IMG/VR virus record: IMGVR_UViG_2671180547_000005
Source: a virus
Taxonomy: Duplodnaviria > Heunggongvirae > Uroviricota > Caudoviricetes
DNA length: 39,501 bases
Reading direction: 5' to 3' (one strand)
A program made the translations under genes and the position numbers. The notes below the pieces were generated by a model. That model did not search any database. It worked only from the letters and a program-made list of their open reading frames with translations, and had not been told where the DNA came from. Below are positions 1 to 39,501 of this stretch, one piece after another; positions within the stretch are counted from its first letter, which is position 1, and every line of letters starts with the position of its first letter.

Positions 1-70
1 TCGGTTTACGGGAAACGGTAAACAGGGCGGCGAATGCTCTGCCATCGGACGGCACCGCCGTTGCCGCGAA
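1..70. repeat. Left inverted-repeat copy of the invertible tail-fibre segment; positions 1-14 are the inner half of a gix-like site
   Basis: Positions 1..70 match the reverse complement of 1250..1319 with one mismatch (position 38). Window starts at the core dinucleotide, so the outer half-site is off-window. Confidence 0.75.
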
Positions 71-362
71 TAGACTCGCCACCCCAAGAAATATTAATGG
101 GGTTCCCTTTGACGGGACGCAGGACATAAACATCACTTCTGGTATAACACAGCAGGATGCGGATTCCCGATATATCCAGGATATCAGGCTGGGAGCAGAG
201 AACAGGCAGGTAATGTACGGTGGGGCATATTACTCTGCGTACGGTAATGTTATGGCAGGCCTGCAGATTGACAGTAAAGTTGATGCTTCAAACGATTTTA
301 TAGCATTCAGACCCCTGCAAAAATTAGTCGGAGGTACATGGATTACGGTATCTCAGTTATAA
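3..362 (+). CDS. Tail fibre protein, variable C-terminal segment (5' partial; constant part off-window)
   Basis: Open frame from position 3 to TAA at 360..362; the first ~23 aa (GLRETVNRAANALPSDGTAVAAN) are shared with the inverted alternative segment, then diverge. Confidence 0.7.
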   Translation, partial: GLRETVNRAANALPSDGTAVAANRLATPRNINGVPFDGTQDINITSGITQQDADSRYIQDIRLGAENRQVMYGGAYYSAYGNVMAGLQIDSKVDASNDFIAFRPLQKLVGGTWITVSQL

Positions 363-413
363 ATAGTCAGTAAATAATATATTTTAAAACAGATTTATTT
401 CCAGGAGGATTTT

Positions 414-935
414 ATGGAACTAAAAAATATAACCCGTTATTATCCTGAAAATATGCCATATGGTAATAATGTTCAGTATTTCCAGAGTGAAGATGGTAAG
501 GATTTCTACGAATCCCTGCCATTATTCACCAAAAAATATAAACTTTGCATAACACCTGACAGCGGCGTTATCTGCTCAATATCACAGGACGCCTCGGCGC
601 TGTATCCTGCGGGGTTTTCTGTGGTTGAGGTCGATGAACTCCCTGAAGGCACGGATATTTCAGGAAACTGGAAGTTTGATAATGGCATAATCTCCCGTAT
701 TCCGGTTAACTACGCAAGAAAACTGGAAGCAATGCGCCAGTCATATCTTAATCAGGCATATGAAAAAATTAATGACTGGAGAACGGAGCTACAACTGGGC
801 ACCATCAGCGATGAAGACAGAGCAGCACTTACCCAATGGATGGCATACATCAGTCAGGTGAAGAAAATGGAACTACCCGCCATTAAAACAGAAGCTGAAT
901 TTAACGCCATTAAATGGCCTGAGCAGCCACAGTAA
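414..935 (+). CDS. Tail fibre assembly chaperone (Tfa / Mu U-like)
   Basis: 173 aa directly downstream of the fibre segment; C-terminus has the W-x-x-Y ... I-x-WP pattern typical of Tfa proteins. Confidence 0.7.
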   Translation: MELKNITRYYPENMPYGNNVQYFQSEDGKDFYESLPLFTKKYKLCITPDSGVICSISQDASALYPAGFSVVEVDELPEGTDISGNWKFDNGIISRIPVNYARKLEAMRQSYLNQAYEKINDWRTELQLGTISDEDRAALTQWMAYISQVKKMELPAIKTEAEFNAIKWPEQPQ

Positions 936-940
936 TAAAG

Positions 941-960
941 AAGGCCGGAAGGCCTTCTGA
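941..960. terminator. Hairpin between convergent tfa and alternative fibre segment
   Basis: Perfect 8-bp stem AGAAGGCC / GGCCTTCT with a 4-nt loop, AU-rich flanks, between two convergent stop codons. Confidence 0.4.
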
Positions 961-966
961 ATATCA

Positions 967-1319
967 TTATATACTTGCAGCCGTCACCCATGCTCCATTT
1001 AACAGATACTGCAACGGCCGGTAATACACGCCGCCGACGTTATCTGCCGTATTCTTACCGACATCCTGTACTTTAATTCCGGTAAGAACATTGCCGCCCC
1101 CCAGATTCAGATCCCAGCTTTCCCATGTTCCGGGCATATGTGCGGTCACCGACCCCAGTCTTATGGCGGTTACTGTTCCTGATGAGATAGTGATATCCTG
1201 CGTCCCGTCAAAGGGAACACCATTAATTGTGTGGGCATTTGCCAGCCTGTTCGCGGCAACGGCGGTGCCGTCCGATGGCAGGGCATTCGCCGCCCTGTTT
1301 ACCGTTTCCCGTAAACCGA
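967..1319 (-). CDS. Alternative tail fibre C-terminal segment (silent here; fused to the constant part after inversion)
   Basis: Minus-strand frame is open from the stop at 1351..1353 down to TAA at 967..969; begins with the same ~23 aa as the plus-strand segment and ends with a different ~95 aa tail. Confidence 0.6.
1250..1319. repeat. Right inverted-repeat copy of the invertible segment
   Basis: Reverse complement matches window 1..70 (69/70). Confidence 0.75.
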
Positions 1320-1331
1320 GGTTTTCAGGAA
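1306..1331. promoter_or_regulatory. gix/hix-like 26-bp recombination site (right copy)
   Basis: TTCCCGTAAACC-GA-GGTTTTCAGGAA: near-palindromic 12-2-12 layout, close to the Mu gix sequence as I recall it, immediately upstream of the invertase gene. Confidence 0.65.
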
Positions 1332-1396
1332 AGCCAGGATTAACTCTGTTTTATTCCTCATGCGACAATTCCGGCTTTTTATAATAAGGAAATCGT

Positions 1397-1969
1397 ATGC
1401 TGATTGGGTATATCAGGGTGTCAACAAATGACCAGAATACGGCGCTACAAAGAAATGCGCTGGAATGTGCAGGATGTGAGCTGTTTTTCGAAGACAGAAT
1501 AAGCGGTAAGACAAGGGAGCGTCCCGGACTTAAACGCGCATTAAAGCGACTCCGGCCAGGGGATACCCTGCTGGTCTGGAAACTGGATCGCCTTGGACGC
1601 AGTATGCAGCACCTTGTCCTTTTAACAGAAGAACTCCGGCAACGCGGCGTTAACTTCCGCAGCATTACGGACAATATTGATACATCCACTCCCATGGGAC
1701 GTTTCTTTTTCCATATAATGGGCGCGCTGGCGGAAATGGAGCGGGAACTCATTATTGAACGTACACGCGCGGGTCTTGCTGCTGCCCGTGCTCAGGGGCG
1801 TCATGGCGGCAGACCTCAGAAACTGACAGAGAAAGAGCGGGAGCAAATCGCCCGTTTGCTGGCTAATGGCGAGTCCCGTAAACAAATCGCACTGATATTT
1901 GATATTGGCCTTTCCACCCTTTATCGTTATTTTCCTGCCTCACCAGCTCCGTCACCAAAAGTACCGTGA
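1397..1969 (+). CDS. gin: Serine DNA invertase, Gin/Hin/Cin/Pin family
   Basis: 190 aa; N-terminal MLIGYIRVSTNDQ with catalytic Ser, resolvase core, C-terminal HTH; adjacent to the gix-like site. Symbol given by analogy to Mu. Confidence 0.9.
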   Translation: MLIGYIRVSTNDQNTALQRNALECAGCELFFEDRISGKTRERPGLKRALKRLRPGDTLLVWKLDRLGRSMQHLVLLTEELRQRGVNFRSITDNIDTSTPMGRFFFHIMGALAEMERELIIERTRAGLAAARAQGRHGGRPQKLTEKEREQIARLLANGESRKQIALIFDIGLSTLYRYFPASPAPSPKVP

Positions 1970-2054
1970 CGCTTTTTTGAATTTCCGCAAAACACATATT
2001 TTTCAGCGGTCGCTATTCTGACTCTGTTTAATTCAGAAACAGGCAGAAAAGACG

Positions 2055-4109
2055 ATGTCAGACTCCAAGTGGAAAATGCTCTCCGCCATGCCCGGAGAGT
2101 TTTCAGTCAAGGTTGCCGGTGGCACGGTGGCATTTATTGAAAGCCCTTTCCGCCCTTCGGGTAATAAAGGGGGGATCACCTTCGCAGACTGCGTGATCCG
2201 CTTCAGCACGAAAGAGCCATTATGGGTAATGCCGGTATCCGGTAATCCCAGTGCAGAAATCACCAGTTCAGGCGTGACTGGCATCATTCCAATCACATCT
2301 GACGTGGCCGGAACGCTCACGCCCTCCGACTGGAATGCACCGGATAACGCCGGGCCTTCCGGTAGCACGAATGGCAGCAGTTCAGAGCCGGAATATTACT
2401 TTGTTGTCATTCTCGCGGGTCAGTCAAATGGCATGGCCTACGGCGAGGGGCTGCCGTTACCGGATTCGTTTGACCGCCCGGACCCACGCATTAAGCAACT
2501 GGCACGCCGCAGTACGGTAACGCCCAACGGTACGTCGTGTACATACAACGACATCATTCCGGCAGACCACTGCCTGCATGATGTTCAGGATATGAGCGGG
2601 ATAAACCACCCGAAAGCTGATCTGGCAAAAGGCCAGTACGGGACTGTCGGTCAGGGGTTGCATATTGCCAAAAAACTGCTTCCCTATATCCCACAGAATG
2701 CCGGGATACTTCTGGTGCCCTGTTGTCGTGGCGGGTCAGCATTCACCACTGGAGCCGACGGCTCATTCAGTGAGGCCAGCGGTGCTTCCGCTGATTCTTC
2801 ACGCTGGGGGGCCGGTAAACCTCTGTATCAGGACCTGGTAAGCCGCACCAAAGTCGCGCTGGCGAAAAACCCGAAAAACAAACTTCTGGCTGTGGTCTGG
2901 ATGCAGGGAGAGGCAGACCTTGCCTCAGGAAGCCAGCAGCATAATAGTTTATTCACGGCCATGGTTCAGCAGTTCAGAACTGACCTGGCTCCGCTTGCTG
3001 CGCAGTGCGTGAGTGGAAATGCCACCACGGTGCCGTGGATTTGCGGTGATACCACGTATTACTGGAAAAACGCTGGCACCGATAAATATGAGGCAGTATA
3101 CGGTGGCTACAAAGGCAAGGAAGCACAGAAAATTTTCTTTGTACCGTTCCTGACGGATGAGAATGGACAGAGCACGCCAACGAATGCTCCGGCGGAAGAC
3201 CCGGATATTGTGGCTGTCGGGTATTACGGTGCAGCATCCCGAACCCAGGGCAGTTTTGTTTCGACACAGCGTGACAGCCATTTCAGCTCATGGGCACGCA
3301 GGGGCGTCATTTCAGACCGTCTGGCCTCAGCTATTATGCTCCATGCAGGGCGCACGGCTGAACTGATGCGTGGGCAGACCGTGACACCACCGGATGAGAA
3401 GCCGTCACCTGATACACCATCAAAACCGTCCACGCCACCCGCAGACACCACGACGATGAGTACGCTATTTGCTTACCGGGCATCTGAGTCTGAAGGACGG
3501 TTGACACCACAGGGTTGGGCTGCCGGAGGTGGCAAGGCTCAAATCGTGGATGATGCCGGAGCCAGCGGGGGTAAGGCAATGAAACTGACCAAGGAAACAG
3601 GAAGAGCCCCCTGGTACCTTGAGCATGATGCTGGTAATGGTGCGGACCTGCTGGGTAAAGGTGGTCTTGTCAGTTGTCGTTTTAAACTCGATGGCGCGCT
3701 TACGGCTAATCAGTACGCACTGGCGCTGTACTGGCCGGTTTCTGCCCTGCCGCAAGGGGTTACTCTGGAAGGAAATGCCGGTCATAACCTGCTGGCATCG
3801 TTCTACGTACAGAGCGATGCCACAGACCTTAACGTGATGTATCACAAAGGAAACACGGCGCAGAACACGAAGCTGGGGTCATTCGGCGCATTTAATAACG
3901 AATGGCATACGCTGGGCTTCCGTTTTGCCGGTAACAACAGTATTGAGGTGACGCCGGTCATTGATGGTAAGGACGGGACACCATTCATGCTGTCGCAGTC
4001 TCCGGTCGGCACGTTTACGGCAGACAAGTTGCGCGTGACCGATATCACTAAAAATGCGACTTACCCGGTACTGATTGACAGTATCGTGGTGGAAGTGAAT
4101 AACGCGTAA
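2055..4109 (+). CDS. NanS-p-like sialate O-acetylesterase (SASA/SGNH domain) with Pro/Thr linker and C-terminal lectin-like domain
   Basis: 684 aa; VVILAGQSNGMAYGEG matches the GQSN motif of the sialate O-acetylesterase family; size and modular layout resemble prophage NanS-p proteins. Confidence 0.6.
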   Translation: MSDSKWKMLSAMPGEFSVKVAGGTVAFIESPFRPSGNKGGITFADCVIRFSTKEPLWVMPVSGNPSAEITSSGVTGIIPITSDVAGTLTPSDWNAPDNAGPSGSTNGSSSEPEYYFVVILAGQSNGMAYGEGLPLPDSFDRPDPRIKQLARRSTVTPNGTSCTYNDIIPADHCLHDVQDMSGINHPKADLAKGQYGTVGQGLHIAKKLLPYIPQNAGILLVPCCRGGSAFTTGADGSFSEASGASADSSRWGAGKPLYQDLVSRTKVALAKNPKNKLLAVVWMQGEADLASGSQQHNSLFTAMVQQFRTDLAPLAAQCVSGNATTVPWICGDTTYYWKNAGTDKYEAVYGGYKGKEAQKIFFVPFLTDENGQSTPTNAPAEDPDIVAVGYYGAASRTQGSFVSTQRDSHFSSWARRGVISDRLASAIMLHAGRTAELMRGQTVTPPDEKPSPDTPSKPSTPPADTTTMSTLFAYRASESEGRLTPQGWAAGGGKAQIVDDAGASGGKAMKLTKETGRAPWYLEHDAGNGADLLGKGGLVSCRFKLDGALTANQYALALYWPVSALPQGVTLEGNAGHNLLASFYVQSDATDLNVMYHKGNTAQNTKLGSFGAFNNEWHTLGFRFAGNNSIEVTPVIDGKDGTPFMLSQSPVGTFTADKLRVTDITKNATYPVLIDSIVVEVNNA

Positions 4110-4110
4110 G

Positions 4111-4146
4111 CAGGATAAAAAAATGCCGCCGGTAAGGGAAAACAAG
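4111..4146 (-). terminator. Intrinsic terminator oriented for leftward transcription
   Basis: 10-bp stem TGCCGCCGGT / ACCGGCGGCA; the 7-nt T-run follows the hairpin only on the minus strand. Confidence 0.5.
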
Positions 4147-4253
4147 AAACCGGCGGCAAAAAGATCGTTATATCCAAAGCAAAAAATGCAGTGCACCTTT
4201 TTACCTAACAGATATTACCGGTGTCAACACCATGTCAATAATTGGGAGGGATA

Positions 4254-4436
4254 ATGACATTTTTACAGCTTATTTTATTGTATTTCTGCACGGCAGTATG
4301 TGCGTTATATCTGGTGAGTGGTGGTTATAAGGCCATCAGAAATTATGTTCGCCGCAAAATTGAGGACGCAGCAGCTGAAAAACTCAGTAAAACAGCGCAG
4401 GTAACTCCGCTCCCAAAAGACCCGACCCAGCCCTGA
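4254..4436 (+). CDS. Small hydrophobic (probably membrane) protein, unknown function
   Basis: ATG at 4254 preceded by GGGAGGG; 60 aa with a hydrophobic N-terminus followed by a charged tail. Confidence 0.45.
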   Translation: MTFLQLILLYFCTAVCALYLVSGGYKAIRNYVRRKIEDAAAEKLSKTAQVTPLPKDPTQP

Positions 4437-4471
4437 TTGCAGGGCTTTATTCCCGCATAAGGAGGATATAC

Positions 4472-4726
4472 ATGCCAGAAATTAAAGGCACCGTCACTGA
4501 AGACCTGGTAAAACAGGCACTGTATTCCGGTGAAGTAAATAAGTTGCTGAAAGCGCAGGTCCGCAAGGATTTTGAGGCACAAATCGACACTTACGTTGAT
4601 GAAGTGCTGGCAAAACTTATTGGGCCAGCAGTTGCGGCCAGTGATGCTGATAATGAGCCGAAAACCGACGCGCAGCCAGAGCAACCAGACCCGGCTCAGC
4701 CCGGAACTGACAGTACCATGATGTAA
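4472..4726 (+). CDS. Small acidic protein, unknown function
   Basis: Strong RBS AAGGAGG 6 nt upstream; 84 aa with an acidic Pro-rich C-terminus. Confidence 0.45.
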   Translation: MPEIKGTVTEDLVKQALYSGEVNKLLKAQVRKDFEAQIDTYVDEVLAKLIGPAVAASDADNEPKTDAQPEQPDPAQPGTDSTMM

Positions 4727-4783
4727 CAATACAAACCGGTGGTGTCCTCTGCCGGTTTGACACTAATGAAAACATCTTTGCCG

Positions 4784-4812
4784 CTATCCAGCCATATGTA
4801 ATCGCTGGATAG
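4784..4812 (+). terminator. Hairpin after the small two-gene cassette
   Basis: Perfect 9-bp inverted repeat CTATCCAGC / GCTGGATAG with an 11-nt loop, followed by a U-rich tract; a second hairpin lies at about 4732..4758. Confidence 0.4.
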
Positions 4813-4893
4813 TATTTCGTATTCAGAAATATAGCTGCTTATGGAGCAGTCAATCCTGCTTCCCCATCCGGGCAGGCAAATGAACCGGTATCA

Positions 4894-5187
4894 TTAGTCC
4901 GATTCACGCTTTTGTAGAATCGTTCCCAGAATGCTATACAGCTCATTAGCCTGTTGCTCCATCATTGAGACGGAGGCTATACGGTGCAAAGTGATTTCAG
5001 GAGGTGGCACACCTCCATCTTCTTGCTGTGGAGGAAAAACATAAGATTTAATAAAAAAGTTGAAGCATATGAACTCTCCCGCACTCGAACTGTATTTGCA
5101 GGCATCTGAATAATCGGAAAAATAATCATTATAGATTTCCGCATTTTCAATCATTTTTCGATTTCTCGTCGTTACATGATTGTCCAT
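4894..5187 (-). CDS. Hypothetical protein in an AT-rich segment (moron candidate)
   Basis: 97 aa; ATG preceded by AAGAGG; region is visibly AT-rich compared with the rest of the phage. Confidence 0.4.
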   Translation of the reverse strand: MDNHVTTRNRKMIENAEIYNDYFSDYSDACKYSSSAGEFICFNFFIKSYVFPPQQEDGGVPPPEITLHRIASVSMMEQQANELYSILGTILQKRESD

Positions 5188-5376
5188 AGCAGCCTCTTAC
5201 GCTGGCAATTAACCAATTGACTTCTATAAATTAGTTGATTTGTTTGCTTTGCGGTATTCAAATGTACAATCATTCAGCACTTATGCGTTACAGCACCGTT
5301 TAAAATTAGTGATCAAACTCATAAATTTTCGCTAATGACATTTCGTGTTATTTGTTGTATCAATTAAATAAATCAA

Positions 5377-5400
5377 ATCGATCGTTTTTGTCGATCGATT
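5377..5400. promoter_or_regulatory. GATC pair in a palindromic context upstream of com-mom
   Basis: GATC at 5380..5383 and 5393..5396 within TCGATCG ... TCGATCGA, about 45 bp upstream of the com start; Mu mom is controlled through GATC methylation. Confidence 0.4.
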
Positions 5401-5443
5401 GAGTGATAAAGATATCAACAACAAAGCAGGAGGTTATGCGGCC

Positions 5444-5644
5444 ATGTATCGAAACATACGGTGCCGACATTGTAACAAGCTACTGGCACGAGCCAGCTTC
5501 AGTTATCTGGAAGTTAAATGTCCGCGCTGTAAAACCCTCAATCAAATCACATCTCAGAGCGCCACAGAGCACCCCACATACACAAGGAAATCCTGTCGTG
5601 GGGAACAGAAAGCAAGTTACATCCCGTATCATCAGCACGCCTGA
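5444..5644 (+). CDS. com: Com-like zinc-finger translational activator of mom
   Basis: 66 aa from the internal ATG with an upstream AGGAGG; CxxC ... CPRC zinc-finger pattern as in Mu Com. Confidence 0.7.
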
Positions 5645-6335
5645 ACTTATTCACTATAACGACAATATCGTCGGTTATGGCTCCCGTGAGTTACGGGTTG
5701 AGACAATAAGTTGCTGGCTGGCCCGGCTGGTCGTCGTCAATAAACATTACAGCCATCGTTTCGTAAATAATTCCTACCTTCATCTGGGCATATTTTCAGA
5801 ACGGGAGCTGGTTGGCGTAATGCAATGGGGTTATGCCCTTAATCCAAACAATGGTGCACGCGTCGTAACTGGCACGCAGAACCGCGAATATATGGAGCTT
5901 AACCGGTTATGGCTGCATGACTGTATGCCGAGAAACTCCGAATCAAGGGCAATCAGTTACGCGCTCAAACTAATCAGACAACTTTATCCGCAGGTGCAGT
6001 GGGTTCAGTCGTTTGCAGATGAGCGTTGTGGCTGTCTTGGTGTCGTGTACCAGGCAAGCAATTTTGATTATGTAGGCAGTCATGAAACAACATTCTATGA
6101 ACTTGATGGCGAGTGGTATCACGAGATTTGCAAGAATGCAATCAAACGAGGAGGACAGCGAGGTGAACATCTGCGGGCTAATATCGACAGAGCCAGTGTT
6201 CATAAATTCCGTCAGTTTCGTTACATCCGGTTTCTGGACAAGAGAGCCAGAAAACGCCTTAACACAAAGCTATTCAAAGTCCAGCCTTACCCAAAACCAC
6301 AAACAGTTAAAACTGGTTTGAAAGAGAGTGAATGA
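5598..6335 (+). CDS. mom: Mom-like DNA modification protein
   Basis: Overlaps the 3' end of com in another frame; GTG at 5598 preceded by AAGGAAA; about 245 aa; last gene before the phage end, as in Mu. Start codon inferred. Confidence 0.55.
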
Positions 6336-6379
6336 ACGCTTAAAAACTCATTCTAAAACTCAAAAGAAAAGCGCCGATT

Positions 6380-6463
6380 TAGTATCAAATAAGTTGCGTA
6401 TCGGCGTTTTTCAGCGGTATCAAATGAAATGCAAATCGGTATCAAAAAAATCGCCGCGCTATA
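6380..6463. repeat. Phage right-end (attR-like) cluster of three closely spaced transposase-site repeats
   Basis: AGTATCAAATAAG (6381), CGGTATCAAATGA (6416), CGGTATCAAAAAAA (6437); inferred terminus about 6456..6463 (...GCGCTATA). Confidence 0.6.
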
Positions 6464-6465
6464 GA

Positions 6466-6504
6466 CAGCCTAAGCGGCTGCTGACCTCCCTGACCATGCT
6501 GTAA
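6466..6504 (+). pseudogene. Detached 3' end of IS66 tnpB (QPKRLLTSLTML-stop)
   Basis: Reads in frame as the continuation of the tnpB that ends at 38853 on the other phage flank (…LLEGIDWR + QPKRLLTSLTML). Confidence 0.5.
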
Positions 6505-6548
6505 ATCTCTTTATCCTGGTTGTCACAGAATAAGCCCGGTAAAATACG

Positions 6549-6853
6549 NNNNNNNNNNNNNNNNNNNNNNNNNNNNNNNNNNNNNNNNNNNNNNNNNNNN
6601 NNNNNNNNNNNNNNNNNNNNNNNNNNNNNNNNNNNNNNNNNNNNNNNNNNNNNNNNNNNNNNNNNNNNNNNNNNNNNNNNNNNNNNNNNNNNNNNNNNNN
6701 NNNNNNNNNNNNNNNNNNNNNNNNNNNNNNNNNNNNNNNNNNNNNNNNNNNNNNNNNNNNNNNNNNNNNNNNNNNNNNNNNNNNNNNNNNNNNNNNNNNN
6801 NNNNNNNNNNNNNNNNNNNNNNNNNNNNNNNNNNNNNNNNNNNNNNNNNNNNN
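6549..6853. other. Assembly gap (305 N)
   Basis: Run of n. Confidence 1.
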
Positions 6854-7221
6854 ACGTCAGCGGGACCAAGACTGTTTTTTGTGGCAAGCGTCCCCAGACC
6901 AAGATAACCACGGGCCAGACGCTGGGCCTCCGCACCGGCATCAGCAATTTCTTTCAGGTTATTTTTCCGGGAAAAGGCATTCGCAGCGATAATGGCTTTA
7001 ATGGACAGCGTAAGCTGGTTTAACTGCGCCTTATCCGGCTGAATACTGGCTTCAGCCAGAATATTCAGCAGTTCGGCCTGGAGAATATTCAGCCAGTCCT
7101 GACCAATCCAGCTGATACCTTTTTGTCCGTCACCTTCGGTAAACCAGGTGGTGGTATTACTCTGCGCCGGTGCCAGCGCAGGCATATTCGCCACGCCGGA
7201 ATTATTATCAACATGAAACAT
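6854..7221 (-). CDS. Tail fibre protein, N-terminal constant part (truncated by the gap)
   Basis: Minus ORF starting at 7221 runs into the N-gap; sits after the gp48-like gene in Mu order. Confidence 0.6.
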
Positions 7222-7781
7222 TAAATAGTCTCCTCTTCATGGCTGTTTGCATAAACGTAAATAAACGTCTGCCATGCAGGCTTATAACGGTTCAGAATAC
7301 ATTCCAGCGCACCGCCTTCATAAATACGCAGCGGCGTGAGAATATCATCCAGCACATTCATATTCCGGTAGCCGGTTTCACTGTTAATCGTGACAATACT
7401 GACCCACTGCGAATCCGGTGAGGGCTGAATGTCAATCTGATAACCAAACTCCGCCGCAAACCGGATATAAAATTCACGGTTCAGCGAGGGCTTCATCCGG
7501 TATTTATTTCCGGCATAACGCTGTCGCTCCGTGAGGGTGGCTCCGGCCATATCACACTCGGGAAGCCCGAGATAACGCTCCCAGTCTTCCAGCAGCAGGC
7601 GCGACGTGTCAGGGAAACGCTCGGCAAGCAGCTGTTTACCCGTCCAGGATACACGCGCTGTCGAATGACTGAGGCCCAGACATAATGATGCCAGTACGGA
7701 TGACGGACGCTTGTCCCATGCCAGCCCGTCAGGCAGTAACTGCAACAGGGCGCGCTGATGCGGGGTCAGGGTTACAGCCAT
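7221..7781 (-). CDS. Mu gp48-like tail protein
   Basis: 186 aa between the baseplate J-like gene and the fibre gene; start overlaps the upstream stop. Confidence 0.6.
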   Translation of the reverse strand: MAVTLTPHQRALLQLLPDGLAWDKRPSSVLASLCLGLSHSTARVSWTGKQLLAERFPDTSRLLLEDWERYLGLPECDMAGATLTERQRYAGNKYRMKPSLNREFYIRFAAEFGYQIDIQPSPDSQWVSIVTINSETGYRNMNVLDDILTPLRIYEGGALECILNRYKPAWQTFIYVYANSHEEETI

Positions 7782-8854
7782 GTGATTTCTCCTACCGTCA
7801 GCAGCTCACTGTCTCCCGCCTGAACTGACGTCAGCGGACTGCGCACTTCAAAATCCTCCAGATTTTTCACCCCTGCCACCGCCCGCCAGAAAGACGACGG
7901 CAGAACCAGACCGCCGGGCCGGGATTCGTTATACAACAGGTCGGTCAGCGCCTGTTTTACGGCCGCCTGATTCTCCGGTGTTTTCGGGATGATCCTGATG
8001 CTGAAGGGCACCGGCTTATTGGTCAGTTTAAACACGGTCACCGTCGGCCCCAGAGGCTGTCCGACAGGCTGGCCGGTCGCCGGATCATCATGACTGCGGA
8101 TATAATCCGCCACCCGCTGAACATCACCGTCACCGGGGAAAATATCCGGGTTATTATCCTGAACAAACGTTACCCCCACGCTGCCCGCCTGCGGCCATTC
8201 CGGGCGGCACCATGCCCGCGTCACGCCCGGCACTTCACGCGCCCAGCGTTCAAAATCATACTGCGTGCCGCCGGACGGTGGATTCTGCACCCGGAAAACC
8301 AGACGGGAAAGCAGCTCCGGCACGGTTTCCACATCCGCACCACCGGTGATCCCCGTTCCGGTCACCGTGGCCGTCTGGTTGATCCCCGCCTGCGGTGTGA
8401 TAAATGTCAGTTTTGTCCCTGCCGGGGCATTCCCCGCACGACCGGCACTTTCGGCTTCCACACTGACATTCAGCGTACCGGCCTTACCGGTCAGGGAGGT
8501 GGTGATACGGTAAACCACGCCATCACTTCGCTGGAGAAGCACACCTTCCTTGATCCCCGCATCCGTGGTCAGCATCAGCTGAACCGGCCCGTCCCCCCGA
8601 GAGGCAGGCTTACGCATGACGCCCCAGAATGCACAGTGTTTCAGCAGTTCGGCTTCATCGGCTTCGGTCGGGATGATCTGACGCGCAATCCAGGCCAGAT
8701 GCTCATGCTCCTGAGCAGATAACCCTGCCTGAGCGTAAGCAATGGCATTCAGGGTGGTTTCATTCACACCCGGCTGCGAGCCGGGCAGGCGCTGGCTGAT
8801 ATCCTGCTGTGTCTGCGTGATTAACTGTGCCAGCGGTAAAGGCTGATAAGGCAT
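7772..8854 (-). CDS. Baseplate J-like protein (Mu gp47)
   Basis: 360 aa; position and size. Confidence 0.7.
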   Translation of the reverse strand: MPYQPLPLAQLITQTQQDISQRLPGSQPGVNETTLNAIAYAQAGLSAQEHEHLAWIARQIIPTEADEAELLKHCAFWGVMRKPASRGDGPVQLMLTTDAGIKEGVLLQRSDGVVYRITTSLTGKAGTLNVSVEAESAGRAGNAPAGTKLTFITPQAGINQTATVTGTGITGGADVETVPELLSRLVFRVQNPPSGGTQYDFERWAREVPGVTRAWCRPEWPQAGSVGVTFVQDNNPDIFPGDGDVQRVADYIRSHDDPATGQPVGQPLGPTVTVFKLTNKPVPFSIRIIPKTPENQAAVKQALTDLLYNESRPGGLVLPSSFWRAVAGVKNLEDFEVRSPLTSVQAGDSELLTVGEITWL

Positions 8855-9291
8855 TACTCCCCCTTAAGATCAGCATAAAAAATCATGGGCCTCACTGAAC
8901 CATCAGGCAGGGTTATGCGCACCGAAAGCGCCAGCCGCGCGTGTCCCACACGTTCTGCATGACAGACCACGGATGACGCCACGCCATCCTGACTGAGCCA
9001 GCCCAGCGCCTCATCCGCGTAAGCACGGGCACGGCTTATCACCGAGGCCAGCGTTTTTTCCCGGCTGAGAAGCCACAGACGGGAGCCAATGGGGCGCGGG
9101 CGAAAACTGTCTCCCCACCATCCCCGGCGGTCGCGCGTACCGTCAGGGATTTCATCCGATGCCAGCGCCCGGCGGTCAGTAAACAGCGAAATCAGAACGG
9201 CCGTCAGCAGACTGTCATCCGTCAGCAAGTCGGCACCGTTCAGTTGCAGCGAACCGCACCCCTGATCCCATACAATTGCAATATCAGCCAT
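8854..9291 (-). CDS. Baseplate protein (Mu gp46-like)
   Basis: Start set at the ATG giving MADIAIVWDQ, overlapping the upstream stop by 8 nt. Confidence 0.6.
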   Translation of the reverse strand: MADIAIVWDQGCGSLQLNGADLLTDDSLLTAVLISLFTDRRALASDEIPDGTRDRRGWWGDSFRPRPIGSRLWLLSREKTLASVISRARAYADEALGWLSQDGVASSVVCHAERVGHARLALSVRITLPDGSVRPMIFYADLKGE

Positions 9292-9898
9292 TCTCCGGCG
9301 CTCCTGTCTTACTGCCTTTGCCGTTATCCTGATGCACATGGCCGGAATAGGTGATCCCGGCAATAACGGCATCAGACATCGTGAACAGCCCGTCTGATTT
9401 ACCTGTACCATCAAGCACGAAATTACCCTTAACATGCAGGTTTTTATCCACCGTCACATTGCCCGTAAAGGTGGCCTCCGGCGTATCCACCCGCATCCCC
9501 TCATCGGCGTAAATCTCCAGCATTTTGCATGTCACAATAATGCGACCATCCTTTGTTAACCGTATCCGGTGCCCCTCATGGTGATACACCCCCGTATCTC
9601 CGGCTGTGAGTCCGGTCGGGCGGCTGCGCCGGTCTTCCACCACAAGCACCACAGTCTGATCCCGCTGTCCGCCCAGACAGGCAAAAAAGGTTTCCGCACC
9701 CGGCAGGGGAACGCTGATCTGCCCGTACTGCTGGGGACGCTCCACATCATCAAAGGTTTCGCCGTCCATGCCGGTGAGCTGCACATTCTGCATTTTCAGT
9801 TCGTCATGTGTGCCGGTCAGAACGCCCCGGCCAAACAACAGGCGAATACCGCGCGTTACCGGGGCAATCAGGCGGCTGAACACTTCATCATTCATCAA
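9284..9898 (-). CDS. Baseplate spike/assembly protein (gpV-like, Mu gp45)
   Basis: 204 aa; position and size. Confidence 0.65.
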   Translation of the reverse strand: MMNDEVFSRLIAPVTRGIRLLFGRGVLTGTHDELKMQNVQLTGMDGETFDDVERPQQYGQISVPLPGAETFFACLGGQRDQTVVLVVEDRRSRPTGLTAGDTGVYHHEGHRIRLTKDGRIIVTCKMLEIYADEGMRVDTPEATFTGNVTVDKNLHVKGNFVLDGTGKSDGLFTMSDAVIAGITYSGHVHQDNGKGSKTGAPENG

Positions 9899-11012
9899 AG
9901 CTGATCCCCTGTTTTTTCATCTGCTGGCGAATAAAGGCATCAACATCGTCACCGGAACCACCCCGGCCCTTACTGTCCGGCTCTGCCGGAACGATAAAGC
10001 CGTCACGCGGTGCCAGTACCAGCCGGGTGACTTCCCCGTTATGTTCATCAAGTAAAAACTCCACCTGACAGACCAGCAGTTCAGTCTGTTCTATACCGAA
10101 ACGCAGGGCTGAAACACCGGTCAGCAGATTGACATCCCATAACCGGCCATCATCCCGGAACCAGCCACGCACGGTGGCAGAAAACCGTTCTGAACGGGCA
10201 ATCGCACGGCGCATTTCACGCAGGGCACGCTGCCGTGCACCGGTGGTGTCTGTCTGTTGATCGGCGAGGATGATTTTCGACCGGTAGCGGCCGATCTGCT
10301 CATCACTGATGACGCCCACAGGTGCTGCCAGACGGGCGGCGGATTCGCTGTCTCCCCGTTTGCCACCACCGCGCCCGTGTCCCCGGACACGGTATTCGCT
10401 GTATCGTCCTCGCCAGTCCGTGTTGTAATCGGCATCAAGCAGGTTATCTCCCAGCACCAGTCTGTCCGTCTGCTGGCTTCCTGCCTGGGTGAACACCAGA
10501 TCGCCGTCAGCATTACTGGTCACCAGCACCCCGCGATGCCGGGCAGCACGGGTCAGCGCATCCGCCACGGTTTCTGAGTTTTCCAGCGTAAAAGAGCTGA
10601 AGGGGCGTGCAGCCGTGTCGTCGTTAACCTGCCAGCGCACGGCTATCCCGAAGGGCGCACATAAATCTGCGGCAATCTGTGCCAGCGTCCGGTTGCGCCA
10701 CTGGCTGCCGGGATGGATGGCGGCACAGTCCACCAGGTCGCCGGTTTTATCCCGACCGCTGATGCTGATCTGATGACGGGTTGCACTGATCCGCTGACTG
10801 ACCTGATCCAGCCAGCCACTGATGACCGTCTGCCCGTTAATTCTGAGCGTCAGGGACTGACCGGTTCGCAGGGCTGAGGGGATGCGCTCACCGGGCAGCA
10901 TCAGCCCCAGTTCAAACGACCCGGCCAGATGCTCCAGCGAGCGACGGACGCTGACCGTCAGCCAGCCGGAAAAAATACTGCCACCGATATACAGTTCAAT
11001 CCTGCTGCTCAC
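9888..11012 (-). CDS. Tail/baseplate hub protein (P2 gpD-like, Mu gp44)
   Basis: 374 aa; position between the circularisation protein and the spike. Confidence 0.65.
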   Translation of the reverse strand: MSSRIELYIGGSIFSGWLTVSVRRSLEHLAGSFELGLMLPGERIPSALRTGQSLTLRINGQTVISGWLDQVSQRISATRHQISISGRDKTGDLVDCAAIHPGSQWRNRTLAQIAADLCAPFGIAVRWQVNDDTAARPFSSFTLENSETVADALTRAARHRGVLVTSNADGDLVFTQAGSQQTDRLVLGDNLLDADYNTDWRGRYSEYRVRGHGRGGGKRGDSESAARLAAPVGVISDEQIGRYRSKIILADQQTDTTGARQRALREMRRAIARSERFSATVRGWFRDDGRLWDVNLLTGVSALRFGIEQTELLVCQVEFLLDEHNGEVTRLVLAPRDGFIVPAEPDSKGRGGSGDDVDAFIRQQMKKQGISFDE

Positions 11013-12354
11013 TGATCACCTCCACGCTGCGGCCACCCGGAACAAAAACCGGATCGGGGATATTGTTTCTGCGGACAAAATACTGCCAGCGACTGCTGTT
11101 GCCGGTGGCACGGTACAGCGTGACCAGTGCCGGTTCGGTGGTGCGAACCATGACCTGAAAAGCACCGGGAAGATGCACGCTCCGTGTGGTTAAATCTTCT
11201 GTCAGCGCAAGCCCTGCATCACGTAATGCAAGGGCAGTCCCGGTATAGCCCTGTGCGGACAGATCCAGCACCTGTTGTTCCATGGCATCGCTCAAATCCC
11301 GGTTGATACGCTGCACATCAGCAGAACTTTCCAGCCAGGCCAGTCCGCCCGAACGGTCAGTATCCTGAACGTGCGTCGTATTCTGCCGGATGACCTGATC
11401 CAGCAGTTTTCCGAGCGTCTGTGCCTGCGACACCAGGGTTGCACTCTGCATCACGCTCCGCAGCAGACGGATATTTTTCTGTGCCGCAGGCGTCAGGCCA
11501 ATCAGGCGCTGTGGATCATCCTGTTCGCTGAGGGTGTAACGCAGGGAGGAAAGTGTGCGGTACAGCTGCGGCATGGCCTGCTCTGCCATGCTGTCACGGT
11601 TTGTGGTCAGGCTGCCGGACGGCGTTCCGGCTTTTCCGGTCAGAGACAGGGAAGGATCGCCGGGCAGCCCGGTCAGCACGGCAAACATTCCGGCCAGCGA
11701 TTCAGCCATGCGACGGGGCGCATTAATCAGGGCGGCGGCATTGCCTTTCAGGGCAGTAAAACTGGCCGTAAAGGCACTGATATCCTGCACAATCCCCATC
11801 CCCGAAACGGCATTCTCCAGTGCATCAATCTTATCGCTGATGGTGTCGGTCATGGCCTGTACATCATGCAGACCGTCTGAAATCACCGTCCAGCCGTCTG
11901 AAAGCGTGTTAAACAGCTGATTCATTGCTGAGCCGCTTTTCTGCTCCAGCGCAGCTGCCGTATCTTCTGCCACCGCAGGGGCGGTATCGTCACTGGCGGG
12001 GATCACGTTGATCGTGAACTCAACCGTTCCCTGCTCGCTGGCGTTATAACGGCTTTCAAAGCTGTTTATCAGCACGTTTAACGTGCCGTAATCCGGGTGC
12101 ATCAGTTCACCGGCACCGGGTGCACGCAGCGCATCACGCAGGCGGCTTCGCTGTGTCTGAAGATCGTCTCCGGTCACCAGAACCGTGAATGTGAACTCCG
12201 GGAGTTTTGGCCCCAGATCATCCGCACCGCCGCTTTCACGCAGTGGGTATTCACGGCGCACAATGTTACGTCCGCCCCGTTCCCGCTGCTCCTGATAAAC
12301 CAGGAACGGTACGCCACGAAAGGAGCCACGCCCCGGCGTGTCAGTAGAGGCCAT
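10996..12354 (-). CDS. DNA circularisation protein N-like (Mu gp43)
   Basis: 452 aa immediately after the tape measure gene. Confidence 0.65.
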   Translation of the reverse strand: MASTDTPGRGSFRGVPFLVYQEQRERGGRNIVRREYPLRESGGADDLGPKLPEFTFTVLVTGDDLQTQRSRLRDALRAPGAGELMHPDYGTLNVLINSFESRYNASEQGTVEFTINVIPASDDTAPAVAEDTAAALEQKSGSAMNQLFNTLSDGWTVISDGLHDVQAMTDTISDKIDALENAVSGMGIVQDISAFTASFTALKGNAAALINAPRRMAESLAGMFAVLTGLPGDPSLSLTGKAGTPSGSLTTNRDSMAEQAMPQLYRTLSSLRYTLSEQDDPQRLIGLTPAAQKNIRLLRSVMQSATLVSQAQTLGKLLDQVIRQNTTHVQDTDRSGGLAWLESSADVQRINRDLSDAMEQQVLDLSAQGYTGTALALRDAGLALTEDLTTRSVHLPGAFQVMVRTTEPALVTLYRATGNSSRWQYFVRRNNIPDPVFVPGGRSVEVISEQQD

Positions 12355-14398
12355 AGTTCCCTCCGTTCCAGACGTTCACATCCAGGCCATGCTGTGCGGT
12401 ATCATCCACATCAATACTGCGCGCCCGCCAGCCTTCAGGGGCAACAAGCTCCACCCGTGCGGCGGTTTTCGCGGTGGCCTGTCCGCCGTTTTCGTCACTG
12501 CCGCCACGCAGTTTCTGCCAGGCCTGCGTCAGCCAGCCCCCCAGATAATCACCGAGATAGCTGCCCACCGTGGAACCAATGGCAACCCCGACCGGACCGG
12601 CAGCCGCCCCCAGCGCGCCACCGGCGATACTTCCGGCAAGGGAACCCACGGCACCGGCTTTATCGGCTGCACTGGCGCTGCTGTCCAGCAGTACAGGAGC
12701 CGCCATGGCACCGGCCCACAGGGCACCACCACCCAGCCGACCGGCACCACGGAACAGCCCGGCAAAACGCCCCAGCCCCATGCGGTTTCCGGCCGCCGTT
12801 AGCAGACCACCGGCACGGCTCATCATACGACCGAAGAAGCCCTGTTTACCGGCACTCTCCGCCAGTTGCTCACCGGCAGTCACGACGGTCGTGACACCCC
12901 GTCCACGTCCGGGGCCGCGTTTTTTACGGCCGCGCACGGTTTTGCCGTCACCGCTGACCACCACATCCCCGCCACCTGAGGCCAGGCCACCCGCAGGCCA
13001 ATTGGTGACCAGCACGGGCTGAACGGCAGCCGGATTTACCCCGGTAAGGAAATTCAGGAACCGGCCAGCGCGTCCGGGCTGCGTTCCCGGTACAGTGGTC
13101 TGCGGTTTGCGGAAGGGCGACGTCAGCACGGAGGTCATCGCCATGCCATAGCGTAAGGGGGTTGCGCCGAGACGTAATGCCCCCGTCCCCGCAAACCTGA
13201 GCACCTTCAGCGCACGGGAGGCGAGATACATATACATCAGGTACTTTGCGGCGGTCTGCGCACCCTGACCAATGCGATCCAGCGCATCGCCATAACCGGC
13301 GTCGCGCAGTGCCTGAAGCGTTTCCCTGACTTTCTGAATGACCCGGTAAAAGCCGGTCGCAGCGTCTCTGGCATACTCAAATCCCTGATTCAGGGCTGAG
13401 GCCGTCTGTGTGGCCAGCTTATCCTGTAAGCCGCTTTTCTGTGCCGCATCAGCATAATCCAGAAAGCCTTTCAGGCTCTTTTTCAGGCTGTCAAACGGTC
13501 CCTTTGCCATCACCTCGCGGGCAAATCCGTCCCAGACATCGCCCATCATGGACGTCATTCCCGTCCAGGAATTCATGGCGTTTTTCTGGGCACCTTTTGC
13601 CTGTTCGGCCATCACCTGAAATAACAGGCGAATGCTGTCCGGTCCCAGTTTTCCTTTCTCGCCTTTCTCACGGATGATCTTCTGGTTTACACCCAGCTTA
13701 TCGGCCAGCAACTGGTAAACGTTAATCCCGTATCCGGTCAGAATATTGGCGTCCGCTGCCTGGATACTCTGGCGGGCAAACATCTGTTTGAGTTGCAGGG
13801 ACGCACCCTGTGCATCTGACAGTGACCAGCCGTGATAGCCGCCCTGATCCTGAAGCATGGTAATAAAGCGACGGGCTTCCCTGTCACTCATACCGAACCC
13901 GCGACTGGAGGCGTATTCCTGCATAACCCCCGCCAGCCCCCAGGTGGTGTCTTTGGCGTTCTGTACCGCCCAGGCTTTCACTGCTTCCGTTTTTGCCGTA
14001 TCGCCATGATTAATGGCGTTGAGACGCAGAATATAGTTCTCCATCTCTGCGGCCGGGCGGATAAAGGCTTTATTAAACCCGTAGACCGCAGCCCCTCCCG
14101 CCAGCATCCCGTAAAGGTTGCTTATCCGCCCGATGGTGCCGGTAATGCTGCCCTGAAGGCGGTCAAAATCTGACGTCACCGTGCGGATACTGCCACGAAC
14201 ACCGGCAAGCGTTCGCTGCATACGGGAGCCGACAAGTTCTGTCTCCTGACCGGCACGACGTGCTGCATTTCCAAGACCACCCAGCCCCGTCCTGCCGGAA
14301 CGGGAGAATGCCCCCAGCTCCTGTGACCACTGGCGGGATTTGGCAGAAATATTGCCGAGTAAATCGACAATCAGGGAGGCTTTCAGGTTTTTTGCCAT
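12341..14398 (-). CDS. Tail tape measure protein
   Basis: 685 aa; Gly/Ala-rich with repetitive C-terminal region; position after the chaperone. Confidence 0.8.
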   Translation of the reverse strand: MAKNLKASLIVDLLGNISAKSRQWSQELGAFSRSGRTGLGGLGNAARRAGQETELVGSRMQRTLAGVRGSIRTVTSDFDRLQGSITGTIGRISNLYGMLAGGAAVYGFNKAFIRPAAEMENYILRLNAINHGDTAKTEAVKAWAVQNAKDTTWGLAGVMQEYASSRGFGMSDREARRFITMLQDQGGYHGWSLSDAQGASLQLKQMFARQSIQAADANILTGYGINVYQLLADKLGVNQKIIREKGEKGKLGPDSIRLLFQVMAEQAKGAQKNAMNSWTGMTSMMGDVWDGFAREVMAKGPFDSLKKSLKGFLDYADAAQKSGLQDKLATQTASALNQGFEYARDAATGFYRVIQKVRETLQALRDAGYGDALDRIGQGAQTAAKYLMYMYLASRALKVLRFAGTGALRLGATPLRYGMAMTSVLTSPFRKPQTTVPGTQPGRAGRFLNFLTGVNPAAVQPVLVTNWPAGGLASGGGDVVVSGDGKTVRGRKKRGPGRGRGVTTVVTAGEQLAESAGKQGFFGRMMSRAGGLLTAAGNRMGLGRFAGLFRGAGRLGGGALWAGAMAAPVLLDSSASAADKAGAVGSLAGSIAGGALGAAAGPVGVAIGSTVGSYLGDYLGGWLTQAWQKLRGGSDENGGQATAKTAARVELVAPEGWRARSIDVDDTAQHGLDVNVWNGGNYGLY

Positions 14399-14401
14399 GG
14401 G

Positions 14402-14596
14402 TTACTGCTTCGTTCTGAGAATTTTTTCGGTCTGTCGGCAGTGCCGGTAAAGCTGCGATAAGGGGAGGTTAAGCGCCCACTCCGGGCCGCTTTTTGTCAC
14501 CATCCCCAGCACAATTGCGGCTTCTTCAATCTGATCCCGGCACTGCATCTGGTCGCCCCCGTTCAGCGACCAGCTTTCCGGCCATCGCGGAATCAA
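14402..14596 (-). CDS. Frameshift extension of the tail assembly chaperone
   Basis: Overlaps the 3' end of the chaperone ORF by 71 nt in the +1 frame and stops 4 nt before the tape measure start; a G5 run lies in the overlap. Confidence 0.45.
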   Translation of the reverse strand: MIPRWPESWSLNGGDQMQCRDQIEEAAIVLGMVTKSGPEWALNLPLSQLYRHCRQTEKILRTKQ

Positions 14597-15002
14597 GCAG
14601 GCTTACTGCCGCCATCAGTCGGGAGAGATCGCGCTCGCTGAGCTGTCCTATCTGACGCGGAGACAATGGCCCCTCAATCTGGCCGACAGCGGCAATCTGA
14701 CGGCGCAGCAGCGCAATGCCGCGCAGTGCCGGTGAGGCCACAAGAACCGGACCGTTTCGGGTTTCCATAAGACGCTCGGCCTCGCTCTCCGCATCAATGC
14801 TGTCTTTTGCCGTCAGTTCGCGGAAGGTGACGCGGTATTCACGGGATTCCCCGAACGGCAGACCGTCGAGCAGATCCACATAGCCGTTCGCCAGTTGTTC
14901 AGCCAGCCCGGCGGTGCGGGGATCGCCGTCTTCAAGTGCATCCCGGATAGCCTCCATCACGGCCTCGTCAGAAACCGCCGTTTTTTTCTTACGTGTGCTC
15001 AT
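14526..15002 (-). CDS. Tail assembly chaperone (Mu gp41-like)
   Basis: 158 aa acidic protein between the tube and tape measure genes. Confidence 0.65.
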   Translation of the reverse strand: MSTRKKKTAVSDEAVMEAIRDALEDGDPRTAGLAEQLANGYVDLLDGLPFGESREYRVTFRELTAKDSIDAESEAERLMETRNGPVLVASPALRGIALLRRQIAAVGQIEGPLSPRQIGQLSERDLSRLMAAVSLLDSAMAGKLVAERGRPDAVPGSD

Positions 15003-15016
15003 TACATTTTTCCTGA

Positions 15017-15382
15017 TTACTGGACACGGGTACTGGTGGCGCTGGCGAACTTCGCGGAGATATCACCACCACCGTCAAGCGAGGCCGGTTCACTGCTCCA
15101 GGCCTTCGTCATCATGTGGACTTCACCGGTATCGGCCACGAACTCAATCGTGACCGCAGTCCAGGTGTTGATTTCATCGGCAGCCGGTGAACCTTCTCCG
15201 CCCGCCGGGAATTTACAGTCCAGCGTCGCCTCACGGGGTTTCTCGCGATAGCCGTAAACTTTCGCGCCTTTCACCACTTCACGCTCAAAGCCGGACGGGG
15301 AGAACGTGGCCCCCTCAAGGGTGTCGTACTCCTGCCCGTTCACACGGATGGTGGCCGTGCCCTGATACTGTTTTCCGCTCAT
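15017..15382 (-). CDS. Tail tube protein (Mu M-like)
   Basis: 121 aa directly downstream of the sheath gene. Confidence 0.75.
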   Translation of the reverse strand: MSGKQYQGTATIRVNGQEYDTLEGATFSPSGFEREVVKGAKVYGYREKPREATLDCKFPAGGEGSPAADEINTWTAVTIEFVADTGEVHMMTKAWSSEPASLDGGGDISAKFASATSTRVQ

Positions 15383-15390
15383 GCCTTACC

Positions 15391-16893
15391 TCACAAAATG
15401 AAACGGATCTGCGCGGCCATGAAGCGGAACTGGTTAACCAGATCCGGTGTACACATCACATCCAGACGGTTACGGTCTTTTGTGTTGCGCTCCACGAGCA
15501 GATTCTTTTTAAAGGTGTCCAGATTTTCGACCAGTCCCAGATCCACCCATTCTTCCCCCAGCGAAATTAACTGAAGTTTCATGATCTCCGGTGTCACGAT
15601 ATTCTGACCGGCACGAACGGGCGTCCCGTCATCAGCCAGTTTATGGCGCGGAAAACGCTGCGTGATAAAGGTGCGCAGGGAATAACGCAGATATGACAGG
15701 GTGTAGATGGTTTCCACATCCAGATAGCTGGGATCGATTTCGCCGTATGCATTCTGACGGTACATCGTCACCTGACGTTCAATCTGCACCACATCCGCGG
15801 CCGCGACGGTCACCGTGGACATGCCGGTATAAAGCAGGCTGTTTCGCTCTTCCCGCGTCAGACGATCCGGTGCTTCAGGTGCCATACGGGCAGGCAGCGC
15901 CAGTGTCTGTAATGGTCGGGCCGGATCCGTTGACAGGGAGGGCGCACAGACCGCACAAATGGAGGCAGCCCAGACATAATCCGGCTCTGGTGCTTTAGGA
16001 ATAGAAGTGCAGGTAAACAGGAAGTCATTACGGGATTCACCAAAACTGGTTGCCGTACCGAAGGTGCCGGTATGCGCCATCCAGACCATACCGTCCGACA
16101 TTTTTACCGGTCCCCAGCGTTTCAGCAGTTCATCCGCCAGAATTTTGAGATTTGCCGCATCCTTATAGGGCATGACGATGTAGTTGTACTGACGATTCCC
16201 CATCCCTGAGACGCTACGGGTGATATCGGGGTTTGTTGCCTTCTGTGTTGGCGCGACGAGCTCCAGCGTAAGACCGGCCGGTGTAGTTTCACCGTCATAA
16301 TAGTTCACCCGTAAATCATGAGCTGAGCATTCACCGATAAAGCGGGCGTTAACCCCCATGCTGCCTTTAAGTCCTTCAGCATTATCACCACTGACTTCAG
16401 CTGCGATAGCAGTGAATGGCGCATCAGTGTCAGCGTTAATGACCTTAGCCAGCTCTTCCACAAGCTCTTTACCTTTTTTCCCCTTACTGACGGGCAGGAG
16501 GTAACGGCGACCGCCGATGTAAACACTTAACACCCCGTCTGCCAATGCTGTTCCAATGATATTCATCACGCATGCCCTGGACTGACCTGTTCCAGCCCCC
16601 TGTGCAATGGCATATAACTCTGTGTCAGGGTTAATGGCGATAAATTCCTCTACCATCAGTGCAATCATGGAACCTCGCCCCCAGAGTTCTCTTGCTTGTG
16701 AAGCTCGGGTAATACGTACTGGTACATCAAGCTGACCGCGCCCCTGAATGGTAGTGTCTTTCATTGCAGCCTGACCAAACAACAGTACCGCCTGACGCTG
16801 TGGTGGAGTGCCGGTCACGGCCATTGAATTATTGATTTCAATCTGTACCAGCGGAATGCGATTGTTATCGCCGATATAATCAAAGTTAATCAT
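15391..16893 (-). CDS. Contractile tail sheath protein (Mu L-like)
   Basis: 500 aa; position and size. Confidence 0.85.
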   Translation of the reverse strand: MINFDYIGDNNRIPLVQIEINNSMAVTGTPPQRQAVLLFGQAAMKDTTIQGRGQLDVPVRITRASQARELWGRGSMIALMVEEFIAINPDTELYAIAQGAGTGQSRACVMNIIGTALADGVLSVYIGGRRYLLPVSKGKKGKELVEELAKVINADTDAPFTAIAAEVSGDNAEGLKGSMGVNARFIGECSAHDLRVNYYDGETTPAGLTLELVAPTQKATNPDITRSVSGMGNRQYNYIVMPYKDAANLKILADELLKRWGPVKMSDGMVWMAHTGTFGTATSFGESRNDFLFTCTSIPKAPEPDYVWAASICAVCAPSLSTDPARPLQTLALPARMAPEAPDRLTREERNSLLYTGMSTVTVAAADVVQIERQVTMYRQNAYGEIDPSYLDVETIYTLSYLRYSLRTFITQRFPRHKLADDGTPVRAGQNIVTPEIMKLQLISLGEEWVDLGLVENLDTFKKNLLVERNTKDRNRLDVMCTPDLVNQFRFMAAQIRFIL

Positions 16894-17171
16894 CAGGACG
16901 TCCCCTTATCTGATGCTGCGGTTTTTTCAGCCACCGCCGCAGTTTTTTCTGCTACCGCTCCCGCTGGTTTTGCCGCCGCGCCGGTATTAGCAGTTGTGGC
17001 AGCCGGGGCAGGCTCCGCCGTTTTATCCACCACAATGACGTCGCCATCATTAAGACGGCGGCACCAGAACGGAGTGAAGGGTTTCTCTTCCCCGTCCTGA
17101 GAGAGCGGAGTCATCGTGTCGGGATCGCGGATCAGGCATCCCGGCGCAGGTTTAATAAAAATGGTTGTCAT
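16893..17171 (-). CDS. Mu gp38-like small protein
   Basis: 92 aa with an Ala/Thr-rich C-terminus; position. Confidence 0.5.
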   Translation of the reverse strand: MTTIFIKPAPGCLIRDPDTMTPLSQDGEEKPFTPFWCRRLNDGDVIVVDKTAEPAPAATTANTGAAAKPAGAVAEKTAAVAEKTAASDKGTS

Positions 17172-17174
17172 CTG

Positions 17175-17738
17175 TTATTCCTCTGACAGTCCGGCGTTTT
17201 CACCGGCGGCAGTTGCACCAGGCAGACGGATGTGTGCCTTAAATTCCGGCGTGCCTTCCGGTTCGGTAAAGGTTTCGTAATGGCGCAGGAAATCATCCAG
17301 CGAGCTGATATCCGTCAGCGGGTCGATCATTTCCTCGCATGAGAAATACAGGGCGTACATCACGGCACCGCTGCCTGCCTGCGTTTCGGTGTAACCGTTG
17401 ACCGCCTTTTCAAAGTAAAGCGGTGAGGTTTTTTCTGCTCTGAAGCCGTCCAGCACGGTAATCAGGCGGGCCACAATCTGATAAAGCCCGGGACGGCTGA
17501 CCTCACGGCCATTGAGCATGTCGCCGATGACGTAGAACACCCAGTGACTGACCAGACGCCCACGGGTACGCCCTTCACCGGCACCCAGCCAGGCAACATA
17601 GATAGCCGGGGCGTTAATCAGCATGGTGCGCAGTACGCTGTCGCTCCAGTCGCCGGGATGTGTGTCAACAGACACCAGTTCATTCCCGAAATACTCACGG
17701 ATACGGGCGATGTACGCCTGCTCGGTTTCCGTAATCAT
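17175..17738 (-). CDS. Mu gp37-like virion protein (possible tail terminator)
   Basis: 187 aa; position. Confidence 0.55.
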   Translation of the reverse strand: MITETEQAYIARIREYFGNELVSVDTHPGDWSDSVLRTMLINAPAIYVAWLGAGEGRTRGRLVSHWVFYVIGDMLNGREVSRPGLYQIVARLITVLDGFRAEKTSPLYFEKAVNGYTETQAGSGAVMYALYFSCEEMIDPLTDISSLDDFLRHYETFTEPEGTPEFKAHIRLPGATAAGENAGLSEE

Positions 17739-18154
17739 ATAAAGCCCTTCTGGTTGCGCCCGAACACCGCCGCATCAGACTGCACCTGCGGTAAATCCCC
17801 GGATTCAGGGGCCGCACCGTCTGTATCCACGCCGACCGGCACGTTACCGTTCATGACATCTTTCAGCCAGGCCAGCGCCTCACGGTAACGGTCACGCGCC
17901 TGATCGGATGCCCGCTGATCGCACAGGTAATAAAAGGCAATCGTGCAGCAATGCTGAACAAGGACCGCCGGAACCACCGCCAGCGGCAGCGTGTAACGGG
18001 AAGACAGATAGCTGTCGATAAGGGCAGACGCGTCCGTCAGTGCCCGGTTCAGCTTGCGCGTGTCCGGTTCATCCGAACGGGGCACGGCCAGTAATGGCCT
18101 GAGCAAATCCTCGCGGTAACGTGCCCGCATATCGGTTTCGGTGGCGTAATTCAT
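17735..18154 (-). CDS. Mu gp36-like head-tail connector protein
   Basis: 139 aa; position. Confidence 0.55.
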   Translation of the reverse strand: MNYATETDMRARYREDLLRPLLAVPRSDEPDTRKLNRALTDASALIDSYLSSRYTLPLAVVPAVLVQHCCTIAFYYLCDQRASDQARDRYREALAWLKDVMNGNVPVGVDTDGAAPESGDLPQVQSDAAVFGRNQKGFI

Positions 18155-18510
18155 GCGCGCGCCTTTTTCGCCTGTCTGGCGTTATTGCCGGTCTTTTTCC
18201 GGGGAGCATCCTGTACGGTTTCGGCTTCGGCTAAATCTGCACCGGTCTCTGCATGAACCACACCCGCCACGGCTCCCGCATCATCACCAGGCGTCTGTAG
18301 TATTCGTACAGTGAGGCATGGCTCCGCTTCCAGTCGGGCAAGCTGCTCCGGGGTGACGTCAACCTGCTGGCGTCCCCGCATGAACAGGAACCCCGCACGA
18401 CGAAAATGCGTACGACTGCAACGCACTTCTGCCAGTACCGTGACAGGACTGTCACCACTGACCTGAAGGCCTGAATCATCTGTTGCTGCCACAGTGTGAT
18501 GTTCATTCAT
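18151..18510 (-). CDS. Mu gp35-like hypothetical head protein
   Basis: 119 aa; position after the major capsid gene. Confidence 0.45.
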   Translation of the reverse strand: MNEHHTVAATDDSGLQVSGDSPVTVLAEVRCSRTHFRRAGFLFMRGRQQVDVTPEQLARLEAEPCLTVRILQTPGDDAGAVAGVVHAETGADLAEAETVQDAPRKKTGNNARQAKKARA

Positions 18511-18553
18511 ATTTGCCCTCCGCAGGGGCCGGGCCGTAAGCCCGGCTCACCGT

Positions 18554-19501
18554 TTACAGATAATCCGCGACAACCAGCTCCAGCTTGCCCTTCATCTCGT
18601 TAGAGACTGTGGCGTTACCGTCTGCGAACAGCTCGCGCTCCAGCAGCTGCACCGCCTGTTTTTCCAGCGAGGTGGGGACAACAATATGGGTGGGTTTGAT
18701 GCCGAGTTTGCGGCCACCGTCAGCCTTAAAGTCACGCATGGCTGACCAGCCGTGCCACAGCGCATCCAGCGTCAGCGGTGACTGCATCATGTAGGCCATC
18801 TGCCAGAAGCCGTAGCCCACATTGCGACGGGCGGAAGCACCGAACACAAACTCGTTATCAGTAAACGCACGGCCTTCATCGACTTTTGTCTGGGCAACCA
18901 GTTCGGCTTTGCGGCGATCCTGATAAATCAGCGGTTTTACCGCGCGGGAGCAGTCAAGCAGATACCAGGCCGGGCCGCTGTAATCCGCCTGTGCACCGAC
19001 AGAGCCGGTTTTTGCCACAAACATATTGCTGACCATCTGTGCATCACCGGAGCCATCCACTTTGGGGTAAACAGGGTGTTCGGTATCAAAGAAGTTCTGG
19101 CCGTCATAGCAGGCCGCATTCAGACCATCACGCAGTGCAGCAAAGACCAGTTCATCCGGTTGTGCCGCAGCGGCACGACCCATTTCCTGGAATAACGGGG
19201 AGTAGATGCCGAGATTGTCGTCTTCAAAGTCATCGCGGCTAATGGCAACGGTGCCTTCAAAGGTTTTGTTCACGATGGCGTAGCCATAGGCTTTCATCTT
19301 CTCGATGACGCGGGAGCCGATCCACTCACGGAACTGCGGGAACTGCCCCAGCCAGCCGTAGGTGTTGGATTTCGAGGTGGACGGCACGGTCATCGCAATT
19401 TTCTGGTACTGCGACGGAGCCATGGACATCCCGGCCTGAAAATCAGAACGGTAGCCCGTCATCAGGGCGGTGATCATCGCCGGTGTAATCGGGGTAGGCA
19501 T
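18554..19501 (-). CDS. Major capsid protein (Mu T-like)
   Basis: 315 aa following the protease/scaffold gene. Confidence 0.8.
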   Translation of the reverse strand: MPTPITPAMITALMTGYRSDFQAGMSMAPSQYQKIAMTVPSTSKSNTYGWLGQFPQFREWIGSRVIEKMKAYGYAIVNKTFEGTVAISRDDFEDDNLGIYSPLFQEMGRAAAAQPDELVFAALRDGLNAACYDGQNFFDTEHPVYPKVDGSGDAQMVSNMFVAKTGSVGAQADYSGPAWYLLDCSRAVKPLIYQDRRKAELVAQTKVDEGRAFTDNEFVFGASARRNVGYGFWQMAYMMQSPLTLDALWHGWSAMRDFKADGGRKLGIKPTHIVVPTSLEKQAVQLLERELFADGNATVSNEMKGKLELVVADYL

Positions 19502-20634
19502 TATTGCATTTCCTCTTTCATTTTCAGGAACTCGGCTTCGGTTTTACCCAACAGACGTGCGGCGGCGATATCTTCAGCCGACAGCACAGCGGTGGCGGTC
19601 TTTTTATCCGGCACGGTTACGGTGTCGGTCTGAAGAGTGGTCAGAGCCGCAACCGGCTGGCGGGCGTCAAGCTGTGCAGAAAGTGCCGCGACGCCAATCT
19701 GTTGTCCGAGTCCTTCCATGTATCCGCGTTCGCTTTTGAAAATGCGTCCTTCGGACTCGGCCTTATCCAGCAACTGCTCCAGCGTGGTGCTGCCGTGTTG
19801 TGCCGACAGCGCGGCATATTCGGTACGCAGGGCGTTATACGTCTCAACGGGCACATATTTCGTCAGATCAATAGTGCCGCCAGTTGGTGTGCCTTTTGCG
19901 GTTTCCAGTTCTGCCGACAGGCTGGCAACCTGCGTTTTCAGGGTGTCGTGCGCATCCGCACGGGTTTTGATCCCGGTAAGGGCAGACAGCGCCGCCGTGC
20001 CCAGTTCCGGTGTAAATTCGTCACCGTCAGCCACGGTCAGACCGAGCGCCGTCAGCAACTGGCGTAATTGCTCATTCATGGGGGATTGCTCCTGAGAAGG
20101 GGAAACGACATAGAGATCATCAGCACTGAGTGCCGCGACAGGGTTCATACCCGTAATACCCGGATCATTCGTCAGGGAAGCCATGCGCAACAGGTAGGGT
20201 TCCCCGGTGTCAGCGAAATAATGCATATATGCAGACAGATAGGCATATTCACGGTCATCAATATGTTTTTGTGCCTGTGGTGTCCATTCAGGTTTAATGA
20301 AAATCCCCTGACCCTCACGCCATTCGATGTTTTCCGGCTTAACCCATCCTGCAGCAATAGCCTTGAATCCGTTTTTCTGCGCATTCACGGAGTGATGGTC
20401 ATAATCAATCAGTAACGGCTGATGCAGGGCGGAAAGCCCGGCTTTCATCCGGTTACAGGCGGATTCGTTAATCAGCCAGCCTTCAGTCGGTTTTTCCGGG
20501 CGACCGTCACGGGCCTTTACCCGACCGGCTGGCAGTAACTGACACCATCCGTCGCCGGATGCAGTCAGCGAAGCTGAAAGCACGGCTAAACCGGAGGGGC
20601 GATTTGCGTCTTTTGGGTGATTTTCTGTCTTCAT
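19501..20634 (-). CDS. Head maturation protease / scaffold (Mu I/Z-like)
   Basis: 377 aa; position and size. Confidence 0.75.
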   Translation of the reverse strand: MKTENHPKDANRPSGLAVLSASLTASGDGWCQLLPAGRVKARDGRPEKPTEGWLINESACNRMKAGLSALHQPLLIDYDHHSVNAQKNGFKAIAAGWVKPENIEWREGQGIFIKPEWTPQAQKHIDDREYAYLSAYMHYFADTGEPYLLRMASLTNDPGITGMNPVAALSADDLYVVSPSQEQSPMNEQLRQLLTALGLTVADGDEFTPELGTAALSALTGIKTRADAHDTLKTQVASLSAELETAKGTPTGGTIDLTKYVPVETYNALRTEYAALSAQHGSTTLEQLLDKAESEGRIFKSERGYMEGLGQQIGVAALSAQLDARQPVAALTTLQTDTVTVPDKKTATAVLSAEDIAAARLLGKTEAEFLKMKEEMQ

Positions 20635-20811
20635 ACCGGCAGCATAAGCCGGGTATTTTTGGGGCTGGTTTTGCGGGACTTCAGAAAGTGCTGACAGGGG
20701 GGGAATGAGAAAGGCGCTTCACGCAGATTTTAAAGCCCGTTAAATACAGGTTAGAAAATCACGACACGCGCCTGAAGGGGGTAAGGTAATACGTTTGCAT
20801 ACCTTAAACCA

Positions 20812-21285
20812 TTACGGCGTTTCTGTGGCCTTTTTAAAGCGTTTTCTGATTTCGTCCATGATCTCCTGTTCTGCCACCTGATCAAAGCCCATATACGGAC
20901 GTGCGCCAATGGCCGCCGGTCCCGGTGGCATACCAGGCAGGCCACCCCACTGATGAATGGCTGCATAAGGTTCATTTGATCCAATCAGCGCCCAGGTATC
21001 GCCATAATCCGTGGTCAGGCGGCGGGCCAGATCGCCGTTCAGCGTCAGGATTTTGCCGGGCGTGTATCCCTTACGGGTACGCCACTCACGGTAAGGATCT
21101 GACCAGTCATGCCAGCGTTCACCATCCGGCTCTTTTTCCTGCTCAAACGCCATTTCTGACGATGACAGAAGACTCGCCGCCACACTGCGGGCCAGGTCTT
21201 TTCCGCCGCCCACAAACTGAAGCCGGGCAAACACTCGCTGGAGACGCGTAACGTCAACAACGACAGCTGCATCAATGGATGACAT
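20812..21285 (-). CDS. Virion morphogenesis protein (Mu G-like)
   Basis: 157 aa; position. Confidence 0.6.
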   Translation of the reverse strand: MSSIDAAVVVDVTRLQRVFARLQFVGGGKDLARSVAASLLSSSEMAFEQEKEPDGERWHDWSDPYREWRTRKGYTPGKILTLNGDLARRLTTDYGDTWALIGSNEPYAAIHQWGGLPGMPPGPAAIGARPYMGFDQVAEQEIMDEIRKRFKKATETP

Positions 21286-21406
21286 ATTGCCTCCGCATAA
21301 AGGATGAATATAAAATAAACAGGCGGTCAGTGTACGCTTAACTGGTAAAGTCGGTGCCTGCCTCCGGGTGGATCATGTATGCGGGTTCGACCCCCGCCAC
21401 TGACCG

Positions 21407-22738
21407 TTAATCAATTTGTCCTTCCAGCACCTCAAGCATTCCGCCCCGGATATCCGATTTCAGCTTATCCATATTGATAACCCGGTAAGCATTCACAATC
21501 ACATCCAGTTTGTCGGGCTGACGTTTCAGACTGTACGGTGCATTAACGGCAATCTGCACACTGCCATCCTGATTTTCCACGATATACATCAGATTGTTGT
21601 GCCGTTTGTCCCACAGTACCGCTTTTGGCCTTGCCAGCATTGCCGGTAAGCGCCCGAAGTCCTCCGGCGTCAGAGCGATGCCGTCATTCTGATGTTTCAC
21701 ACTGTCCGCATGGAGCACATTTTTACCGCTCATCGCCAGCAGGCGGGCCGGTGGCGTTCCCGTCCGGCTTTCCACTGCCTGCGCAATGCTTTCAGTCATA
21801 AAGCCCAGCGTGCGGATATCGTTACCACCTCGCCGGGTCTGCATGATGTTTTTTGCCCAGATGCGGAACGCCAGCTGCCGCTCCGGGCTGTTGTTCATCT
21901 CCTGAACCACCATTTCCCGTAACGCCGGGCTTTTCACCTCGATCAGTTTGCGGATCAGCGCCTGGTCTGTGCCGAACGCTGCCGAGCCGGGGTTATATGA
22001 CCAGCCCACATCCGGTGTCATGGTTCTGGCGCCATCTGAATATGTGGTCACCGGCATTTCTCTGACTTCTCCGGTCTGTTTATCCACGCCAGCCTCAACA
22101 TTGCGGGTGGAGAGATGATCCTCACCGGATGAAACGGATAACCCCATTGCATCCAGACGGGCCTGAGACAATGGCCGCACACGGCAGCGGCAGTTCCAGC
22201 CATTGGGCGGGTAGTGTGTTTTCCAGAACGGATCGTCATAGCGGAATACCAGACCGTTAAGGGCGGAATGCGACGGGCGGGTACGGCTGTCCATGACCGC
22301 CACATACTGCCAGAACGGATGCGTGTCCGTGTTGTTCATCATCTGCGTGTAACGCCCGGCATTGTAAGCCACACGGGTGTTCACGTTGTAAATCAGCGCC
22401 AGACGACGGGGACTGCCCTGCTGCACTTCTTCCGCGTTACCGTCGCTGTCCACCACAATCTGCTTTCCCCACCATCCCAGCTTTTGCAGGCGTGGCGTCA
22501 GTGTGCGGATAAATTCTTTCTGTGAAATCCCCTCATCAATGGCCCGCTGCACTTCGGCCTGTAATGTGGTTACCACATCCAGCCGTGCCGTTTTTGCTGC
22601 CGTGAATGAGCGGGCATGAACATCCGCGTCTGTTTCGAACCAGTTCCAGCTGATATGCGCCCCTTTGGCGCGGAAGTATGCCACCGTCTCTTTTGAGGGA
22701 AGCGTGGCGGCATAACCTAAATCAATCCCCTGAGCCAT
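21407..22738 (-). CDS. Head morphogenesis protein (Mu F-like)
   Basis: 443 aa downstream of the portal gene. Confidence 0.75.
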   Translation of the reverse strand: MAQGIDLGYAATLPSKETVAYFRAKGAHISWNWFETDADVHARSFTAAKTARLDVVTTLQAEVQRAIDEGISQKEFIRTLTPRLQKLGWWGKQIVVDSDGNAEEVQQGSPRRLALIYNVNTRVAYNAGRYTQMMNNTDTHPFWQYVAVMDSRTRPSHSALNGLVFRYDDPFWKTHYPPNGWNCRCRVRPLSQARLDAMGLSVSSGEDHLSTRNVEAGVDKQTGEVREMPVTTYSDGARTMTPDVGWSYNPGSAAFGTDQALIRKLIEVKSPALREMVVQEMNNSPERQLAFRIWAKNIMQTRRGGNDIRTLGFMTESIAQAVESRTGTPPARLLAMSGKNVLHADSVKHQNDGIALTPEDFGRLPAMLARPKAVLWDKRHNNLMYIVENQDGSVQIAVNAPYSLKRQPDKLDVIVNAYRVINMDKLKSDIRGGMLEVLEGQID

Positions 22739-24311
22739 CCAGCATCCCCTTCATTTCCGCAGCAAACATGGCATCACTGAGCAGCGTCATCAGGCGGGAA
22801 TCATCCATTTCACGGTAAAGGGCAGGCAGGTCTGCCAGTGCCTCCGCCAGCCCCCGCGTTCTGATGACATCAATGACCGGCTCCAGCACCGGATCGATGG
22901 CCTCCTGTAAGCGGCGGGCAGGCACCGCGTCCCCCATGTCGTCCAGTTCATCACGCGGCGTGTTTTTCGCTTCCGGCAGTCGGGCTGAAAGCGCCGTCTG
23001 TTCTGTCTTTTCCTGTTTTTCCGGTAGCGTTTCCCTGTCAGGCATGGCCGGTTCATTACTGCTCTGACGGACACGGAATATGGCTTCACCGGGCGTGGGC
23101 TGTGGAATACCGGTCTGATCCCGTACCCAGGGATCAGGAATATCCATCCCCGCACTGAGTTGCATCACCGCACTGGCTATTTTGGTGATATCCCCCGGTT
23201 CTTTGGTCTGGAAACAGATACGCGGCAGGCGACGGATATCAATGGCGTGGGCGGTGTTCAGGGCATACAGCGGATACACCAGATCGCGGTTCAGGGTTGC
23301 AGCCAGCTGGCGTAAATCAGAATCCCTGATTTCCCGGCGCACCTCGTTATGCACCTCACCCAGCGAGCGCGCGCCTTTGTCTCCGGCTTCTGTGGTCAGC
23401 GTGCCGCCGAGTATTGCTTTGGAGATGGAACGCTCACCCCACGAAATCATGGTTTCAAACGGATCGGCCTGACCGTTCGCTGCCGCCTGAAACTCCAGCG
23501 ACATCCCGGCCGGGATGATCCCGCCTGTACGTCGCCCGATATCCATCACCGCCCGCATCAGGGCACTTTTCTGCTCCGGTGTTGCCCCGGACGGGTATTT
23601 CCCGACCTTCATTGGCAGGCCGTACACCTCCAGAAATTCCGCCAGATCGCGCACGGAATAGTTTTTGAAAATGAACGGCCAGATAAGCGTTCTGACAAGC
23701 CCCGTCGCACCACCGTAGCCGGTGCGTGAACGCGACTGATGCACTATCCAGCCAAAGGGCTGAAACGCCACCCCGGCATGGCTGCCGTCACGCAGCCGCA
23801 GTTCGCTCAAATCATCCGGGTTAAGGCAGAAATGCCCGCTGTCACGCCAGCGGATGGCGCGGATGATGTGCATTTTACCGAGCATCCCGTGCTCAATTTC
23901 CATGCAGGAATAGCCCTTCAGGATGGCATCCGTGGCGTCAAACAGCATGGCATCAAACCAGTCTGCGGAATGCAGATATTCGTCGAGCATTTCCGCGTCC
24001 TTTTTCTCATTCGCGCTGGCGTTCGGTGGCGGCTCAATACTCCATGGCACCCCCTGAATGGCAAGACGTCGCTTGCCCAGCTCCGCAAAAAGGTGGGTGT
24101 CCTTTTCTTCAATATCAGCGGCCAGATCGGACTGGGCAATCAGATCGCCACGTTCAGCCCCGCGAAGGCACTGCGCCGCCCGGTTCGGGGTGATACCCGA
24201 AGCCGGATGTTCAATATAACGGCTGGCAATCTGCGGAATATCCAGCGCGGCACTCTGCATCTCCGGGTCAAAGGAGAAAGGTTTTCCGTCAGTATCAATG
24301 ATGCGTCCCAC
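22722..24311 (-). CDS. Portal protein (Mu H-like)
   Basis: 529 aa following the terminase. Confidence 0.8.
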   Translation of the reverse strand: MGRIIDTDGKPFSFDPEMQSAALDIPQIASRYIEHPASGITPNRAAQCLRGAERGDLIAQSDLAADIEEKDTHLFAELGKRRLAIQGVPWSIEPPPNASANEKKDAEMLDEYLHSADWFDAMLFDATDAILKGYSCMEIEHGMLGKMHIIRAIRWRDSGHFCLNPDDLSELRLRDGSHAGVAFQPFGWIVHQSRSRTGYGGATGLVRTLIWPFIFKNYSVRDLAEFLEVYGLPMKVGKYPSGATPEQKSALMRAVMDIGRRTGGIIPAGMSLEFQAAANGQADPFETMISWGERSISKAILGGTLTTEAGDKGARSLGEVHNEVRREIRDSDLRQLAATLNRDLVYPLYALNTAHAIDIRRLPRICFQTKEPGDITKIASAVMQLSAGMDIPDPWVRDQTGIPQPTPGEAIFRVRQSSNEPAMPDRETLPEKQEKTEQTALSARLPEAKNTPRDELDDMGDAVPARRLQEAIDPVLEPVIDVIRTRGLAEALADLPALYREMDDSRLMTLLSDAMFAAEMKGMLDGSGD

Positions 24312-25978
24312 TACCAGCCCCCCCGATCAAATTCATGATATGCCTCATCGTCATCACGATAACCGCCCTCCATTGCCCGCGACCGCTCCTGTAGCGCCTG
24401 ACAGGCTGATTCATCCAGGATGAAGCCCTCCATGTATGACGCCCGGTTTGCCATACAGAGCGCCACGGCAAAATCACCATGGCGGCGGGCGTTCGCAGCC
24501 GTTGCGTTCTGGTCCTTCGTGCGCCCCTTGTCGATTTGCGGGATACCATTCACTACCTTCACATGGCGCAAATCATCAAGCGTGGTCTGATGGCGGGCGA
24601 CGAGGATATTCTGATCTTCAAACTCGGCTTTCAGTTTTGGCATCCACTCGCCGTACCACTTCGGCGACAACATCACGCAGTCGATGATGTCCGGGCCAAA
24701 GGCCAGCAGTGCGGCCTCTGCCAGATAGCCGCCGTTACCGGTGGCGTCGAACGCCGCACCGACCAGCGCCGGAACGCGGGTCAGGATGTACATCATCACC
24801 TGTTCCTGCTGGGCATACGGCAGGTTGCGCAGCTCCACGCGAAACACCTCGCGCTTTGCCAGGGATTCGGTGATTTCCAGCAGCACAAAGCAGGACAGGT
24901 CACCGGTGCGGGCAAAGTCTTCCCCGAAGCTGAAGCGGGAACGGGGATTTAATTTCTCTAAAAGCGGTTTTAAATGTTCTTCACACCAGGTTAAAACTTC
25001 CGATTCACGCAGCCATGCGGCACGGCTGATGAAGTTGTCCGGGGCTTCAAACGTCAGAATCGGGATGTCGCGGATCATCGCCATTTCAATAAGCGCGTGG
25101 GGGATATAGGCACCGCCGGATTTTTTCGGGATACAGCCGTATTCCTCGTCGGCATCCTCACGGGTCGGGGCGTTTTTGTAGAGATCATCACGCCATTTCT
25201 GCTCGCTTTCCGGTGACCATTCCTGATCGGTGACGTAACAGATACGACGGTACAGCCCGTCCGCAATGGCATCATCCAGGGTTATGCGGTGGACGCTGTA
25301 ATCCTTGCGCCCCTCGCGGGCTTCCTGAATGTACTGATTAAACAGATTATCGACGCCGTTATGCGTGGAGATAATACGCACGCGCGCGCCCCACATAGTG
25401 AGCGCCATTGCCGCCTTGAGAAGCTCATCCAGTGACTCGTGGAACGCGGCTTCATCAATCACCACATCCCCCTGAAGGCCGCGCAGGTTTGACGGACGGG
25501 AAGACAATGCCTGAATTTTGAATCCACTGTTCGGAAAGCGGATCATGTAGGTCAAAATTTCTTCTTTTTTATCCCGATCCCAGAATGTCTGCTCATACAC
25601 ATCAGCATCTGCCAGCTGGTTAAAGGCACGGGAGAACAGCGCGCAGGCAGAAATATATTCCAGCGCCATCTCCTGCTTTGATCCCACATAAAACACATTG
25701 CGGCCACCACGACGCTTCGGTTTTGCAGCAGTAATGACGTTACGCCCGGCTTCCGCCCAGGTAAGACCGGTGCGGCGGGATTTCTCCGCGATGCAGACCT
25801 GACTTTCATCTGCAAACCAGCGGGCCTGATAATCCAGAAACACCGGCATATCACCGGGCAAATCAAGGCTGTCCGGCACATCCACGCCCAGCAGGGCTTT
25901 TTCACCTGACAGATCAATTTTGCGGGGAGGCGTCATTTGCATCAGTGAAGGCGACGTTTCTCTGGCTTTGTTCATCAT
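24311..25978 (-). CDS. Terminase large subunit (Mu gp28-like)
   Basis: 555 aa; position and size. Confidence 0.8.
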   Translation of the reverse strand: MMNKARETSPSLMQMTPPRKIDLSGEKALLGVDVPDSLDLPGDMPVFLDYQARWFADESQVCIAEKSRRTGLTWAEAGRNVITAAKPKRRGGRNVFYVGSKQEMALEYISACALFSRAFNQLADADVYEQTFWDRDKKEEILTYMIRFPNSGFKIQALSSRPSNLRGLQGDVVIDEAAFHESLDELLKAAMALTMWGARVRIISTHNGVDNLFNQYIQEAREGRKDYSVHRITLDDAIADGLYRRICYVTDQEWSPESEQKWRDDLYKNAPTREDADEEYGCIPKKSGGAYIPHALIEMAMIRDIPILTFEAPDNFISRAAWLRESEVLTWCEEHLKPLLEKLNPRSRFSFGEDFARTGDLSCFVLLEITESLAKREVFRVELRNLPYAQQEQVMMYILTRVPALVGAAFDATGNGGYLAEAALLAFGPDIIDCVMLSPKWYGEWMPKLKAEFEDQNILVARHQTTLDDLRHVKVVNGIPQIDKGRTKDQNATAANARRHGDFAVALCMANRASYMEGFILDESACQALQERSRAMEGGYRDDDEAYHEFDRGGW

Positions 25979-26223
25979 GCTTTACCTGTCAGAATGCTTT
26001 TGATTCGGGACTCAAGCTCTTCAGTCATCACGTCCACGCCGCTCAACTCATCAGTGGCAGCCTCTGCCAGCAGCGAATGCAGTTGTTCCAGGGATATTTC
26101 CCCGGCAATGCTGAGTTCAGTCAACTCACGACATACCTTTATGGTTTCAGGAGGTAACTGTGTTGCAAGACTGAATGCTTTCTGATGGGCACTGCTCATC
26201 AGTGAGCGGTTATCTGTTGCCAT
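25975..26223 (-). CDS. Small protein sharing a C-terminal domain with the upstream gp27-like protein
   Basis: 82 aa; C-terminus AATDELSGVDVMTEELESRIKSILTGKA versus AVTDELRGVDGMSEQIEFRIRQMLLGKA in the neighbour. Confidence 0.5.
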   Translation of the reverse strand: MATDNRSLMSSAHQKAFSLATQLPPETIKVCRELTELSIAGEISLEQLHSLLAEAATDELSGVDVMTEELESRIKSILTGKA

Positions 26224-26233
26224 GATTCACCTC

Positions 26234-26815
26234 CTACGCCTTACCCAGCAGCATCTGCCTGATACGGAATTCGATCTGCTCGCTCATGCCATCCACGCCG
26301 CGCAACTCATCGGTGACCGCATTCGCCATCTCTTCAGCAAATGCGGCCCGGATTTCTTTTTCACGCTTAATGCTGCGCTCGGCGGCACTTTCTGCACGCT
26401 GTGCCGACAGGAGGATGTCCTTAATAAGGCGCATATCCACATCGCTGTCGCTGTTCAGGGATTCGGTGGCGGCACGCAGACGGCGGTACATCAGGGCACG
26501 GGACATCTCCAGAATCAGTGCCGTGGTTTCACCGGTCGGCTTATCCCCCAGTTCGGCCATCATGGCTTTTGTCTGCTCGCGTAAATCACGCAGATTACGG
26601 GCAATCAGCTCATTACGGGAGGCTTCCCGGCTGATGGCCGCCGGTGAGAGCTGCTGCTCTTCCGGCAGACCTGCTTCACGGATCAGACGGTTGATTTCCT
26701 CGCGGATCTGGACCTGCGTCAGACGTTTTTCACGCAGCATTTCCAGCAGCGGCTTACGGATGCTGTCGGGGAGCAAATCCACCTTGCGTACACGGCCACG
26801 CGCTGGCTTATCCAT
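26234..26815 (-). CDS. Mu gp27-like protein (putative terminase small subunit)
   Basis: 193 aa immediately upstream of the terminase large subunit. Confidence 0.6.
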   Translation of the reverse strand: MDKPARGRVRKVDLLPDSIRKPLLEMLREKRLTQVQIREEINRLIREAGLPEEQQLSPAAISREASRNELIARNLRDLREQTKAMMAELGDKPTGETTALILEMSRALMYRRLRAATESLNSDSDVDMRLIKDILLSAQRAESAAERSIKREKEIRAAFAEEMANAVTDELRGVDGMSEQIEFRIRQMLLGKA

Positions 26816-26817
26816 CG

Positions 26818-27108
26818 TTACCCCCTTGCGCGTGGTTTCTTCACACCCGGAACGGTGGCGCGGCCTTCCGCCACATCCTGACCCCGGCCGGTCAGTTCAG
26901 CGATGAAATAACCGTTAACAAGCGTGCGCTTACGCACCAGTCCCTGCTCGGCAAGCCAGGCAATGTGGGTATGAACGGTGTCGCGGGACACGCGGTGACC
27001 GTAATCATCCAGGCAGTCCTGAAGCACGGATTCGCCCAGTTCGCCGTTGTAATCCGCCAGCGACCGCAGAATGACAAGACGCTGATCTTCAGTAATGAAA
27101 TCACTCAT
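26818..27108 (-). CDS. Small putative winged-helix DNA-binding protein
   Basis: 96 aa; position. Confidence 0.4.
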   Translation of the reverse strand: MSDFITEDQRLVILRSLADYNGELGESVLQDCLDDYGHRVSRDTVHTHIAWLAEQGLVRKRTLVNGYFIAELTGRGQDVAEGRATVPGVKKPRARG

Positions 27109-27412
27109 TGTGTTTTTTCCTTACAGCCTGCTCCAGCAGCAGTTCGTTCTGATGGGAGACGGATTTCAGGGTGGCATTGGTGGCCTTAAGCTCACCGCGC
27201 AGGGTGGTGATTTCGATATTGAGTCTGTTCACCTCCTGCTGCGTGGGCAGGCCGGAAATCCGGCTCTCCACCCGCTCAACCCGGTCGGAGAGTTTTTCAA
27301 AGGCCTCGCGGGGGACAAAGGTTTTGCGCATCAGCGCCATGAAGATCCCCCCGGCTGTGGCCGTTGCCGACAGGATCGGCACGACATAATCTTTAACGAT
27401 GCTGACCCACAT
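27101..27412 (-). CDS. Membrane protein with coiled coil (holin/releasin candidate)
   Basis: 103 aa; N-terminal hydrophobic segment VPILSATATAGGIFMALM then a coiled coil; lies in the lysis region. Confidence 0.4.
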   Translation of the reverse strand: MWVSIVKDYVVPILSATATAGGIFMALMRKTFVPREAFEKLSDRVERVESRISGLPTQQEVNRLNIEITTLRGELKATNATLKSVSHQNELLLEQAVRKKHNE

Positions 27413-27620
27413 GACCGGCCTCCATGATGTTCTGGCAGTTCACACAACGGATGGCATCCGGCACGGCAACCAGACGGGCAGCCGGAATGTCACCCCCGCA
27501 GTCCGCGCATACACGCCTGCCCGGTGTCTCCGCCACCCGGCGCTTACGTGTCAGCCGGTCACAAAGGGCGCGTTCTGTTGCACGCTCCATGACTGCCTGA
27601 GCACAATCTGAATCATCCAT
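27393..27620 (-). CDS. TraR/DksA-family C4 zinc-finger protein
   Basis: CADCGG ... CVNCQ motif; start taken at the internal Met giving MDDSDCAQAV. Confidence 0.65.
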   Translation of the reverse strand: MDDSDCAQAVMERATERALCDRLTRKRRVAETPGRRVCADCGGDIPAARLVAVPDAIRCVNCQNIMEAGHVGQHR

Positions 27621-27630
27621 ACCTTTTTCC

Positions 27631-28002
27631 TTACTTCGTCTTTCCTGCCGGAACAGCAGTCGTTCCGGCCATATCAGTAAATTCATGCTGTCGCTGTGTC
27701 TCCAGACGGCGGATGCTGGCCTTGTCCACGTTGCAGTTTTTAATCACCGCCAGCAGTTGCAGGTTGTAAGTGACCGATGCACCAAACGTGAACGGCTGCG
27801 GCGCGGGAGGGACCAGGCAGTCAGCCAGCCATTCAGCGGGGATCGGCACCGGCTTCACCGGCACGTATTTCACAGACGGCCCGCCGCACCCGGTCAGCCA
27901 CATCATCAGGCACAGGCACAGCGGCAGCAGGCACCGTTGCCAGTGACCGGCGGACAATGCTCTGCTGTTCCTCGCTGTGCTGCATGTTCTGCTGTTTTTC
28001 AT
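27631..28002 (-). CDS. o-spanin (Rz1-like lipoprotein), overlapping the i-spanin
   Basis: Lipobox LTGC after a hydrophobic stretch; Pro-rich; start is approximate. Confidence 0.55.
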   Translation of the reverse strand: MKNSRTCSTARNSRALSAGHWQRCLLPLCLCLMMWLTGCGGPSVKYVPVKPVPIPAEWLADCLVPPAPQPFTFGASVTYNLQLLAVIKNCNVDKASIRRLETQRQHEFTDMAGTTAVPAGKTK

Positions 28003-28231
28003 TCGTGGCCGCCTTGCTGATTTGTGAAATGAGTTGCAGGGTGCGTTGCTGGTTTGCCAGCACCAGACGGGCTTCGTCCCGTTCACGCACAAGCACATGA
28101 TTATTGTCCTCAAGGCGCTGCGTCTTCTGGTGCATTCCCCATACCACGGCAGCCAGCACGCTCATCACCCCCAGCGCCGCCATACAGCCTCCGGCAATCA
28201 GGGCCGGTAAGGGATTGTTCACCGCAGACAC
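27833..28231 (-). CDS. i-spanin (Rz-like)
   Basis: N-terminal transmembrane segment then a coiled coil; directly downstream of the endolysin; start is approximate. Confidence 0.5.
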   Translation of the reverse strand: MSAVNNPLPALIAGGCMAALGVMSVLAAVVWGMHQKTQRLEDNNHVLVRERDEARLVLANQQRTLQLISQISKAATNEKQQNMQHSEEQQSIVRRSLATVPAAAVPVPDDVADRVRRAVCEIRAGEAGADPR

Positions 28232-28295
28232 AGCACACCCCGCAGCAGCACAACGGCACACAGCAGCGCAATCATGAGCGGTCGCCAGAAGCGGT

Positions 28296-28796
28296 TCAGA
28301 CTTTCGGCAAATCGTAACGACATAACCATTCATCCGCCGAACGGCGGGCCTCAAGACCGGGGAGTTTTACCCCCTTTGAATAAATCCAGCGGATATACTG
28401 CTTACAGGACGCGGGCATCTGCCCGGCATTGATAAGGCGCAGGAGCGTGGAGTTGCGAAAGTTCGTTTCACCGGCCCAGAAAATCCAGGAGGCCAGCGCC
28501 ACCGTCTGACCACGGGTAAGCGGCACCTGAACATGACGATCGATAGCCGCAAAGGCCCATTTCATGTCCTTTTCCAGCAGCTCCAGACACTCTTCATCAG
28601 TTTTTGTCATCCCCGGTTTCACATCCGGGCCGGTATGGCCGTAACAGATGGTGGGGGTGCCGGTGGGATCAATGTACGTGGTGTTTTCTTTCCCTTCCCA
28701 GTAGCCGGTGTAGTGCGTGGCAATGGTGAACGTCCCGGCTCCGGCCAGAACAAGGGCAATCAGCTTTTTACGCAGGGGTGCGGGGAGTTTTGGCAT
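28296..28796 (-). CDS. SAR endolysin (GH24 lysozyme, P21 R-like)
   Basis: 166 aa; hydrophobic N-terminal signal-anchor; motifs TICYGHTG and FRNSTLLRLINAGQ resemble SAR lysozymes. Confidence 0.8.
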   Translation of the reverse strand: MPKLPAPLRKKLIALVLAGAGTFTIATHYTGYWEGKENTTYIDPTGTPTICYGHTGPDVKPGMTKTDEECLELLEKDMKWAFAAIDRHVQVPLTRGQTVALASWIFWAGETNFRNSTLLRLINAGQMPASCKQYIRWIYSKGVKLPGLEARRSADEWLCRYDLPKV

Positions 28797-28867
28797 TGTT
28801 ACGCTGTCTCATGGTGTTCTCTGAGTCAGCGTAACCGTGAGGAAAAGGGGGCAGGATTTGCGGAATA

Positions 28868-29290
28868 TCAGAAAAGCCGTGGCTGCGTGCGTTCCTGATG
28901 CAGGCGACGCTGGTTGCGGATAACGGAGTAAATCTGCGTCTCTGACATCTGGTAGTGGCGGCGCAGGGTTTCAATTTTTTCGCCCTGGCTCCAGCGGGAA
29001 AAAATTTCATTATTGCGCAGTTCGGTGAAAAGGGATTCACCGACCGGGAGATAATAACCACGCCCGCCCATGTACCCGGCCTGTGCGGCTGCAACCTTAC
29101 GGGCAAGCATTCCCGCCTGAGCAGGTTCAATCCCCTGACGGTGCAGTTCAGCACTGATCACATCAACCAGGTCCCGCAGCGTGCCGGGCCAGTTCTTTTT
29201 CAGCTCATCATCAGGAATATCATCCAGACGGTCAATCAGCGCGTGCAGCTGTTCGCTGTCACCAAACATGCTCATCTGTGTTTCAGCCAT
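28868..29290 (-). CDS. mor: Mor/C-family transcriptional activator
   Basis: 140 aa with a C-terminal HTH; positioned upstream of the lysis and late genes. Confidence 0.65.
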   Translation of the reverse strand: MAETQMSMFGDSEQLHALIDRLDDIPDDELKKNWPGTLRDLVDVISAELHRQGIEPAQAGMLARKVAAAQAGYMGGRGYYLPVGESLFTELRNNEIFSRWSQGEKIETLRRHYQMSETQIYSVIRNQRRLHQERTQPRLF

Positions 29291-29360
29291 ACCCGCCTCC
29301 GGTCATCATTACACAGGGCAAGTTTAAAATAAAAATCCCGCGCTGTGGCGGGATTTGGGG

Positions 29361-29873
29361 TTAACGGGGGAATGATTTTTCATACAGCCTGCAAACACGC
29401 TCATAACTCATCACTGCACGTTCCGACATATCCAGGGCTGCCAGCATTTTGCGGCGGTGCCAGCGTTTGAGACGCTCCAGCACATCAGAGGCCAGCGCGG
29501 GTTGTTGCTCCAGCCACTGCCAGTTAGCCACACCTTCGCCGTCGTTCTGCGCGGCCGTCTGCGATTTCACCCAGCGGTTAAGGGCCGTTTCCCCGCCATC
29601 AGAGATAAATCCCTGCCGGTGCATCACTTTCCAGATGGCGCGAATTTTGGCGGTCACCGTACCCGGTTTTAAGGCCCGGTTAACCGGCTTCTGACGCACT
29701 TTAAAACCGCGTTTTTTGAAAACATCCAGCACGCGGGATAACTCACCGGGTGACATATCACGGCAACTGGATTTGCCGGTGGCTGCCAGCAGCGCGGATG
29801 TATAGGTATCATGGTCAAGCTGTAGATCGCGTTTTGCGACATGTATTAAGGTAATCAGGGAAGCGCGATTCAT
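29361..29873 (-). CDS. GemA-like protein (Mu gp16 family)
   Basis: 170 aa immediately upstream of mor. Confidence 0.5.
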   Translation of the reverse strand: MNRASLITLIHVAKRDLQLDHDTYTSALLAATGKSSCRDMSPGELSRVLDVFKKRGFKVRQKPVNRALKPGTVTAKIRAIWKVMHRQGFISDGGETALNRWVKSQTAAQNDGEGVANWQWLEQQPALASDVLERLKRWHRRKMLAALDMSERAVMSYERVCRLYEKSFPR

Positions 29874-29943
29874 TATCGTGGCTCCATAAAAAATGGGCGG
29901 TGTTACCGCACCGCCATGTCAATTAACATAAAAGGAAAAATCT

Positions 29944-30183
29944 ATGTCAGATATAAAAAATGCACTTGATGTTGCCGCATTCACAATGGCTGGAAATCTT
30001 ATGGTAACCCTGTTCGATAAGGGGCTGATTTCCCGTGAGGAGGCAATACATATTATCAATCTCGCTCAAAAAAACTCTACCCCGGAAAATGCAGAAGATA
30101 TCCAGGATGGCTCATATATTAATACCGACTGGCATTTCGACAATCTCCGGGCCTGTATGGGGATTACCGCTGAAAAAGATTAA
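29944..30183 (+). CDS. Hypothetical protein, opposite strand to the early operon (moron)
   Basis: 79 aa; AAGGA RBS; AT-rich; 3' end overlaps the convergent gene by 20 nt. Confidence 0.4.
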   Translation: MSDIKNALDVAAFTMAGNLMVTLFDKGLISREEAIHIINLAQKNSTPENAEDIQDGSYINTDWHFDNLRACMGITAEKD

Positions 30184-30451
30184 AAATTTTTGCATAATGT
30201 TCAGATGTAAGAATTGCTGAACCATCAACACCGAGCCTACGGCGAACGTATTCCTCGCGGGCTATTTTATTATCCAGAGATACAGCATCCTTAATCAGGT
30301 TAATCTCCCGCTCCATTATCAAAAGGGCTTCTCTGGCTGCAAGATTTTCTTTTATCGCATATTCGATAATGTCCCGCATACGTTCAAGCATGCCGATTTT
30401 AGCCAGTTCTTCGTCGATAGATTTAGGCGCAAATTTGATTTCTTTTTCCAT
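30164..30451 (-). CDS. Hypothetical coiled-coil protein in the AT-rich moron
   Basis: Start taken at ATG giving MEKEIKF with an upstream GAGGA; about 95 aa. Confidence 0.45.
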   Translation of the reverse strand: MEKEIKFAPKSIDEELAKIGMLERMRDIIEYAIKENLAAREALLIMEREINLIKDAVSLDNKIAREEYVRRRLGVDGSAILTSEHYAKIFNLFQR

Positions 30452-30452
30452 A

Positions 30453-30596
30453 TTATTCATCCTCACAATTTATACATGCAGTGTCGTCGCCCATATCGCA
30501 GTGGTTACATTTTATCTCACCACAATGTGGGCACTCTTTCAGATACTCCGGGTCCTCATTTCCACAGGTGGGACATTCAACAATTTGCTCATCCAT
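30453..30596 (-). CDS. Small zinc-ribbon protein (four CxxC pairs)
   Basis: Unlisted 47-aa ORF MDEQIVECPTCGNEDPEYLKECPHCGEIKCNHCDMGDDTACINCEDE. Confidence 0.45.
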   Translation of the reverse strand: MDEQIVECPTCGNEDPEYLKECPHCGEIKCNHCDMGDDTACINCEDE

Positions 30597-30921
30597 TATG
30601 TATCCCCTGTAATTCCGGCAAGGCCGAAAGATGGCACCAGTGCGTCACCTGTCCGTCCTCATCTTCAAGGCAGGCTCCGGTTTCTTCATCAATAAAAAAG
30701 CCTTCATACCCCATATGGCCGATGCGCAGTTCCTGTTGGTCACCATACTGAACAATCAGCACGACAGCCTCCATATCAGGCGGAAATGCGTCATCCAGTG
30801 AATGCCAGGGATAACCGCGCAAATCCCCGAAATAAACGCCGGTCAGCGTTCCGCCACAGAGCGGCATTCCGGCGGCACACACAAGAGGTTCATCTGATTC
30901 AACAAATAAGGTCGTTATCAT
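30589..30921 (-). CDS. Hypothetical early protein
   Basis: 110 aa; operon position. Confidence 0.4.
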   Translation of the reverse strand: MITTLFVESDEPLVCAAGMPLCGGTLTGVYFGDLRGYPWHSLDDAFPPDMEAVVLIVQYGDQQELRIGHMGYEGFFIDEETGACLEDEDGQVTHWCHLSALPELQGIHNG

Positions 30922-31469
30922 GGCGTTAACTCCCGTAATACAGCGTCCTCGGCAGTCCGGCGACGGTAATAAACTGCGTGAGCAGAATGTTCAGATATTC
31001 CAAACTTTTCGCCAATTTCCCGGAATGACAGACGGCGTGGGTAATCGGAATCACGCAGCTCACGTATAAGACGTACATCATCATCAGATATGCGCGTGCC
31101 GGGGCGTAACTCTCCGCACTTTGTTAATCCAGCACCAATCATTCCTGCCCGACATCTGACAGAATCTTTATTACGTCCGAGATATTCTCCCATTTGCTGG
31201 CAGGTCATTGTTCTGGCATTTTTTCGAATAAACTTATCTTCATCAGGTGTAAATCTTGGGTGTTTATATTTCAGTAACTCCGGGTATGAACTGCGCAATA
31301 CACCAGTCCGGTTATATACAGCCCAGACAGTTCTTTTTATTCTGGCAGCAATATCCTTAACCGGGGTGGATGAATAAAGCGCAATCAGCAGCGCATCTTC
31401 TTCAGGTGTCCACGGACGGACATGAGCGGGGGCGCGACCTTTTAGTCCCATGGGTTGTAATTTCATCAT
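30918..31469 (-). CDS. Putative DNA-binding regulator with Myb/SANT-like repeats
   Basis: 183 aa; repeated W-x-x-EED and FTPDED motifs and a C-terminal HTH-like segment. Confidence 0.4.
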   Translation of the reverse strand: MMKLQPMGLKGRAPAHVRPWTPEEDALLIALYSSTPVKDIAARIKRTVWAVYNRTGVLRSSYPELLKYKHPRFTPDEDKFIRKNARTMTCQQMGEYLGRNKDSVRCRAGMIGAGLTKCGELRPGTRISDDDVRLIRELRDSDYPRRLSFREIGEKFGISEHSAHAVYYRRRTAEDAVLRELTP

Positions 31470-31472
31470 GCA

Positions 31473-31988
31473 TCACCCCCTGACTCGCTTTTCAGCAGCA
31501 TAAAACTCATCAGACAGTATTTCGGTCATTTTCTGTTTTGCGGGTTTTACGCCGCACTGAAGGTAAATCACATCGTCAACGCAGAACCACTTCACAGGGC
31601 CAAACAGGATTGCCGAGAAATCAATACCCAACCAGAACAACAGCGCATCGGTTCTGGCATACGTGACGGGCGAATATTCACGCCACAGACTGTTCAGTTC
31701 ATCAGAGGCAACACGCAGGGTTTTAGGGATACGTGATGTGCGCGGTGTGCAGCTCCAGCCATTCGACGCAGTCGGTTTTCGCCATAAGTCGCGATGAAAA
31801 GGATATTTGTCCTCCGTAAAACGCAGTCCCTTAAAGTAAAATCCACTGATACCGGATACAAATACCGACCGGCACGCAACATTCAGCACGGCCTCAAGGC
31901 GTTTTGCCTCATCCTTAACTTTCTGGCAGTCCTGCTGGTATTTTTGCCACGCAGCCAGCGCGGAAGGGTTTGATGTTTTAAAGAACAT
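31473..31988 (-). CDS. Hypothetical early protein
   Basis: 171 aa; operon position. Confidence 0.4.
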   Translation of the reverse strand: MFFKTSNPSALAAWQKYQQDCQKVKDEAKRLEAVLNVACRSVFVSGISGFYFKGLRFTEDKYPFHRDLWRKPTASNGWSCTPRTSRIPKTLRVASDELNSLWREYSPVTYARTDALLFWLGIDFSAILFGPVKWFCVDDVIYLQCGVKPAKQKMTEILSDEFYAAEKRVRG

Positions 31989-32521
31989 TACGCCACCTCC
32001 GCAGATATCCCGGCAGGCGCTGCTGTCCGGTCAACAATCAGGTAGCGCAGAACATGTTCAGTGATATTCCAGCCGCTTAAACCGCAGATAATGACGCCCA
32101 GGCGTATGTCGATATACGCCATCACAAACTGGGGCACGCCTTCTTTCATGGCCTGCTCATCAACTTCAGCCACCACATAAACGGTTTCACAGGTCAGAAC
32201 GCCCTGAGCAAATTCCCACGCCATCGACGGAATATCATGCCCCTCAATCCATGGCAGGGATTTTCTGAAGCCGCACCACTGAACATCATCAGCCGCAGAT
32301 TCCTGGCTGCATTTGCGACGAACCGGCTGCACCGGGCGGGGACGCGGAATATCATAAAAACCGTTACATTCCGTCAGCACGCCTGCATCAACCGCATCAC
32401 GCAGAAAATAAACCATGGAGGATGGCGGCATATTCATTTTTTCAGCCAGTACACCGCAGGTCAGGCGGCCATAAATACACAGCCAGTTTTTAACCCCTTC
32501 AAGCACTTTTGCATCAATCAT
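31988..32521 (-). CDS. Hypothetical early protein
   Basis: 177 aa; operon position. Confidence 0.4.
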   Translation of the reverse strand: MIDAKVLEGVKNWLCIYGRLTCGVLAEKMNMPPSSMVYFLRDAVDAGVLTECNGFYDIPRPRPVQPVRRKCSQESAADDVQWCGFRKSLPWIEGHDIPSMAWEFAQGVLTCETVYVVAEVDEQAMKEGVPQFVMAYIDIRLGVIICGLSGWNITEHVLRYLIVDRTAAPAGISAEVA

Positions 32522-32666
32522 GATTTATTTCCCCACCACATTATTAATGACGATATAAACGTATTTCATATTTCTTAACCCTTATTTTCTGTTTTCAGGC
32601 GCAAGCAGTCCCCTGACGCGAGCGCCATAATTAAAATGAAGTGATATTTAATTGATTAATGCGGTG

Positions 32667-33197
32667 TTATTTATTCAGTCCGGCGTCCTGTTCAAAAGGC
32701 TCGACATAAAAACTTTCAGCGCCTTTATTCACCTTGATACCGGCAATGCCTTTCACAGCATCCGGCTCCGCCAGGACGGCTTCCTTGTTCACTTCCTCTT
32801 TCGTGCGGATGAAACGCTCAAGCCCCATACGGCGCAGCATTTCAATCACACCTTCCACATCACGGCTGACGCTGCATGATGGCGTTCCCAGCCGCCATGA
32901 CACCGTTCCGGTGGTCAGATTGGCTGTTTTGGTTTTGCCGCCGTTCGTCAGCTCATCACGGTTGGTTTTGCACCAGTCCTGAATCCCTTTAAAAAGCACT
33001 TTGATTTGCTTTTTAAGATTTTCAATCTGCGGCGTATAACGGGCGGTGATTTCTGCCACTTCGTCATTCATCGCCGTTTCCAGGCGCAGCGCCTCTCGCT
33101 GAATATCTCCCAGGGTGCGGATATCACGGCTGACTTCTTCCCGGGTCTGCGGTGCCGCCTCGGCTGCGGCCTTTAATTTTGTAACGCGTTTAGCCAT
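32667..33197 (-). CDS. gam: Gam-like host-nuclease inhibitor (DNA-end binding)
   Basis: 176 aa; recognisably similar to Mu Gam (RLETAMNDEVAEI, DELTNGGKTKTANLTTG, FIRTKEEVNKEA). Confidence 0.8.
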   Translation of the reverse strand: MAKRVTKLKAAAEAAPQTREEVSRDIRTLGDIQREALRLETAMNDEVAEITARYTPQIENLKKQIKVLFKGIQDWCKTNRDELTNGGKTKTANLTTGTVSWRLGTPSCSVSRDVEGVIEMLRRMGLERFIRTKEEVNKEAVLAEPDAVKGIAGIKVNKGAESFYVEPFEQDAGLNK

Positions 33198-33208
33198 TTT
33201 GTTTTTCC

Positions 33209-33502
33209 TTATTGCAGTGTGCCTGATGCTTTATGCACGCGGTGGCGTTTAATGATGGCATCCGCTCCAAAAGACTGTGCAGATGCCTGAAATTCCGCTG
33301 AGAGAAACTGAATAATTGCAGGACTGTGATACTGGAGAATACTTGCATAAACGTCACAGAGTGACGTCGGCCTGTTATCCGTATCACGTTCTGTTTTCAC
33401 ATCCACTCCAATCTTTTCATGCACTTCAACACAGTCATTGCCTGCCAACTTTTCGTCATGCGAAACATGATTAAATTCAAAAATAACGCGTACTTTGCTC
33501 AT
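33209..33502 (-). CDS. Small early protein, paralogue A
   Basis: Start at the internal Met giving MSKVRVIFEF; N-terminus parallels the adjacent gene. Confidence 0.45.
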   Translation of the reverse strand: MSKVRVIFEFNHVSHDEKLAGNDCVEVHEKIGVDVKTERDTDNRPTSLCDVYASILQYHSPAIIQFLSAEFQASAQSFGADAIIKRHRVHKASGTLQ

Positions 33503-33506
33503 GGAA

Positions 33507-33779
33507 TTACCCCTGTTGATTAAATTCATTACCGTTAATAACCCCGGAAGCCATGCCTCTGTCTTTCATGAATGCACTGGCTTTCATTGCCACAAACTCT
33601 GCGAAGTTTCTGCTTTCTGCCAGCATAACCACCCCAAAAATCATGGCGGGTCCATTATCTTTCTTCTTTATTCCGGTTGAACGTATATCCAGACTTACCC
33701 CTCTGTGCGTGCTGCCATCAGAGTTTTTGCAGATAACATCTTCCTTGTATTCGAAAATAATGCGTACGACTTTACTCAT
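33507..33779 (-). CDS. Small early protein, paralogue B
   Basis: 90 aa beginning MSKVVRIIFEY. Confidence 0.45.
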   Translation of the reverse strand: MSKVVRIIFEYKEDVICKNSDGSTHRGVSLDIRSTGIKKKDNGPAMIFGVVMLAESRNFAEFVAMKASAFMKDRGMASGVINGNEFNQQG

Positions 33780-34057
33780 CCTCTGGTCCTCGTTCTGTTT
33801 GGATAACTGACCCGGCGTCTAACCTCACGGCAGAACCGAATCATGGCATTAAAGGCTTCTTCCTCCGTCACCGCTTCCGGTATCCCCGGAACCAGTAACT
33901 GCTCCTGTTCATCACGTCCATGACGCGCCATAACCTCAATCACATGCCGTACCGTGGCAGGCTTTCCGGCAACTATCGGCAATGCACCTTCCGGCAGGAC
34001 GTAACCAAACTCAATAAGACCACTCGACCACGCCCATGCAATGAGATTTTTTTTCAC
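33776..34057 (-). CDS. Hypothetical early protein
   Basis: 93 aa; operon position. Confidence 0.4.
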   Translation of the reverse strand: MKKNLIAWAWSSGLIEFGYVLPEGALPIVAGKPATVRHVIEVMARHGRDEQEQLLVPGIPEAVTEEEAFNAMIRFCREVRRRVSYPNRTRTRG

Positions 34058-34058
34058 C

Positions 34059-34325
34059 TCACACCTCCCAGTAAACCGTGCAGCCGCTGATGCGGGTGGC
34101 CTTCACACGGCGGCGCAGGCCGTTGGTCTGTATGGTGATTTCAATTTCACCGGTTCCCTGCACGTTGCCTACCGGCGGCGTGGTTTTCAGTGCAAAACGT
34201 TGCGGATAGCGCTTACTGCGTTCCAGTACCGCACCGGCAAGTTCGGTCAGACGGCGCGCGCTGTTCAGGGAGTCGAATAAATTCATTTTGTTACCGCAGG
34301 ATTGCATATTCATATAACACCTCAT
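34059..34325 (-). CDS. Hypothetical early protein
   Basis: 88 aa; operon position. Confidence 0.4.
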   Translation of the reverse strand: MRCYMNMQSCGNKMNLFDSLNSARRLTELAGAVLERSKRYPQRFALKTTPPVGNVQGTGEIEITIQTNGLRRRVKATRISGCTVYWEV

Positions 34326-34553
34326 TTAGCTGACTTGTTTCGCACCAACAGAACGGCATATTCCGCTGTAAACTTCTGTCGCACCTTCGCGATCAAGTCC
34401 GGCAGATATCACCATTCGTGTGCGGTCATTAAATTCAAAAAGTAAATCGCCACATTCTTTATTTTCGGCCAGTGAAATCACCTTCACGTTATCGAAATTA
34501 ACCAGGTAAAAGCGTCCGTAAATATCAGGAATATTAAATACCGCCATAATCAC
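34326..34553 (-). CDS. Hypothetical early protein in the position of Mu kil
   Basis: 75 aa directly downstream of the B-like gene; positional analogy only. Confidence 0.35.
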   Translation of the reverse strand: MIMAVFNIPDIYGRFYLVNFDNVKVISLAENKECGDLLFEFNDRTRMVISAGLDREGATEVYSGICRSVGAKQVS

Positions 34554-35491
34554 ACCTGTGAGAGTAATTCAGGGTTGGTATAAACCTCTTTAAAGGCCGC
34601 ATTAATATGTTTTTCTGTCAGCGCCGCGCCTTCACCGCTGGCGGTGAGCCACGCCTGGTTAAGCGTATGTGTCAGAACGCGTAACGCTCCCGGCTTTTCA
34701 GCGATAGCCTGCATGACGGCCAGCTCGGCCTCACCACTGATCCCCCACGCCATGGCAATGGCCAGCACATCCGCCTTTTTGGCCTTGCGAAGTTGTTTTG
34801 TACGGGCAAGACGGCTGAACAGGCGCGATAAATCATCAAAGGCGCGGCGTCCACCTTTAAACAATCCGCGCGGGTTACCAATAAGCACCATCCCGATCCC
34901 CGTGGCGTCCTGAATTGCCCGGAGTTGCTCCAGACCGTCAATACCAAGATGATCCGCCTCATCCACAATCACCAGTCCACGCGTTCCCATCAGGCGACGG
35001 CGGATGGCGCGGGATAATGCCCCTTTGTTCGCGCGGGTGTAATCAATCCCCAGCGCATCGGCCAGCTCCAGCAGACACTCCGTGACGCTGGAGTGCGCGG
35101 GTGACAGGGTGATCATCCAGGTGTTTGGTTGCTCCTGGCAGTAATTACGGGCAGTGGCCGTTTTACCCACACCCGGTACGCCCACAATAACGTTAATACA
35201 GCCCATCAGGCGAACCGCCTGAAACAGTGCGCGCAGCTCCTGGACTGTCTGAGTTTCCACAAACTGCGGCGGTTCCGGCAGTGCGCTTTGTTTATTCCAG
35301 TTCTCATACCAGGAGCGCAGGGAAGCAGCCACAGCAGCGTTATCGCCTTTATATTTTCCCTTACGGAAAGCCGATAATGTGCCGTCGGAAATTCCCGCCT
35401 CTCTGGCGATGGCATACTGCGTCAGTACGCCGCCATCAATAAGTTCATCAATGGTCTTGATTACATCGTTAATATCGGTCATATTATTCAC
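34550..35491 (-). CDS. MuB-type AAA+ ATPase (transposition target DNA activator)
   Basis: 313 aa; Walker A GVPGVGKT; clear similarity to Mu B. Confidence 0.85.
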   Translation of the reverse strand: MNNMTDINDVIKTIDELIDGGVLTQYAIAREAGISDGTLSAFRKGKYKGDNAAVAASLRSWYENWNKQSALPEPPQFVETQTVQELRALFQAVRLMGCINVIVGVPGVGKTATARNYCQEQPNTWMITLSPAHSSVTECLLELADALGIDYTRANKGALSRAIRRRLMGTRGLVIVDEADHLGIDGLEQLRAIQDATGIGMVLIGNPRGLFKGGRRAFDDLSRLFSRLARTKQLRKAKKADVLAIAMAWGISGEAELAVMQAIAEKPGALRVLTHTLNQAWLTASGEGAALTEKHINAAFKEVYTNPELLSQV

Positions 35492-35564
35492 CTCGCTTGA
35501 GACAGCATTCTCCGAGACTGAAACCTCAAATAACCTGAGTCACCCCTCGGGTTATTTTTTTATT

Positions 35565-37652
35565 TCAGGCCAGCGGATCACTTTCTTTTAATTTCGCTTC
35601 GAGCAGTTGCAATCCCCGCTGGAAATTACGCTCGTATTCTTCATCAGGTTCATCGTCAGCGACCGGTTGCTGAACGGTCACCGTATTACCCACAGGGCGG
35701 TATATGTTTTCCAGCCAGGGCTCCTGCGGCTTGTGCTCCAGCACGTTGACAACCTCATCCTCGGCATCACGGATTTTTTCCTCTGCGCGTTTACGCATGC
35801 CTTTAAGGCGCTGCTGCTGTTTGTAGTATTCCGCGCTGACAGGGAAGGCTTCGCGTTTATTGCCGTCCCATACCGCCTCGCAAATCACGCTGCCATCCGG
35901 GCGGCGCACGGTAATTCGTTCGGCATCATGAATGTCATAGCTGATAAGTACCTTACGGCCATGCTCGTCACGCAGCTCGGGCGCGTAGTAAATATTATTC
36001 AGCCAGCGTATTTCACAGCGTCTTACAGGGCGCTCCACCATCGGCCGGAACATATCCCGCAGTTCAACATCGGACAGCCATTCAATTTCCGTGTCCTCTT
36101 CCGCCAGGCGTTTTTTTCTGAACTCCGCCGGGCTGTAATGTTTACCGTTCGGCTTCATGGGTAATTCATCGTGCGGCCGGTTGTTGTACCACTCAACACC
36201 GTCACGAATGGCATCAATCAGTTCAGACCAGGACGGTAAATCACGCATCGCTGACTGCTGCCGGGCGTTCAGCCGTTTGCCCTGTTGCAGGGCACTGAAT
36301 GCCGAGCGTAAATCGCGGTTGGTTTTACGTAACGTCTCGCGATCTGCTCCTTTCCCGAAATAGGTGCGGTATTTACGGGCTATGCGCATCGGTAATGTGC
36401 GGTTAAGCCGTTCGATAATGCCCCGTCCCTGCGGATTACCGGCAATCCCTGTCGGGTGATTAATCCCCAGTCGTGGCAGTATCCCCACAATCTCCTTATC
36501 CAGGACGTCGGCGGTTTCCCCGGAGCCATTATCCGAGTAATACAGAAACGGTTTGCCATGATGGCGAATACCGTGCTGTATGGCACCGGCTACGGCGAAA
36601 ACATTTTCAGCCAGGTCAAGGCTCCAGCCCACCACAAAGCGCGTGCCACCGTCGATAACAAAGGTCACTTCCGGTGCGAATGGCCGCCCGTGAACCGGGT
36701 GCGCGCATTTCAGCTTCATGCCGTGACCGTCACCAATCCAGACATAATTCACCGGCATTCTGGACCAGTCGCGGCGCGTGAATCCCTCAAGCTGACGGTA
36801 TTCACTGCCAGTTACCCGGCCTTTTTGTTTCACCACTTCCGGCAGTTTCTTCATTGCGCGGCGAATGGTGTCATAAGAGGGCATGATATCGAGCATATAA
36901 GGCTCATCAGCGTGCCGGTGCTGCCATTCAGCAACAAAATCCTCGTAAGCCTCGGTCATTGGTCGGCCGTTTGACTGGCGATACTGCGCCAGAAATTCGG
37001 GCAGCCAGTTAATATCTTCGGCTTTTATTTCCTGGCGTTTACCCGGTGCCAGTAAAAGCAGGCGTTCAGCGGCGTTCTGTGCCTTGTTAAAGGCCGCAAT
37101 CCAGCGTTTCAGCGTGATTTCACTCAACGCGCGGCTGTTTCCCTTTTTGGCGTTCGCCGTCTCAACCATTGCCACAATGCGCTCGTCCAGTTGTGATCGT
37201 GCCAGGCTGTTAACGAGGAACCGGATAGCTTTAGCGCAGCTGAAACCGGGTTGTTGCGTGAATTTCAGCACCTCACTGACGATCGCAATGCGTGCGTCTG
37301 CCACCTGGCGCTGGTTTTCAGTCAGGGCATTGAGGCGTTCGACCATCAGTTGTGGTGATCCGCGATATGCCTCCACCGCATCAACCACGGCAGACGAGCG
37401 TCTGGCCTTTGTCACCACCGGAGCCGGTGATTCATCGGCTTTTTGCGTCATCAGTTGCAGGGCATAACGTTCGCGTAATGCCTGCTGTGTCACTTCAGGT
37501 AAACAGTCAATGCTGTATTCAAAACCTTTAGCGCCTTTCTTGCGGCGTCTGCTGGTTTCGCTGGTTGCATACTTCCTGATTGAATAGCGAACGCCTTGCT
37601 CCGTTCCCGGCATCCCCGGTAATCCAACCAGTTCTTTAACTGAAGCAAACAT
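35565..37652 (-). CDS. Mu-type DDE transposase (MuA-like)
   Basis: 695 aa; follows ner and precedes B as in Mu. Confidence 0.85.
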   Translation of the reverse strand: MFASVKELVGLPGMPGTEQGVRYSIRKYATSETSRRRKKGAKGFEYSIDCLPEVTQQALRERYALQLMTQKADESPAPVVTKARRSSAVVDAVEAYRGSPQLMVERLNALTENQRQVADARIAIVSEVLKFTQQPGFSCAKAIRFLVNSLARSQLDERIVAMVETANAKKGNSRALSEITLKRWIAAFNKAQNAAERLLLLAPGKRQEIKAEDINWLPEFLAQYRQSNGRPMTEAYEDFVAEWQHRHADEPYMLDIMPSYDTIRRAMKKLPEVVKQKGRVTGSEYRQLEGFTRRDWSRMPVNYVWIGDGHGMKLKCAHPVHGRPFAPEVTFVIDGGTRFVVGWSLDLAENVFAVAGAIQHGIRHHGKPFLYYSDNGSGETADVLDKEIVGILPRLGINHPTGIAGNPQGRGIIERLNRTLPMRIARKYRTYFGKGADRETLRKTNRDLRSAFSALQQGKRLNARQQSAMRDLPSWSELIDAIRDGVEWYNNRPHDELPMKPNGKHYSPAEFRKKRLAEEDTEIEWLSDVELRDMFRPMVERPVRRCEIRWLNNIYYAPELRDEHGRKVLISYDIHDAERITVRRPDGSVICEAVWDGNKREAFPVSAEYYKQQQRLKGMRKRAEEKIRDAEDEVVNVLEHKPQEPWLENIYRPVGNTVTVQQPVADDEPDEEYERNFQRGLQLLEAKLKESDPLA

Positions 37653-37654
37653 AA

Positions 37655-37885
37655 TTACGCGACCTTACGAATGTAGCGGCTGGGCCAAATCTCCTCGGGC
37701 GGCACCCCCAGGCATTCCGCGATAATCCCCTCATACTTGGGAACATGGCGGTATACCGCGTTGTACAGATTGTTCTGACCCACGCCAGCTTTACGGGCCA
37801 GCGCCCTCATGCTTCCTTCTCTGGCTCTGACTTCCCCCAAAATTCTTTGAGGATGCCAATCAGGCTTAACTTCATTTCTCGCCAT
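37655..37885 (-). CDS. ner: Ner-like DNA-binding regulator
   Basis: 76 aa; DWH ... IIAECLGVPPEEIWPSRY resembles Mu Ner. Confidence 0.8.
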   Translation of the reverse strand: MARNEVKPDWHPQRILGEVRAREGSMRALARKAGVGQNNLYNAVYRHVPKYEGIIAECLGVPPEEIWPSRYIRKVA

Positions 37886-37914
37886 GATTCATCTATCCTA
37901 AAAAGTTACGAAAT

Positions 37915-37938
37915 TTGATAACTAAACTTAGTTATCAA
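37915..37938. promoter_or_regulatory. Perfect 24-bp palindrome in the ner / repressor divergent region (operator candidate)
   Basis: TTGATAACTAA-AC-TTAGTTATCAA; further TTGATA-type half-sites and a 9-bp inverted pair with GATC (TTGATCCAC at 37953, GTGGATCAA at 38008). Confidence 0.55.
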
Positions 37939-38070
37939 GTTTGATATAAGTATTGATCCACTTCTGCTTCATGTAAAGCAAAAAAAACATCTTTCTTTTG
38001 TCTATTGTGGATCAATGGTTGCTGACAACACTAAAAGTTAATAATTTCAAATTGATAGGAAGAAAAGAAA

Positions 38071-38616
38071 ATGAACAAGCAAACAACAACATCTCTTTCT
38101 TTTCCTGGTGGTAGAAAAGAAAGCATTGCTGAGCGTCTGAAAAGGCTGATTGGCTCCCGCAGCGTCAGAGCTGCAGCAAGAGATTGGGGGCTTTCATTTT
38201 CAACACTAAACAATTATCTGTCTCGTGGCACTGAGCCATCCTTAAGTGTCGCCCTTCAGATTGCGTCTATCGAAGGAGTAAGTGTTGAGTGGCTATGTGG
38301 ATTCAGTGATGCATCACAAGTGAATCGGTGTGAGATCAAGGAAAATCAAGATGAAAGCAAGAAGATAATTATGACGATTATCAGCGCACTTGATGAAAAA
38401 GACTTAGAGCAGCTATCGAAAAATTTGGTTCTGAATGGAGCCAAGTACTTAGCTCGGTTGTTAGAGCCTGAAAATCAAGATCTAATCCGCTTAGAAGGAA
38501 GGAAAAGAATAGCTGCATTACAGCTTGAAGGTATGTCTGACGAACGCGTCAGAGAGATTTTGGAAGAAACTGAGAGAAGTCGCAAATCTAACGCGGTAGA
38601 ACCAAAAGCGGGTTAA
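38071..38616 (+). CDS. Phage repressor, XRE/CI-type HTH
   Basis: 181 aa with an N-terminal HTH; divergent from ner at the phage left end. Confidence 0.7.
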   Translation: MNKQTTTSLSFPGGRKESIAERLKRLIGSRSVRAAARDWGLSFSTLNNYLSRGTEPSLSVALQIASIEGVSVEWLCGFSDASQVNRCEIKENQDESKKIIMTIISALDEKDLEQLSKNLVLNGAKYLARLLEPENQDLIRLEGRKRIAALQLEGMSDERVREILEETERSRKSNAVEPKAG

Positions 38617-38689
38617 TAGCATTAGCCCGCATTTTGCACTATATCGAGTATTTCGCATTGTTTGGAACGCCTTAAAAGACTAAAACCAC

Positions 38690-38862
38690 AGTATCAAATG
38701 AGTTGCCGATTTTATAATAAATGACTAATTATTGCACAATCGGTATCAAATAGACCTTATCCGCACATCTAGCCATCACCTGTTTTATTTCAGTATCTTA
38801 CAGGTGATTTCACCTCCTTTCACTAAACCCCTTGTCGGTATCAAATGATTCACCTGGTTATA
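38690..38862. repeat. Phage left-end (attL-like) cluster of three spaced transposase-site repeats
   Basis: CAGTATCAAATGAG (38690), CGGTATCAAATAG (38742), CGGTATCAAATGATTCA (38835); inferred terminus at 38862. Confidence 0.6.
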
Positions 38863-39173
38863 TGTCGCCAGTCGATACCTTCCAGCAGCATCGCCAGCTG
38901 CGCCTGTGTAAGGAACACTTTGCCATCACGGGCTGACGGCCAGGCGAAGCGCCCACGCTCCAGCCGTTTGGTCAGGAGGCACAGTCCGTCACTGGTGGAC
39001 CACAGCAGTTTAACCTGACTGCCGCTGCGGCCCCGGAAAATGAAAACATGGCCGGACATGGGATCGTCTTTCAGCGCCGTCTGTACTTTCGCAGCCAGGC
39101 CGTTGAAGCCATTTCTCATATCGGTGATACCGGCAACCAGCCAAATTTTGATCCCGGAAGGTAACGGGATCAT
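38853..39173 (-). CDS. tnpB: IS66-family TnpB (orf2), 3' end interrupted at the phage junction
   Basis: 107 aa with the characteristic IWLVAGITDMR ... LLEGIDWR; the stop codon coincides with the first bases of the phage end. Confidence 0.75.
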
Positions 39174-39400
39174 CGCTTCAGTTCCTGTATCAGCAGAGTC
39201 AGGAGCTTTTCGCTGACATTGCCATTGAAGCGGAGCGTCCCGTGCCGGAACGTTACCTCACAGCTGATACTGAGGGTTTTCGGGTCCTCTGCGAGCGATT
39301 CTGGCTGTTCGGCAGCTGCATCGAGAGTCACAGGAAGTAGCTGGGGGCTCTCTGAAGAAGGTAATAGCTGAGGTGTACTGGCAATAGCGGACACTACCAT
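39170..39400 (-). CDS. Probable IS66-family orf1 (TnpA) C-terminal part
   Basis: Stop overlaps the tnpB start in an ATGA arrangement; frame stays open to the window edge. Confidence 0.4.
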   Translation of the reverse strand: MVVSAIASTPQLLPSSESPQLLPVTLDAAAEQPESLAEDPKTLSISCEVTFRHGTLRFNGNVSEKLLTLLIQELKR

Positions 39401-39411
39401 TTGTTCTTTTT

Positions 39412-39501
39412 TTAAGCAGCCATCTGATGATATTTTTCCCTGAAGGCTGCCGGGGAGATATTCCCCAGACGAGAGTGACGACGCTGACGATTGTAGAAAA
39501 T
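39412..39501 (-). CDS. IS3-family transposase (orfB), 3' end only
   Basis: Minus frame reads IFYNRQRRHSRLGNISPAAFREKYHQMAA-stop, the conserved C-terminal signature of IS3-family transposases. Confidence 0.55.
   Translation of the reverse strand: MFYNRQRRHSRLGNISPAAFREKYHQMAA

Follow-up and report, generated by a model that had tools for sequence, protein, structure and literature searches.

Direct-oriented ends of an Sp18-type Mu-like prophage in a draft scaffold probably reflect a contig joined back to front

Results

Overview

The 39,501-nt stretch of DNA analysed here (hereafter the window) carries one intact Mu-like prophage of the Sp18 type, 38.6 kb in length, which was inserted once, in tnpB of an IS66-family element, and becomes colinear once the part left of the N gap is flipped. 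In the record, the two prophage ends stand in direct orientation. With a probability that we put at about 85%, judged from the sequence, this arrangement is an assembly artefact, the draft scaffold having taken up the 6.5-kb contig left of the gap in reverse. The apparent inversion is thus probably not new biology.

Layout of the window

The window is composed of contig A (1-6548) and contig B (6854-39501), linked by 305 N; the join consists of N only, with zero bases reading across (Table 1). No sequence common to the two contigs was found at E<=1e-3, and their phage DNA adds up to exactly one genome (38,633 bp vs. 38,634 bp of a complete prophage), including 161 nt of the fibre gene that are absent from the window. 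The left flank (639 nt), the prophage (38,633), the right flank (85) and the excess of the gap over the missing piece (305 - 161) sum to 39,501.

Table 1. Features of the window, with coordinates as given in the record (strand "." = not stranded).
Feature	Position	Strand	Remarks
Contig A	1..6548	+	Prophage right-end module (invertible fibre segment, invertase, cargo genes, com, mom, right end) and 85 nt of IS66
gixL inner arm	1..37	.	Crossover dinucleotide TC (centre of gixL) at 1-2; arm matches 1283-1319 as an exact inverted repeat
Fibre gene, 3' (variable, Sv-like) part	1..362	+	ORF
Tail-fibre assembly chaperone	414..935	+	Within invertible segment; identical protein in related loci has PF02413 Caudo_TAP
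Alternative fibre tip (S'v-like)	967..1195	-	Joins constant part upon segment flip
gixR crossover site	1306..1331	.	TTCCCGTAAACC GA GGTTTTCAGGAA; inverted-repeat arm ends at 1319
Serine DNA invertase (Gin/Hin type)	1397..1969	+	Adjoins segment; identical protein has PF00239 Resolvase and PF02796 HTH_7
684-aa SASA/DUF6645 protein	2055..4109	+	Cargo gene between invertase and com/mom; PF03629 and PF20350 on identical protein
com	5444-5644	+	Identical protein annotated Com; com/mom Pfam: PF10122, PF25680
mom	5598-6335	+	Identical protein annotated Mom; com/mom Pfam: PF10122, PF25680
Right end (attR)	6380..6463	-	R3 6380-6389, R2 6415-6424, R1 6437-6446; terminus ...GCGCTATA at 6463
IS66 3' piece	6464..6548	+	3' end of IS66-family tnpB and spacer before tnpC; first 4 nt GACA, target duplication
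N run	6549..6853		305 N; scaffold gap, sole link between A and B; no other N run in window
Contig B, phage part	6854..38862	-	Repressor, ner-like gene, MuA, MuB, then Gam, Mor, lysis, head and tail genes, to baseplate
Fibre gene, 5' (constant) part	7221..6854	-	122 codons, runs into N gap
MuB ATPase	34550-35482	-	Identical gene in L008/L009; MuA/MuB Pfam there: PF02316 + PF09299, PF09077
MuA-type DDE transposase	35565-37652	-	Identical gene in L008/L009; MuA/MuB Pfam there: PF02316 + PF09299, PF09077
Left end (attL)	38689..38862	-	L3 38689-38698, L2 38741-38750, L1 38836-38845; terminus 38862, minus strand 5'-TATAACCAGG...
Chimeric ORF, 107 aa	38850-39173	-	TnpB of IS66, broken by phage
IS66 5' piece	38863..39368	-	tnpA remnant and phage-truncated tnpB; 38863-38866 is the other GACA copy
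IS3-family element, 3' end	39369..39501	-	Inserted in IS66 tnpA; window and contig end inside it

Three of the four contig ends were located in repeats. On the left, contig A begins with the TC at the centre of gixL, where a 37-bp exact inverted repeat has its outer edge; the right boundary of the contig lies 85 nt into multicopy IS66, where the sequence is 100% identical to IS66 copies that number up to 18 per E. coli genome. Contig B ends on its outer side inside the IS3-family element, and on its inner side 161 nt before the inverted repeat, not on the repeat itself. Since window position 1 falls on the gix crossover dinucleotide, a point absent from the earlier note on this sequence, and two other ends fall in the IS66 and IS3-family elements, the contig boundaries are explained as repeat-induced breaks; the gixL inverted repeat, multicopy IS66 and the IS3-family element are repeats where short-read contigs break. 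Similar breaks were observed in related records: the end of a Logan contig from a sibling strain lies, by arithmetic, ~27 nt into the same inverted repeat, and the public scaffold KB732958.1 (L022) has an N gap exactly between the two copies of the inverted repeat.

Prophage ends and insertion target

Exact TTTGATACCG occurs five times in the window, always on the minus strand, vs. ~0.07 copies expected. Four of these copies lie at the phage ends (R1, R2, L1 and L2 in Table 1) and the fifth at 19081, whereas the third repeat of each end is degenerate (two mismatches in R3, one in L3). The outermost repeat at either end starts 17 nt from the terminus, giving the arrangement TATA-N13-motif. Motif starts were found 17, 39 and 74 nt from the mom end and 17, 112 and 164 nt from the repressor end. 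The earlier note, made from the sequence of the window, had reported three TTTGATACCG-type repeats per end, on the same strand and in the form TATA-N13-repeat, as well as their wide spacing at the repressor end and close spacing at the mom end. Both observations were confirmed, with coordinates that differed from ours by at most 1 base.

The termini were set at 6463 and 38862, where homology to many other insertions stops; for the right terminus, this homology break was seen against at least 35 other insertions. In the record as given the two sets of end repeats are direct, and they become inverted only once contig A is flipped. Inverted end repeats are the arrangement in 35 of 35 comparators.

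When the flanks were compared with an intact IS66 (in L003), base 2738 of this element was the last one in the left flank and base 2735 the first one in the right flank, leaving a 4-bp overlap, GACA. Because the flanks are adjoining halves of one IS66 tnpB with this overlap, they indicate a single insertion and a single prophage. The flanking duplication was 4 bp in 6/6 insertions, the other five having AACA, TACG, TAAG, GTAT and TAAA. The chimeric TnpB is also present in ~108 draft assemblies and in the closed genome CP176614.1, which belongs to the same lineage and has a left junction identical to that of the window. The limit of IS66 homology is at 39368; in L008, the gene adjoining this IS3-family sequence encodes a 385-aa HTH_Tnp_1/rve transposase. 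At the same end of the prophage, the MuA and MuB genes adjoin the repressor/ner region. Proteins identical to those of the prophage carry the Mu Pfam families HTH_Tnp_Mu_1, Mu-transpos_C, Phage-MuB_C, Gam, GemA, Mor and Gp36/37/45/46/48.

Fibre gene and invertible segment

The window carries a Gin-type invertible fibre segment. Its two 26-bp crossover sites, which, judged by the gix consensus, resemble the gix sites of Mu, are in inverted orientation and have the 2-bp cores GA and TC. The gixR site is the sole full gix-like 26-mer in the window. The complete gixL, TTATCGATAACG TC GGTTTACGGGAA, is found at 5989-6014 of L001, and window positions 1-14 represent its inner half. Beyond its exact part, the inverted repeat at gixL extends imperfectly to ~142, with 95% identity between the arms 1-79 and 1241-1319 and 84% between 93-142 and 1178-1227. 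The invertase gene is intact.

Both orientations of the segment occur in nature. A 296-aa fibre is present in L001, L026-L034 and others, and a 293-aa fibre in L002, L005, L014 and others; in L002, L005 and others the shorter form has the S'v-like tip sequence at its C-terminal end, and the segment of L002 is in the opposite orientation to that of the window. The earlier note had also stated that the N-terminal part of the fibre gene faces the gap on the minus strand (7221 down to 6854), the C-terminal part standing at the window start on the plus strand, and the ORFs bear this out. When 7221..6854, 161 nt from L001 and 1..362 were joined, a 296-aa ORF was obtained which is identical to the L001 fibre.

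Comparison with complete genomes

The prophage was reconstructed as the reverse complement of 6854..38862, followed by 161 nt and by 1..6463, giving 38,633 bp. This reconstruction matched a 38,634-bp prophage in the complete chromosome of E. coli strain 600029 from end to end, at 99.65-99.70% identity. The exception is the 1.35-kb invertible segment, whose orientation in the latter is opposite to that in the reconstruction; the rest is colinear. Contig A aligned in one piece to 6001..12463 of the closed genome L001 at 99.97%. In L001, which has the same G orientation as the window, the reverse complement of window 7627..6854 lies 161 bp upstream of this match on the same strand, and the junction is continuous. 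Contig B gave a single 32,013-bp alignment with the prophage of the closed genome L002 (99.69%).

After the flip, the fibre start lies 6,992 nt from the right end, as it does most often in related prophages. A total of 35 distinct right flanks were counted in the prophage family, and at 35/35 distinct insertion sites in other genomes the fibre start and the right end share a strand, with the fibre start upstream. The proposal of the earlier note that inverting 1..6548 restores a colinear Mu-like genome is therefore supported by the order in complete genomes, by the fibre ORF and by the 6,992-nt distance.

Origin of the apparent inversion

The window is most probably a draft scaffold built from two short-read contigs. 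In the proposed true order, the left part would run from the IS66 5' part through the left end, the early genes and the head and tail genes to the constant part of the fibre gene. It would be followed on the right by the 161 bp absent here, the invertible fibre segment, the invertase, com/mom, the right end and the IS66 3' part. The contig with the right-end module would have been set back to front beside the N gap, and we infer that it was the scaffolder that flipped it. A reversed right-end contig would explain both why the repeat sets look direct and why the fibre gene is split by 6.5 kb. Breaks and misjoins of short-read scaffolds at invertible segments and IS copies show the same types of boundaries and the same N-only join. 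The typical scaffold break is, however, a plain gap, whereas here the flanking contig would also be reversed, which is less common. Four observations speak against an artefact: scaffolders seldom flip a 6.5-kb contig, the gap has 305 N and not 161, contig B stops 161 nt before the inverted repeat, and the left boundary of contig A is a site-specific crossover, where a real invertase-mediated breakpoint would also fall.

A real inversion, in which breakpoints at or near gixL and in IS66 just past 6548 flipped the 6.5-kb G-gin-mom-attR module, is unlikely. It would take the order in the record at face value, and it would fit the position of window base 1 on the exact gixL crossover dinucleotide, the intact invertase gene and the internal rearrangements of related prophages seen in closed genomes such as JKHS016. 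Its second breakpoint, however, would have to fall in the ~305-nt gap within IS66, and intact IS66 contains no gix-like site (>=19/24 half-site matches). Moreover, the join is N only, all contig ends are accounted for by repeats and the arrangement was found in 0/35 independent related insertions. Slightly less probable still is that the N run masks real contiguous sequence, such as a chimeric contig, rather than a scaffold gap. One public collection is described as having N masks over part of its sequence, and 305 equals 161 + 144, so that the run could cover 161 nt of fibre gene and 144 nt of IS66. Yet the window length fits a two-contig scaffold, both outer and both inner ends are at or near repeat boundaries, and the hidden join would still lead from the interior of IS66 to the interior of the fibre gene, which is the signature of a misassembly.

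The two alternatives raised by the earlier note fared worse. That contig A is the right end of one Mu-like prophage and contig B the body and left end of a related one is very improbable, even though some E. coli genomes contain 2-6 copies of the family. Together the flanks make up a single IS66 tnpB target, its halves contiguous and bearing the 4-bp duplication of the family, and the contigs are exactly complementary, with no phage sequence in common; these findings refute the proposal. Both contigs also run from a unique-junction flank deep into the phage, which a collapsed two-copy repeat would forbid. Adjacent inversions are a known outcome of Mu transposition, but an origin by intramolecular replicative transposition of the Mu type is the least probable of all. 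It would leave a second complete phage copy, inverted relative to the first, and breakpoints at the phage termini. It is contradicted by the presence of only one copy's worth of phage and by a breakpoint that lies 6.99 kb from the right end, at the gix site within the fibre gene.

If the recorded orientation were true, the window would present a natural transposable phage immobilised through inversion of one end, maybe by an invertase acting beyond its own segment; with direct-oriented ends the prophage would be unable to transpose and locked in place, and its fibre gene would be severed. A reversed contig, the reading we prefer, carries a different message: where a draft scaffold meets phase-variable fibre segments and IS copies, contigs can end up misoriented, and prophage "rearrangements" read uncritically from such records would lead to false structural variants. 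The analysis also provided the exact termini, the gix sites and the insertion target for one copy of a Mu-like prophage that is common in E. coli.

Relation to Sp18 and Mu

Sequence comparison identifies the prophage as a member of the known family of Mu-like transposable prophages represented by Sp18 of E. coli O157:H7 Sakai. Sp18 (38.76 kb) is colinear with it over the whole length, with 35.4 kb aligned at a mean identity of ~85%, although some early and cargo regions fall to 67-80%. The two share the end sequences TGTAACCAGGTGAATCATTTGATACC... and ...CGCCGCGCTATA as well as the 4-bp flanking duplication. They differ in the left terminus (TATA in the window prophage, TGTA in Sp18) and in the insertion site, which is IS66 tnpB here and sorM for Sp18 in Sakai. 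In the invertible host-specificity region of Sp18, the genes are different from those of Mu (PMC2669165).

With Mu, the prophage has in common the MuA, MuB, Gam, Mor, Com and Mom families, three transposase-binding repeats per end (wide at the repressor end, close at the mom end) and a fibre-tip segment between 26-bp inverted crossover sites beside a serine invertase. A search of a phage collection gave no useful DNA similarity to Mu. The repeat motif differs from that of Mu, the termini of the family are TA or TG...TA instead of TG...CA, and the flanking duplication is 4 bp, compared with 5 bp in Mu. Unlike that of Mu, the invertible segment of the prophage contains a single chaperone gene.

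Inversion of the right-end module restores a colinear Mu-like prophage

The only N run in the window (6549-6853, 305 N) divides contig A (1-6548), which carries the right (mom) end of the prophage, from contig B (6854-39501), which carries the left (repressor) end. The earlier note had described repeats on the same strand at both ends, and this was borne out, with its coordinates off by at most one base. Five exact copies of TTTGATACCG were found in the whole window, all on the minus strand, versus about 0.07 expected. At either end the outermost repeat begins 17 nt from the terminus, which is TATA. The termini were set at 6463 and 38862 because many other insertions of this phage resemble the window up to exactly these positions and no further.

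The proposal of the earlier note that inverting 1..6548 yields a colinear Mu-like genome was supported by the order in the closed genome locus L001, by the restored fibre ORF and by the distance between fibre start and right end. In L001, the reverse complement of window 7627..6854, 161 bp, and window 1..6464 follow one another on one strand. The 161 nt are a fibre stretch absent from the window and were taken from L001 (5840-6000). Joining the reverse complement of 6854..38862, the 161 nt and 1..6463 gave 38,633 bp. Over their full lengths, this sequence and the prophage of strain 600029 (38,634 bp) aligned at 99.65-99.70% identity; the sole difference in order was a 1.35-kb invertible segment in the opposite orientation. 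The joined fibre ORF encodes 296 aa and is identical to the L001 fibre. After the flip, fibre start and right end are 6,992 nt apart, the modal value among related loci. At 35 of 35 distinct insertion sites, fibre start and right end share a strand and the fibre start is the upstream one, whereas in the window as given the two are on opposite strands. The length of 39,501 equals 639 + 38,633 + 85 + (305 - 161), so that the window fits a whole two-contig scaffold.

Contig breaks and origin of the apparent flip

Contig A begins on the core of gixL, one of the two crossover sites of the invertible fibre (G) segment. The two repeat copies match exactly over 37 bp inward of the crossover, which places window position 1 at the outer edge of an exact inverted repeat. 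The last 85 nt of contig A are IS66 sequence, 100% identical to copies found up to 18 times per genome, and contig B ends in an IS3-family element, itself inserted in IS66 tnpA. The other end of contig B, at 6854, does not reach the gix inverted repeat, from which it is 161 nt away, and the gap has 305 N versus 161 nt actually missing. The missing piece is confined to this prophage family and has a median copy number of one per genome; the idea that it is a repeat common to other prophage families, which would explain the early stop of contig B, was rejected. Breaks at the gix inverted repeat also occur in other, independent assemblies. In a sibling strain, a Logan contig stops after about 27 nt of the repeat (a value calculated on the assumption of no indels), and in scaffold KB732958.1 the N gap falls exactly between both copies. 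The apparent flip is most likely an orientation error made in scaffolding contigs that are bounded by repeats, rather than biology.

A real inversion in the strain, with its second breakpoint inside IS66, is very improbable. The anomalous junction consists of N only, the second breakpoint would have to fall in IS66, no more than about 300 nt from 6548, and no related prophage has the arrangement of the window. A secondary gix-like site that would back an invertase-mediated inversion was sought in intact IS66 and none was found. An adjacent inversion of the Mu type needs two phage copies, with breakpoints at phage termini; contigs A and B share no sequence, and this explanation is incompatible with the data. 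The suggestion of two related prophages was refuted by the same lack of shared sequence and by the flanks. Read on the minus strand, the left flank consists of IS66-family tnpA'/tnpB and runs as far as base 2738 of an intact element (in L003), and the right flank begins at base 2735 of that element and continues through the tnpB stop. Together, therefore, the flanks make up one target split into two adjoining halves that overlap by 4 bp, GACA.

Coordinates of features in the window and their counterparts
Feature	Window position	Strand	Remarks
gixL core TC	1-2		full site TTATCGATAACG-TC-GGTTTACGGGAA, complete in L001
gixR	1306-1331		TTCCCGTAAACC-GA-GGTTTTCAGGAA
Chaperone gene	414-935		within invertible segment
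Alternative fibre tip	967-1195		within invertible segment
SASA/DUF6645 protein	2055-4109		between invertase and com/mom
TTTGATACCG, exact copies at phage ends	6415, 6437, 38741, 38836	minus	
Degenerate third repeat copies	6380, 38689		
Right-end GTG ORF	6328-6504		counterparts L001 12327-12884, L041 18927-19130
Right-end junction			...CGCCGCGCTATA / GACAGCCTAAGCGG; IS66 tnpB 3' end to right of slash
Duplication-terminus stretches	38859-38866, 6460-6467		
IS3-family element	39369-39501		L008 8606-9805
"tRNA-OTHER" position	about 21290-21400		equivalent L002 18474-18553
Contig A gene order			fibre 3' part, fibre chaperone, opposite-strand alternative fibre tip, serine invertase, SASA/DUF6645 protein, com, mom, right end
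Contig B phage body		minus	Mu-like; repressor-like gene, ner-like HTH gene, MuA, MuB onward
MuA	in contig B		PF02316 + PF09299
MuB	in contig B		PF09077
Other genes	in contig B		Kil, Gam, GemA, Mor, lysis genes
Head genes	in contig B		Mu-type portal, protease, capsid
Tail genes	in contig B		sheath, tube, baseplate Gp44-48

Target duplication and nested insertions

A 4-bp duplication was present in all six insertions examined (the window and the comparison loci L002, L005, L006, L007 and L049). The direct repeats at five other insertions of the family are AACA, TACG, TAAG, GTAT and TAAA (Sakai). The flanking duplication of Mu is 5 bp, versus 4 bp in the Sp18-type insertions examined, and the termini of these insertions are 5'-TA or TG on the left and ...TA-3' on the right, in contrast to TG...CA in Mu. 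A 5-bp duplication, with the terminal phage base taken as host-derived, failed in four of five cases and again in Sakai; a one-base shift of either boundary yields no 5-bp duplication. The literature searched contained no statement on how long the duplication of Sp18-type phages is.

The IS66 element hit by the phage also holds the IS3-family insertion in its tnpA. In the sister lineage L009 (CWZC01000017.1) the phage insertion is present and the IS3-family insertion is absent. The prophage copy of L004 (NZ_AP045820.1) was itself the target of two IS66-family elements, one ISEc43-like and one ISEc22-like (12448-14864 and 36979-39314), which indicates that phage and IS66 elements repeatedly insert into each other.

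Within the right end of the phage, a GTG starts an ORF that crosses the terminus into host DNA, and in strain DLI.5a PGAP calls this ORF the start of bglJ. The phage right end may give flanking genes a start codon or transcription.

Gene content and relatives of the prophage

The underlying prophage belongs to the Sp18 family, which was already known. Among named prophages, its closest relative is Sp18 of O157:H7 Sakai, which is colinear, about 85% identical and has the same end sequences. Sp18 has been described as intact and Mu-like, with a host-specificity region that is invertible (PMC2669165). The family is carried by about 230 of 5,426 complete E. coli genomes. A genuine internal rearrangement was observed in a related prophage of a closed genome, L006 (NZ_CP147059.1, JKHS016; 22857-31962), with truncated portal and tape-measure genes and with the capsid-to-tail-assembly block inverted between two tape-measure fragments.

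The invertible segment contains two alternative fibre tips and a single chaperone gene, whereas Mu has the chaperones U and U'. Its flipped state gives a 293-aa fibre without a co-oriented chaperone. The 684-aa SASA (sialate O-acetylesterase-like)/DUF6645 protein is identical and conserved in many hosts and is without a Mu counterpart. Hundreds of genomes share identical versions of the right-end module proteins, which thus offer no lineage-specific handle. Between the head-morphogenesis and virion-morphogenesis genes of several related prophages, PGAP calls a "tRNA-OTHER"; scans of the window with ARAGORN and Rfam gave no match, including at this position.

Records of the same insertion

The exact junction 29-mers had no match in genome, viral or metagenome contig collections, and neither junction was present in any complete E. 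coli genome of the RefSeq set. A look-up of the chimeric TnpB found the same left junction in the closed genome CP176614.1, where the left end lies at about 1,015,140, and in about 108 drafts. Over window 28849-39501, comparison locus L008 shows 99.99% identity. CP176614.1 belongs to the same lineage and matches the window at 99.99% identity in its left junction and flanks.

What the first reader, a model, noticed from the sequence alone, without database searches (positions are those of the whole stretch)
2055..4109. NanS-p-like sialate O-acetylesterase carried as cargo between the invertase and com-mom
The 684-aa protein has the GQSN-type SGNH/SASA esterase motif, a Pro/Thr-rich linker and a C-terminal lectin-like domain. 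Such esterases are known as cargo of lambdoid prophages in enterohaemorrhagic E. coli; finding one in a Mu-like right-end region is not part of the Mu backbone. It could act on host glycans (mucin sialic acids) or on a surface receptor modification.
Basis: partly seen in the sequence, partly recalled or inferred. Interest (0 to 1): 0.6.

Follow-up and report, generated by a model that had tools for sequence, protein, structure and literature searches.

The report
Mu-like prophage sialic-acid esterase, new anchor
The gene is a NanS-p-type sialic-acid O-acetylesterase that is a fixed feature of a family of Mu-like E. coli prophages, and it is ordinary except that an unrelated, undescribed N-terminal domain replaces the one that anchors the lambdoid version to the capsid.

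Summary
ORF 2055..4109 (+) encodes 684 aa with a GQSN motif, a Pro/Thr/Ser linker and a C-terminal lectin-like domain. It lies between gin (1397-1969) and com/mom (5444-6335) of a Mu-like transposable prophage.

Residues 110-428 are 58% identical to E. coli NanS (PDB 3PT5). Residues 469-683 are 69% identical to the phi24B NanS-p C-terminal domain (6YP6). All NanS active-site blocks are present (Ser124, His409). NanS itself has no catalytic Asp, so that part of the refutation test does not apply.

Phage Mu has only 95 bp between gin and com. Here 3.4 kb is inserted: esterase, DUF1378 and DUF826 (the trio found in Stx phages), plus one orphan ORF. This is not sporadic cargo. About 233 of 5426 complete E. 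coli genomes carry it, roughly as many as carry this com-mom lineage.

They form an unrelated all-beta domain found only in Mu-like prophage esterases of E. coli, Shigella and Salmonella. Its role, possibly a virion anchor, is inferred and untested.

Verdict: new variant of a known kind, moderate interest.

The parts
1397..1969 (+). gin-type serine DNA invertase, the upstream neighbour
   Evidence: Pfam Resolvase 1.6e-51 and HTH_7 4.9e-15.
1970..2054 (+). gin-esterase intergenic region of 85 bp. It has blocks conserved between the two E. coli lineages (TGAATT..CGCAAAA and GTTTAATTCAGAAACAGG). No terminator was found and no consensus promoter beyond chance.
   Evidence: Alignment A4; promoter and terminator scan.
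2055..4109 (+). NanS-p-like sialate O-acetylesterase ORF, 684 aa
   Evidence: The identical protein is WP_001284083.1 in RefSeq.
2055..2303 (+). Mu-type N-terminal domain (aa 1-83). It is all-beta, is not DUF1737 and matches no known family.
   Evidence: No Pfam or PHROG hit. AF2 places strands at aa 7-79, with 10-residue block-mean pLDDT 70-90. hhalign against DUF1737 gives probability 0.3%. HMMER over 1.84 billion representative proteins finds only esterase relatives. pN 0.24 against pS 0.77.
2304..2390 (+). Linker 1 (aa 84-112), Ser/Gly/Pro-rich and predicted disordered. It ends at the recombination breakpoint.
   Evidence: pLDDT below 50 for aa 84-110. Homology to the lambdoid allele starts at nt 2385.
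2391..3359 (+). SGNH/SASA esterase domain (aa 113-435)
   Evidence: 58% identity to NanS 3PT5 over 315 aa. dN/dS is 0.09.
2424..2426 (+). Codon of the nucleophile Ser124, in block I GQSNG (aa 122-126)
   Evidence: The matching NanS motif is 17-GQSNA-21.
3279..3281 (+). Codon of the general base His409, in block V R-D-SHFS (aa 406-411). Blocks II (RGGSAF, aa 225-230) and III (MQGEAD, aa 283-288) are also present.
   Evidence: Ser124 invariant and His409 nearly invariant, >=90%, in the 25-sequence alignment.
3360..3458 (+). Linker 2 (aa 436-468), Pro/Thr/Ser-rich and evolving almost neutrally
   Evidence: 59% P/T/S over aa 437-470. dN/dS is 0.72 against the O157 type.
3459..4106 (+). C-terminal lectin-like jelly-roll domain (DUF6645)
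   Evidence: 69% identity to 6YP6 over 215 aa. Pfam DUF6645 at 7e-68. The published fold is described in PMC10462455 and PMC8065619.
2385..4133 (+). Esterase plus C-terminal-domain cassette. It is 91.5% identical in DNA to the nanS-p of a lambdoid prophage (E. coli strain 317). Homology stops at both domain and gene borders.
   Evidence: blastn; annotation of L005; protein alignment A1.
4125..4157 (.). GC-rich hairpin (GCCGCCGG, 17-nt loop, CCGGCGGC) just after the stop codon. It is preceded by A7, so the T-run lies on the minus strand.
   Evidence: Read from the sequence. Function was not tested.
4254..4436 (+). DUF1378 small membrane protein
   Evidence: Pfam 1.2e-31; RefSeq WP_000143468.1.
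4472..4726 (+). DUF826 protein
   Evidence: Pfam 6.4e-16; phrog_311.
4894..5187 (-). Orphan ORF in a low-GC island (GC 0.37-0.41). It matches no family.
   Evidence: RefSeq calls 4894-5154 (WP_000571916.1).
5444..5644 (+). com
   Evidence: Pfam Zn_ribbon_Com 1.3e-12; RefSeq coordinates taken from L001.
5598..6335 (+). mom
   Evidence: Pfam Mom 9.8e-78; 75% identical to Mu Mom.
6336..6463 (+). Mu-type right end. Matches to four prophage copies that sit in different host sites all stop at 6463/6464.
   Evidence: blastn.

Best explanation
ORF 2055-4109 encodes a working member of the prophage NanS-p group of sialate O-acetylesterases. The central SGNH/SASA domain (aa 113-435) removes O-acetyl groups from sialic acids such as Neu5,9Ac2. 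It does so with a Ser124-His409 pair and the NanS-type oxyanion blocks. [quoted passage not shown]

The gene sits with DUF1378 and DUF826 in a 3.4-kb insertion between gin and com/mom. The same three genes lie between stx/Q and the holin in lambdoid Stx phages. The insertion is a fixed feature of one lineage of E. coli/Shigella Mu-like transposable prophages, probably the Sp18-like lineage. The esterase plus C-terminal-domain cassette has been exchanged by recombination with lambdoid alleles.

The first 83 residues stay with the Mu-like backbone. They replace the DUF1737 capsid-binding domain of lambdoid and P2-like NanS-p.

Shown here: homology, motif conservation, purifying selection, gene context and distribution. 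Inferred from published work on homologues: the enzyme is made without a signal peptide, reaches its substrate when the phage lyses the cell, and frees deacetylated sialic acid from mucins that E. coli can then use. Inferred by analogy only: the Mu-type N-domain tethers or oligomerises the enzyme on the Mu-like particle.
For: Family assignment: PDB hits 3PT5 at 1.8e-117 and 6YP6 at 7e-98, with identities of 58% and 69%. Pfam SASA and DUF6645 and phrog_143 at 1.7e-296.

Active site: the four NanS blocks are present at aa 122-126, 225-230, 283-288 and 406-411. They match the 3PT5 motifs listed in PMC10792757. In 25 homologues Ser124 is invariant and His409 is nearly invariant, at least 90%.

Selection: dN/dS is 0.09 for the esterase and 0.17 for the C-terminal domain. 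The N-domain has pN 0.24 against pS 0.77.

Context: gin, Com and Mom, plus MuA, MuB, portal, gpT, sheath and baseplate. Mu itself has only 95 bp between gin and com.

Cassette exchange: DNA is 91.5% identical to a lambdoid allele only over nt 2385-4133.

Fixation in the lineage: the N-domain DNA occurs in 28 plus 205 complete E. coli genomes, against 226 genomes with this com-mom-attR. All 34 IMG/VR loci with flanking sequence keep the same gene order.

N-domain tied to phage type: lambdoid and P2-like copies have DUF1737 and the Mu-like copies do not. A 30%-identical Salmonella relative also sits just downstream of the invertase of a Mu-like prophage.

Published activity of homologues: NanS-p enzymes of EDL933 and O104:H4 deacetylate Neu5,9Ac2 and mucin glycans and allow growth on them (review PMC8065619). 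The phi24B homologue is a capsid-decorating virion protein anchored by DUF1737 (bioRxiv 10.64898/2026.04.10.717836).
Against: No enzymatic, expression or virion data exist for any Mu-type copy. No promoter was identified, and the promoter and terminator scan is no better than shuffled sequence. It is therefore unknown whether the gene is made in the lysogen, for example by read-through from gin, or only late.

The full-length AlphaFold model failed (mean pLDDT 41). Active-site geometry rests on sequence identity to 3PT5.

The genome counts for the esterase and for com-mom were compared as totals. They were not intersected genome by genome.
Confidence: 0.82

Rival explanations
1. The enzyme serves the phage rather than the lysogen. 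Displayed on the Mu-like virion through its N-domain, it strips O-acetyl groups from bacterial surface glycans (O-antigen, or O-acetylated K1 polysialic acid) or from mucus. This would expose the receptor or let the particle move through mucus, as receptor-destroying esterases do.
For: The phi24B homologue is an abundant virion protein attached by its N-terminal domain. The N-terminal domain co-varies with phage family, while the catalytic cassette moves freely between families. This is what a particle-specific adaptor would look like. In P2-like prophages the gene lies inside the late structural operon. A review raises the LPS de-O-acetylation idea (PMC8065619).
Against: The Mu-type copy has no virion evidence. 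The N-domain resembles no known capsid or tail protein. The gene lies outside the structural operons, next to gin and mom. The only substrates shown for the family are free and mucin-bound O-acetyl sialic acids.
Confidence: 0.3
2. The N-terminal 83 residues are not a functional domain. They would be a mis-called start or a leftover leader created when a lambdoid nanS-p recombined into the Mu-like phage, and the active product would be only esterase plus C-terminal domain.
For: The N-terminal region has no family hit and very few homologues. The recombination breakpoint lies exactly at its end.
Against: The first in-frame Met after the linker is M127, downstream of the nucleophile Ser124. The esterase therefore cannot be translated without the N-terminal region. 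The region is kept in three lineages at 60% and 30% identity, with pN well below pS. It is more conserved (95-100%) than the rest of the protein (82-100%) across 22 clusters. It also folds confidently as a beta domain, with 10-residue block-mean pLDDT 70-90.
Confidence: 0.04
3. The gene is decaying passenger DNA in defective prophages and has no current function.
For: Many carriers are deleted or rearranged prophages, for example JKHS016 and the two DLI.5a copies, and gin is frameshifted in DLI.5a.
Against: The ORF is intact and identical in many genomes, including degraded prophages. There is strong purifying selection on all three folded domains. Catalytic residues are conserved: Ser124 invariant and His409 at 90% or more. 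The gene is present in about 233 complete genomes.
Confidence: 0.04

Closest known systems
NanS-p of lambdoid Stx phages (933W L0105/z1466; phi24B vb_24B_21/gp84; PDB 6YP6 for the C-terminal domain)
   Same: It has the same SASA esterase domain and the same DUF6645 lectin-like C-terminal domain, up to 92-94% identical in protein to some lambdoid alleles. It has the same Pro/Thr linker and the same downstream DUF1378 and DUF826 genes. It is prophage-borne and has no signal peptide.
   Different: The N-terminal domain is not DUF1737. It is an unrelated domain of about 83 aa, all-beta in the model. The gene sits between gin and com/mom of a transposable Mu-like myovirus, not between Q/stx and the holin of a lambdoid phage.
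Chromosomal NanS (YjhS) of E. coli, PDB 3PT5
   Same: The catalytic domain is 58% identical over 315 aa and has the same four active-site blocks. It has the same Ser-His arrangement without a block-V Asp.
   Different: NanS is a single-domain protein of 326 aa encoded in the nanCMS operon (my own knowledge). The window protein adds an N-terminal domain, two linkers and a C-terminal lectin-like domain, and it is phage-encoded.
NanS-p-like gene of P2-like (P88-type) prophages, e.g. E. coli EC958 WP_000202148.1
   Same: It has three-part architecture with SASA and DUF6645 and lies in a contractile-tailed temperate phage.
   Different: The P2-like copy keeps DUF1737. It lies inside the late operon between the lysis genes and tail genes R/S. 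Its DNA is only about 71% identical to the window, over nt 2412-3338.
Phage Mu, D108 and SfMu right end (gin-com-mom)
   Same: The layout is the same: invertible tail-fibre segment, gin, com, mom, right end. Mom is 75% identical.
   Different: Mu has 95 bp between gin and com. The window has 3.4 kb carrying four extra ORFs.

Membership tests
NanS-p (prophage-borne sialate O-acetylesterase) | Central SASA/SGNH esterase domain homologous to NanS | tested here: met
   Pfam SASA 1.5e-13. 3PT5 at E 1.8e-117 with 58% identity.
NanS-p (prophage-borne sialate O-acetylesterase) | SGNH blocks I, II, III and V, with the nucleophile Ser and the base His as in NanS | tested here: met
   GQSNG at 122-126, RGGSAF at 225-230, MQGEAD at 283-288 and R-D-SHFS at 406-411. 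The NanS motifs are listed in PMC10792757. In 25 homologues Ser124 is invariant and His409 is at least 90% conserved.
NanS-p (prophage-borne sialate O-acetylesterase) | C-terminal lectin-like jelly-roll domain (DUF6645, as in 6YP6) | tested here: met
   Pfam DUF6645 7e-68. 6YP6 at E 7e-98 with 69% identity.
NanS-p (prophage-borne sialate O-acetylesterase) | N-terminal DUF1737 domain, the capsid anchor in phi24B | tested here: not met
   There is no DUF1737 hit at E up to 1, whereas lambdoid and P2-like copies hit it. hhalign probability is 0.3%. The predicted fold is all-beta, whereas DUF1737 is a helix plus three strands.
NanS-p (prophage-borne sialate O-acetylesterase) | Encoded in a prophage and followed by DUF1378 and DUF826 genes | tested here: met
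   The literature description is in PMC10462455.
NanS-p (prophage-borne sialate O-acetylesterase) | Position in the lambdoid late region, between Q/stx and holin S | tested here: not met
   Here it lies between gin and com/mom of a Mu-like prophage. The lambdoid layout is seen in L005.
NanS-p (prophage-borne sialate O-acetylesterase) | Esterase activity on Neu5,9Ac2 and on mucin O-acetyl sialic acids | not testable with these tools
   This needs a biochemical assay. Activity of the homologues is summarised in PMC8065619.
NanS-p (prophage-borne sialate O-acetylesterase) | Virion association and post-assembly self-cleavage, as reported for phi24B gp84 | not testable with these tools
   This needs virion proteomics. 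Linker 1 contains SSSEP here and SSSP in the O157 type, which loosely resembles the SSP motif proposed in the preprint. That is a resemblance, not a test.
Classical SGNH hydrolase (Ser-His-Asp triad) | Block V DxxH with a catalytic Asp | tested here: not met
   Block V here is RDSH. The Asp is one residue from the His and is not conserved: A in the O157 type and S in NanS. NanS itself lacks the Asp, so this does not argue against activity.
Mu-like transposable phage | MuA and MuB transposition proteins, Mu portal, gpT head, contractile tail, invertible tail-fibre segment with gin, and com/mom at the right end | tested here: met
   Pfam hits. Copies lie at unrelated host sites (ypdB, bglJ, an RHS element, ISEc8).

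The most novel reading that the evidence does not exclude
NanS-p may be a modular virion-display enzyme rather than a metabolic gene. On this reading, one esterase-plus-lectin cassette is shuffled by recombination among lambdoid, P2-like and Mu-like phages. Each phage family supplies its own N-terminal adaptor that fixes the enzyme to its particle: DUF1737 for lambdoid and P2-like phages, and the new 83-aa beta domain for Mu-like phages. The Mu-type domain would then be a previously unrecognised capsid- or tail-binding module, and Mu-like particles of E. coli would carry a glycan esterase on their surface.
Probability: 0.3. Interest if true: 0.65.

Novelty: new variant of a known kind. Interest (0 to 1): 0.42.

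Why it matters
NanS-p has been studied almost only as a companion of Shiga toxin genes in lambdoid phages. It has been read as a gene that helps EHEC feed on mucin sialic acids.

This locus shows that the same enzyme cassette is a constant part of a second, unrelated phage family. That family is found in several hundred sequenced E. coli, including O157:H7, O111 and O103, as well as non-STEC strains. Counts of nanS-p copies per strain, and knock-out studies, should include it.

The lineage-specific N-terminal domain now has added interest because the lambdoid N-terminal domain has been reported to be a capsid anchor. It gives a direct, cheap test of whether these esterases are generally displayed on virions. 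It also offers a candidate new particle-binding module.

The shared cassette is also a stretch of homology between unrelated prophages. At least one Mu-like/lambdoid chimera joined through it was seen.

Tried and rejected
Structure work:
- The full-length AlphaFold2 model from a 25-sequence alignment was unusable (mean pLDDT 41).
- The afdb50 library was not available.

Searches for more N-domain relatives:
- Word-indexed searches returned only fragments.
- HMMER over 1.84 billion representatives gave four hits. Three are fragments of Mu-type NanS-p-like esterases and one looks spurious.
- The scan of one genome per species found none.
- The phage collection holds the domain only inside two Stx-prophage records that contain an inserted Mu-like phage.

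Regulation and small ORFs:
- The promoter and terminator scan of 1300-6500 was no better than shuffled sequence, so expression timing remains open.
- I did not attempt a Mu C-activator site search because I could not recall the consensus reliably.
- PADLOC, NCBIfam, Pfam and PHROGs gave nothing for the orphan ORF at 4894-5187.

Literature:
- The primary papers on NanS structure (PMC3149194), NanS diversity (PMC5038012) and NanS-p mucin activity (PMC7106450) are not held. Those facts are cited through reviews.
- Searches found no paper that connects Mu-like phages with nanS or acetylesterase.

Ideas considered and rejected: a wrong start codon, and a decaying pseudogene (see the rival explanations).
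Full report
**1. The observation.** A single ORF runs from ATG 2055 to TAA 4107-4109 on the + strand and encodes 684 aa. GQSN lies at aa 122-125. The stretch at aa 437-470 is 59% Pro/Thr/Ser. Pfam finds SASA at aa 117-312 (E 1.5e-13) and DUF6645 at aa 533-650 (E 7e-68). PHROGs places the protein in phrog_143, of unknown function, at 1.7e-296.

**2. What the protein is.** A sequence search of the PDB gives two strong hits. E. coli NanS/YjhS (3PT5) matches aa 110-428 at E 1.8e-117. [quoted passage not shown] Counted from those alignments, identity is 58% over 315 residues and 69% over 215 residues.

A structural survey of SGNH hydrolases lists the 3PT5 active-site blocks as GQSNA, RGGSAF, MQGEFD and R-x-SHFS. 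It notes that NanS lacks the block-V Asp and uses a main-chain oxygen as the acid (PMC10792757). The window protein has GQSNG (122-126), RGGSAF (225-230), MQGEAD (283-288) and R-D-SHFS (406-411). In a 25-sequence alignment of homologues Ser124 is invariant and His409 is conserved in at least 90%.

The Ser and His pass. The Asp is not a feature of this family, and the residue at that position varies: D here, A in the O157-type copy and S in NanS.

**3. The surroundings.** Upstream lies a serine invertase (Resolvase plus HTH_7, 1397-1969) and a tail-fibre assembly gene (414-935). Downstream lie DUF1378 (4254-4436), DUF826 (4472-4726), an orphan minus-strand ORF in a low-GC island (4894-5187), com and mom. 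The rest of the window encodes MuA, MuB, a Mu-type portal, the gpT major head protein, tail sheath, tape measure and baseplate J. This is a Mu-like transposable prophage.

Matches to four other copies of the element, which sit in different host genes, all stop at window 6463/6464. That position marks the right end. In phage Mu itself gin ends at 35673 and com starts at 35768, a gap of 95 bp. The window has 3.4 kb in that gap. The "extra relative to Mu" part of the finding is therefore correct.

**4. Where the cassette came from.** In lambdoid Stx phages nanS-p lies between Q/stx and the holin, and DUF826 and DUF1378 genes lie between nanS-p and S (PMC10462455). I saw exactly that layout in a lambdoid prophage of E. 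coli strain 317: Q, tRNAs, esterase, DUF1378, DUF826, holin, lysozyme.

The window's DNA is 91.5% identical to that lambdoid gene, but only from nt 2385 to nt 4133. That span runs from the first residues of the esterase domain to 24 nt past the stop codon. The protein alignment shows the same sharp switch.

**5. How common it is.** Among 5426 complete E. coli genomes, the window-type N-terminal coding segment occurs in 28 at 80% coverage or more. The O157-type segment occurs in 205. The com-mom-right-end segment of this lineage is present at 80% coverage or more in 226 genomes. These totals were not intersected genome by genome. Their near equality still indicates that almost every prophage of this lineage carries the esterase.

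In 34 IMG/VR loci the N-terminal segment is always fused to the esterase. Wherever the flanking sequence is present and collinear, the order is tail-fibre assembly, gin (missing in nine loci), esterase, DUF1378, DUF826, mom. L011 and L016 depart from this order downstream of the esterase.

RefSeq already annotates the protein, as "DUF6645 domain-containing protein" or "sialate O-acetylesterase". I found no paper in the held library that links Mu-like phages with nanS or acetylesterase. A detailed study of Sakai prophage Sp18 does not mention the gene in the passages I retrieved.

Canonical NanS-p has three domains: DUF1737 (aa 3-53 in 933W), SASA and the C-terminal region (PMC10462455). The lambdoid copy (strain 317) and a P2-like copy (EC958, lying between the lysis genes and tail genes R/S) both hit DUF1737. 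The window protein and the O157 Mu-like copy do not.

A profile-profile comparison of the two N-terminal types gives a probability of 0.3%. AlphaFold2 models aa 7-79 as an all-beta domain with 10-residue block-mean pLDDT of 70-90, followed by a disordered linker at aa 84-110. DUF1737 in phi24B is one helix plus three strands.

The Mu-type domain is real and under constraint, for four reasons.
- No in-frame Met lies between it and the nucleophile Ser124, so it must be translated with the enzyme.
- It is 60% identical between the two E. coli lineages, with pN 0.24 against a saturated pS of 0.77.
- A 30%-identical version heads a partial esterase in Salmonella enterica, also immediately downstream of the invertase of a Mu-like prophage.
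- Across 22 protein clusters it is 95-100% identical while the rest of the protein ranges from 82% to 100%.

It is also very rare. HMMER over 1.84 billion representative proteins finds four hits. Three are fragments of these esterases and the fourth looks spurious. A scan of one genome per species finds none. The phage collection holds it only inside two Stx-prophage records that carry an inserted Mu-like phage.

**7. Mechanism.** The following are shown here: family membership by strong homology, an intact active site, purifying selection on all three folded domains (esterase dN/dS 0.09, C-terminal domain 0.17, and linker 2 near neutral at 0.72), and fixed residence in the Mu-like lineage.

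The following are taken from published work on homologues. NanS-p enzymes of EDL933 and O104:H4 remove O-acetyl groups from Neu5,9Ac2 and from mucin glycans and allow growth on them. The C-terminal domain is proposed to be a carbohydrate-binding module (PMC8065619; PMC10462455).

A 2026 preprint reports that phi24B gp84 is an abundant virion protein. Its DUF1737 domain sits as a hexamer in the central hexons of the capsid, and the enzyme is cleaved off after release. In the present data the N-terminal domain tracks the phage family while the catalytic cassette moves between families. The simplest reading is that the Mu-type domain plays the same adaptor role for the Mu-like particle.

This last step is inference by analogy. 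Fold searches gave only weak cupin-like matches and no phage structural protein. Some cupin-like small barrels are dimerisation modules, so a purely oligomerising role is equally open. When the gene is expressed is unknown. The 85-bp spacer after gin has conserved blocks but no recognisable promoter or terminator.

**8. Rival explanations.** I give the phage-serving, receptor- or mucus-modifying role about 0.3. It overlaps with the best explanation rather than excluding it. The wrong-start and decaying-pseudogene readings are contradicted by the data in section 6 and by the selection analysis.

**9. Verdict.** The enzyme belongs to a known, characterised family and is already annotated in hundreds of genomes, so the core finding is ordinary. 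Two things are not yet described, as far as the held literature shows. One is its fixed residence in a Mu-like prophage lineage. The other is the replacement of the DUF1737 capsid anchor by an unrelated, lineage-restricted domain. I rate it a new variant of a known kind, with interest about 0.4.

Noticed in passing
window 6464-6548, 6549-6853 and about 38855-39501: The prophage right end (6463) abuts 85 bp that are 100% identical to ISEc8/IS66, followed by a run of 305 N. Past the left-end repeats (CGGTATCAAAT motifs at about 38690-38850), the far end of the window reads as IS66-family transposase sequence by eye. This was not searched. Segment 1-6463 (G segment, gin, esterase, mom) is inverted relative to 6854-38850 (tail fibre back to the repressor). 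About 160 nt of the tail-fibre gene S are missing between window 6854 and window 1. In HH35 the S 5' end and the esterase lie in the normal collinear Mu order, and no complete E. coli genome shows this junction. It is probably two contigs, broken at the IS and at the invertible segment, that were joined in the wrong orientation. The N run prevents proof.
   Followed up: partly
L011 (IMGVR_UViG_2617270951_000022), 96-8233: This locus is a chimera. Mu-type gin and the Mu-type N-domain esterase are followed by lambdoid genes instead of DUF826, com and mom: a lambdoid-type DUF1378, P21-type holin S, DUF1327, lysozyme, Rz and terminase Nu1. The shared esterase cassette seems to serve as a recombination bridge between unrelated prophage families. 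L016 also departs from the usual order: it has a lambdoid-type DUF1378 (59%), no DUF826, and mom on the opposite strand.
   Followed up: partly
window 4894-5187 (-): An orphan ORF of 97 aa (RefSeq aa) lies in a low-GC island (0.37-0.41) between DUF826 and com. It is read against the flanking genes and has no hit in Pfam, PHROGs, NCBIfam or PADLOC. The O157-type prophage carries a different, frameshifted minus-strand ORF at the same place, and many IMG/VR loci lack it. It looks like a separately acquired, self-transcribed extra gene (moron).
   Followed up: partly
L015, L016, L017, L018, L020, L023, L026, L030, L031: In these nine loci no gin is detected upstream of the esterase. In eight of them the tail-fibre assembly gene ends about 305 nt upstream of the esterase; in L017 the locus has too little upstream sequence to tell. 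In the two loci I aligned (L018, L030) only the 3' end of gin remains. The esterase and its upstream spacer are kept, so these phages probably have a fixed tail-fibre orientation.
   Followed up: no
L001 (JKHS016), L002 and L003 (DLI.5a): These strains carry one to several internally deleted or scrambled copies of the same Mu-like prophage. The copies are inserted in unrelated genes (bglJ, ypdB, an island). The G segment is in opposite orientations in different copies, and gin is frameshifted in DLI.5a. The esterase ORF is intact in all of them.
   Followed up: no
L007 (E. coli EC958) 3770-5647; L006 (phage vB_EcoM-569R5): P2-like (Peduoviridae, P88-type) prophages of ST131 and related strains carry a DUF1737-SASA-DUF6645 esterase inside the late operon, between the lysis genes and tail genes R/S. 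NanS-p-type enzymes therefore occur in at least three temperate phage families of E. coli.
   Followed up: partly
window 4125-4157: A GC-rich hairpin lies just after the esterase stop codon. It is preceded by A7, so it reads as an intrinsic terminator only for leftward transcription. Homology to the lambdoid allele ends inside it, at nt 4133.
   Followed up: no
window 2364-2390 (aa 104-112) and L004: Linker 1 contains SSSEP here and SSSP in the O157 type. This loosely resembles the SSP-containing motif that the phi24B preprint proposes as a self-cleavage site between the anchor and the esterase.
   Followed up: no

Follow-up and report, generated by a model that had tools for sequence, protein, structure and literature searches.

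The window analysed here is a stretch of 39,501 nucleotides from a Caudoviricetes virus (IMG/VR record IMGVR_UViG_2671180547_000005), a transposable Mu-like prophage. Three small genes lie in it between a sialate O-acetylesterase gene and com, and the sequence-only reading had taken them as one accessory cassette in which nothing resembled a recognised protein. All three ORFs were confirmed in the window sequence, as were their ribosome-binding sites and the hairpins (Table 1). The hairpin between the two plus-strand genes, which had been given as 4430-4447, was found at 4429-4446, two hairpins do follow the gene for the acidic protein, and the 97-aa gene on the opposite strand lies in AT-rich DNA (39.8% G+C vs 53.7% in the window). 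The small genes of 4254-5187 are, however, not a single cassette but two separate things. The plus-strand pair is joined to the esterase gene, and the minus-strand gene, designated ORF-C, stands alone in an adjacent slot. Two of the three proteins belong to named Pfam families, DUF1378 and DUF826, and from these matches the locus appears to hold mostly known gene content, with no function assigned to any of the three proteins.

Table 1. Features of the esterase-com interval in the window, with the evidence for each.
Feature	Position	Strand	Evidence
NanS-p-type sialate O-acetylesterase gene, first of the unit	2055-4109	+	Pfam, PDB, phrog_143
Candidate small-RNA (sRNA) gene	about 4197-4115	-	inverted repeat, stem covariation, position as PasA/PasC
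Promoter-like element of the candidate sRNA	4198-4238	-	sequence, conservation in intergenic variants
DUF1378 gene, 60 aa	4254-4436	+	PF07125 E 9.4e-32, phrog_494 E 1.3e-32, dN/dS, hydropathy
Hairpin AGCCCTG/CAGGGCT around the DUF1378 stop codon	4429-4446	+	sequence, then TTATT
DUF826 gene, 84 aa, acidic	4472-4726	+	PF05696 E 6.4e-16, phrog_311 E 4.9e-28, AlphaFold model, dN/dS
Conserved hairpin, right end of the esterase-DUF1378-DUF826 unit	4732-4759	+	inverted repeat, stem comparison
Replaceable cargo slot, 575 bp, from the esterase unit to the presumed com/mom control region	4760-5334		blastn breakpoints
Second hairpin, 12-nt arms 92% complementary, in the slot	4784-4812	+	T-rich on the plus-strand side
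ORF-C, 97 aa, acidic, pI 4.74	4894-5187	-	Shine-Dalgarno (SD) sequence, homologues, dN/dS, model
Conserved region upstream of com, right limit of the slot	5335-5443	+	92-94% identity to all slot types

The ORFs are not products of chance: the Pfam E values are 9e-32 for DUF1378 and 6e-16 for DUF826, and dN/dS is below 1 for all three genes. In a comparison with a variant that has diverged at synonymous sites (dS 0.25-0.44), dN/dS was 0.14 for DUF1378, 0.085 for DUF826 and 0.34-0.36 for ORF-C. The substitutions in the first two genes fall mostly at third codon positions, and this bias, together with ratios of 0.085-0.14, shows that selection acts on the proteins; both are under purifying selection. 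For ORF-C, its own frame alone is open in both variants, and the other five frames gave dN/dS of 0.61-1.22.

The esterase carries a SASA catalytic domain (PF03629, E 1.5e-13) and a C-terminal DUF6645 domain (PF20350, E 7.4e-68), and it matched the structures of NanS (3pt5, E 1.8e-117) and NanS-p (6yp6, E 7e-98). By sequence it is therefore assigned as a SASA/SGNH domain related to NanS followed by the lectin-like C-terminal domain of NanS-p. The DUF1737 N-terminal domain of Stx-phage NanS-p (as in phi24B gp84 and 933W), which serves in capsid binding/decoration (bioRxiv 10.64898/2026.04.10.717836), is absent from the window esterase, residues 1-122 of which gave no Pfam match. The stretch from gin to the esterase gene showed no terminator, so that expression of the genes in the lysogen is possible.

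DUF1378 scored 109.4 bits against a PF07125 gathering cut-off of 25 and covered model positions 1-58 of 59. The strong ribosome-binding site ascribed to the gene (GGGAGGG) is 4 nt upstream of the ATG at 4254, and because all family members begin MTF or MSF as well, this ATG is the real start. The earlier start at 4242 is an in-frame TTG upstream of it. The protein has the length and plan of PF07125 members (about 50-60 aa, one N-terminal hydrophobic helix, then the core), with a single hydrophobic stretch (residues 3-21, mean Kyte-Doolittle 2.27), the motif LYLxSGGY that is conserved in the family alignments, a basic helix core after it, and a basic tail (pI 9.99). One N-terminal transmembrane helix in the N-out/C-in orientation is predicted, followed in the cytoplasm by an amphipathic basic helix and a tail rich in Pro. 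A PDB profile search with this protein returned noise only. The hairpin around the stop codon is possibly an attenuator or an mRNA 3' stabiliser. A 63-nt stretch containing it and a weaker second hairpin folds at about -17 kcal/mol. The stop-codon hairpin was present in the Mu-like lineages sampled, in some with another stem (CCCCG/CGGGG, the L032 type), and few lambdoid loci have a comparable one. No convincing plus-strand promoter before DUF1378 was detected in a sigma-70 scan.

DUF826 follows with an equally confirmed strong ribosome-binding site (AAGGAGG, 6 nt upstream) and encodes a protein of pI 4.24. It scored 58.7 bits against the PF05696 gathering cut-off of 25, and its Stx2 II counterpart scored 101.6 bits. 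In the AlphaFold model, a short helix and a long amphipathic one (residues 10-50) precede a disordered acidic tail that is rich in Pro, Glu and Gln and ends in MM; pLDDT was 83-94 for residues 11-50 and fell below 55 from residue 51 onwards. A fold search of BFVD with this model, which is close to one long helix, was empty, and a PDB profile search gave only noise. The hairpin that ends the unit is variable in sequence, with the stems CAAACCGG.., AAACCGGCAG.., AAACCGACAG.. and CACCGGCAGG.. among variants, both arms changing. In some sister variants its counterpart is read as an intrinsic terminator, because a T-run follows directly; in the window, the T-run was lost at the slot junction.

Between the esterase stop (4109) and the DUF1378 start, a candidate sRNA gene with a body of about 40 nt converges on the esterase gene. 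On the minus strand, its terminator stem (4124-4133/4149-4158) gives way to T7 (4117-4123), which lies 8 nt from the esterase stop. Among 37 variants, 85.6% of the stem cells were paired and five pairs were changed on both sides, while slid controls gave 21-62%. The covariation score was 0.186 vs 0.083 in shuffles, none of the 500 shuffles equalled it, and the T-run was kept in essentially all 37 variants. The promoter-like element contains TTGACA twice (4238-4233 and 4227-4222) and a -10-like TAAAAA (4203-4198), 18 nt from the second hexamer, and abuts the DUF1378 Shine-Dalgarno sequence of the opposite strand. Since this -10 is without the final T, the consensus scan missed it. The pattern TTGAC[ATG] followed by an A-rich hexamer was found in 36 of the 37 distinct intergenic variants, with the RNA body differing among them. 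Three Mu-like loci (L005, L007 and L009) have only 41-63 nt between esterase and DUF1378 and keep both genes; with so short a gap, they are taken to be without the sRNA. The identification of the candidate as Esr41 (RF02676) was rejected at 22.2 bits against a gathering score of 102. Weak full-length Esr41 matches at the syntenic spot were also seen in L004 (28.1 bits) and L079 (30.4 bits), and genuine Esr41 is located on SpLE1 (PMC5286369). Rfam gave no match at the gathering threshold over the whole window.

Pairwise blastn placed the slot breakpoints at 4758 and 5335. Twenty distinct slot sequences were found, spanning 466-936 nt when measured between the DUF826 stop and the com ATG, and the slots of sister prophages hold unrelated ORFs (66 aa on the plus strand; 68 aa and 106 aa on the minus strand). 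Because the conserved hairpin bounds the unit and the sister slots carry unrelated ORFs, the unit and the slot are separate. The expectation of cargo near the prophage end held in so far as the genes are accessory relative to phage Mu and the slot is truly variable, but the slot is only part of the interval. To its right, the region upstream of com has GATC at 5380 and 5393 within a palindromic cluster (5376-5400), and is presumed to be the mom-operon control region. We take it to be comparable with the Dam/OxyR control region of Mu mom.

The gene in this swappable slot, ORF-C, is a lineage-restricted orphan separate from the unit, and the second hairpin lies between it and the convergent DUF826 gene. 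Its 97-aa start has an SD sequence, AAGAGG, 5 nt upstream, and this, together with a CI5 variant without the internal Met, supports it better than the 86-aa RefSeq call. Only 14 homologues, all close, were found among 5.8 billion proteins, a search of 1.84 billion representatives gave no remote homologue, and the gene was always found in the same Mu-like context. No match was obtained in Pfam, PHROG, NCBIfam or PADLOC, nor a sequence match in the PDB. The AlphaFold model, of low confidence (pLDDT 61.5), has four beta-strands and a C-terminal helix. No promoter was found upstream by the sigma-70 scan.

The esterase gene, the convergent candidate sRNA gene, DUF1378, DUF826 and the terminator-like hairpin form one mobile unit, which occurs in two unrelated prophage backbones, lambdoid/Stx and E. 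coli Mu-like. Conservation across Mu-like prophages was clear: the three protein genes are kept in order, between gin and com/mom, at many chromosomal sites. When viral contigs were seeded with DUF1378, DUF826 lay directly downstream in 80 of 80 and the esterase upstream in 79, the one exception having no upstream sequence. Seeded with the esterase C-domain, 68 of the 70 loci with enough downstream DNA had DUF1378-DUF826 about 147-171 nt after the esterase, and the order esterase-DUF1378-DUF826 was found in every informative locus sampled. In lambdoid/Stx prophages the unit lies just before the S-R-Rz lysis genes; over 50 lambdoid loci of E. coli have the pair ahead of holin S by about 80 nt. 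DUF826 and DUF1378 ORFs have been described between nanS-p and S in Stx phages (PMC10462455).

DUF1378 is also found on its own. Four loci from two lineages outside E. coli (L011, L132 and L121; L122) have it as the last gene of the order holin-endolysin-Rz/Rz1-DUF1378, with its ATG overlapping the Rz stop (ATGA); no DUF826 adjoins it there and no esterase was among the nearby ORFs inspected. In Cedecea (L010) a tail-fibre gene precedes it and a Dam-type methylase follows, with no lysis or esterase gene adjoining. DUF1378 with no esterase seen nearby thus amounts to 5 loci in 3 lineages. Conversely, prophages of E2348/69 have esterase-holin without the DUF1378/DUF826 pair. The Pfam families of the two proteins span several genera; a scan of one genome per species yielded only 3 DUF1378 loci, and a DUF826-seeded viral scan yielded Mu-like relatives only. 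A tblastn search with DUF826 as query lacked the sensitivity to pick up the Stx versions. At the DNA level, positions 4100-5420 had no megablast match among phages, and a distant blastn search of phages recovered nothing but a Mu-like insert carried in two Stx-phage records. A literature search on the function of DUF1378/DUF826, covering also ybcW and the 933W locus tags, found nothing; K-12 YbcW, a possible DUF1378 member, was not used in the argument. Profile searches related none of the small proteins to structural or housekeeping phage proteins; a clear match of that kind is what the sequence-only reading had named as speaking against it. The NCBIfam search gave only noise.

From these arrangements we tentatively propose that DUF1378 and DUF826 modulate the timing of phage lysis, acting late and at the cytoplasmic face of the membrane. 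DUF1378 would insert in the inner membrane, its very short N-terminus facing the periplasm and its basic helix lying in the cytoplasm, and DUF826 would be its cytoplasmic partner in E. coli phages. The pair could then tune lysis, for example pinholin triggering or SAR endolysin release, rather than act on the esterase itself, and the sRNA, being antisense to the esterase-DUF1378 junction of a read-through transcript, may uncouple the small genes from the esterase. The coupling of DUF1378 to Rz in four loci and the position of the pair beside holin S in lambdoid loci are consistent with this proposal. DUF1378 is present at the 5 loci mentioned with no esterase seen nearby, whereas every phage has lysis genes. 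In the carriers checked, the endolysins of L122 and of the Mu-like window (28296-28796) have a SAR-type hydrophobic N-terminus, and the basic DUF1378 tail and the acidic DUF826 are complementary in charge (pI 9.99 vs 4.24). The holins of Stx2a phages are pinholins (PMC10462455).

Several observations argue against a role in lysis. In the Mu-like prophages, about 23 kb lie between the pair and the lysis genes of the phage itself; the pair moved with the esterase, not with S-R-Rz, and in Cedecea DUF1378 adjoins neither kind of gene. Adjacency to lysis genes is weak evidence, because the borders of lysis cassettes are classic accessory insertion points. The pair is dispensable for lysis, as prophages of E2348/69 do without it, and expression in the lysogen, if it occurs, would fit conversion or exclusion better. 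Searches of Pfam, NCBIfam, PHROG and the PDB related neither protein to a holin, antiholin, spanin or releasin. A fuller version, in which the pair is an unrecognised two-protein regulator of lysis timing, with a membrane anchor and an acidic cytoplasmic coiled-coil, acting in trans on pinholin/SAR-endolysin and travelling as a block with NanS-p and the sRNA between lambdoid (Stx) and Mu-like phages, is considerably more doubtful than the general proposal. If it is true, the pair in Stx phages would help to determine the timing and the amount of toxin and esterase release.

The linkage in E. coli is near-absolute, with the pair at nearly all esterase loci and the esterase at all informative pair loci, and this would fit a reading in which DUF1378 and DUF826 serve NanS-p, for example by anchoring, chaperoning, processing or releasing it, or by coupling it to sialic-acid uptake. 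We regard such a service as rather unlikely. The three genes entered Mu-like prophages together and left the lysis genes behind, the unit has its own end hairpin, and NanS-p of phi24B undergoes an unexplained proteolytic maturation (bioRxiv 10.64898/2026.04.10.717836). However, linkage of adjacent genes can be plain co-inheritance, the Lonsdalea-type, L122 and Cedecea loci carry DUF1378 with no esterase among the nearby ORFs inspected, the pair is missing beside esterases of the E2348/69 type, and a convergent sRNA gene separates the esterase from it.

Lower again in probability is a prophage protection module, in which the membrane protein, with or without its partner, blocks the entry of superinfecting DNA or triggers abortive infection; ORF-C could then be a defence or anti-defence gene in its own right. 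This is the idea that the sequence-only reading put forward as speculation, and it gained no positive support. The accessory position of a small bitopic membrane protein would suit such a module, low-level expression in the lysogen is plausible as no gin-esterase terminator was found, and ORF-C sits in a hypervariable slot with alternative cargo beside the anti-restriction gene mom. Against it, PADLOC-DB gave no significant match for any of the three proteins; the sole hit was DUF826 vs PbeC (E 0.0076, 12.9 bits, a 51-residue stretch of a 643-position model). DUF1378 is coupled in translation to a late spanin gene in four loci, the lambdoid pair is inside the late operon, and no promoter was detected before DUF1378 or ORF-C.

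The late-operon position and the Rz coupling also speak against a lysogen-phase role of another kind, lysogenic conversion, which we consider improbable to a slightly greater degree. DUF1378 would bind a transporter or sensor of the host inner membrane and DUF826 would tune it, with a benefit in gut mucus alongside NanS-p. AcrZ and MgrB are small membrane regulators with one transmembrane helix and a short cytoplasmic helix, a plan shared by DUF1378, which travels with a niche-adaptation enzyme and is present in unrelated phage backgrounds, also alone. Searches of Pfam, NCBIfam and the PDB gave no sequence relation to characterised small regulators. Finally, that RNA (one or more sRNAs and transcript structures, as at PasA/PasC loci) is the selected element and the small ORFs are passengers is very improbable, in spite of the conserved sRNA promoter and terminator and of the Hfq-dependent sRNAs at the equivalent EPEC position, since the dN/dS values and third-position bias point to the proteins, the Pfam families extend across several genera, and L005, L007 and L009 keep the genes without the sRNA.

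DUF1378 and DUF826 are already named DUF families in RefSeq and ORF-C is a narrow orphan, and the finding alone is at the level of annotation. What is added is an esterase-sRNA-DUF1378-DUF826 block maintained under purifying selection in Mu-like prophages, a convergent promoter-terminator pair for a small RNA that is conserved in 36 of 37 variants, and, as read from the overlapping codons, the translational coupling of DUF1378 to spanin genes in other genera. The interval from stx/nanS-p to the holin in Stx phages belongs to the late transcript that delivers toxin release, and the lambdoid loci sampled, mostly of Stx type, have two conserved genes there.

In T4, RI and RIII together tune holin triggering. 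This pair of a membrane-anchored and a helical cytoplasmic protein (97 + 82 aa vs 60 + 84 aa) resembles DUF1378/DUF826 by analogy only, with no relation seen in sequence or fold. RI has its functional domain in the periplasm, while DUF1378 has almost no periplasmic part, and the holin concerned is T4 T as opposed to pinholin or Mu-type systems.

ORF-C may be compared with phage 'morons', such as bor and lom of lambda, and with the cargo hotspots of P2-like phages. It differs from morons in having no recognisable promoter upstream and no homology to a known conversion, defence or anti-defence protein. Like them, it stands alone in AT-rich DNA in a replaceable slot between conserved modules, is oriented opposite to its neighbours, and has other cargo in its place in sister prophages.

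Hfq-dependent sRNAs are documented just past the esterase in EPEC (PMC8550237, PMC13192938). PasA and PasC of EPEC E2348/69, with the EHEC homologues EcOnc51/52, are also just downstream of a SASA esterase gene and point towards it. They are about 80 nt long with a GC-rich terminator and U-tract, as is the window candidate (PMC8550237 Table S6; PMC13192938), which shares with them the convergent position and a conserved 3' stem-loop and U-tract. In PasC and the long PasA form the terminator abuts the esterase stop, the 3' end of PasC being 2 nt from it, and the promoter is of the same type, TTGACA with an A-rich -10. In sequence, the candidate is at shuffle level against PasA and PasC (global alignment z 0.7 and 1.3), and against the long PasA form only the esterase-proximal terminator part is alike (z 3.4). 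No DUF1378/DUF826 adjoins the sRNA loci of E2348/69, unlike the window. The window is thus a candidate extension of the PasA/PasC-type locus to a new phage backbone.

The closest counterpart of the unit is the Stx lambdoid interval (933W / Stx2 II: stxAB, nanS-p, DUF1378, DUF826, S, R, Rz). The window unit belongs to a transposable Mu-like prophage, where gin and com/mom flank it, whereas the Stx version is in a Q-dependent late operon beside the holin; identity between the two is 37% for DUF826 and about 52% for DUF1378, and the DUF826 ribosome-binding site is much stronger in the window. The three families, their order and their spacing are nevertheless the same, and in the Stx interval, as in the window, the gap from the esterase stop to DUF1378 contains a promoter-terminator element convergent with the esterase gene.

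The window is a Mu-like prophage of E. coli encoding MuA, MuB, GemA and Mor, with an endolysin that has a SAR-type hydrophobic N-terminus and a LysC-like Rz1, and the small-gene region is the right end of this prophage. Of the complete E. coli genomes, 14 carry DNA identical to 4100-5420, and further genomes have close variants; the prophages with this DNA occupy many different chromosomal sites, as expected of a transposable phage. The sequence-only reading had described three small ORFs, with ribosome-binding sites and hairpins, as one accessory cassette. This observation was confirmed, with all of these features present in the window, and the interpretation held in part. The region is accessory DNA, some of it variable, but its three genes do not make up a single cassette: the two plus-strand genes are joined to the esterase and the minus-strand ORF (ORF-C) is separate.

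Coordinates of right-end features in the window and of the Rz-DUF1378 regions in comparison loci
Feature	Coordinates	Remark
Invertible tail-fibre segment		first in right-end order, before gin
gin-type recombinase	1397-1969	
Esterase	2055-4109	684 aa
Three small ORFs		between esterase and com
Hairpin	4732-4759	
Hairpin	4784-4812	
com	5444-5644	intact
mom	ends at 6335	after com
L011, Rz-DUF1378 region	5417-6150	Lonsdalea-type phage
L121, Rz-DUF1378 region	3549-4177	Lonsdalea-type phage
L122, Rz-DUF1378 region	4474-5153	
L132, Rz-DUF1378 region	4450-5150	Lonsdalea-type phage

None of the three genes had been thought to resemble anything recognizable, and this was corrected for the plus-strand genes, which score 109 bits against Pfam DUF1378 and 59 bits against Pfam DUF826 and also belong to PHROGs 494 and 311. 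All four are families without assigned function, and family-library and PDB searches, with a fold search for DUF826, linked neither protein to any characterised family. The start codon of the DUF1378 gene (60 aa) is ATG 4254 and not TTG 4242, which lies upstream in the same frame; the gene has GGGAGGG as its ribosome-binding site, and a hairpin (4429-4446) surrounds its stop codon. The DUF826 gene (84 aa, 4472-4726) is preceded by AAGGAGG. DUF1378 consists of a hydrophobic helix (residues 3-21/25), an invariant LYLxSGGY, a basic amphipathic helix (tail pI 9.99) and a Pro-rich tail, and an N-out/C-in topology is predicted by the positive-inside rule. DUF826 is acidic (pI 4.24), with a predicted short helix, a long amphipathic helix (residues 10-50) and a disordered acidic tail ending in MM. 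In comparison with one variant diverged at synonymous sites (dS 0.25-0.44), the dN/dS values were 0.14 for DUF1378, 0.085 for DUF826 and 0.34-0.36 for ORF-C (0.61-1.22 for the other five frames, of which none is open in both variants). All three genes are under purifying selection. A 128-aa minus-strand ORF (4343-4729) overlying both DUF genes is most likely a shadow ORF, because the substitutions track the plus-strand codon positions.

The esterase is a NanS-p-type sialate O-acetylesterase, with matches to NanS of E. coli in the catalytic domain (3pt5, E 1.8e-117) and to NanS-p in the C-terminal domain (6yp6, E 7e-98). The Pfam search found no N-terminal DUF1737, which a recent preprint identifies as the capsid-decoration module of phi24B NanS-p (bioRxiv 10.64898/2026.04.10.717836); the first ~110 residues (2055-2420), without Pfam or PHROG match, stand in place of the DUF1737 of Stx-phage NanS-p. 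Its start codon has a poor ribosome-binding site. Among 80 viral contigs retrieved with DUF1378 as the seed, DUF826 was directly downstream in all 80, and the esterase was upstream in 79, the exception having no upstream sequence. Some 25 of them have the Mu-like order gin-esterase-DUF1378-DUF826-slot-com-mom, and some 55 the lambdoid order esterase-DUF1378-DUF826-S-R. With the esterase C-domain as an independent seed, the pair was found 147-171 nt after the esterase in 68 of the 70 loci with enough downstream sequence. The hairpin at 4732-4759, which ends the unit, recurs in every Mu-like variant, its two arms both carrying changes, and is followed by a T-run in some. DUF1378 and DUF826 thus form one unit with the esterase. 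In two chimeric viral contigs, L069 (96-5136) and L084 (3545-11719), a Mu-like gin comes with an esterase of the window type (98-99% identical), and DUF1378-DUF826-S-R of the lambdoid type lies behind it; L084 also has com/mom downstream, in reverse orientation. Either the shared unit mediates recombination between Mu-like and lambdoid prophages, or draft assemblies collapse across it.

The DNA around ORF-C (4894-5187, minus strand) has 39.8% G+C versus 53.7% for the window. The homology to sister prophages ends at ~4758 and restarts at 5335, and the 575 bp between the esterase unit and the com region are a replaceable slot, which in other prophages of the family holds unrelated ORFs of 66 aa (+), 68 aa (-) and 106 aa (-). 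ORF-C is separate from the esterase unit and is a narrow orphan. Of 5.8 billion proteins only 14 proved to be near-identical relatives; these come from E. coli or Shigella without exception, and the prophage context is the same in every occurrence. A search of 1.84 billion cluster representatives gave no remote relative. The 97-aa start is better supported than the RefSeq 86-aa call: it has AAGAGG 5 nt upstream, and the internal Met is absent from the CI5 variant. No promoter was found upstream of ORF-C; its structure model was of low confidence and fold searches were uninformative.

Relative to the collinear L001 (prophage of E. coli JE86-ST05), the entire right-end block (1-6548) is inverted with respect to the following tail/baseplate genes. 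The block contains the G segment, gin, esterase, small genes, com, mom, ~130 nt of prophage end and ~85 nt without a match in L001. The G segment, which is invertible, has its outer edge at position 1, and a run of 305 N (6549-6853) lies exactly at the junction. This could be a scaffold/assembly artefact at the invertible repeat or a genuine large inversion. Some prophages of this family, of the CI5 and P0009 types, have no gin call in the interval from the tail-fibre assembly gene to the esterase (L003 3110-3936; L262-L267 ~7121-7426). The com gene is frameshifted in JE86-ST05 according to RefSeq (L001 10345-10544), and the Com protein of the window is the same as that of strain CI5 (dN = 0). 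GATC sites are located at 5311, 5380 and 5393, the latter two inside overlapping palindromes (AATCGATCG...CGATCGATT; 5376-5400) ~50 nt upstream of com; this cluster is reminiscent of the region through which Dam and OxyR control the mom operon of Mu.

The gene context outside E. coli is the most informative evidence on function. In three Lonsdalea-type phages (L011, L132, L121) and in L122, DUF1378 closes a holin-endolysin-Rz/Rz1-DUF1378 array, and its start codon shares bases with the stop codon of the preceding spanin gene, which is Rz-like (ATGA). No DUF826 adjoins it there, and no esterase was seen among the nearby ORFs inspected. In a Cedecea neteri prophage (L010 4797-5804), DUF1378 is on its own, with a tail-fibre gene before it and a D12-class (Dam-type) adenine methyltransferase gene after it. 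DUF826 without DUF1378 did not occur in the loci sampled. From these contexts we infer that DUF1378 can probably work without the esterase and without DUF826. The only partner common to all DUF1378 contexts is the phage envelope/lysis machinery, or the host membrane, and we therefore favour, tentatively and with low confidence, that DUF1378 would modulate lysis from the inner membrane late in infection and that DUF826 would be its adaptor in the cytoplasm. Against this, the pair entered Mu-like phages with the esterase and not with lysis genes, no terminator was found between gin and the esterase, and some esterase-holin loci lack the pair. The pair might instead be an accessory to the esterase, a protection function expressed from the prophage or a regulator acting at the host membrane. 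Selection on the region as RNA only is contradicted by the dN/dS values of the small genes.

A small RNA is a further candidate product, in addition to the proteins. A hairpin (4124-4158) sits directly behind the esterase stop, and a T7 run follows it on the minus strand but not on the plus strand. Upstream on the minus strand, two TTGACA hexamers and a TAAAAA hexamer abut the DUF1378 ribosome-binding site. An alignment covered 37 different esterase-DUF1378 intergenic sequences of Mu-like and lambdoid backbones; TTGAC[ATG] followed 17-18 nt later by an A-rich hexamer was kept in 36. Pairing in the terminator stem reached 85.6% (21-62% in slid controls), and at five pairs both sides had changed; the putative body of ~40-70 nt was highly variable. 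The element is absent from three Mu-like loci with an intergenic region of 41-63 nt. At three loci, full-length Rfam matches to Esr41 at the same syntenic spot reached 22-30 bits against a gathering score of 102, and were not taken as membership because the real Esr41 is on SpLE1. Upstream of the esterase, lambdoid loci (L004 1203-1462; L078, L040, L066, L070 and others) carry STnc100/PasD-type sRNA genes, AsxR/AgvB and tRNA genes, none of which was detected in the window at the Rfam gathering threshold.

The DUF1378 and DUF826 genes of the window are additional members of known families in an already known arrangement. Stx2 phage II has the order stx2AB, esterase, DUF1378, DUF826, holin S, R and Rz, and the two ORFs between nanS-p and S have been mentioned without further analysis (PMC10462455). 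PasA and PasC are Hfq-dependent sRNAs of EPEC (Pearl Mizrahi 2021, Table S6; Zhu, Shabalina and Storz 2026). The candidate small RNA shares their position, orientation and architecture, but its sequence is not alignable with either beyond the terminator; the kind of locus is known, and this sequence variant is new.

Follow-up and report, generated by a model that had tools for sequence, protein, structure and literature searches.

The window, by which we mean the whole stretch of 39,501 nucleotides analysed here, carries two overlapping genes, com and mom, at one end of a Mu-like prophage, with a set of sequence elements upstream of com, around the start of mom and at the junction between prophage and host. 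These features, and a third phage gene that bears on their regulation, are as follows.

5350-5364, no strand assigned: upstream OxyR-like half-site ATTTGTTGTATCAAT, which agrees with 7 of the 10 specified positions of the consensus ATAGnTnnnAnCTAT and is in register with the half-site that holds GATC site I in Mu, a GATC that the window replaces by CAAT
5376-5400, no strand assigned: inverted repeat AATCGATCG-N7-CGATCGATT, whose perfect 9-nt arms (5376-5384 and 5392-5400) enclose both GATC sites; proposed Dam-methylation sensor
5381-5395, no strand assigned: proposed OxyR-type half-site inside the inverted repeat, from consensus scoring
5405-5410, plus strand: GATAAA, a tentative and weak -10 hexamer of the com-mom promoter, at the position of TATACT and TATAGT in two IMG/VR relatives, L054 and L056
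5428-5433, plus strand: AGGAGG, the Shine-Dalgarno sequence of com as read from the letters, conserved in relatives of the window type
5444-5644, plus strand: com, from the ATG at 5444 to a stop codon ending at 5644, encoding a 66-residue zinc-ribbon protein that activates the translation of mom (identical prophages carry it in RefSeq as WP_014334043.1)
5557-5573, plus strand: Com RNA target motif GAGCGCCACAGAGCACC, which contains CC-ACA-GAG, matches the SELEX consensus exactly and lies directly 5′ of the inhibition hairpin
5562-5569, plus strand: CCACAGAG, a stretch inside the Com target motif
5572-5603, plus strand: predicted translation-inhibition hairpin, in which CCCCAC (5572-5577) pairs with GUGGGG (5598-5603) and the GUG start lies in the 3′ arm
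5598-6335, plus strand: mom, with a GTG start, encoding a 245-residue GNAT-fold enzyme (Pfam PF25680) that by homology would carry out Gly-tRNA(Gly)-dependent adenine N6 modification
6380-6463, plus strand: right prophage end (attR), with YRGTATCAAA repeats at 6380, 6415 and 6437, presumably bound by the transposase; end of the phage at 6463
6464-6548, plus strand: host flank, a fragment 100% identical to ISEc8 (IS66 family), followed by 305 N (6549-6853)
28868-29290, minus strand: homolog of the phage activator C (Pfam Mor, 6.7e-31; 40% identical to Mu C), adjoining lys

The preliminary description of this DNA had proposed a Com-like zinc-finger reading frame that overlaps a Mom-like one in another frame, and had offered alignment with Mu Com and Mu Mom and comparison of the 245-residue product with the Mom family as the means of checking it; on these comparisons both assignments stand. 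The mom frame is open from 5403 to 6335, and its product matches Pfam Mom (PF25680) with E=7.8e-78 and 261.2 bits against a cut-off of 27.1, residues 31-233 of 245 covering the profile in full (positions 1-202 of 202). Identity to Mu Mom is 78%. All ten residues tested in Mu Mom are kept. Numbered as in PMC13219725, which counts from an upstream ATG to give a 241-residue Mu Mom, these are R111, S124 and R151, which are essential, D149, H58, Y59, W48, Y159 and W181, which are important, and Y28, whose mutation has little effect (PMC13219725); their counterparts in the window are, in the same order, R103, S116, R143, D141, H50, Y51, W40, Y151, W173 and Y20. The helix-turn-helix-like insertion of Mu Mom (residues ~175-209), which is required for activity (PMC13219725), aligns without gaps and with 28 of 35 positions identical, and the window protein has 12 additional residues at its C-terminus. 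On this similarity, 5598-6335 encodes a genuine Mom and not a methyltransferase. The com-methyltransferase modules of other Mu-like prophages (FluMu Hin1523, Hia5, Pnm1 Nme1821 and B3) carry a methyltransferase where the window carries Mom, and a close relative of the window phage that is inserted in Stx phages (L007) keeps com and an identical hairpin with a C5 cytosine methyltransferase instead. A 2026 paper reports that Mom moves glycine from Gly-tRNA(Gly) onto the N6 position of adenine in double-stranded DNA, and that an on-base rearrangement after the transfer gives N6-carbamoylmethyl-adenine (PMC13219725). By homology, the enzyme encoded at 5598-6335 would form this product, which protects phage DNA against many restriction enzymes.

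The start of mom, which had been placed at GTG 5598 with AAGGAAA upstream, is right as judged from three agreeing observations: the GTG aligns with the GUG start of Mu mom, RefSeq uses the same GTG in an identical prophage copy, and the same CCCAC...GUGGG hairpin surrounds it. The GUG start of Mu mom is located in the stem of the translation-inhibition structure (PMC6483171). The ribosome-binding site AAGGAAA occupies 5584-5590, 7 nt ahead of the GTG. Com and mom share 47 nt (5598-5644), and because the 154-nt offset between their starts (5444 and 5598) is no multiple of 3 they are read in different frames. Mu (NC_000929; com 35768-35956, mom 35877/35907-36602) has the same gene pair in the same order with an out-of-frame overlap, which measures 50 nt from the GUG start. 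The two phages differ in what precedes the pair: com directly follows gin in Mu, whereas in the window ~3.4 kb separates them, holding SASA/DUF6645, DUF1378 and DUF826 genes and one orphan.

For Com, membership was judged by a profile match together with four zinc-binding cysteines (C6, C9, C26 and C29 in Mu). The product of 5444-5644 matches Zn_ribbon_Com (PF10122) with E=7.5e-13, scoring 48.2 bits where the cut-off is 22.9. It shares 43% identity with Mu Com and retains all four zinc cysteines, which are invariant in the alignment, at positions 7, 10, 26 and 29. Its gene lies directly upstream of mom and overlaps the gene under its control. By these features it is a genuine homolog of Mu Com. 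At the DNA level the relationship is less even: BLAST similarity to Mu, D108 and SfMu is ~72% and confined to 5647-6295, com and the sequence upstream of it being too diverged, and no similarity to Mu DNA was found upstream of 5647.

Two GATC sites in a palindromic context, noted at about 45 bp upstream in the preliminary description, were located at 5380-5383 and 5393-5396, 13 nt apart from start to start and 47 nt ahead of the com ATG, within the perfect 9-nt inverted repeat listed above. They are the counterparts of Mu sites II and III, the two proximal sites of that phage, which have the same 13-nt spacing and lie within AATCGATC...GATCGATT. An ungapped block AATCGATCG-N8-GATCGATT is invariant among the window, Mu and D108, and its flanks cannot be aligned. 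Mu has a third, distal GATC that is missing in the window, where only the proximal sites 5380 and 5393 are present and the position of Mu site I reads CAAT. A further GATC occurs at 5311 and is not conserved in O157-type relatives.

As a chance event the pair is unremarkable, since GATC-N9-GATC is expected 0.64 times in 39.5 kb and appeared at least once in 48 of 100 shuffles, with just one occurrence in the window; the argument for it rests on position and conservation. We compared relatives at 21 loci from GTDB genomes and 80 from IMG/VR. Both tetranucleotides are invariant in Mu, D108, the Edwardsiella, Symbiopectobacterium and Apirhabdus relatives and those from IMG/VR, amid bases that vary on either side and in between, so that diverged relatives within the Enterobacterales retain the pair. 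With its 13-nt spacing the pair is present in 10 of 12 gammaproteobacterial com-mom modules, with differing surrounding and intervening bases, and recurs in most of the distinct upstream sequences from IMG/VR. Counted from the com ATG, the GATC sites fall into these layouts:

Mu type: GATC at -109, -91 and -78, spacing 18 and 13 nt
Type in which Com starts MDSVRCKNC: GATC at -98 and -80, spacing 18 nt only
Window type: GATC at -64 and -51, spacing 13 nt only

The window type is common to L054, and L056 and the Edwardsiella prophage have the same arrangement plus an extra site 31 nt further up.

The agreement of the pair with Mu sites II and III makes Dam-dependent control a reasonable inference. 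When the window was scored with the OxyR half-site consensus ATAGnTnnnAnCTAT, a single place, 5350 and 5381, had two half-sites of at least 7/10 at a distance of 31 nt, and the same test on the Mu locus returns 898 and 929 in the same register, a result that is suggestive only because the 31-nt spacing was taken from Mu after seeing it. In the gtr operon of P22, each OxyR half-site holds a GATC pair with 13-nt spacing, and methylation abolishes OxyR binding (PMC2909390). The OxyR/Dam switches of P22 gtr and E. coli agn43 have GATC within OxyR half-sites, as we propose for the window; they differ in that gtr and agn43 are phase-variable host or prophage surface genes, and no phase variation is known for mom. 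Control of com-mom of the Dam/OxyR type is plausible on this sequence analogy. In such a scheme, OxyR or another methylation-sensitive protein would bind the unmethylated GATC pair and repress transcription, and Dam methylation of the sites at 5380 and 5393 would relieve the repression.

A consensus promoter scan of 5150-6548 returned no plus-strand sigma-70 promoter. Visual inspection suggests ATGACA-17-TATCAA (5335-5363) and TTGTCG-19-TATCAA (5388-5418) as candidates, neither of which gained support. The hexamer GATAAA at 5405-5410 is not conserved in the closest relatives of the window phage. L054 and L056, which share the same short layout, have good -10 hexamers, TATACT and TATAGT, 11-13 nt past the second GATC. 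If GATAAA is the real -10, the GATC pair would be at about -38 and -25. The pair is 27 bp closer to com than that of Mu and probably lies within the core promoter of com-mom.

The activator side of Mu control could not be matched in the same interval. Comparison with Mu late-promoter sequences (PMC4461284) gave no occurrence near com of the Mu C-binding motifs TTAT-N6-ATAA and ATAACCCC, and the C-activator site that Mu has between its GATC cluster and -10 (TTATgccccaATAA) has no equivalent in the window, where this interval is 27 nt shorter than in Mu. The window phage does encode the C homolog listed above, and it has a late-promoter motif of its own, TYCCGCAAAWCCWGCCCC with TAYGCT 14 nt further on, which precedes lys and also the gene that begins at 20634. 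The sequence ahead of com does not contain this motif, even when 3 mismatches are tolerated.

These observations give some room to the view that the genes are com and mom but that the GATC pair is no Dam/OxyR switch, being instead a relic of Mu ancestry, a place where methylation acts directly on RNA polymerase or a phage activator, or the site of some other methylation-sensitive reader. We regard this as unlikely, though it deserves to be weighed seriously. A direct effect of methylation on polymerase or activator comes into consideration because the sites are probably inside the core promoter, and with 47 nt between it and the com ATG, where Mu has 74 nt, the pair would overlap the -35 and spacer region and not lie upstream of an activator site. 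One of the three Mu sites is missing, the half-sites score 7/10, and other relatives retain a different pair with 18-nt spacing, which points to a flexible GATC architecture. However, GATC stays invariant while neighbouring bases change across lineages whose Mom is 70-81% identical to that of the window, which argues for selection on the Dam sites themselves, and in the relatives from Desulfovibrio, Endobugula and Parathalassolituus the 170 nt that precede com contain no GATC. A promoter-overlapping position is also no obstacle in a related case, as the promoter-proximal GATC pair of P22 gtr (-46, -33), which shares the 13-nt spacing within an OxyR half-site, overlaps the promoter and the OxyR/Dam switch still works (PMC2909390). 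Control of the Dam/OxyR type stays the account of the pair that we prefer.

Much less probable is a mainly structural role for the palindrome at 5376-5400, as a terminator or insulator hairpin for minus-strand transcription from the prophage end, or as a hairpin in the com mRNA leader, with no protein site. A terminator scan does flag it on the minus strand, where the T-rich tail TGATTTATTT comes after a stem of 9 bp, but chance alone should give 1.6 such matches in this region, G-C pairs make up only 4 of the 9 in the stem, and the palindrome does not coincide with the end of any minus-strand gene. In the plus-strand reading the stem lacks a U-run behind it. Relatives conserve the GATC cores and not the pairing, Mu having 8-nt arms with a 9-nt spacer and L056 having no such palindrome.

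Within the reading of the pair as an OxyR-type switch, one could go further and propose that the window, L054, L056 and the Edwardsiella prophage form a distinct, shorter class of com-mom regulation that has dropped the C site and brought the GATC pair into the core promoter at ~-38/-25. We consider a separate class of this kind doubtful. If it were real, Mom control would work like the promoter-overlapping switches of gtr and agn43, unlike the upstream repressor plus activator of Mu, and it could in principle be heritably ON or OFF in lysogens, or independent of C.

Because Mom is toxic, its expression is gated, and a second level of control may operate on the mRNA. The hairpin predicted at 5572-5603 (-13.1 kcal/mol, z = -1.84) is also predicted in Mu, where the GUG start likewise lies in a CCCAC/GUGGG hairpin with the Com target motif directly 5′ of it. 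In the predicted fold, an inner helix hides part of the mom Shine-Dalgarno AAGGAAA; this helix is extra in comparison with Mu, and the loop is 20 nt in the window against 11 nt in Mu. A stem CC(C)AC...GUGG(G) with an 11-20 nt loop bearing the Shine-Dalgarno also occurs in Mu and in the Edwardsiella, Scandinavium and Apirhabdus prophages, and as the stem is invariant among these relatives it draws no support from covariation.

The binding site expected for Com is found beside this hairpin. SELEX has given the consensus GAGNNCC(N)2-3GAGNNCC, with CC(N)2-3GAG recognised in a hairpin loop beside the inhibition structure (PMC6483171). Across both strands of the 39.5-kb window the motif GAGCGCCACAGAGCACC is the sole match to it, where 0.04 would be expected, and Mu has CCUGCGAG at the same position. 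Here 5561-5562 are predicted to pair with 5569-5570 around a 6-nt loop, CACAGA, forming a small hairpin that adjoins the 5′ side of the inhibitory stem; its stem has 2-3 base pairs, against 4 in Mu. An Rfam search of 5150-6548 returned only a sub-threshold chance match to IS102 (21 bits against 46), and no curated Rfam family covers the Com site or the mom hairpin in this interval.

Taken with the Mu system, these elements support a translational layer in which Com would open the mom hairpin. The hairpin at 5572-5603 would lock the mom GUG and part of its ribosome-binding site; Com, translated first from the shared mRNA, would bind CC-N3-GAG in the small hairpin at 5557-5573 and open the inhibition hairpin. 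That Com instead binds DNA and regulates transcription at the promoter, as the RefSeq label 'Com family DNA-binding transcriptional regulator' could be taken to say, is hardly credible, since the label is a generic family name with no result behind it, experiments on Mu and Haemophilus Com show binding to RNA hairpins with CC(N)2-3GAG and activation of translation (PMC6483171), and the RNA motif with its adjoining hairpin is found at the right place in the window.

Mom had also been described as the last gene before the phage end, as in Mu, and this was borne out when the end was mapped to 6463. In 18 complete E. coli genomes, window positions 4700-6463 are present at 89.5-100% identity and identity stops at 6463-6470, giving way to unrelated genes of the host, the pattern that a transposable phage should leave; in Mu, mom is likewise the last gene before attR. 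The repeat YRGTATCAAA, present three times in attR, also occurs three times at the other prophage end (38617-38862). When the reverse complement of 38863-39000 is joined to 6468-6548, an intact ISEc8 is reconstituted in one piece at 99-99.5% identity, and GACA is duplicated at both junctions between prophage and ISEc8. By these joins the window holds one prophage, inserted in ISEc8.

The orientation of the two parts of this prophage needs comment. A complete genome has com-mom after the tail genes and on one strand with them, whereas the window has the prophage body (6854-38862) on the minus strand and the block 1-6463 on the plus strand, so that com-mom faces the tail genes. A 79-nt inverted repeat (1-79 and 1241-1319), which flanks a tail-fibre-assembly gene beside a Gin-type invertase, lies exactly where the left block begins, and the block ends 85 nt into the multicopy ISEc8, immediately before the 305-N run. 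Because the block is bounded in this way and the flanks rejoin as ISEc8, the flip of 1-6548 with respect to the body is most likely a scaffolding artefact, a contig mis-oriented across the N gap. In the true order, the tail-fibre gene and gix would be followed by 1-6463 reversed and then by ISEc8. We also considered a true inversion that makes com-mom convergent with the tail genes and rejected it, the repeat-bounded block and the rejoining ISEc8 flanks favouring the artefact.

Overall, we put at roughly 85% the probability that a Mu-like transposable prophage of the Sp18 type from E. coli has its com-mom operon and right end at 5350-6463, with two layers of control on the operon that would include the OxyR-type GATC switch we infer. 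As far as can be read from its sequence, this copy is ordinary and intact, encoding an anti-restriction DNA-modification enzyme and its translational activator. Sp18 itself encodes Mom and its regulator at the position equivalent to that in Mu (PMC3299994). In Sp18-type prophages of E. coli O157 and other lineages the module is 95.7-100% identical in DNA, with the regulatory region and phage end alike and with Com and Mom annotated as WP_014334043.1 and WP_000528246.1. The window shows no substantive difference from them; its copy sits in ISEc8 and is split and mis-oriented across the N gap.

The module is therefore already known, as identical genes carry Com and Mom labels in RefSeq E. coli genomes, where the names in use are 'Com family' for the first and 'Mom family adenine methylcarbamoylation protein' or 'tRNA(Gly)-dependent adenine aminoacyltransferase Mom' for the second, and novelty is low. 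The compact regulatory layout with two GATC sites and no Mu-type C site is the sole point that is mildly new. In practical terms, the left 6.5 kb of the record is wrongly oriented with respect to the rest of the prophage. Beyond correct annotation the importance of the locus is small, this being a textbook system whose exact sequence is labelled in RefSeq. For the family of Mu-like prophages, the comparison indicates that the translational switch made up of Com and the hairpin accompanies the Dam-site cluster in diverged members, and that the cluster comes in at least three layouts. A modest comparison of the ways in which expression of this lethal anti-restriction enzyme is held off could take these layouts as its guide.

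The left block of the window lies on the strand opposite to that of its own prophage body (within 6854-39501), from which it is separated by a run of N.

1-6548, left block: invertible segment, gin, cargo genes, com-mom and attR
6549-6853, N run between left block and prophage body

ISEc8 borders the prophage at both ends, and joining the two prophage flanks restores an intact ISEc8 with a duplicated GACA. The window thus holds a single Mu-like prophage inserted in ISEc8, and the opposite strand of the left block most likely reflects a contig placed in the wrong orientation over the N gap.

At the far left of this block, one arm of a long inverted repeat begins precisely at window position 1. 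The repeat encloses a tail-fibre-assembly gene and its segment adjoins an invertase gene.

1-79 and 1241-1319, 79-nt inverted repeat, arms 95% complementary
414-935, tail-fibre-assembly gene
1397-1969, Gin-type serine invertase

The repeat and the enclosed gene, beside a Gin-type invertase, make up a G-segment-like invertible element. Between gin and com (2055-5187) lie four genes that Mu does not have.

2055-4109, SASA-esterase/DUF6645 protein, 684 aa
4254-4436, DUF1378 gene
4472-4726, DUF826 gene
4894-5187, minus strand, orphan ORF

Elsewhere in the prophage, the motif TYCCGCAAAWCCWGCCCC with TAYGCT 14 nt after it is confined to two places, ahead of the lysozyme gene and ahead of the gene that starts at 20634.

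28848-28865, minus strand, TYCCGCAAAWCCWGCCCC motif upstream of the lysozyme gene
20661-20678, minus strand, TYCCGCAAAWCCWGCCCC motif upstream of the gene starting at 20634

Both sites may serve the phage's C homolog as late promoters, and the motif is similar to the CCCGCACCT box in Mu's promoters for lys and I. A tRNA-like element at 21326-21405 (plus strand), intergenic and antisense to late genes, reaches 31.0 bits with Rfam's model for tRNA, where the threshold is 29 (E=9e-5); its acceptor stem is long, its T-arm normal and its anticodon region abnormal, and ARAGORN did not call it.

The GATC region upstream of com is enclosed entirely by a perfect 8-nt inverted repeat, TTTGTTGT / ACAACAAA (5351-5358 and 5418-5425). 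Both arms are kept in the nearest window-type relatives; the repeat may be a chance occurrence.

Homologs of Mom with 62-79% identity to the window protein also occur without com, at six loci (L004, L016, L018, L026, L008 and L011), some of them lambdoid. In pAEv1818 (L004), mom comes after a gene annotated as a Q antiterminator and a hairpin resembling a terminator; L016, L018 and L026 carry this terminator-like sequence, or one similar to it, immediately upstream of mom. A GATC cluster is absent from all four of these loci. L008 and L011, which are Mu-like or beside tail genes, retain a GATC cluster and have no Com ORF.

The reverse arrangement, com with a different downstream gene, is found in a close relative of the window phage, a Mu-like phage sitting in an Stx2c phage (LC727881, region 1610-2816). 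Here com, the Com motif and the GUG hairpin are all retained, the hairpin being identical to that of the window, and mom is replaced from about codon 5 onward by a 350-aa C5 cytosine DNA methyltransferase (PF00145, 2e-42). Because this locus pairs com and the GUG hairpin with a methyltransferase rather than mom, the Com switch acts as a cassette that can be swapped between downstream genes.

Follow-up and report, generated by a model that had tools for sequence, protein, structure and literature searches.

The 39,501-nt stretch of viral DNA analysed here in full (the window; IMG/VR record IMGVR_UViG_2671180547_000005) carries a prophage that lies within codon 104 of a tnpB gene in a Shigella sonnei lineage. 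Sequence comparisons assign this tnpB to an IS66-family element (ISEc8) and show that what interrupts it is a transposable prophage of the Mu-like kind, about 38.6 kb long. Within the window the prophage is presented as two blocks of differing orientation, and the best explanation of the whole, very probably correct as a joint account, is insertion by DDE transposition with duplication of the tetranucleotide GACA, combined with an artefactual flip of one block.

A sequence-only reading of this DNA had placed the prophage inside an IS66 tnpB gene and proposed alignment to intact ISEc8-like elements, and both flanks proved to be contiguous and colinear on such copies. Positions 39368..38863 (minus strand) and 6464..6548 (plus strand) are adjacent pieces of a single ISEc8-family element. 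Megablast finds the former in thousands of E. coli records, in tnpA–tnpB of IS66-family elements, and matches the latter to the tnpB 3′ end and the spacer before tnpC with 100% identity, with the IS-derived sequence ending at 38863 on one flank and at 6464 on the other. On three intact copies (L001, L005 and L028; Table 1) the flanks overlap by exactly 4 bp (GACA), with identities of 99.0–99.6% for the left flank and 98.8–100% for the right. For L028, which is annotated as ISEc8 family and whose adjacent tnpC bears the PGAP name 'IS66-like element ISEc8 family transposase', these values are 99.0% over 506 nt and 100% over 85 nt. Matches this long and this identical rule out chance (E about 1e-41 for the 85-nt flank and 0 for the 506-nt flank). 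ISEc22 was rejected as the identity of the element, as it displays only 80–84% identity.

Table 1. Coordinates of the features discussed, given for the window unless another record is named; the last three rows locate the two flanks on intact ISEc8-family copies
Feature	Position	Strand	Remarks
Prophage right part	1..6463	+	Flipped in the window relative to the rest
Gin-type invertible tail-fibre segment, putative, about 1.3 kb	1..1331		gixL core TC 1-2; gixR 1306..1331 (core 1318-1319)
Gin-like serine invertase, 190 aa	1397..1969	+	Resolvase 1.6e-51; HTH_7
684-aa gene	2055..4109		SASA (sialate O-acetylesterase-like) domain and DUF6645; between invertase gene and com/mom
Right-end repeats CGGTATCAAA	6415, 6437, degenerate copy 6380; region 6415..6463	+	
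tnpB 3′ part	6464..6504	+	Duplicated GACA, then codons 104-115 (QPKRLLTSLTML) and stop
Target-site duplication GACA, right copy	6464..6467	+	
ISEc8 spacer tnpB–tnpC	6505..6548	+	Ends ~6 nt before tnpC ATG, at N run
N run, 305 N	6549..6853		Between ISEc8 spacer and tail-fibre 5′ part; one edge of flipped block
Mu-like prophage, left end to tail-fibre gene 5′ part	6854..38862	-	99.7% colinear with L003 513..32525
MuB-like AAA+ transposition ATPase, 313 aa	34550..35491	-	Phage-MuB_C 7.8e-25; AAA_22
Transposase, 695 aa, predicted	35565..37652	-	HTH_Tnp_Mu_1 1.3e-8, Mu-transpos_C 2.1e-17 (Pfam)
Repressor-like gene	38071..38616	+	
Left-end repeats CGGTATCAAA	38689 (1 mismatch), 38741, 38836; region 38689..38862	+	
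Target-site duplication GACA, left copy	38863..38866	-	
tnpB 5′ part	38863..39173	-	Codons 1-103 and first two bases of codon 104
Truncated ISEc8 tnpA	39170..39368	-	Without first 182 nt of gene and without IS left inverted repeat
IS3-family element, 3′ end	39369..39501	-	Adjoins truncated ISEc8
Intact copy, L001	1201-1706 / 1703-1787		Left flank / right flank
Intact copy, L005	725-1230 / 1227-1311		Left flank / right flank
Intact copy, L028 (ISEc8 family, annotated)	1999-2504 / 2501-2585		Left flank / right flank

The intact target reads GGCGACAGCC and contains a single GACA; in the tnpB frame it is GAC TGG CGA CAG CCT, with the insertion point inside codon Gln104 and GACA standing once on either side of the insert. 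The fused ORF on the left flank (39173..38850, minus strand) encodes 107 aa ending ...LLEGIDWRHITR*. It had been described as ending in HITR with a stop made by the phage, which holds, but the ORF was taken to finish at 38853, and the phage-encoded stop is in fact at 38850. On the other flank, 6466..6504 translates to QPKRLLTSLTML*, and its proposed identity as the IS66 TnpB C-terminus agrees with the complete match to the tnpB 3′ end. Joining the flanks, as had been suggested, yields one ORF, whose 115-aa product scores 119.5 bits against the NCBIfam model IS66_TnpB NF033819 (cutoff 50) and is an existing Shigella protein, present as an exact sequence on 983 Shigella-named contigs. The truncated product (TnpB′) has Pfam TnpB_IS66 on record, and its exact 107-aa sequence is named only for Shigella sonnei, occurring on 108 contigs that include the 4.93-Mb record CP176614.1. 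The TnpB′ protein accessions belong to draft S. sonnei assemblies. The corresponding stretch of CP176614.1 (L008) is 99.99% identical to window 28849..39501, IS3 junction included.

Phage-free alleles, comparison with which had likewise been proposed, were searched for by looking up the 76-aa truncated TnpA ORF that is peculiar to the insertion locus. The locus was found without the phage in L033 and L034, both large chromosomal records (4.96 and 4.82 Mb), and on a small contig, L036, with the gene order IS3-family element, truncated tnpA, intact 115-aa tnpB and tnpC in each. When the two window flanks are joined through a single GACA, the resulting 720 nt, which include the IS3 junction, are identical to all three alleles (720/720, gapless), and this settles the main claim of insertion. 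Neither prophage junction is present in complete RefSeq E. coli genomes or PLSDB plasmids; exact searches of genome, metagenome and viral contig collections with the right junction and with the IS3/ISEc8 junction gave no match, and no exact protein record exists for the 58-aa ORF that spans the right junction. Exact baseplate protein and Mom sequences are too widespread to single out the insertion lineage, and homology searches with the downstream tail-fibre-N protein and with the truncated TnpC did not recover the exact proteins that would mark it.

With regard to the prophage itself, relatives' annotation and Pfam assign to 6854..38862 a repressor-like gene, a Ner-like gene, transposase, MuB-like ATPase, Gam, Mor, lysis, head, tail and baseplate genes. 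The size of the whole prophage (~38.6 kb) and this gene order (repressor/Ner, A, B, Gam, Mor, lysis, head, tail, baseplate) resemble those of Mu and of enterobacterial Mu-like prophages. The right part (1..6463) harbours the invertible tail-fibre segment, the invertase gene, the DUF6645/SASA esterase-like gene, com/mom and the right terminus, so that, as in Mu, an invertible tail-fibre segment with a Gin-type invertase is followed by Com/Mom (Mom: Pfam 1.6e-77). The same two sources, the annotated relatives being 99.7% identical to the window, identify the Mu-type modules Mor, Gam, gpT head, Mu Gp36/37/45/46/48 and Com/Mom, and Pfam domains identify the pairing of a DDE transposase with a MuB-type AAA+ partner that marks Mu-like phages. 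The predicted transposase combines a Mu DNA-binding N-terminal domain with a Mu-transposase C-terminal domain. In a phmmer search of PDB the only matches are to the N-terminal domain of MuA (6.8e-6) and, weakly, to cores of retroviral integrases, and NCBIfam gives weak, sub-threshold rve-type matches over residues 259-430. The catalytic core thus differs from that of MuA in showing no phmmer-detectable similarity to it, and the transposase is distant from MuA in sequence. A further difference is the extra DUF6645/SASA-esterase gene between the invertase gene and com/mom; phage Mu is not known to have a gene at this position. Its 684-aa product may represent cargo or a receptor-modifying enzyme. 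PGAP annotates a 'tRNA-OTHER' in related prophages at the equivalent of window 21326..21405 (L003 17974..18053), and ARAGORN found no tRNA in the whole window.

Relatives of the prophage, 95–99.7% identical, are located at sgrR, bcsA, a diguanylate cyclase gene, ydcF/elyC, citD/citE, a P2 capsid gene and paaA. Their presence in unrelated genes is the random-insertion pattern of a transposable phage, and the occurrence of the family at many unrelated sites (8 in all), each with a short target duplication, is a further likeness to Mu. Sp18 of E. coli O157:H7 Sakai is presumably another relative, alongside the O157 matches. Copies of the family (94% identical over the early region) are also annotated inside Stx2c- and Stx1a-converting prophages (LC727881.1 and LC727895.1; H51, H52).

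The prophage ends read 5′-TATAACC...GCGCTATA-3′. The left terminus lies at 38862 (5′-TATAACCAGGTGAATCATTTGATACC, minus strand) and the right at 6463 (...ATCGCCGCGCTATA, plus strand), and all copies of the family share the ends 5′-TATAACCAGG...CGCCGCGCTATA-3′. Each end carries three repeats resembling transposase sites, as in Mu, with the outermost copy of CGGTATCAAA starting 27 nt from the terminus at both ends; across the window this motif has 11 matches against 2.4 expected. A longer phage end reaching past 6463, as displayed by the top right-end alignments, was dismissed as ranking bias, with unrelated flanks following GCGCTATA. The prophage borders can be set to the base, at 38862 and 6463.

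The tail-fibre segment is bounded by gix-like sites and contains imperfect inverted repeats (1-79 / 1241-1319 and 93-142 / 1178-1227). The left site, gixL, is TTATCGATAACG-TC-GGTTTACGGGAA, and the gix site of Mu is TTATCCAAAACC-TC-GGTTTACAGGAA; inward of the TC core, and including it, gixL and gixR share the same sequence. Compared with the near-identical prophage L003, the window has the segment in the opposite orientation, and both orientations occur among strains, giving alternative tail-fibre C-termini of 296 and 293 aa. A serine invertase together with two inverted 26-bp sites flanking alternative tail-fibre ends is the arrangement of the Gin/Hin/Cin/Pin systems, amongst which the present one would be placed. 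It resembles the Mu G segment with Gin and gix in having the invertase gene beside a segment, here of ~1.3 kb, with inverted gix-like sites. The Mu G segment, at ~3 kb, is larger, and the segment in the window contains only one tail-fibre assembly gene.

The two phage termini and every end repeat fall on the plus strand of the window. Both termini on one strand is impossible for a single transposon, and the block 1..6548 must therefore be flipped, as had been supposed from the two tnpB pieces lying on opposite strands. Comparison with L003 shows the same thing at length: window 6854..38865 corresponds to L003 32525..513 (minus orientation), 1193..6469 to L003 33879..39155 (plus orientation), and 1..1335 to L003 34005..32670 (the invertible segment in its other orientation). 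Relative to L003 only 161 nt of phage sequence are missing, whereas the gap is written as 305 N. When the reverse complement of 6854..7221 is bridged by L003 32526..32686 to window 1..362, the product is a tail-fibre ORF of 296 aa that has no interruption and ends in the alternative C-terminus. As this bridged ORF is intact, the sequence beyond the gap runs on naturally into the start of the block.

The earlier reading of the block as flipped is therefore upheld, but not as a biological event, for the flip is most likely a scaffold misorientation, the block being read as a misoriented contig because no recombination partner site was found. A real chromosomal inversion, produced for example by the Gin-like invertase at a secondary site or by illegitimate recombination, is improbable, although several features would suit it. 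The left edge of the block falls exactly on the gixL crossover core of 2 bp, where the sequence common to gixL and gixR begins; the invertase gene appears functional; the missing 161 nt are not an assembly-breaking repeat; and another resolvase-family gene lies ~5 kb downstream at the empty-site locus. Against this, that edge is also position 1 of the window, which is what a contig or record end would give, and the N run conceals the other edge. Neither a gix-like site (≥17/26 bases) nor other homology to the tail-fibre/gix region was found in ISEc8 tnpC, at the distance that an inversion would require, or anywhere in 10 kb of sequence beyond the empty site on its downstream side. In addition, every relative examined is colinear, with no flip.

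As to why a misoriented contig should have ended here, repeat collapse can be set aside, for the missing 161 nt are single-copy (median of one place per E. coli genome) and the arms of the inverted repeats have at most 37 exact bases in common. A break caused by a population in which the invertible segment varied in orientation is plausible. We infer the scaffolding history of the draft S. sonnei assemblies, and with it the way in which the right block is oriented in the actual chromosome, from these comparisons, the right junction being read in the window only. Unless long reads and a closed genome bear it out, the apparent inversion is to be treated as an assembly artefact and not as biology.

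On the reading preferred here, insertion followed by an assembly flip, the phage would have entered tnpB by DDE transposition carried out by its own MuA-like transposase and MuB-like ATPase. Target cleavage by the transposase, staggered by 4 bp and followed by gap repair, would have duplicated GACA. The true order would be the reverse complement of 6854..39501, then ~161 nt, then 1..6548, the last shown misoriented across the scaffold gap. At the right junction one would expect, on one strand, the phage end ...GCGCTATA followed directly by the tnpB 3′ piece GACAGCCTAAG and then by truncated tnpC.

The two flanks might instead derive from separate IS66 copies, shuffled by recombination between IS elements or by chimeric assembly through the repeat. 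ISEc8 is indeed multicopy, the 85-nt flank occurring at up to 18 places in an E. coli genome, and one draft contig, L009, runs into a full-length tnpA rather than a truncated one. Yet a direct repeat of exactly 4 bp stands where the flanks abut, as it does in 7 further independent insertions, the identity to the phage-free allele extends through its unique IS3/truncated-tnpA junction, and the flanks carry the lineage-specific TnpB residues I8 and S61 of that allele. Two separate copies are thus extremely improbable, and this reading is essentially refuted. In L009 (1..357) the phage/tnpB junction is as in the window and full-length tnpA follows, whereas the window and CP176614.1 have the IS3-truncated tnpA; the full-length gene in L009 is probably an assembly path through the multicopy IS.

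The 4-bp duplication is the normal footprint of this prophage family. All eight independent insertions (8/8) display an exact 4-bp direct repeat together with the same TATA...TATA termini, namely GACA in the window, AACA in L003, GACG in L004, TACG in L006 (the same insertion in L032), TAGA in L007, CATG in L029, CGCC in L030 and GTGA in L031. Four bases can be regarded as normal because only GACA is duplicated relative to the intact target, in which neither adjoining base is repeated, and because agreement at the fifth position occurs at about chance frequency among the family's insertions. The earlier description of a duplicated GACA with a mismatched fifth base was accurate, but the accompanying expectation of a Mu-type 5 bp was misplaced. 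Mu makes 5-bp and B3 6-bp target duplications (2021 transposable-prophage survey, PMC8705779), on which ground GACA might be thought the remnant of a canonical 5-bp duplication with one position mutated, but this is scarcely credible against a single, unextended GACA in the intact target and exact 4-bp repeats at every insertion.

The window phage therefore works like Mu and leaves a footprint that differs from those of both Mu and B3, with 4-bp duplications and 5′-TA...TA-3′ (TATA...TATA) ends; none of the eight insertions shows the 5-bp (Mu) or 6-bp (B3) duplication with TG...CA termini. All Mu- and B3-like phages described so far have kept TG-CA ends, except for a Leptospira TA-TA group (PMC8705779). 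Compared by features only, the Leptospira prophages (WETA1 group; PMC8705779) share TA ends with the window family, but they are of B3/Tn552 type, make 6-bp duplications and reside in spirochaetes, whereas the present family is enterobacterial, with a MuA-domain transposase and 4-bp duplications. A search of the literature found no paper giving the duplication length or termini of this prophage family, and none linking a Mu-like phage to a 4-bp duplication. It can tentatively be suggested that a widespread E. coli/Shigella Mu-like lineage with a 4-bp stagger and TA...TA ends, departing from Mu and B3 (PMC8705779), is a new feature. If so, the family would be a naturally occurring variant in which the control of stagger length by transpososome geometry could be studied. 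The footprint may bear on the mechanism of the transposase, and it is useful for the automatic delimiting of such prophages, as tools that expect TG...CA and 5 bp miss the ends. The insertion event itself is an ordinary instance of a known process, and the combination of a 4-bp duplication and TA ends is a small curiosity.

The interrupted element is an ISEc8 remnant rather than a functional IS, a complete element having terminal inverted repeats and tnpA–tnpB–tnpC. Alignment to intact copies starts only 182 nt into tnpA, which leaves the element without its left inverted repeat; the IS3/truncated-ISEc8 junction also occurs in L008, L033 and L034. The window copy otherwise resembles ISEc8 in its 99–100% identical flanks, its retained overlapping tnpA–tnpB arrangement and a TnpB that passes the NCBIfam model, and differs in lacking the left inverted repeat and the start of tnpA, with an IS3-family element adjoining. 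The tnpC gene lies under the N run or beyond, outside the readable sequence; amongst the empty-site alleles it has an internal deletion (152 aa) in L033 and L034 and is of full length in L036. With no left end, the copy was defective and immobile before the phage arrived.

Insertion separated tnpA–tnpB from tnpC, and cost TnpB its last 12 residues whilst adding HITR, with the conserved IS66_TnpB domain (residues 10-99) remaining whole in TnpB′. The insertion was probably neutral for the host, as the IS was already immobile with its left end missing and the 12 residues removed lie outside the conserved domain. The 107-aa 'TnpB' of this Shigella sonnei lineage is therefore to be understood as a phage-truncated fusion product. 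In another strain, a second ISEc8 copy on L036 (438..956) is cut by an IS3-family element 21 nt upstream of the GACA site and also gives a 107-aa TnpB, so that length alone does not mark the phage-truncated allele. The reciprocal case occurs in E. coli 23CRST047, where the IS66-family elements ISEc43 and ISEc22 are inserted in a prophage of the same family (L007 12148..14564 and 36679..39014).

What the first reader, a model, noticed from the sequence alone, without database searches (positions are those of the whole stretch)
14402..15002. Tail assembly chaperone with a probable +1 frameshift extension
A 64-aa ORF overlaps the 3' end of the chaperone gene by 71 nt and stops 4 nt before the tape measure start, as with the lambda G/GT pair. 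By the ORF coordinates the extension is in the +1 frame rather than the usual -1, and a G5 run lies in the overlap.
Basis: partly seen in the sequence, partly recalled or inferred. Interest (0 to 1): 0.4.

Follow-up and report, generated by a model that had tools for sequence, protein, structure and literature searches.

The report
Mu-type tail chaperone -2 frameshift
This is the tail assembly chaperone gene of a Mu-like prophage of E. coli. It carries the same slippery sequence (GGGGGCGA) on which phage Mu was shown in 2004 to make a longer fusion protein by a -2 ribosomal frameshift, so the feature is real but already explained.

Summary
On the minus strand a 158-aa chaperone gene (15002..14526) lies between the tail tube and tape measure genes. 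A 64-aa ORF (14596..14402) in the +1/-2 frame overlaps it by 71 nt and stops 3 nt before the tape measure ATG. A G5 run lies in the overlap.

The chaperone belongs to Pfam Gp41_Mu and is 50% identical to Mu gp41. The slip site, GAA CGG GGG CGA, matches Mu's site over 12 nt. GenBank annotates that Mu site as a "verified -2 translational frameshift", and reviews describe it the same way.

Across 72 distinct homologous loci:
- The in-phase GGG CGA is present in all 72.
- The extension is always in the same frame.
- In one phage the shift can only occur within a 20-nt window around the motif.

Substitutions in the extension fall mainly on third codon positions of its frame (dN/dS about 0.1). I found no conserved RNA structure.

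The predicted 200-aa fusion aligns across the junction with Mu's frameshift product. The event is most likely -2, but sequence alone cannot settle the direction.

Verdict: ordinary, already known, and left unannotated by RefSeq. Low interest.

The parts
15017..15382 (-). Tail tube gene (121 aa), immediately upstream of the chaperone gene
   Evidence: Pfam Tail_tube PF10618, E 3.4e-30. RefSeq calls it 'phage tail tube protein' in the identical E. coli locus.
14526..15002 (-). Tail assembly chaperone gene (158 aa), the zero-frame product and a homologue of Mu gp41
   Evidence: Pfam Gp41_Mu PF23746, E 3.3e-32, 111 bits against a cut-off of 27. tblastn gives 49.6% identity to Mu gp41. PHROG 508 'tail assembly chaperone', E 5e-43.
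14553..14560 (-). Slip site GGGGGCGA. Zero-frame codons are CGG (14561-14559), GGG (14558-14556) and CGA (14555-14553).
   Evidence: The 12 nt GAACGGGGGCGA are identical to the Mu site. In-phase GGG CGA is present in 72 of 72 distinct homologous loci.
14402..14554 (-). Extension read after the shift: 50 codons, GAC (14554-14552) to CAG, then TAA (14404-14402). It encodes DQMQCRDQIEEAAIVLGMVTKSGPEWALNLPLSQLYRHCRQTEKILRTKQ.
   Evidence: Translation. The sequence aligns with the extension of Mu's frameshift product. PHROG 12783, E 1e-36. dN/dS is about 0.1 in this frame and at least 1 in the other two.
14402..14596 (-). Its TTG start is probably not used.
   Evidence: The TTG has no Shine-Dalgarno-like sequence upstream (anti-SD dG -2.3).
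14402..15002 (-). Predicted frameshift fusion CDS, join(15002..14553, 14554..14402): 200 aa, made of 150 chaperone residues plus 50 extension residues
   Evidence: Colinear BLASTP alignment with Mu UIW09302.1 runs across the junction: 50% identity over 167 aa, E 8e-58.
12341..14398 (-). Tape measure protein gene (685 aa). Its ATG lies 3 nt after the extension stop.
   Evidence: Pfam TMP_3 PF20155, E 2.1e-17. Coordinates.

Best explanation
The window is a Mu-like prophage of E. coli.

Most ribosomes translating the chaperone gene (15002..14526, minus strand) terminate at TGA 14528-14526 and make the 158-aa chaperone. A small fraction slip back two nucleotides on G_GGG_GCG_A. At that moment tRNA-Gly is on GGG (14558-14556) and tRNA-Arg(ICG) is on CGA (14555-14553). 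After the slip tRNA-Gly re-pairs perfectly with GGG (14560-14558) and tRNA-Arg re-pairs partly with GGC (14557-14555). Translation resumes at GAC (14554-14552) and adds 50 residues, ending at TAA 3 nt before the tape measure ATG. The result is a 200-aa fusion.

By analogy with lambda gpG/gpGT, the shared N-terminal part coats the tape measure protein. The C-terminal extension recruits the tail tube protein. The slip frequency sets a fixed low fusion-to-chaperone ratio that tail assembly needs.

Shown here: homology, the identical slip site, the frame, purifying selection on the extension, and colinearity with the Mu product.

Inferred: that the fusion protein is actually made from this sequence, that the direction is -2, the efficiency, and the binding partners.
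For: (1) Pfam Gp41_Mu, E 3e-32. The gene order sheath, tube, chaperone, tape measure is as in Mu.

(2) The 12-nt site GAACGGGGGCGA is identical to Mu's although the proteins are only about 50% identical. GenBank annotates that Mu site as a verified -2 frameshift.

(3) Literature: tandem -2 slippage on GG GGG CGA (PMC3458567). Efficiency is given as about 2.2% (PMC3498833). The shift is listed as -2 in PMC5009743. A Mu 10-mer alone gave 14% in a cell-free system (bioRxiv 10.1101/2025.10.02.679949).

(4) In 72 distinct homologous loci from Escherichia, Citrobacter, Pasteurella, Klebsiella, Shewanella, Vibrio and Alteromonadaceae phages and from IMG/VR contigs, GGG CGA is in phase in 72 of 72. 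The extension is always in the +1/-2 frame and runs 31-47 aa past the chaperone stop. The -1 frame offers nothing conserved.

(5) R-G-R is the only conserved motif in an otherwise variable C-terminus. This points to constraint at the nucleotide level.

(6) In Shewanella phage MuM16-2 the two frames are both open only over 20 nt, and the motif sits in that stretch.

(7) Among E. coli variants, differences in the non-overlapping 120 nt fall on third positions of the extension frame. Examples are 8 of 10 and 11 of 14. dN/dS is about 0.08-0.1, against at least 1 in the other frames.

(8) The predicted fusion aligns across the junction with Mu UIW09302.1, E 8e-58.
Against: There is no protein-level evidence for this prophage. 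None of the three possible fusion sequences is in the 15-billion-protein collection, and RefSeq annotates only the 158-aa chaperone.

I could not read the primary paper (PMID 15469818), so the -2 assignment rests on the GenBank note and on secondary literature.

The two database versions of the Mu fusion differ at the junction residue. GenBank has ..ERG-R-EWL.. and UniProt P0DJY4 has ..ERG-G-EWL... The exact tRNA choreography, tandem slip or P-site only, is therefore not settled by what I could see.

I found no conserved stimulatory RNA structure or upstream Shine-Dalgarno-like element that would independently mark a programmed site.
Confidence: 0.88

Rival explanations
1. The fusion is made, but by a true +1 shift. 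Peptidyl-tRNA-Gly on GGG would slip forward onto GGC while the slowly decoded CGA codon waits in the A site. The product would be 199 aa (..ERG-DQMQ..).
For: The frame is the same as for -2. CGA is a minor Arg codon in these genes, 9%, which fits a 'hungry A-site' model. The cell-free assay cited cannot separate -2 from +1. Eight distinct Citrobacter-type relatives have only four Gs (AAG GGG CGA), where -2 re-pairing of tRNA-Gly would be imperfect.
Against: The GenBank record for Mu says 'verified -2', and three reviews or papers describe the shift as -2. Both deposited Mu fusion proteins are 188 aa, the -2 length, not 187. A +1 model does not explain why the G before GGG is kept in all 72 of 72 sequences and NGG in 60 of 72.
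Confidence: 0.06
2. The extension is translated on its own as a small protein. In this window that would be a 48-aa peptide from ATG 14548-14546, with the G run acting as a Shine-Dalgarno sequence 7 nt upstream. It would replace the fusion or be made in addition to it.
For: The ATG lies at extension codon 3, and the predicted anti-SD pairing of the G run is -8.6 kcal/mol. This 48-aa ORF is deposited as 'hypothetical protein' on 116 contigs and is annotated in E. coli M3 and, as gene 41.5, in D108. The extension has its own PHROG, 12783, of unknown function.
Against: The start is not conserved. ATG is found at that codon in only 22 of 72 distinct sequences. Mu has CTG, the nearest relatives (L003, L007) have GCG, and the Vibrio and Shewanella phages have AAG. 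The heptamer and the open frame are universal. In L014 and L085 the extension frame opens only 7 nt before the heptamer. In Mu, whose extension has no start codon, the fusion is the verified product.
Confidence: 0.04
3. The frame change comes from RNA polymerase slippage on the G5 run, or the overlap is a sequencing or assembly artefact or a decaying pseudogene.
For: Homopolymer runs can cause both. One IMG/VR relative (L076) does have the two frames fused by a missing G.
Against: Five Gs is a short run for transcriptional slippage (general knowledge). Such slippage would not explain the invariant CGA after the run (72 of 72), nor the clade with only four Gs. The arrangement is identical in 36 complete E. 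coli genomes and many independent contigs. The extension is under purifying selection. L076 has also lost a G from a second G run further on, which points to homopolymer undercalling in that assembly.
Confidence: 0.02

Closest known systems
Phage Mu gp41 / FS-gp41 (Mu_41 and Mu_56 in AF083977.1; UniProt P0DJY4): tail assembly chaperone with a programmed -2 frameshift (Xu, Hendrix and Duda 2004, PMID 15469818)
   Same: Same Pfam family (Gp41_Mu). 50% identity along the whole fusion, including across the junction. The 12-nt site GAACGGGGGCGA is identical and in the same phase. The extension is in the same frame and has the same length of 50 aa. The gene sits in the same position between the tube and tape measure genes, and the extension stop lies just before the tape measure start.
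   Different: The chaperone is 158 aa here against 144 aa in Mu, with a longer and unrelated N-terminus. There are 8 rather than 6 zero-frame codons between the site and the stop. This lineage has an ATG at extension codon 3 where Mu has CTG. There is no experimental evidence for this locus, and the fusion is not annotated in RefSeq.
Phage lambda gpG / gpGT
   Same: It has the same logic. Two products share an N-terminus, are encoded between the major tail (tube) gene and the tape measure gene, and are made in a fixed ratio by a low-frequency ribosomal frameshift. Neither product is in the virion (PMC5009743).
   Different: Lambda uses a -1 shift on an X_XXY_YYZ-type heptamer. Here the -1 frame closes 9 codons past the chaperone stop and no such heptamer is used. 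There is no detectable sequence similarity, and lambda's tail is non-contractile.
Phage P2 gpE / gpE+E' and the Pfam family Phage_TAC_7 ('E, or 41 or 14')
   Same: It is the chaperone pair of a contractile-tailed phage in the same gene position. There is a weak profile similarity (PF10109, E 5.5e-5).
   Different: The score of 23.6 bits is below the family's cut-off of 25. P2 is listed with the -1 frameshifting phages (PMC2628397).
+1 frameshifts in tail genes of Listeria phages and B. subtilis phage SPP1 (cited in PMC3498833)
   Same: They give access to the +1 frame to make a C-terminally extended phage structural protein.
   Different: They use a different mechanism and different slip sites, and in the Listeria phages the genes are the major capsid and tail proteins. 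They are not homologous to this chaperone. I recall this from the literature and did not test it here.

Membership tests
Mu-type gp41/FS-gp41 chaperone with programmed -2 frameshift | Zero-frame protein homologous to Mu gp41 | tested here: met
   Pfam Gp41_Mu, E 3.3e-32, 111 bits against a cut-off of 27. tblastn gives 49.6% identity to Mu.
Mu-type gp41/FS-gp41 chaperone with programmed -2 frameshift | Gene lies between the tail tube gene and the tape measure gene | tested here: met
   Tube 15017-15382, chaperone 14526-15002, tape measure 12341-14398, all on the minus strand.
Mu-type gp41/FS-gp41 chaperone with programmed -2 frameshift | [quoted passage not shown] | tested here: met
   CGG GGG CGA at 14561-14553, 27 nt before the end of the zero-frame stop. 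Identical to Mu. In phase in 72 of 72 relatives.
Mu-type gp41/FS-gp41 chaperone with programmed -2 frameshift | Open extension of about 40-50 codons in the -2/+1 frame, homologous to Mu's extension, ending just before the tape measure start | tested here: met
   50 codons, with the stop 3 nt before the tape measure ATG. The extension aligns with Mu's. PHROG 12783, E 1e-36.
Mu-type gp41/FS-gp41 chaperone with programmed -2 frameshift | The extension frame is translated (purifying selection in that frame) | tested here: met
   dN/dS is about 0.08-0.1 in the extension frame and at least 1 in the other frames. Differences are concentrated on third positions. The pairwise comparisons are not phylogenetically independent.
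Mu-type gp41/FS-gp41 chaperone with programmed -2 frameshift | A fusion protein is actually produced, and the shift is -2 rather than +1 | not testable with these tools
   This needs protein analysis. It is known only for Mu, through the GenBank note and secondary literature.
Lambda G/GT-type -1 frameshift | X_XXY_YYZ heptamer and an extension in the -1 frame | tested here: not met
   The -1 frame is open for only 9 codons past the chaperone stop, and nothing in it is conserved across relatives.
Classical +1 frameshift (prfB-like: P-site slip, slow A-site codon, Shine-Dalgarno sequence a few nt upstream) | Shine-Dalgarno-like stimulator upstream and a slow or stop codon in the A site | tested here: inconclusive
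   CGA is a minor codon. There is no significant anti-SD complementarity upstream in the window or in Mu: 43% and 16% of background windows in the same gene are at least as good.
Known RNA frameshift elements (Rfam) | Match to a curated frameshift-stimulating RNA family | tested here: not met
   No Rfam match at E up to 1 in 14300-15100. There is no consensus structure in 14 or 21 aligned relatives.

The most novel reading that the evidence does not exclude
In this E. coli lineage the G run may serve two purposes: as the -2 slip site, and as a Shine-Dalgarno sequence for the in-frame ATG two codons downstream (14548-14546). If so, a free 48-aa extension-only peptide would be made alongside the 200-aa fusion. 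That would change the stoichiometry logic assumed for G/GT-type chaperones. Only about a third of relatives (22 of 72) have this ATG.
Probability: 0.1. Interest if true: 0.3.

Novelty: already known. Interest (0 to 1): 0.1.

Why it matters
Scientifically it matters little. The Mu -2 frameshift has been a textbook recoding example since 2004, and this locus is a plain homologue with the identical site.

The practical value is for annotation. RefSeq/PGAP annotates only the 158-aa chaperone in these prophages. It leaves the extension unannotated or calls it a 48-aa 'hypothetical protein', and PHROGs lists the extension as a family of unknown function. None of the candidate fusion sequences for this window's chaperone is in the protein collection.

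The comparative set assembled here gives a simple rule for annotating the fusion across the family. It covers 72 distinct loci, all with in-phase GGG CGA. It also shows that the conserved core of the signal is G_GGG_CGA with no conserved flanking RNA structure.

Tried and rejected
(1) Downstream stimulatory RNA structure: none supported.
- The 103 nt after the site fold no better than shuffles (z = +0.36 in the window, -1.6 in Mu).
- RNAalifold on 21 diverse relatives gives no consensus structure.
- On 14 closer relatives only a 3-bp stem with no covariation is predicted.

(2) Upstream Shine-Dalgarno-like stimulator. There is a weak tendency in distant relatives (median background fraction 0.13) but none in the window (0.43) or in Mu (0.16).

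(3) Rfam: no match.

(4) Chance significance of the octamer alone: not significant, 2 found against 1.8 expected. The argument rests on phase and conservation instead.

(5) The -1 frame as an alternative path: closed after 9 codons and not conserved.

(6) The genome-contig scan with the single protein returned only one locus, from Citrobacter braakii. The viral-contig scan with an alignment was far more productive.

(7) The primary paper (PMID 15469818) is not held, so I relied on the GenBank note and secondary sources.

(8) L076 looked like an exception, with no slip site and fused frames. It lacks one G in each of two G runs and is most likely a homopolymer sequencing artefact.

(9) The 159-aa proteins that cluster with the 48-aa ORF looked like possible natural fusions. 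They are ordinary chaperone variants.

(10) My first start-codon screen used too narrow a Shine-Dalgarno definition and gave 0 of 72. I redid it with anti-SD energies.

Full report
**Observation**

All the genes involved are on the minus strand. The order is:
- tail sheath, 16893..15391 (Pfam Phage_sheath_1)
- tail tube, 15382..15017 (Pfam Tail_tube, E 3e-30)
- a 158-aa ORF, 15002..14526
- a 685-aa tape measure protein, 14398..12341 (Pfam TMP_3, E 2e-17)

The 64-aa ORF 14596..14402 overlaps the 3' end of the 158-aa ORF by 71 nt. It lies in the +1 (equivalently -2) frame, since (15002-14596) mod 3 = 1. It ends with TAA at 14404-14402. Three bases (CCC) separate that stop from the tape measure ATG at 14398. 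Measured stop to stop, the extension frame opens after a TAA at 14605-14603.

The G5 run is at 14560-14556, inside GGGGGCGA (14560-14553). The zero-frame codons there are CGG GGG CGA, that is R148, G149 and R150.

**What the window is**

The window carries the following Pfam-identified genes:
- MuA-type transposase, 37652..35565
- MuB, 35491..34550
- Mu portal
- MuF
- Mu-like major head protein gpT
- DNA circularisation protein
- baseplate J
- a Mom-family protein

The chaperone region is 100% identical to E. coli JE86-ST05 (NZ_AP022815.1). It occurs at 80% identity or more in 36 of 5426 complete E. coli genomes. Among phage records the nearest DNA is the 'inserted Bacteriophage Mu-like phage' inside two Stx-converting phages, at 89-91% identity. 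The window is thus a Mu-like prophage of E. coli.

**Identity of the chaperone**

The 158-aa protein matches Pfam Gp41_Mu ('Tail assembly protein gp41') at E 3.3e-32 over the full profile. By tblastn it is 49.6% identical to Mu gp41.

The updated Mu GenBank record AF083977.1 annotates two CDSs at the homologous place. Mu_41 is the chaperone. Mu_56 is a two-piece join described as 'verified -2 translational frameshift in PMID 15469818; tail assembly chaperone frameshift product'.

**The slip site is the Mu slip site**

Mu reads ...CAA GAA CGG GGG CGA GTG.... The window reads ...GCT GAA CGG GGG CGA CCA.... Twelve consecutive nucleotides are identical and in the same phase, although the proteins are only half identical.

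The literature I could read describes this site as follows:
- It is a tandem -2 slip on GG GGG CGA. The A-site tRNA-Arg (anticodon ICG) re-pairs better in the -2 frame than in the -1 frame (PMC3458567).
- Its estimated efficiency is about 2.2% (PMC3498833).
- A recent preprint reports that a Mu 10-mer alone gave 14% shifting into that frame in a reconstituted cell-free system. That assay cannot distinguish -2 from +1 (10.1101/2025.10.02.679949).

The primary paper is not in the held library.

**Comparative test**

I collected the homologous region from the following sources:
- Mu, SfMu and D108
- phages of Pasteurella, Klebsiella, Shewanella, Vibrio and Alteromonadaceae
- E. coli variants and Citrobacter braakii
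- 80 IMG/VR contigs

This gave 72 distinct sequences. The results were:
- In 72 of 72 the codon pair GGG CGA is present in the same phase, 10-55 nt before the chaperone stop.
- The preceding codon ends in G in all 72. It is CGG or AGG in 60.
- Elsewhere in the same genes GGG is 17% of Gly codons (149 of 871) and CGA is 9% of Arg codons (74 of 832).
- In the protein alignment of ten diverse members, R-G-R is the only conserved motif in a variable C-terminal region. This is what a nucleotide-level constraint looks like.
- The extension is always in the +1/-2 frame and runs 31-47 codons past the chaperone stop. The -1 frame offers nothing conserved.
- In Shewanella phage MuM16-2 the extension frame opens 7 nt before the heptamer and the zero-frame stop ends 6 nt after it. 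The frame change must therefore occur within a 20-nt window that contains the motif.

The one apparent exception is L076. It lacks one G in this run and one G in a second G run downstream. It is most simply a homopolymer undercall.

Twelve sequences have four rather than five Gs. The variants are AAG GGG CGA (8), TCG GGG CGA (3) and CAG GGG CGA (1). The invariant core is therefore G_GGG_CGA.

**The extension is translated**

I compared the 120 nt of the extension that do not overlap the chaperone gene between the window and its E. coli relatives. Differences are concentrated on third positions of the extension frame. Examples are 0/2/8, 3/0/7 and 1/2/11 by codon position. dN/dS is about 0.08-0.1 in that frame and at least 1 in the other two. 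These pairwise comparisons share ancestry, so they are not independent, but the pattern is uniform.

The 50-residue extension matches PHROG 12783 ('unknown function') at E 1e-36. The predicted 200-aa fusion aligns without a gap across the junction with Mu's deposited frameshift product UIW09302.1: 50% identity over 167 aa, E 8e-58.

**Stimulatory elements**

I found none that is conserved.
- The 103 nt after the site fold no better than shuffled sequence in the window (z +0.36) and only slightly better in Mu (z -1.6).
- RNAalifold gives no consensus on 21 diverse relatives. On 14 closer ones it gives only a 3-bp stem without covariation.
- Upstream anti-Shine-Dalgarno complementarity is unremarkable in the window and in Mu.
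- Rfam has no match.

This agrees with the preprint's finding that a 10-mer suffices.

**Rival readings**

(a) A +1 rather than a -2 shift. This cannot be excluded from sequence. However, the GenBank note and three papers say -2. Both deposited Mu fusions have the -2 length of 188 aa. The conserved G upstream of GGG is what a -2 re-pairing needs.

(b) Independent initiation. In this window an ATG lies at extension codon 3 (14548-14546), with the G run 7 nt upstream as a plausible Shine-Dalgarno sequence (-8.6 kcal/mol). The 48-aa ORF is deposited as a hypothetical protein on 116 contigs. But ATG occurs there in only 22 of 72 distinct relatives, and it is absent from Mu and from the nearest relatives. 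It cannot be the conserved route, though an extra free peptide in this lineage is not excluded.

(c) Transcriptional slippage or artefact. This is disfavoured by the invariant CGA, by the four-G clade, by the recurrence in many independent assemblies and by purifying selection.

**Mechanism and function**

The most likely course, about 0.88, is as follows. Most ribosomes finish the 158-aa chaperone. A small fraction slip back 2 nt on G_GGG_GCG_A and resume at GAC 14554-14552. They produce a 200-aa fusion that ends 3 nt before the tape measure start.

The function is inferred from lambda gpG/gpGT as summarised in PMC5009743. The common part binds the tape measure protein. The extension recruits the tube protein. 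Neither product ends up in the virion, and the fixed low ratio is needed for tail assembly. None of this was tested for this prophage.

**Comparison and novelty**

This is a member of the Mu gp41/FS-gp41 family. Every sequence-level defining feature was tested and met. Only the protein-level features are untestable here.

It works like lambda G/GT and P2 E/E+E' but is not a -1 system. It is the known Mu-type -2 shift.

The finding is already known and of low interest. Its residue of usefulness is for annotation. RefSeq omits the fusion, PHROGs lists the extension as unknown, and none of the three candidate fusion sequences for this window's chaperone is in the protein collection.

Noticed in passing
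window 16675..16682 (-), in the tail sheath gene 15391..16893: A second copy of GGGGGCGA lies in the sheath gene in the same codon phase as the slip site (TGG GGG CGA, codons W71 G72 R73). After a -2 shift the frame stops after 3 codons (EVP*), so any slippage here would only abort a small fraction of sheath synthesis. One extra copy is within chance expectation (2 found against 1.8 expected in the window).
   Followed up: partly
Mu fusion proteins P0001 (UIW09302.1) and P0002 (UniProt P0DJY4): The two public versions of Mu's frameshift product differ at the junction residue. GenBank has ..QERG-R-EWLR.., the tandem-slip reading. UniProt has ..QERG-G-EWLR.., where the frame is switched before the Arg codon. 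Both are 188 aa. I could not read the primary paper to see which residue was determined.
   Followed up: partly
L039-L043, L045-L047, L004 (AAG GGG CGA); L049, L083 (TCG GGG CGA); L050 (CAG GGG CGA): Twelve distinct relatives, including the Citrobacter braakii prophage, have only four Gs at the slip site. After a -2 slip the P-site tRNA-Gly would face AGG or CGG, a first-position mismatch. The extension frame and length are nevertheless conserved. The minimal conserved signal is therefore G_GGG_CGA, and efficiency or mechanism may differ in these clades.
   Followed up: partly
L076 1240..1330 (IMGVR_UViG_2758568005_000002): In this contig the chaperone and extension frames are fused because the G run has four Gs. 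A second G run about 70 nt downstream is also one G short, which breaks the extension again. This looks like homopolymer undercalling in the assembly rather than biology. Two 187-aa 'fused' Mu-like proteins from Logan assemblies (P0003, P0008) look similar.
   Followed up: partly
L005 (NZ_AP022815.1 697316..699374), compared with window 12341..14398: In the E. coli JE86-ST05 copy whose chaperone region is 100% identical to the window, RefSeq marks the tape measure gene as a frameshifted pseudogene (2059 nt). In the window the tape measure ORF is intact (2058 nt, 685 aa). That genome has three places that match the chaperone region, so the window may come from another copy or strain.
   Followed up: no
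window 2055..4109 (+) and 5403..6335 (+): Near the low-coordinate end of the prophage, on the strand opposite to the late genes, there are two ORFs. One is a 684-aa ORF with a sialate O-acetylesterase-type SASA domain plus DUF6645. The other is a 310-aa Mom-family protein. A DNA-invertase-like stretch at about 1398..1788 resembles the invertase gene of Erwinia phage ENT90. This differs from the layout at the right end of Mu.
   Followed up: partly
window about 38863..39369: A stretch 99% identical to ISEc8 (IS66 family) sequences found in many Stx-converting phages lies just beyond the transposase/repressor end of the Mu-like prophage.
   Followed up: no
L011-L016, L085, L092, L094: 10-20 nt upstream of the slip site: Several distant relatives (Vibrio, Shewanella, Pasteurella and others) have a Shine-Dalgarno-like GGAG, GAGG or AGGTG 12-20 nt upstream of the heptamer. 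Anti-SD dG reaches -10.9, and the median background fraction is 0.13. The window and Mu do not. This could be a lineage-specific stimulator or a coincidence.
   Followed up: partly
window 14399..14425 (-), upstream of the tape measure ATG: The tape measure start has no obvious Shine-Dalgarno sequence (..GAACGAAGCAGTAACCC ATG). It lies 3 nt after the extension stop and 127 nt after the chaperone stop. How its initiation is driven, by coupling to the rare frameshifted ribosomes or otherwise, was not examined.
   Followed up: no

Follow-up and report, generated by a model that had tools for sequence, protein, structure and literature searches.

The stretch of DNA analysed here, 39,501 nucleotides long and hereafter called the window, is a Mu-like prophage of E. 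coli. Its small and large terminase subunit genes (TerS, gp27-like, and TerL) lie on the minus strand and are separated by a small open reading frame, orf82, whose last codons resemble those of gp27. An initial annotation of this DNA had interpreted the resemblance as an old internal duplication, and its two reading frames, 25975..26223 (-) and 26234..26815 (-), are correct as given. The features on which the analysis rests are the following.

26234..26815, minus strand: TerS, the gp27-like small terminase subunit, 193 aa (Pfam PF11985, phrog_426)
26234..26329, minus strand: gp27 tail, copy 1, codons 163-193 and the TAG stop, MANAVTDELRGVDGMSEQIEFRIRQMLLGKA, delimited by alignment to the orf82 tail
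26234..26281, minus strand: final 48 nt of gp27 (…QIEFRIRQMLLGKA*), which carry a divergent allele and form the left side of a hypervariable island
26224..26236, minus strand: gp27 TAG stop, Shine-Dalgarno-like GGAGGT and 5-nt spacer to the orf82 start codon, TAGGAGGTGAATCATG, by direct reading
25975..26223, minus strand: orf82, the 82-aa reading frame between gp27 and TerL
26071..26223, minus strand: N-terminal domain of orf82, codons 1-51, a member of the junction small-ORF family (phrog_30922)
25975..26070, minus strand: orf82 tail, copy 2, codons 52-82 and the TGA stop, LAEAATDELSGVDVMTEELESRIKSILTGKA, delimited by alignment to the gp27 tail
25975..25978, minus strand: ATGATG, where orf82 stop and TerL start overlap, read from the sequence
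24311..25978, minus strand: TerL, the large terminase subunit, homologue of Mu gp28, 554 or 555 aa (phrog_2)
25922-25975: 5'-terminal ~54 nt of TerL, which make up the right side of the hypervariable island

The terminase genes and the signals around orf82

The 193-aa reading frame belongs to the Mu gp27 family: it matches PF11985 Phage_Mu_Gp27 (DUF3486) over the full profile (1-173/173, residues 12-193, E=3e-33) with 116 bits against a cut-off of 28, matches phrog_426 'terminase small subunit' at E=2e-54, and is 56.5% identical to Mu gp27. Its neighbour TerL matches phrog_2 'terminase large subunit' (E=5e-43). No solved structure related to gp27 was found, and its AF2 model is of low confidence (mean pLDDT 58), so that secondary structure alone was used; in this model the tail comprises the end of a long helix, a loop and a short terminal helix. 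The tail is evolutionarily frozen. Its 11 alleles differ by 0 non-synonymous and 19 synonymous changes, gp27 as a whole has an omega of about 0.01, and the tail motif is kept as far as Mu.

In lambda and P22 the C-terminal region of TerS binds TerL (review PMC9611059), and by analogy gp27 probably contacts TerL through its tail. Since TerL is highly variable over its first ~18 residues while the gp27 tail stays conserved, any partner site probably lies elsewhere in TerL. Literature searches on Mu gp27/gp28 and DUF3486 returned nothing on the tail or on a junction reading frame, and no report of binding of the gp27 tail to gp28 in Mu.

A GGAGGT ribosome-binding site stands 5 nt before the orf82 start, in a stretch identical in loci L006 and L018. 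The orf82 TGA overlaps the first TerL ATG by 4 nt (ATGA) and the second, which is the RefSeq start, by 1 nt; relatives that lack the insert have an equivalent stop/start overlap between gp27 and TerL (gap -1). A consensus scan of both strands of the gp27-TerL interval detected no sigma-70-like promoter, nor did the coding strand hold a terminator-like site there; the sole minus-strand terminator match falls within TerL. This arrangement suggests that orf82 would be co-transcribed in the late operon and translated from its strong ribosome-binding site, and that the stop/start overlap may pass ribosomes on to TerL. Joining of gp27 and orf82 by readthrough or frameshift was considered and rejected: a TAA lies 8 codons past the TAG, and orf82 is in another frame.

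Homologous tails on unrelated proteins

The last ~30 aa of the two proteins can indeed be aligned, as the initial annotation had noticed. BLASTP pairs orf82 residues 52-82 with gp27 residues 163-193 without a gap (31 residues, 18/31 identical, 24/31 positive, E=3e-10), and a Smith-Waterman comparison of the two proteins scores 90, against 32 +/- 5.5 for 2000 shuffles (maximum 56; z=10.6). The underlying DNA, described earlier as visibly similar but diverged, is 66% identical over the last 96 nt, with 14/31 third codon positions shared, and its best local segment (69 nt) scores 43 against 19.6 +/- 2.3, a value reached by 0/1000 codon shuffles. Since both comparisons, of protein and of DNA, exceed their shuffles by about 10 SD, the chance-level identity that would have undone the observation is excluded. 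The two tails lie in the same orientation, 259 bp apart; a repeat search (seed 9, minimum length 20) missed the pair, as expected of a method that is insensitive to repeats near 65% identity. Both copies fit the consensus …TDELxGVDxMxExxExRIxxxLxGKA. The orf82 tail nevertheless has Ser at a position that is Arg in almost all gp27 tails examined, Mu included (His in one lineage), and Val at a position that is Gly in all of them.

Upstream of the 31 shared codons the resemblance stops. No DNA similarity is found there, the score being below the codon-shuffle mean, and profile-profile comparison of orf82 with gp27 is likewise null. In a MAFFT alignment 10/12 nt match immediately before the repeat, but this requires 5-nt gaps and a change of frame, and was set aside as alignment noise. 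Any remaining homology of orf82 residues 1-51 to gp27 residues 1-162 was rejected on the same DNA comparison with codon shuffles and on an hhalign probability of 0.5%, the value obtained when the tail-less small-ORF family is compared with gp27. Moreover, orf82 has no match to PF11985 or phrog_426 at E<=0.1.

The N-terminal domain of orf82 has relatives of its own. It matches phrog_30922 at E=7e-52, and residues 4-46 are 35% identical to a 65-aa reading frame of Citrobacter (BLASTP, E=4e-7). A family profile recovers about 25 Salmonella proteins of 65 aa (E=1e-16 to 1e-28) and retrieves both the E. coli and the Salmonella/Citrobacter groups. The latter are unannotated 'hypothetical proteins' of about 65 aa (P0133-P0157), encoded in Mu-like prophages. 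A position between gp27 and TerL was confirmed for the small reading frames of loci L006, L012, L034 and L038, and orf82 belongs with this family both by domain homology and by this position. A gp27-like tail is absent from all of the ~65-aa Salmonella/Citrobacter proteins; only the E. coli forms of 79-82 aa have one. The wider family emerged only from reading the junction reading frames in fetched loci: a first word-indexed protein search with orf82 returned E. coli proteins only, and HMMER against 1.84 billion representative proteins gave 4 matches, all close variants or fragments. A 65-aa member also shows a weak match to phrog_220 (E=2.5e-5).

The AF2 model of orf82, of moderate confidence (pLDDT 73), predicts three helices (5-20, 25-39, 45-60), with pLDDT 74-87 over residues 1-50. 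No solved structure was matched in a Foldseek search of the PDB (best E=1.4), a sequence search of the PDB gave nothing credible, and Pfam matches to the N-terminal domain were weak and inconsistent (E>=0.04), with none to a helix-turn-helix family. Small terminase subunits combine an N-terminal DNA-binding helix-turn-helix with a central oligomerisation core (review PMC9611059). The long oligomerisation helices of this class are absent from the orf82 model.

A hypervariable junction and the origin of orf82

The usual arrangement is found in Mu, in E. coli prophages of the Sp18 type and in some of the sampled Salmonella-type loci: gp27 ends in the 31-residue tail, and its stop overlaps or abuts the TerL start; in some lineages an accessory reading frame of 65-87 aa stands between the two genes. 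In Mu itself a gap of 7 nt, with no reading frame, separates genes 27 and 28. Other alleles of the junction are orf67 followed by a 120-nt spacer (L006), a 9-codon mini-ORF (L018, L023), orf65, orf87 and a 43-nt gap, so that in enterobacterial Mu-like prophages the gp27/TerL junction is a hypervariable island that takes at least six alternative forms. IMG/VR yielded 32 loci; a scan of genome contigs with the gp27 alignment found 2 only, its back-translated patterns being too specific.

orf82 is present in 25 of ~231 carrier E. coli genomes; strain 102651 (NZ_CP189662) is one lysogen that has it. About 206/231 carrier records lack exactly 258 bp, and there gp27 abuts TerL. Both tail copies occur together in those 25 genomes, and not in Mu or the ~206 records. 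Absent also from part of the Salmonella-type loci, orf82 is not a universal component required for packaging but a small, dispensable gene. Every one of the 25 complete genomes, and every IMG/VR contig with orf82, preserves an intact reading frame.

The repeat sits in this small island within a backbone that is 94-97% identical. Compared with the Sp18 type, gp27 is 95% identical over nt 1-486 and 69% over nt 535-582, and TerL is 67% identical over nt 1-54 and 94-97% farther in. The last 48 nt of gp27 are 100% identical to those of L006 and 58-69% to the other tails compared. This allele thus accompanies a tail-less small reading frame in L006, and it recurs beside the 9-codon mini-ORF in L018 and L023, these being the other insert variants among E. 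coli-type prophages. The closer counterpart of the orf82 tail is the gp27 tail of the Sp18 type (77-79% of nucleotides, here taken as 78%; 22/31 aa), not that of its own neighbour (66%; 18/31 aa). Furthermore, the orf82 tail and TerL start are collinear with the gp27 tail and TerL start of the Sp18 type over 128 nt at about 76% identity, in 206 E. coli records.

Selection on the two tails also differs. orf82 is weakly constrained, with an omega of about 0.46 (p=0.003 against neutrality), and its N-terminal domain taken alone is below 1 as well (p=0.005). Among 7 alleles the tail shows 8 non-synonymous and 5 synonymous changes, an omega of about 0.5 that is indistinguishable from neutral, against 0:19 for the gp27 tail.

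We consider it likely that orf82 is a chimeric gene, produced by recombination between related Mu-like phages at the TerS/TerL junction. The 3' end of an accessory reading frame would have been replaced, in frame, by the block 'gp27 tail + TerL start' of a relative without the insert; in this way an unrelated three-helix domain would have acquired a second copy of the tail, and the upstream gp27 would have kept its own, different tail allele. The orf82 tail would then be mostly a passenger, which may persist in frame through its overlap with the TerL start and not as a competitor for TerL binding. No prophage without the insert was found whose tail and TerL start are near-identical to the orf82 block, the best being 76-78%; this points to an unsampled donor or to an old event, whose direction we infer. 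As the omega of orf82 is below 1, the gene is not a dead remnant, and the word 'passenger' may understate a real function.

The initial annotation was right that two gp27 C-terminal modules stand side by side, the second ending a small reading frame before TerL. Its further step, an internal duplication, would make orf82 a truncated gp27 paralogue, born in situ by partial tandem duplication of the adjacent 3' end and followed by long divergence. Homologous tails in the same orientation, 259 bp apart, are what such an event would leave, and the indel relative to insert-free prophages can be drawn with both its ends inside the repeat, as a duplication or as a deletion between repeats. The copies are, however, not each other's closest relatives, given the greater similarity of the orf82 tail to the Sp18 type, and the last 48 nt of the presumed parent are themselves a divergent allele found at other loci. 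The 51 codons upstream are unlike any part of gp27 in DNA, protein or profile and are homologous to a tail-less family; nothing in gp27 or TerL corresponds to these 153 nt, and insert-free relatives hold no source for this unique part of about 150 nt. We regard a local duplication as very unlikely. The 65-aa family ends about where the tail begins, and its last residues weakly resemble the start of the tail (…VLEDKVKKV vs …VTDELRGV), possibly a trace of homology. If so, an ancient duplication whose tail was later lost in Salmonella would be conceivable.

A recombinant origin would also be compatible with orf82 being a selected terminase accessory, in which the TerS tail would anchor the three-helix domain to TerL or to the gp27 oligomer, tuning packaging or acting as a decoy against the terminase of a co-resident Mu-like prophage. 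Its position and apparent co-expression with TerS and TerL, the intact frame in complete genomes and contigs, and an omega below 1 agree with such a role, as do the metagenome-derived variants P0003 and P0004, which differ from orf82 by in-frame deletions only. Both tails are predicted to form a helix end, a loop and an amphipathic helix, and the TerS C-terminus is the TerL-binding region of lambda and P22 (PMC9611059). Some E. coli genomes carry 2-4 such prophages, and the orf82 tail is nearer to the gp27 of a rival Sp18-type prophage than to its own. Against this, the tail evolves almost neutrally and has lost the near-universal Arg and the invariant Gly of gp27 tails; about 90% of closely related prophages, and Mu, do without orf82; frameshifted or truncated variants occur in databases (P0008, P0010, P0011); and no known domain or solved structure matches the family. 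We judge this reading to be unlikely, and a selected role as a TerL competitor is possible but not favoured. The more specific proposal that orf82 is a tail mimic, in which a captured TerS docking module reaches TerL and modulates packaging or sabotages competing Mu-like prophages, seems to us highly improbable.

At the other extreme, orf82 could be an inconsequential recombination scar, its frame open fortuitously or solely to let ribosomes arrive at the start of TerL. Such a scar would fit the narrow spread of orf82 (E. coli only, with 4 matches in the 1.84 billion representative proteins), its high omega, the GTG start in 3/7 alleles, the two very different variants of the N-terminal 17 residues and the mini-ORF alleles, which show that the site tolerates loss of the reading frame. 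Yet an omega significantly below 1, over the whole gene and over the N-terminal domain, is not what a scar predicts. Moreover, a homologous 65-aa family persists in Salmonella and Citrobacter with an omega of about 0.41, the ribosome-binding site is strong and correctly spaced, and the model is a compact three-helix domain. This makes a mere scar rather improbable, and the chimeric gene remains the reading that we prefer.

Significance and comparison with known systems

orf82 is a clean, small-scale case of mosaicism shifting a short module from the end of TerS onto an unrelated small protein. Its practical value is modest: a RefSeq 'hypothetical protein' is explained, and caution is advised with tblastn matches of gp27, which span two genes in prophages that carry orf82. 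The junction harbours an uncharacterised small-ORF family, and the 31-residue tail is the part of Mu gp27 most worth examining for contact with TerL. Should the tail copy prove to bind TerL, it would lend itself to mapping the little-studied TerS-TerL interface of Mu.

With Mu gp27/DUF3486, orf82 has in common the last 31 residues and a place directly upstream of TerL with a stop/start overlap. It lacks the other 162 residues, which include the helix-turn-helix region and the long central helices, and it differs from gp27 in a constraint that is about 50-fold weaker and in the loss of conserved tail residues. The Salmonella/Citrobacter reading frames of ~65 aa are like orf82 in locus, in start context (gp27 stop, ribosome-binding site, ATG), in fast evolution (omega about 0.4) and in a stop that overlaps the TerL start; unlike orf82, they end in …EDKVKKV and have no gp27-like tail.

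The gp27 tail, for its part, matches the TerL-binding tails of lambda gpNu1 and P22 gp3 in position and in predicted loop-plus-helix form. In those phages the tail is a short, flexible C-terminal moiety of a TerS encoded next to TerL (PMC9611059). There is no sequence relationship between them and the gp27 tail.

The genomes of temperate phages contain mosaic module junctions and chimeric reading frames, which are explained by illegitimate or homeologous recombination. The gp27/TerL junction resembles them in being a short island of many alleles between backbones that are 94-97% identical, with boundaries at or just inside gene ends and an in-frame fusion. It is unlike the usual mosaic junction in that the orf82 boundary lies inside a conserved module, which is thereby duplicated onto an unrelated domain. 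As in a classical 'moron', presence of the gene is polymorphic, but no promoter or terminator of its own is predicted for orf82 by the consensus scan. The case of orf82 is thus one of ordinary phage mosaicism and not a new system.

The prophage and its terminase genes

The window carries a Mu-like prophage of Escherichia coli that is essentially complete and encoded on the minus strand, and E. coli strain 102651 shows 99.9% identity to its gp27/orf82 region. Besides the MuA transposase, Pfam matches cover MuB, GemA, Mor, a Mu-type portal, MuF, structural proteins (major head protein gpT, tail sheath, tape measure, baseplate J), a Gin-type invertase and Mom. Around gp27 and orf82 the genes follow the order DUF2730 (gp25-like), 96-aa gp26-like ORF, 193-aa gp27-like ORF, 82-aa ORF (orf82) and 555-aa ORF, the last being the large terminase subunit (TerL; phrog_2, E=5e-43). 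Within the Mu gp27 family the 193-aa ORF is unremarkable: a full-length member of PF11985 (Phage_Mu_Gp27, E=3e-33), it also belongs to phrog_426 'terminase small subunit' (TerS) and is 56.5% identical to Mu gp27.

Features of the window
35565-37652: MuA transposase (Pfam)
26234-26815, minus: gp27
25975-26223, minus: orf82
24311-25978, minus: TerL
26222-26584 and 26286-26906, plus: antisense ORFs of 120 and 206 aa opposite gp27, Ser/Arg-rich, absent from RefSeq annotation
2055-4109, plus: 684-aa protein, SASA sialate O-acetylesterase-type domain and C-terminal DUF6645
38850-39173, minus: IS66 Orf2 (TnpB_IS66, E=1e-37)

TerL is named by PHROGs only; it has no Pfam match at E<=0.1 and RefSeq labels it 'hypothetical protein'. 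In the Mu reference record NC_000929 its homologue gp28 carries the label 'putative portal protein', apparently a mis-annotation. The antisense ORFs are most likely codon-composition artefacts. The SASA/DUF6645 protein, lying between the invertase (1397-1969) and Mom (5403-6335), resembles cargo carried in the prophage's variable end, and IS66 Orf2 adjoins the repressor end, beyond an HTH_3 protein at 38071-38616. An apparent gp26-gp27 fusion in a Logan assembly (P0013, 291 aa, 96 + 193 aa joined) probably stems from faulty sequencing or assembly, or from a mutation removing the gp26 stop.

Two related tails on unrelated proteins

The close alignment of the orf82 and gp27 ends proposed in the initial annotation is confirmed, as is the similar but diverged DNA beneath it. 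BLASTP gives an ungapped alignment of residues 52-82 of orf82 to residues 163-193 of gp27 (18/31 identical, 24/31 positive, E=3e-10), and the Smith-Waterman score lies 10.6 SD over 2000 shuffles. The DNA is 66% identical across the last 96 nt; its best local segment (69 nt) stands 10 SD above codon shuffles, 0/1000 of which reach its score. Third codon positions agree at just 14 of 31, and the copies are therefore old relative to each other. This similarity has a sharp upstream limit: the 51 upstream codons of orf82 resemble gp27 neither in DNA alignment (score under the shuffle mean) nor in profile comparison.

Residues 4-46 of orf82 match a 65-aa Citrobacter ORF (35% identity, E=4e-7), and the family profile retrieves some 25 clusters of Salmonella 'hypothetical proteins' 65 aa long (E=1e-16 to 1e-28) as well as E. 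coli forms of 79-82 aa. The 65-67-aa members terminate about where the tail starts in orf82, and none contains the gp27-like tail. Judged from these sequences, the N-terminal part of orf82 has an ancestry of its own, apart from gp27. The family has no Pfam domain, and sequence search gives it no relative in the PDB. AF2 models orf82 (mean pLDDT 73) as three helices (5-20, 25-39, 45-60) followed by a loop of low confidence (60-66) and a terminal helix (68-79); this model found no structural match. The gp27 model, itself of low confidence, closes in the same way: a long helix stops at …TDEL and is followed by a loop and a short helix.

Codons 1-17 of orf82 (26172-26223) encode two strongly divergent forms, MATDNRSLMSSAHQKAF and MEKNIRALIISARHEAF (L003, P0005, P0006), unlike residues 18-51, which are nearly invariant; 3/7 alleles start with GTG instead of ATG. 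The 65-aa ORF of a Citrobacter braakii locus (L012, protein P0133) weakly matches phrog_220 'minor head protein and DNA pilot' (profile positions 917-974/1338, E=2.5e-5), which could reflect a small domain also present inside a large head protein, or chance.

A mosaic island at the gp27/TerL junction

This prophage type is present in about 231 complete E. coli genomes, of which only 25 contain orf82-specific sequence. The other 206 records, among them Sp18 of O157 Sakai, are shorter here by exactly 258 bp, and in them the stop codon of gp27 overlaps the start of TerL. In phage Mu, genes 27 and 28 lie 7 nt apart, with no ORF between them. Carriage of both genes by Mu-like phages is therefore limited to a minority lineage of E. 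coli prophages. Among 34 fetched loci, the junction takes at least six states.

States of the gp27/TerL junction
No insert
orf82
67-aa ORF, then 120-nt spacer (L006)
9-codon mini-ORF, MATDWFSYE or MATDRFSYE (L018, L023)
65-aa ORF (C. braakii L012; Salmonella/Citrobacter-type IMG/VR contigs L034, L038), grouped with an 87-aa ORF (L037)
43-nt gap (L041, L042)

The mini-ORF, directly after gp27 in two IMG/VR contigs, has its ribosome-binding site and start unchanged and overlaps with the beginning of TerL. Either it arose from the 67-aa allele by deletion, or the site is empty. L023 also has an interrupted gp27. The non-coding spacer (L006 6205-6323) separates the 67-aa ORF from TerL in that allele only.

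Identity of the window to one Sp18-type (insert-free) prophage
gp27 nt 1-486: 95%
gp27 nt 487-534: 85%
gp27 nt 535-582: 69%
orf82 tail against Sp18 gp27 tail: first 48 nt 77%, last 48 nt 79%
TerL nt 1-54: 67%
TerL nt 55-1000: 94-97%

In the 206 E. coli records, 'gp27 tail plus TerL start' is collinear with the orf82 tail over 128 nt, so that this tail occupies the position of the gp27 tail in insert-free phages. An old internal duplication had been proposed; the tails are indeed paralogous, but the event was no local duplication of the adjacent gene, since the orf82 tail is closer to the Sp18 gp27 tail (77-79%) than to its own neighbour (66%) and the upstream codons show no similarity to gp27. 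The simplest history would be that an insert-bearing Mu-like genome recombined with an insert-free one, so that the small ORF, cut back to its 5' two-thirds, was fused in frame to a resident gp27 tail. The unusual gp27 end of the window (…QIEFRIRQMLLGKA) is identical in DNA in L006 and encoded likewise by L018, and the small ORF beside it in these two loci is tail-less or a stub only.

The first ~18 TerL residues (25922-25978; also L006, L012, L024, L033, L041) are hypervariable, the rest of TerL being 94-97% identical. At least six unrelated-looking N-termini all converge at …P(P/S)RKIDL, beside a conserved gp27 tail.

Constraint, possible working and classification

Substitutions on a minimum spanning tree of distinct alleles
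orf82 whole, 7 alleles: non-synonymous 32.5, synonymous 22.5, omega 0.46 (p=0.003 against neutrality)
orf82 tail, 7 alleles: 8 and 5, omega 0.51 (not distinguishable from neutral)
gp27 whole (same genomes), 11 alleles: 2 and 68, omega 0.01
gp27 tail, 11 alleles: 0 and 19, omega 0

The orf82 tail carries Ser at a position that is Arg in almost all the gp27 tails examined, Mu included (His in a few), and Val at one that is Gly in all of them. The 65-aa family changes about as fast as orf82 (pN/pS 0.41 vs 0.09 for gp27). From these counts and changes, orf82 is probably a real but weakly constrained accessory protein, and its tail probably does not perform the strongly selected job of the gp27 tail.

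A strong ribosome-binding site (GGAGGT, 5-nt spacer) precedes orf82. Between gp27 and TerL, promoter-like sites are absent from both strands and terminator-like sites from the coding strand. The stop codon of orf82 overlaps the start of TerL (ATGATG), as the gp27 stop does in insert-free phages. The gene would thus share a transcript with the terminase genes and be coupled to TerL in translation, and the main constraint on its tail may be an open frame through to that overlap.

In lambda and P22, TerL is bound by the C-terminal region of TerS (review PMC9611059), and by analogy the conserved tail of gp27 can reasonably be proposed as the candidate contact to TerL in Mu-like phages. As the first ~18 TerL residues differ widely between alleles and the gp27 tail hardly changes, the partner surface is unlikely to lie in that segment. 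The suggestion that orf82 competes for the same partner found no support, and we consider it improbable that orf82 is a TerS-tail mimic targeting TerL, perhaps of rival prophages.

orf82 does not qualify as a small terminase: it fails the family profile, lacks the protein body and is dispensable. It is a member of an unannotated family of junction small ORFs; in this lineage specifically, the family's domain is fused to a terminase tail. Literature searches returned nothing on this fusion. Phage recombination commonly yields chimeric ORFs at mosaic junctions, and orf82 is a new, tidy example of these rather than a new kind of system.
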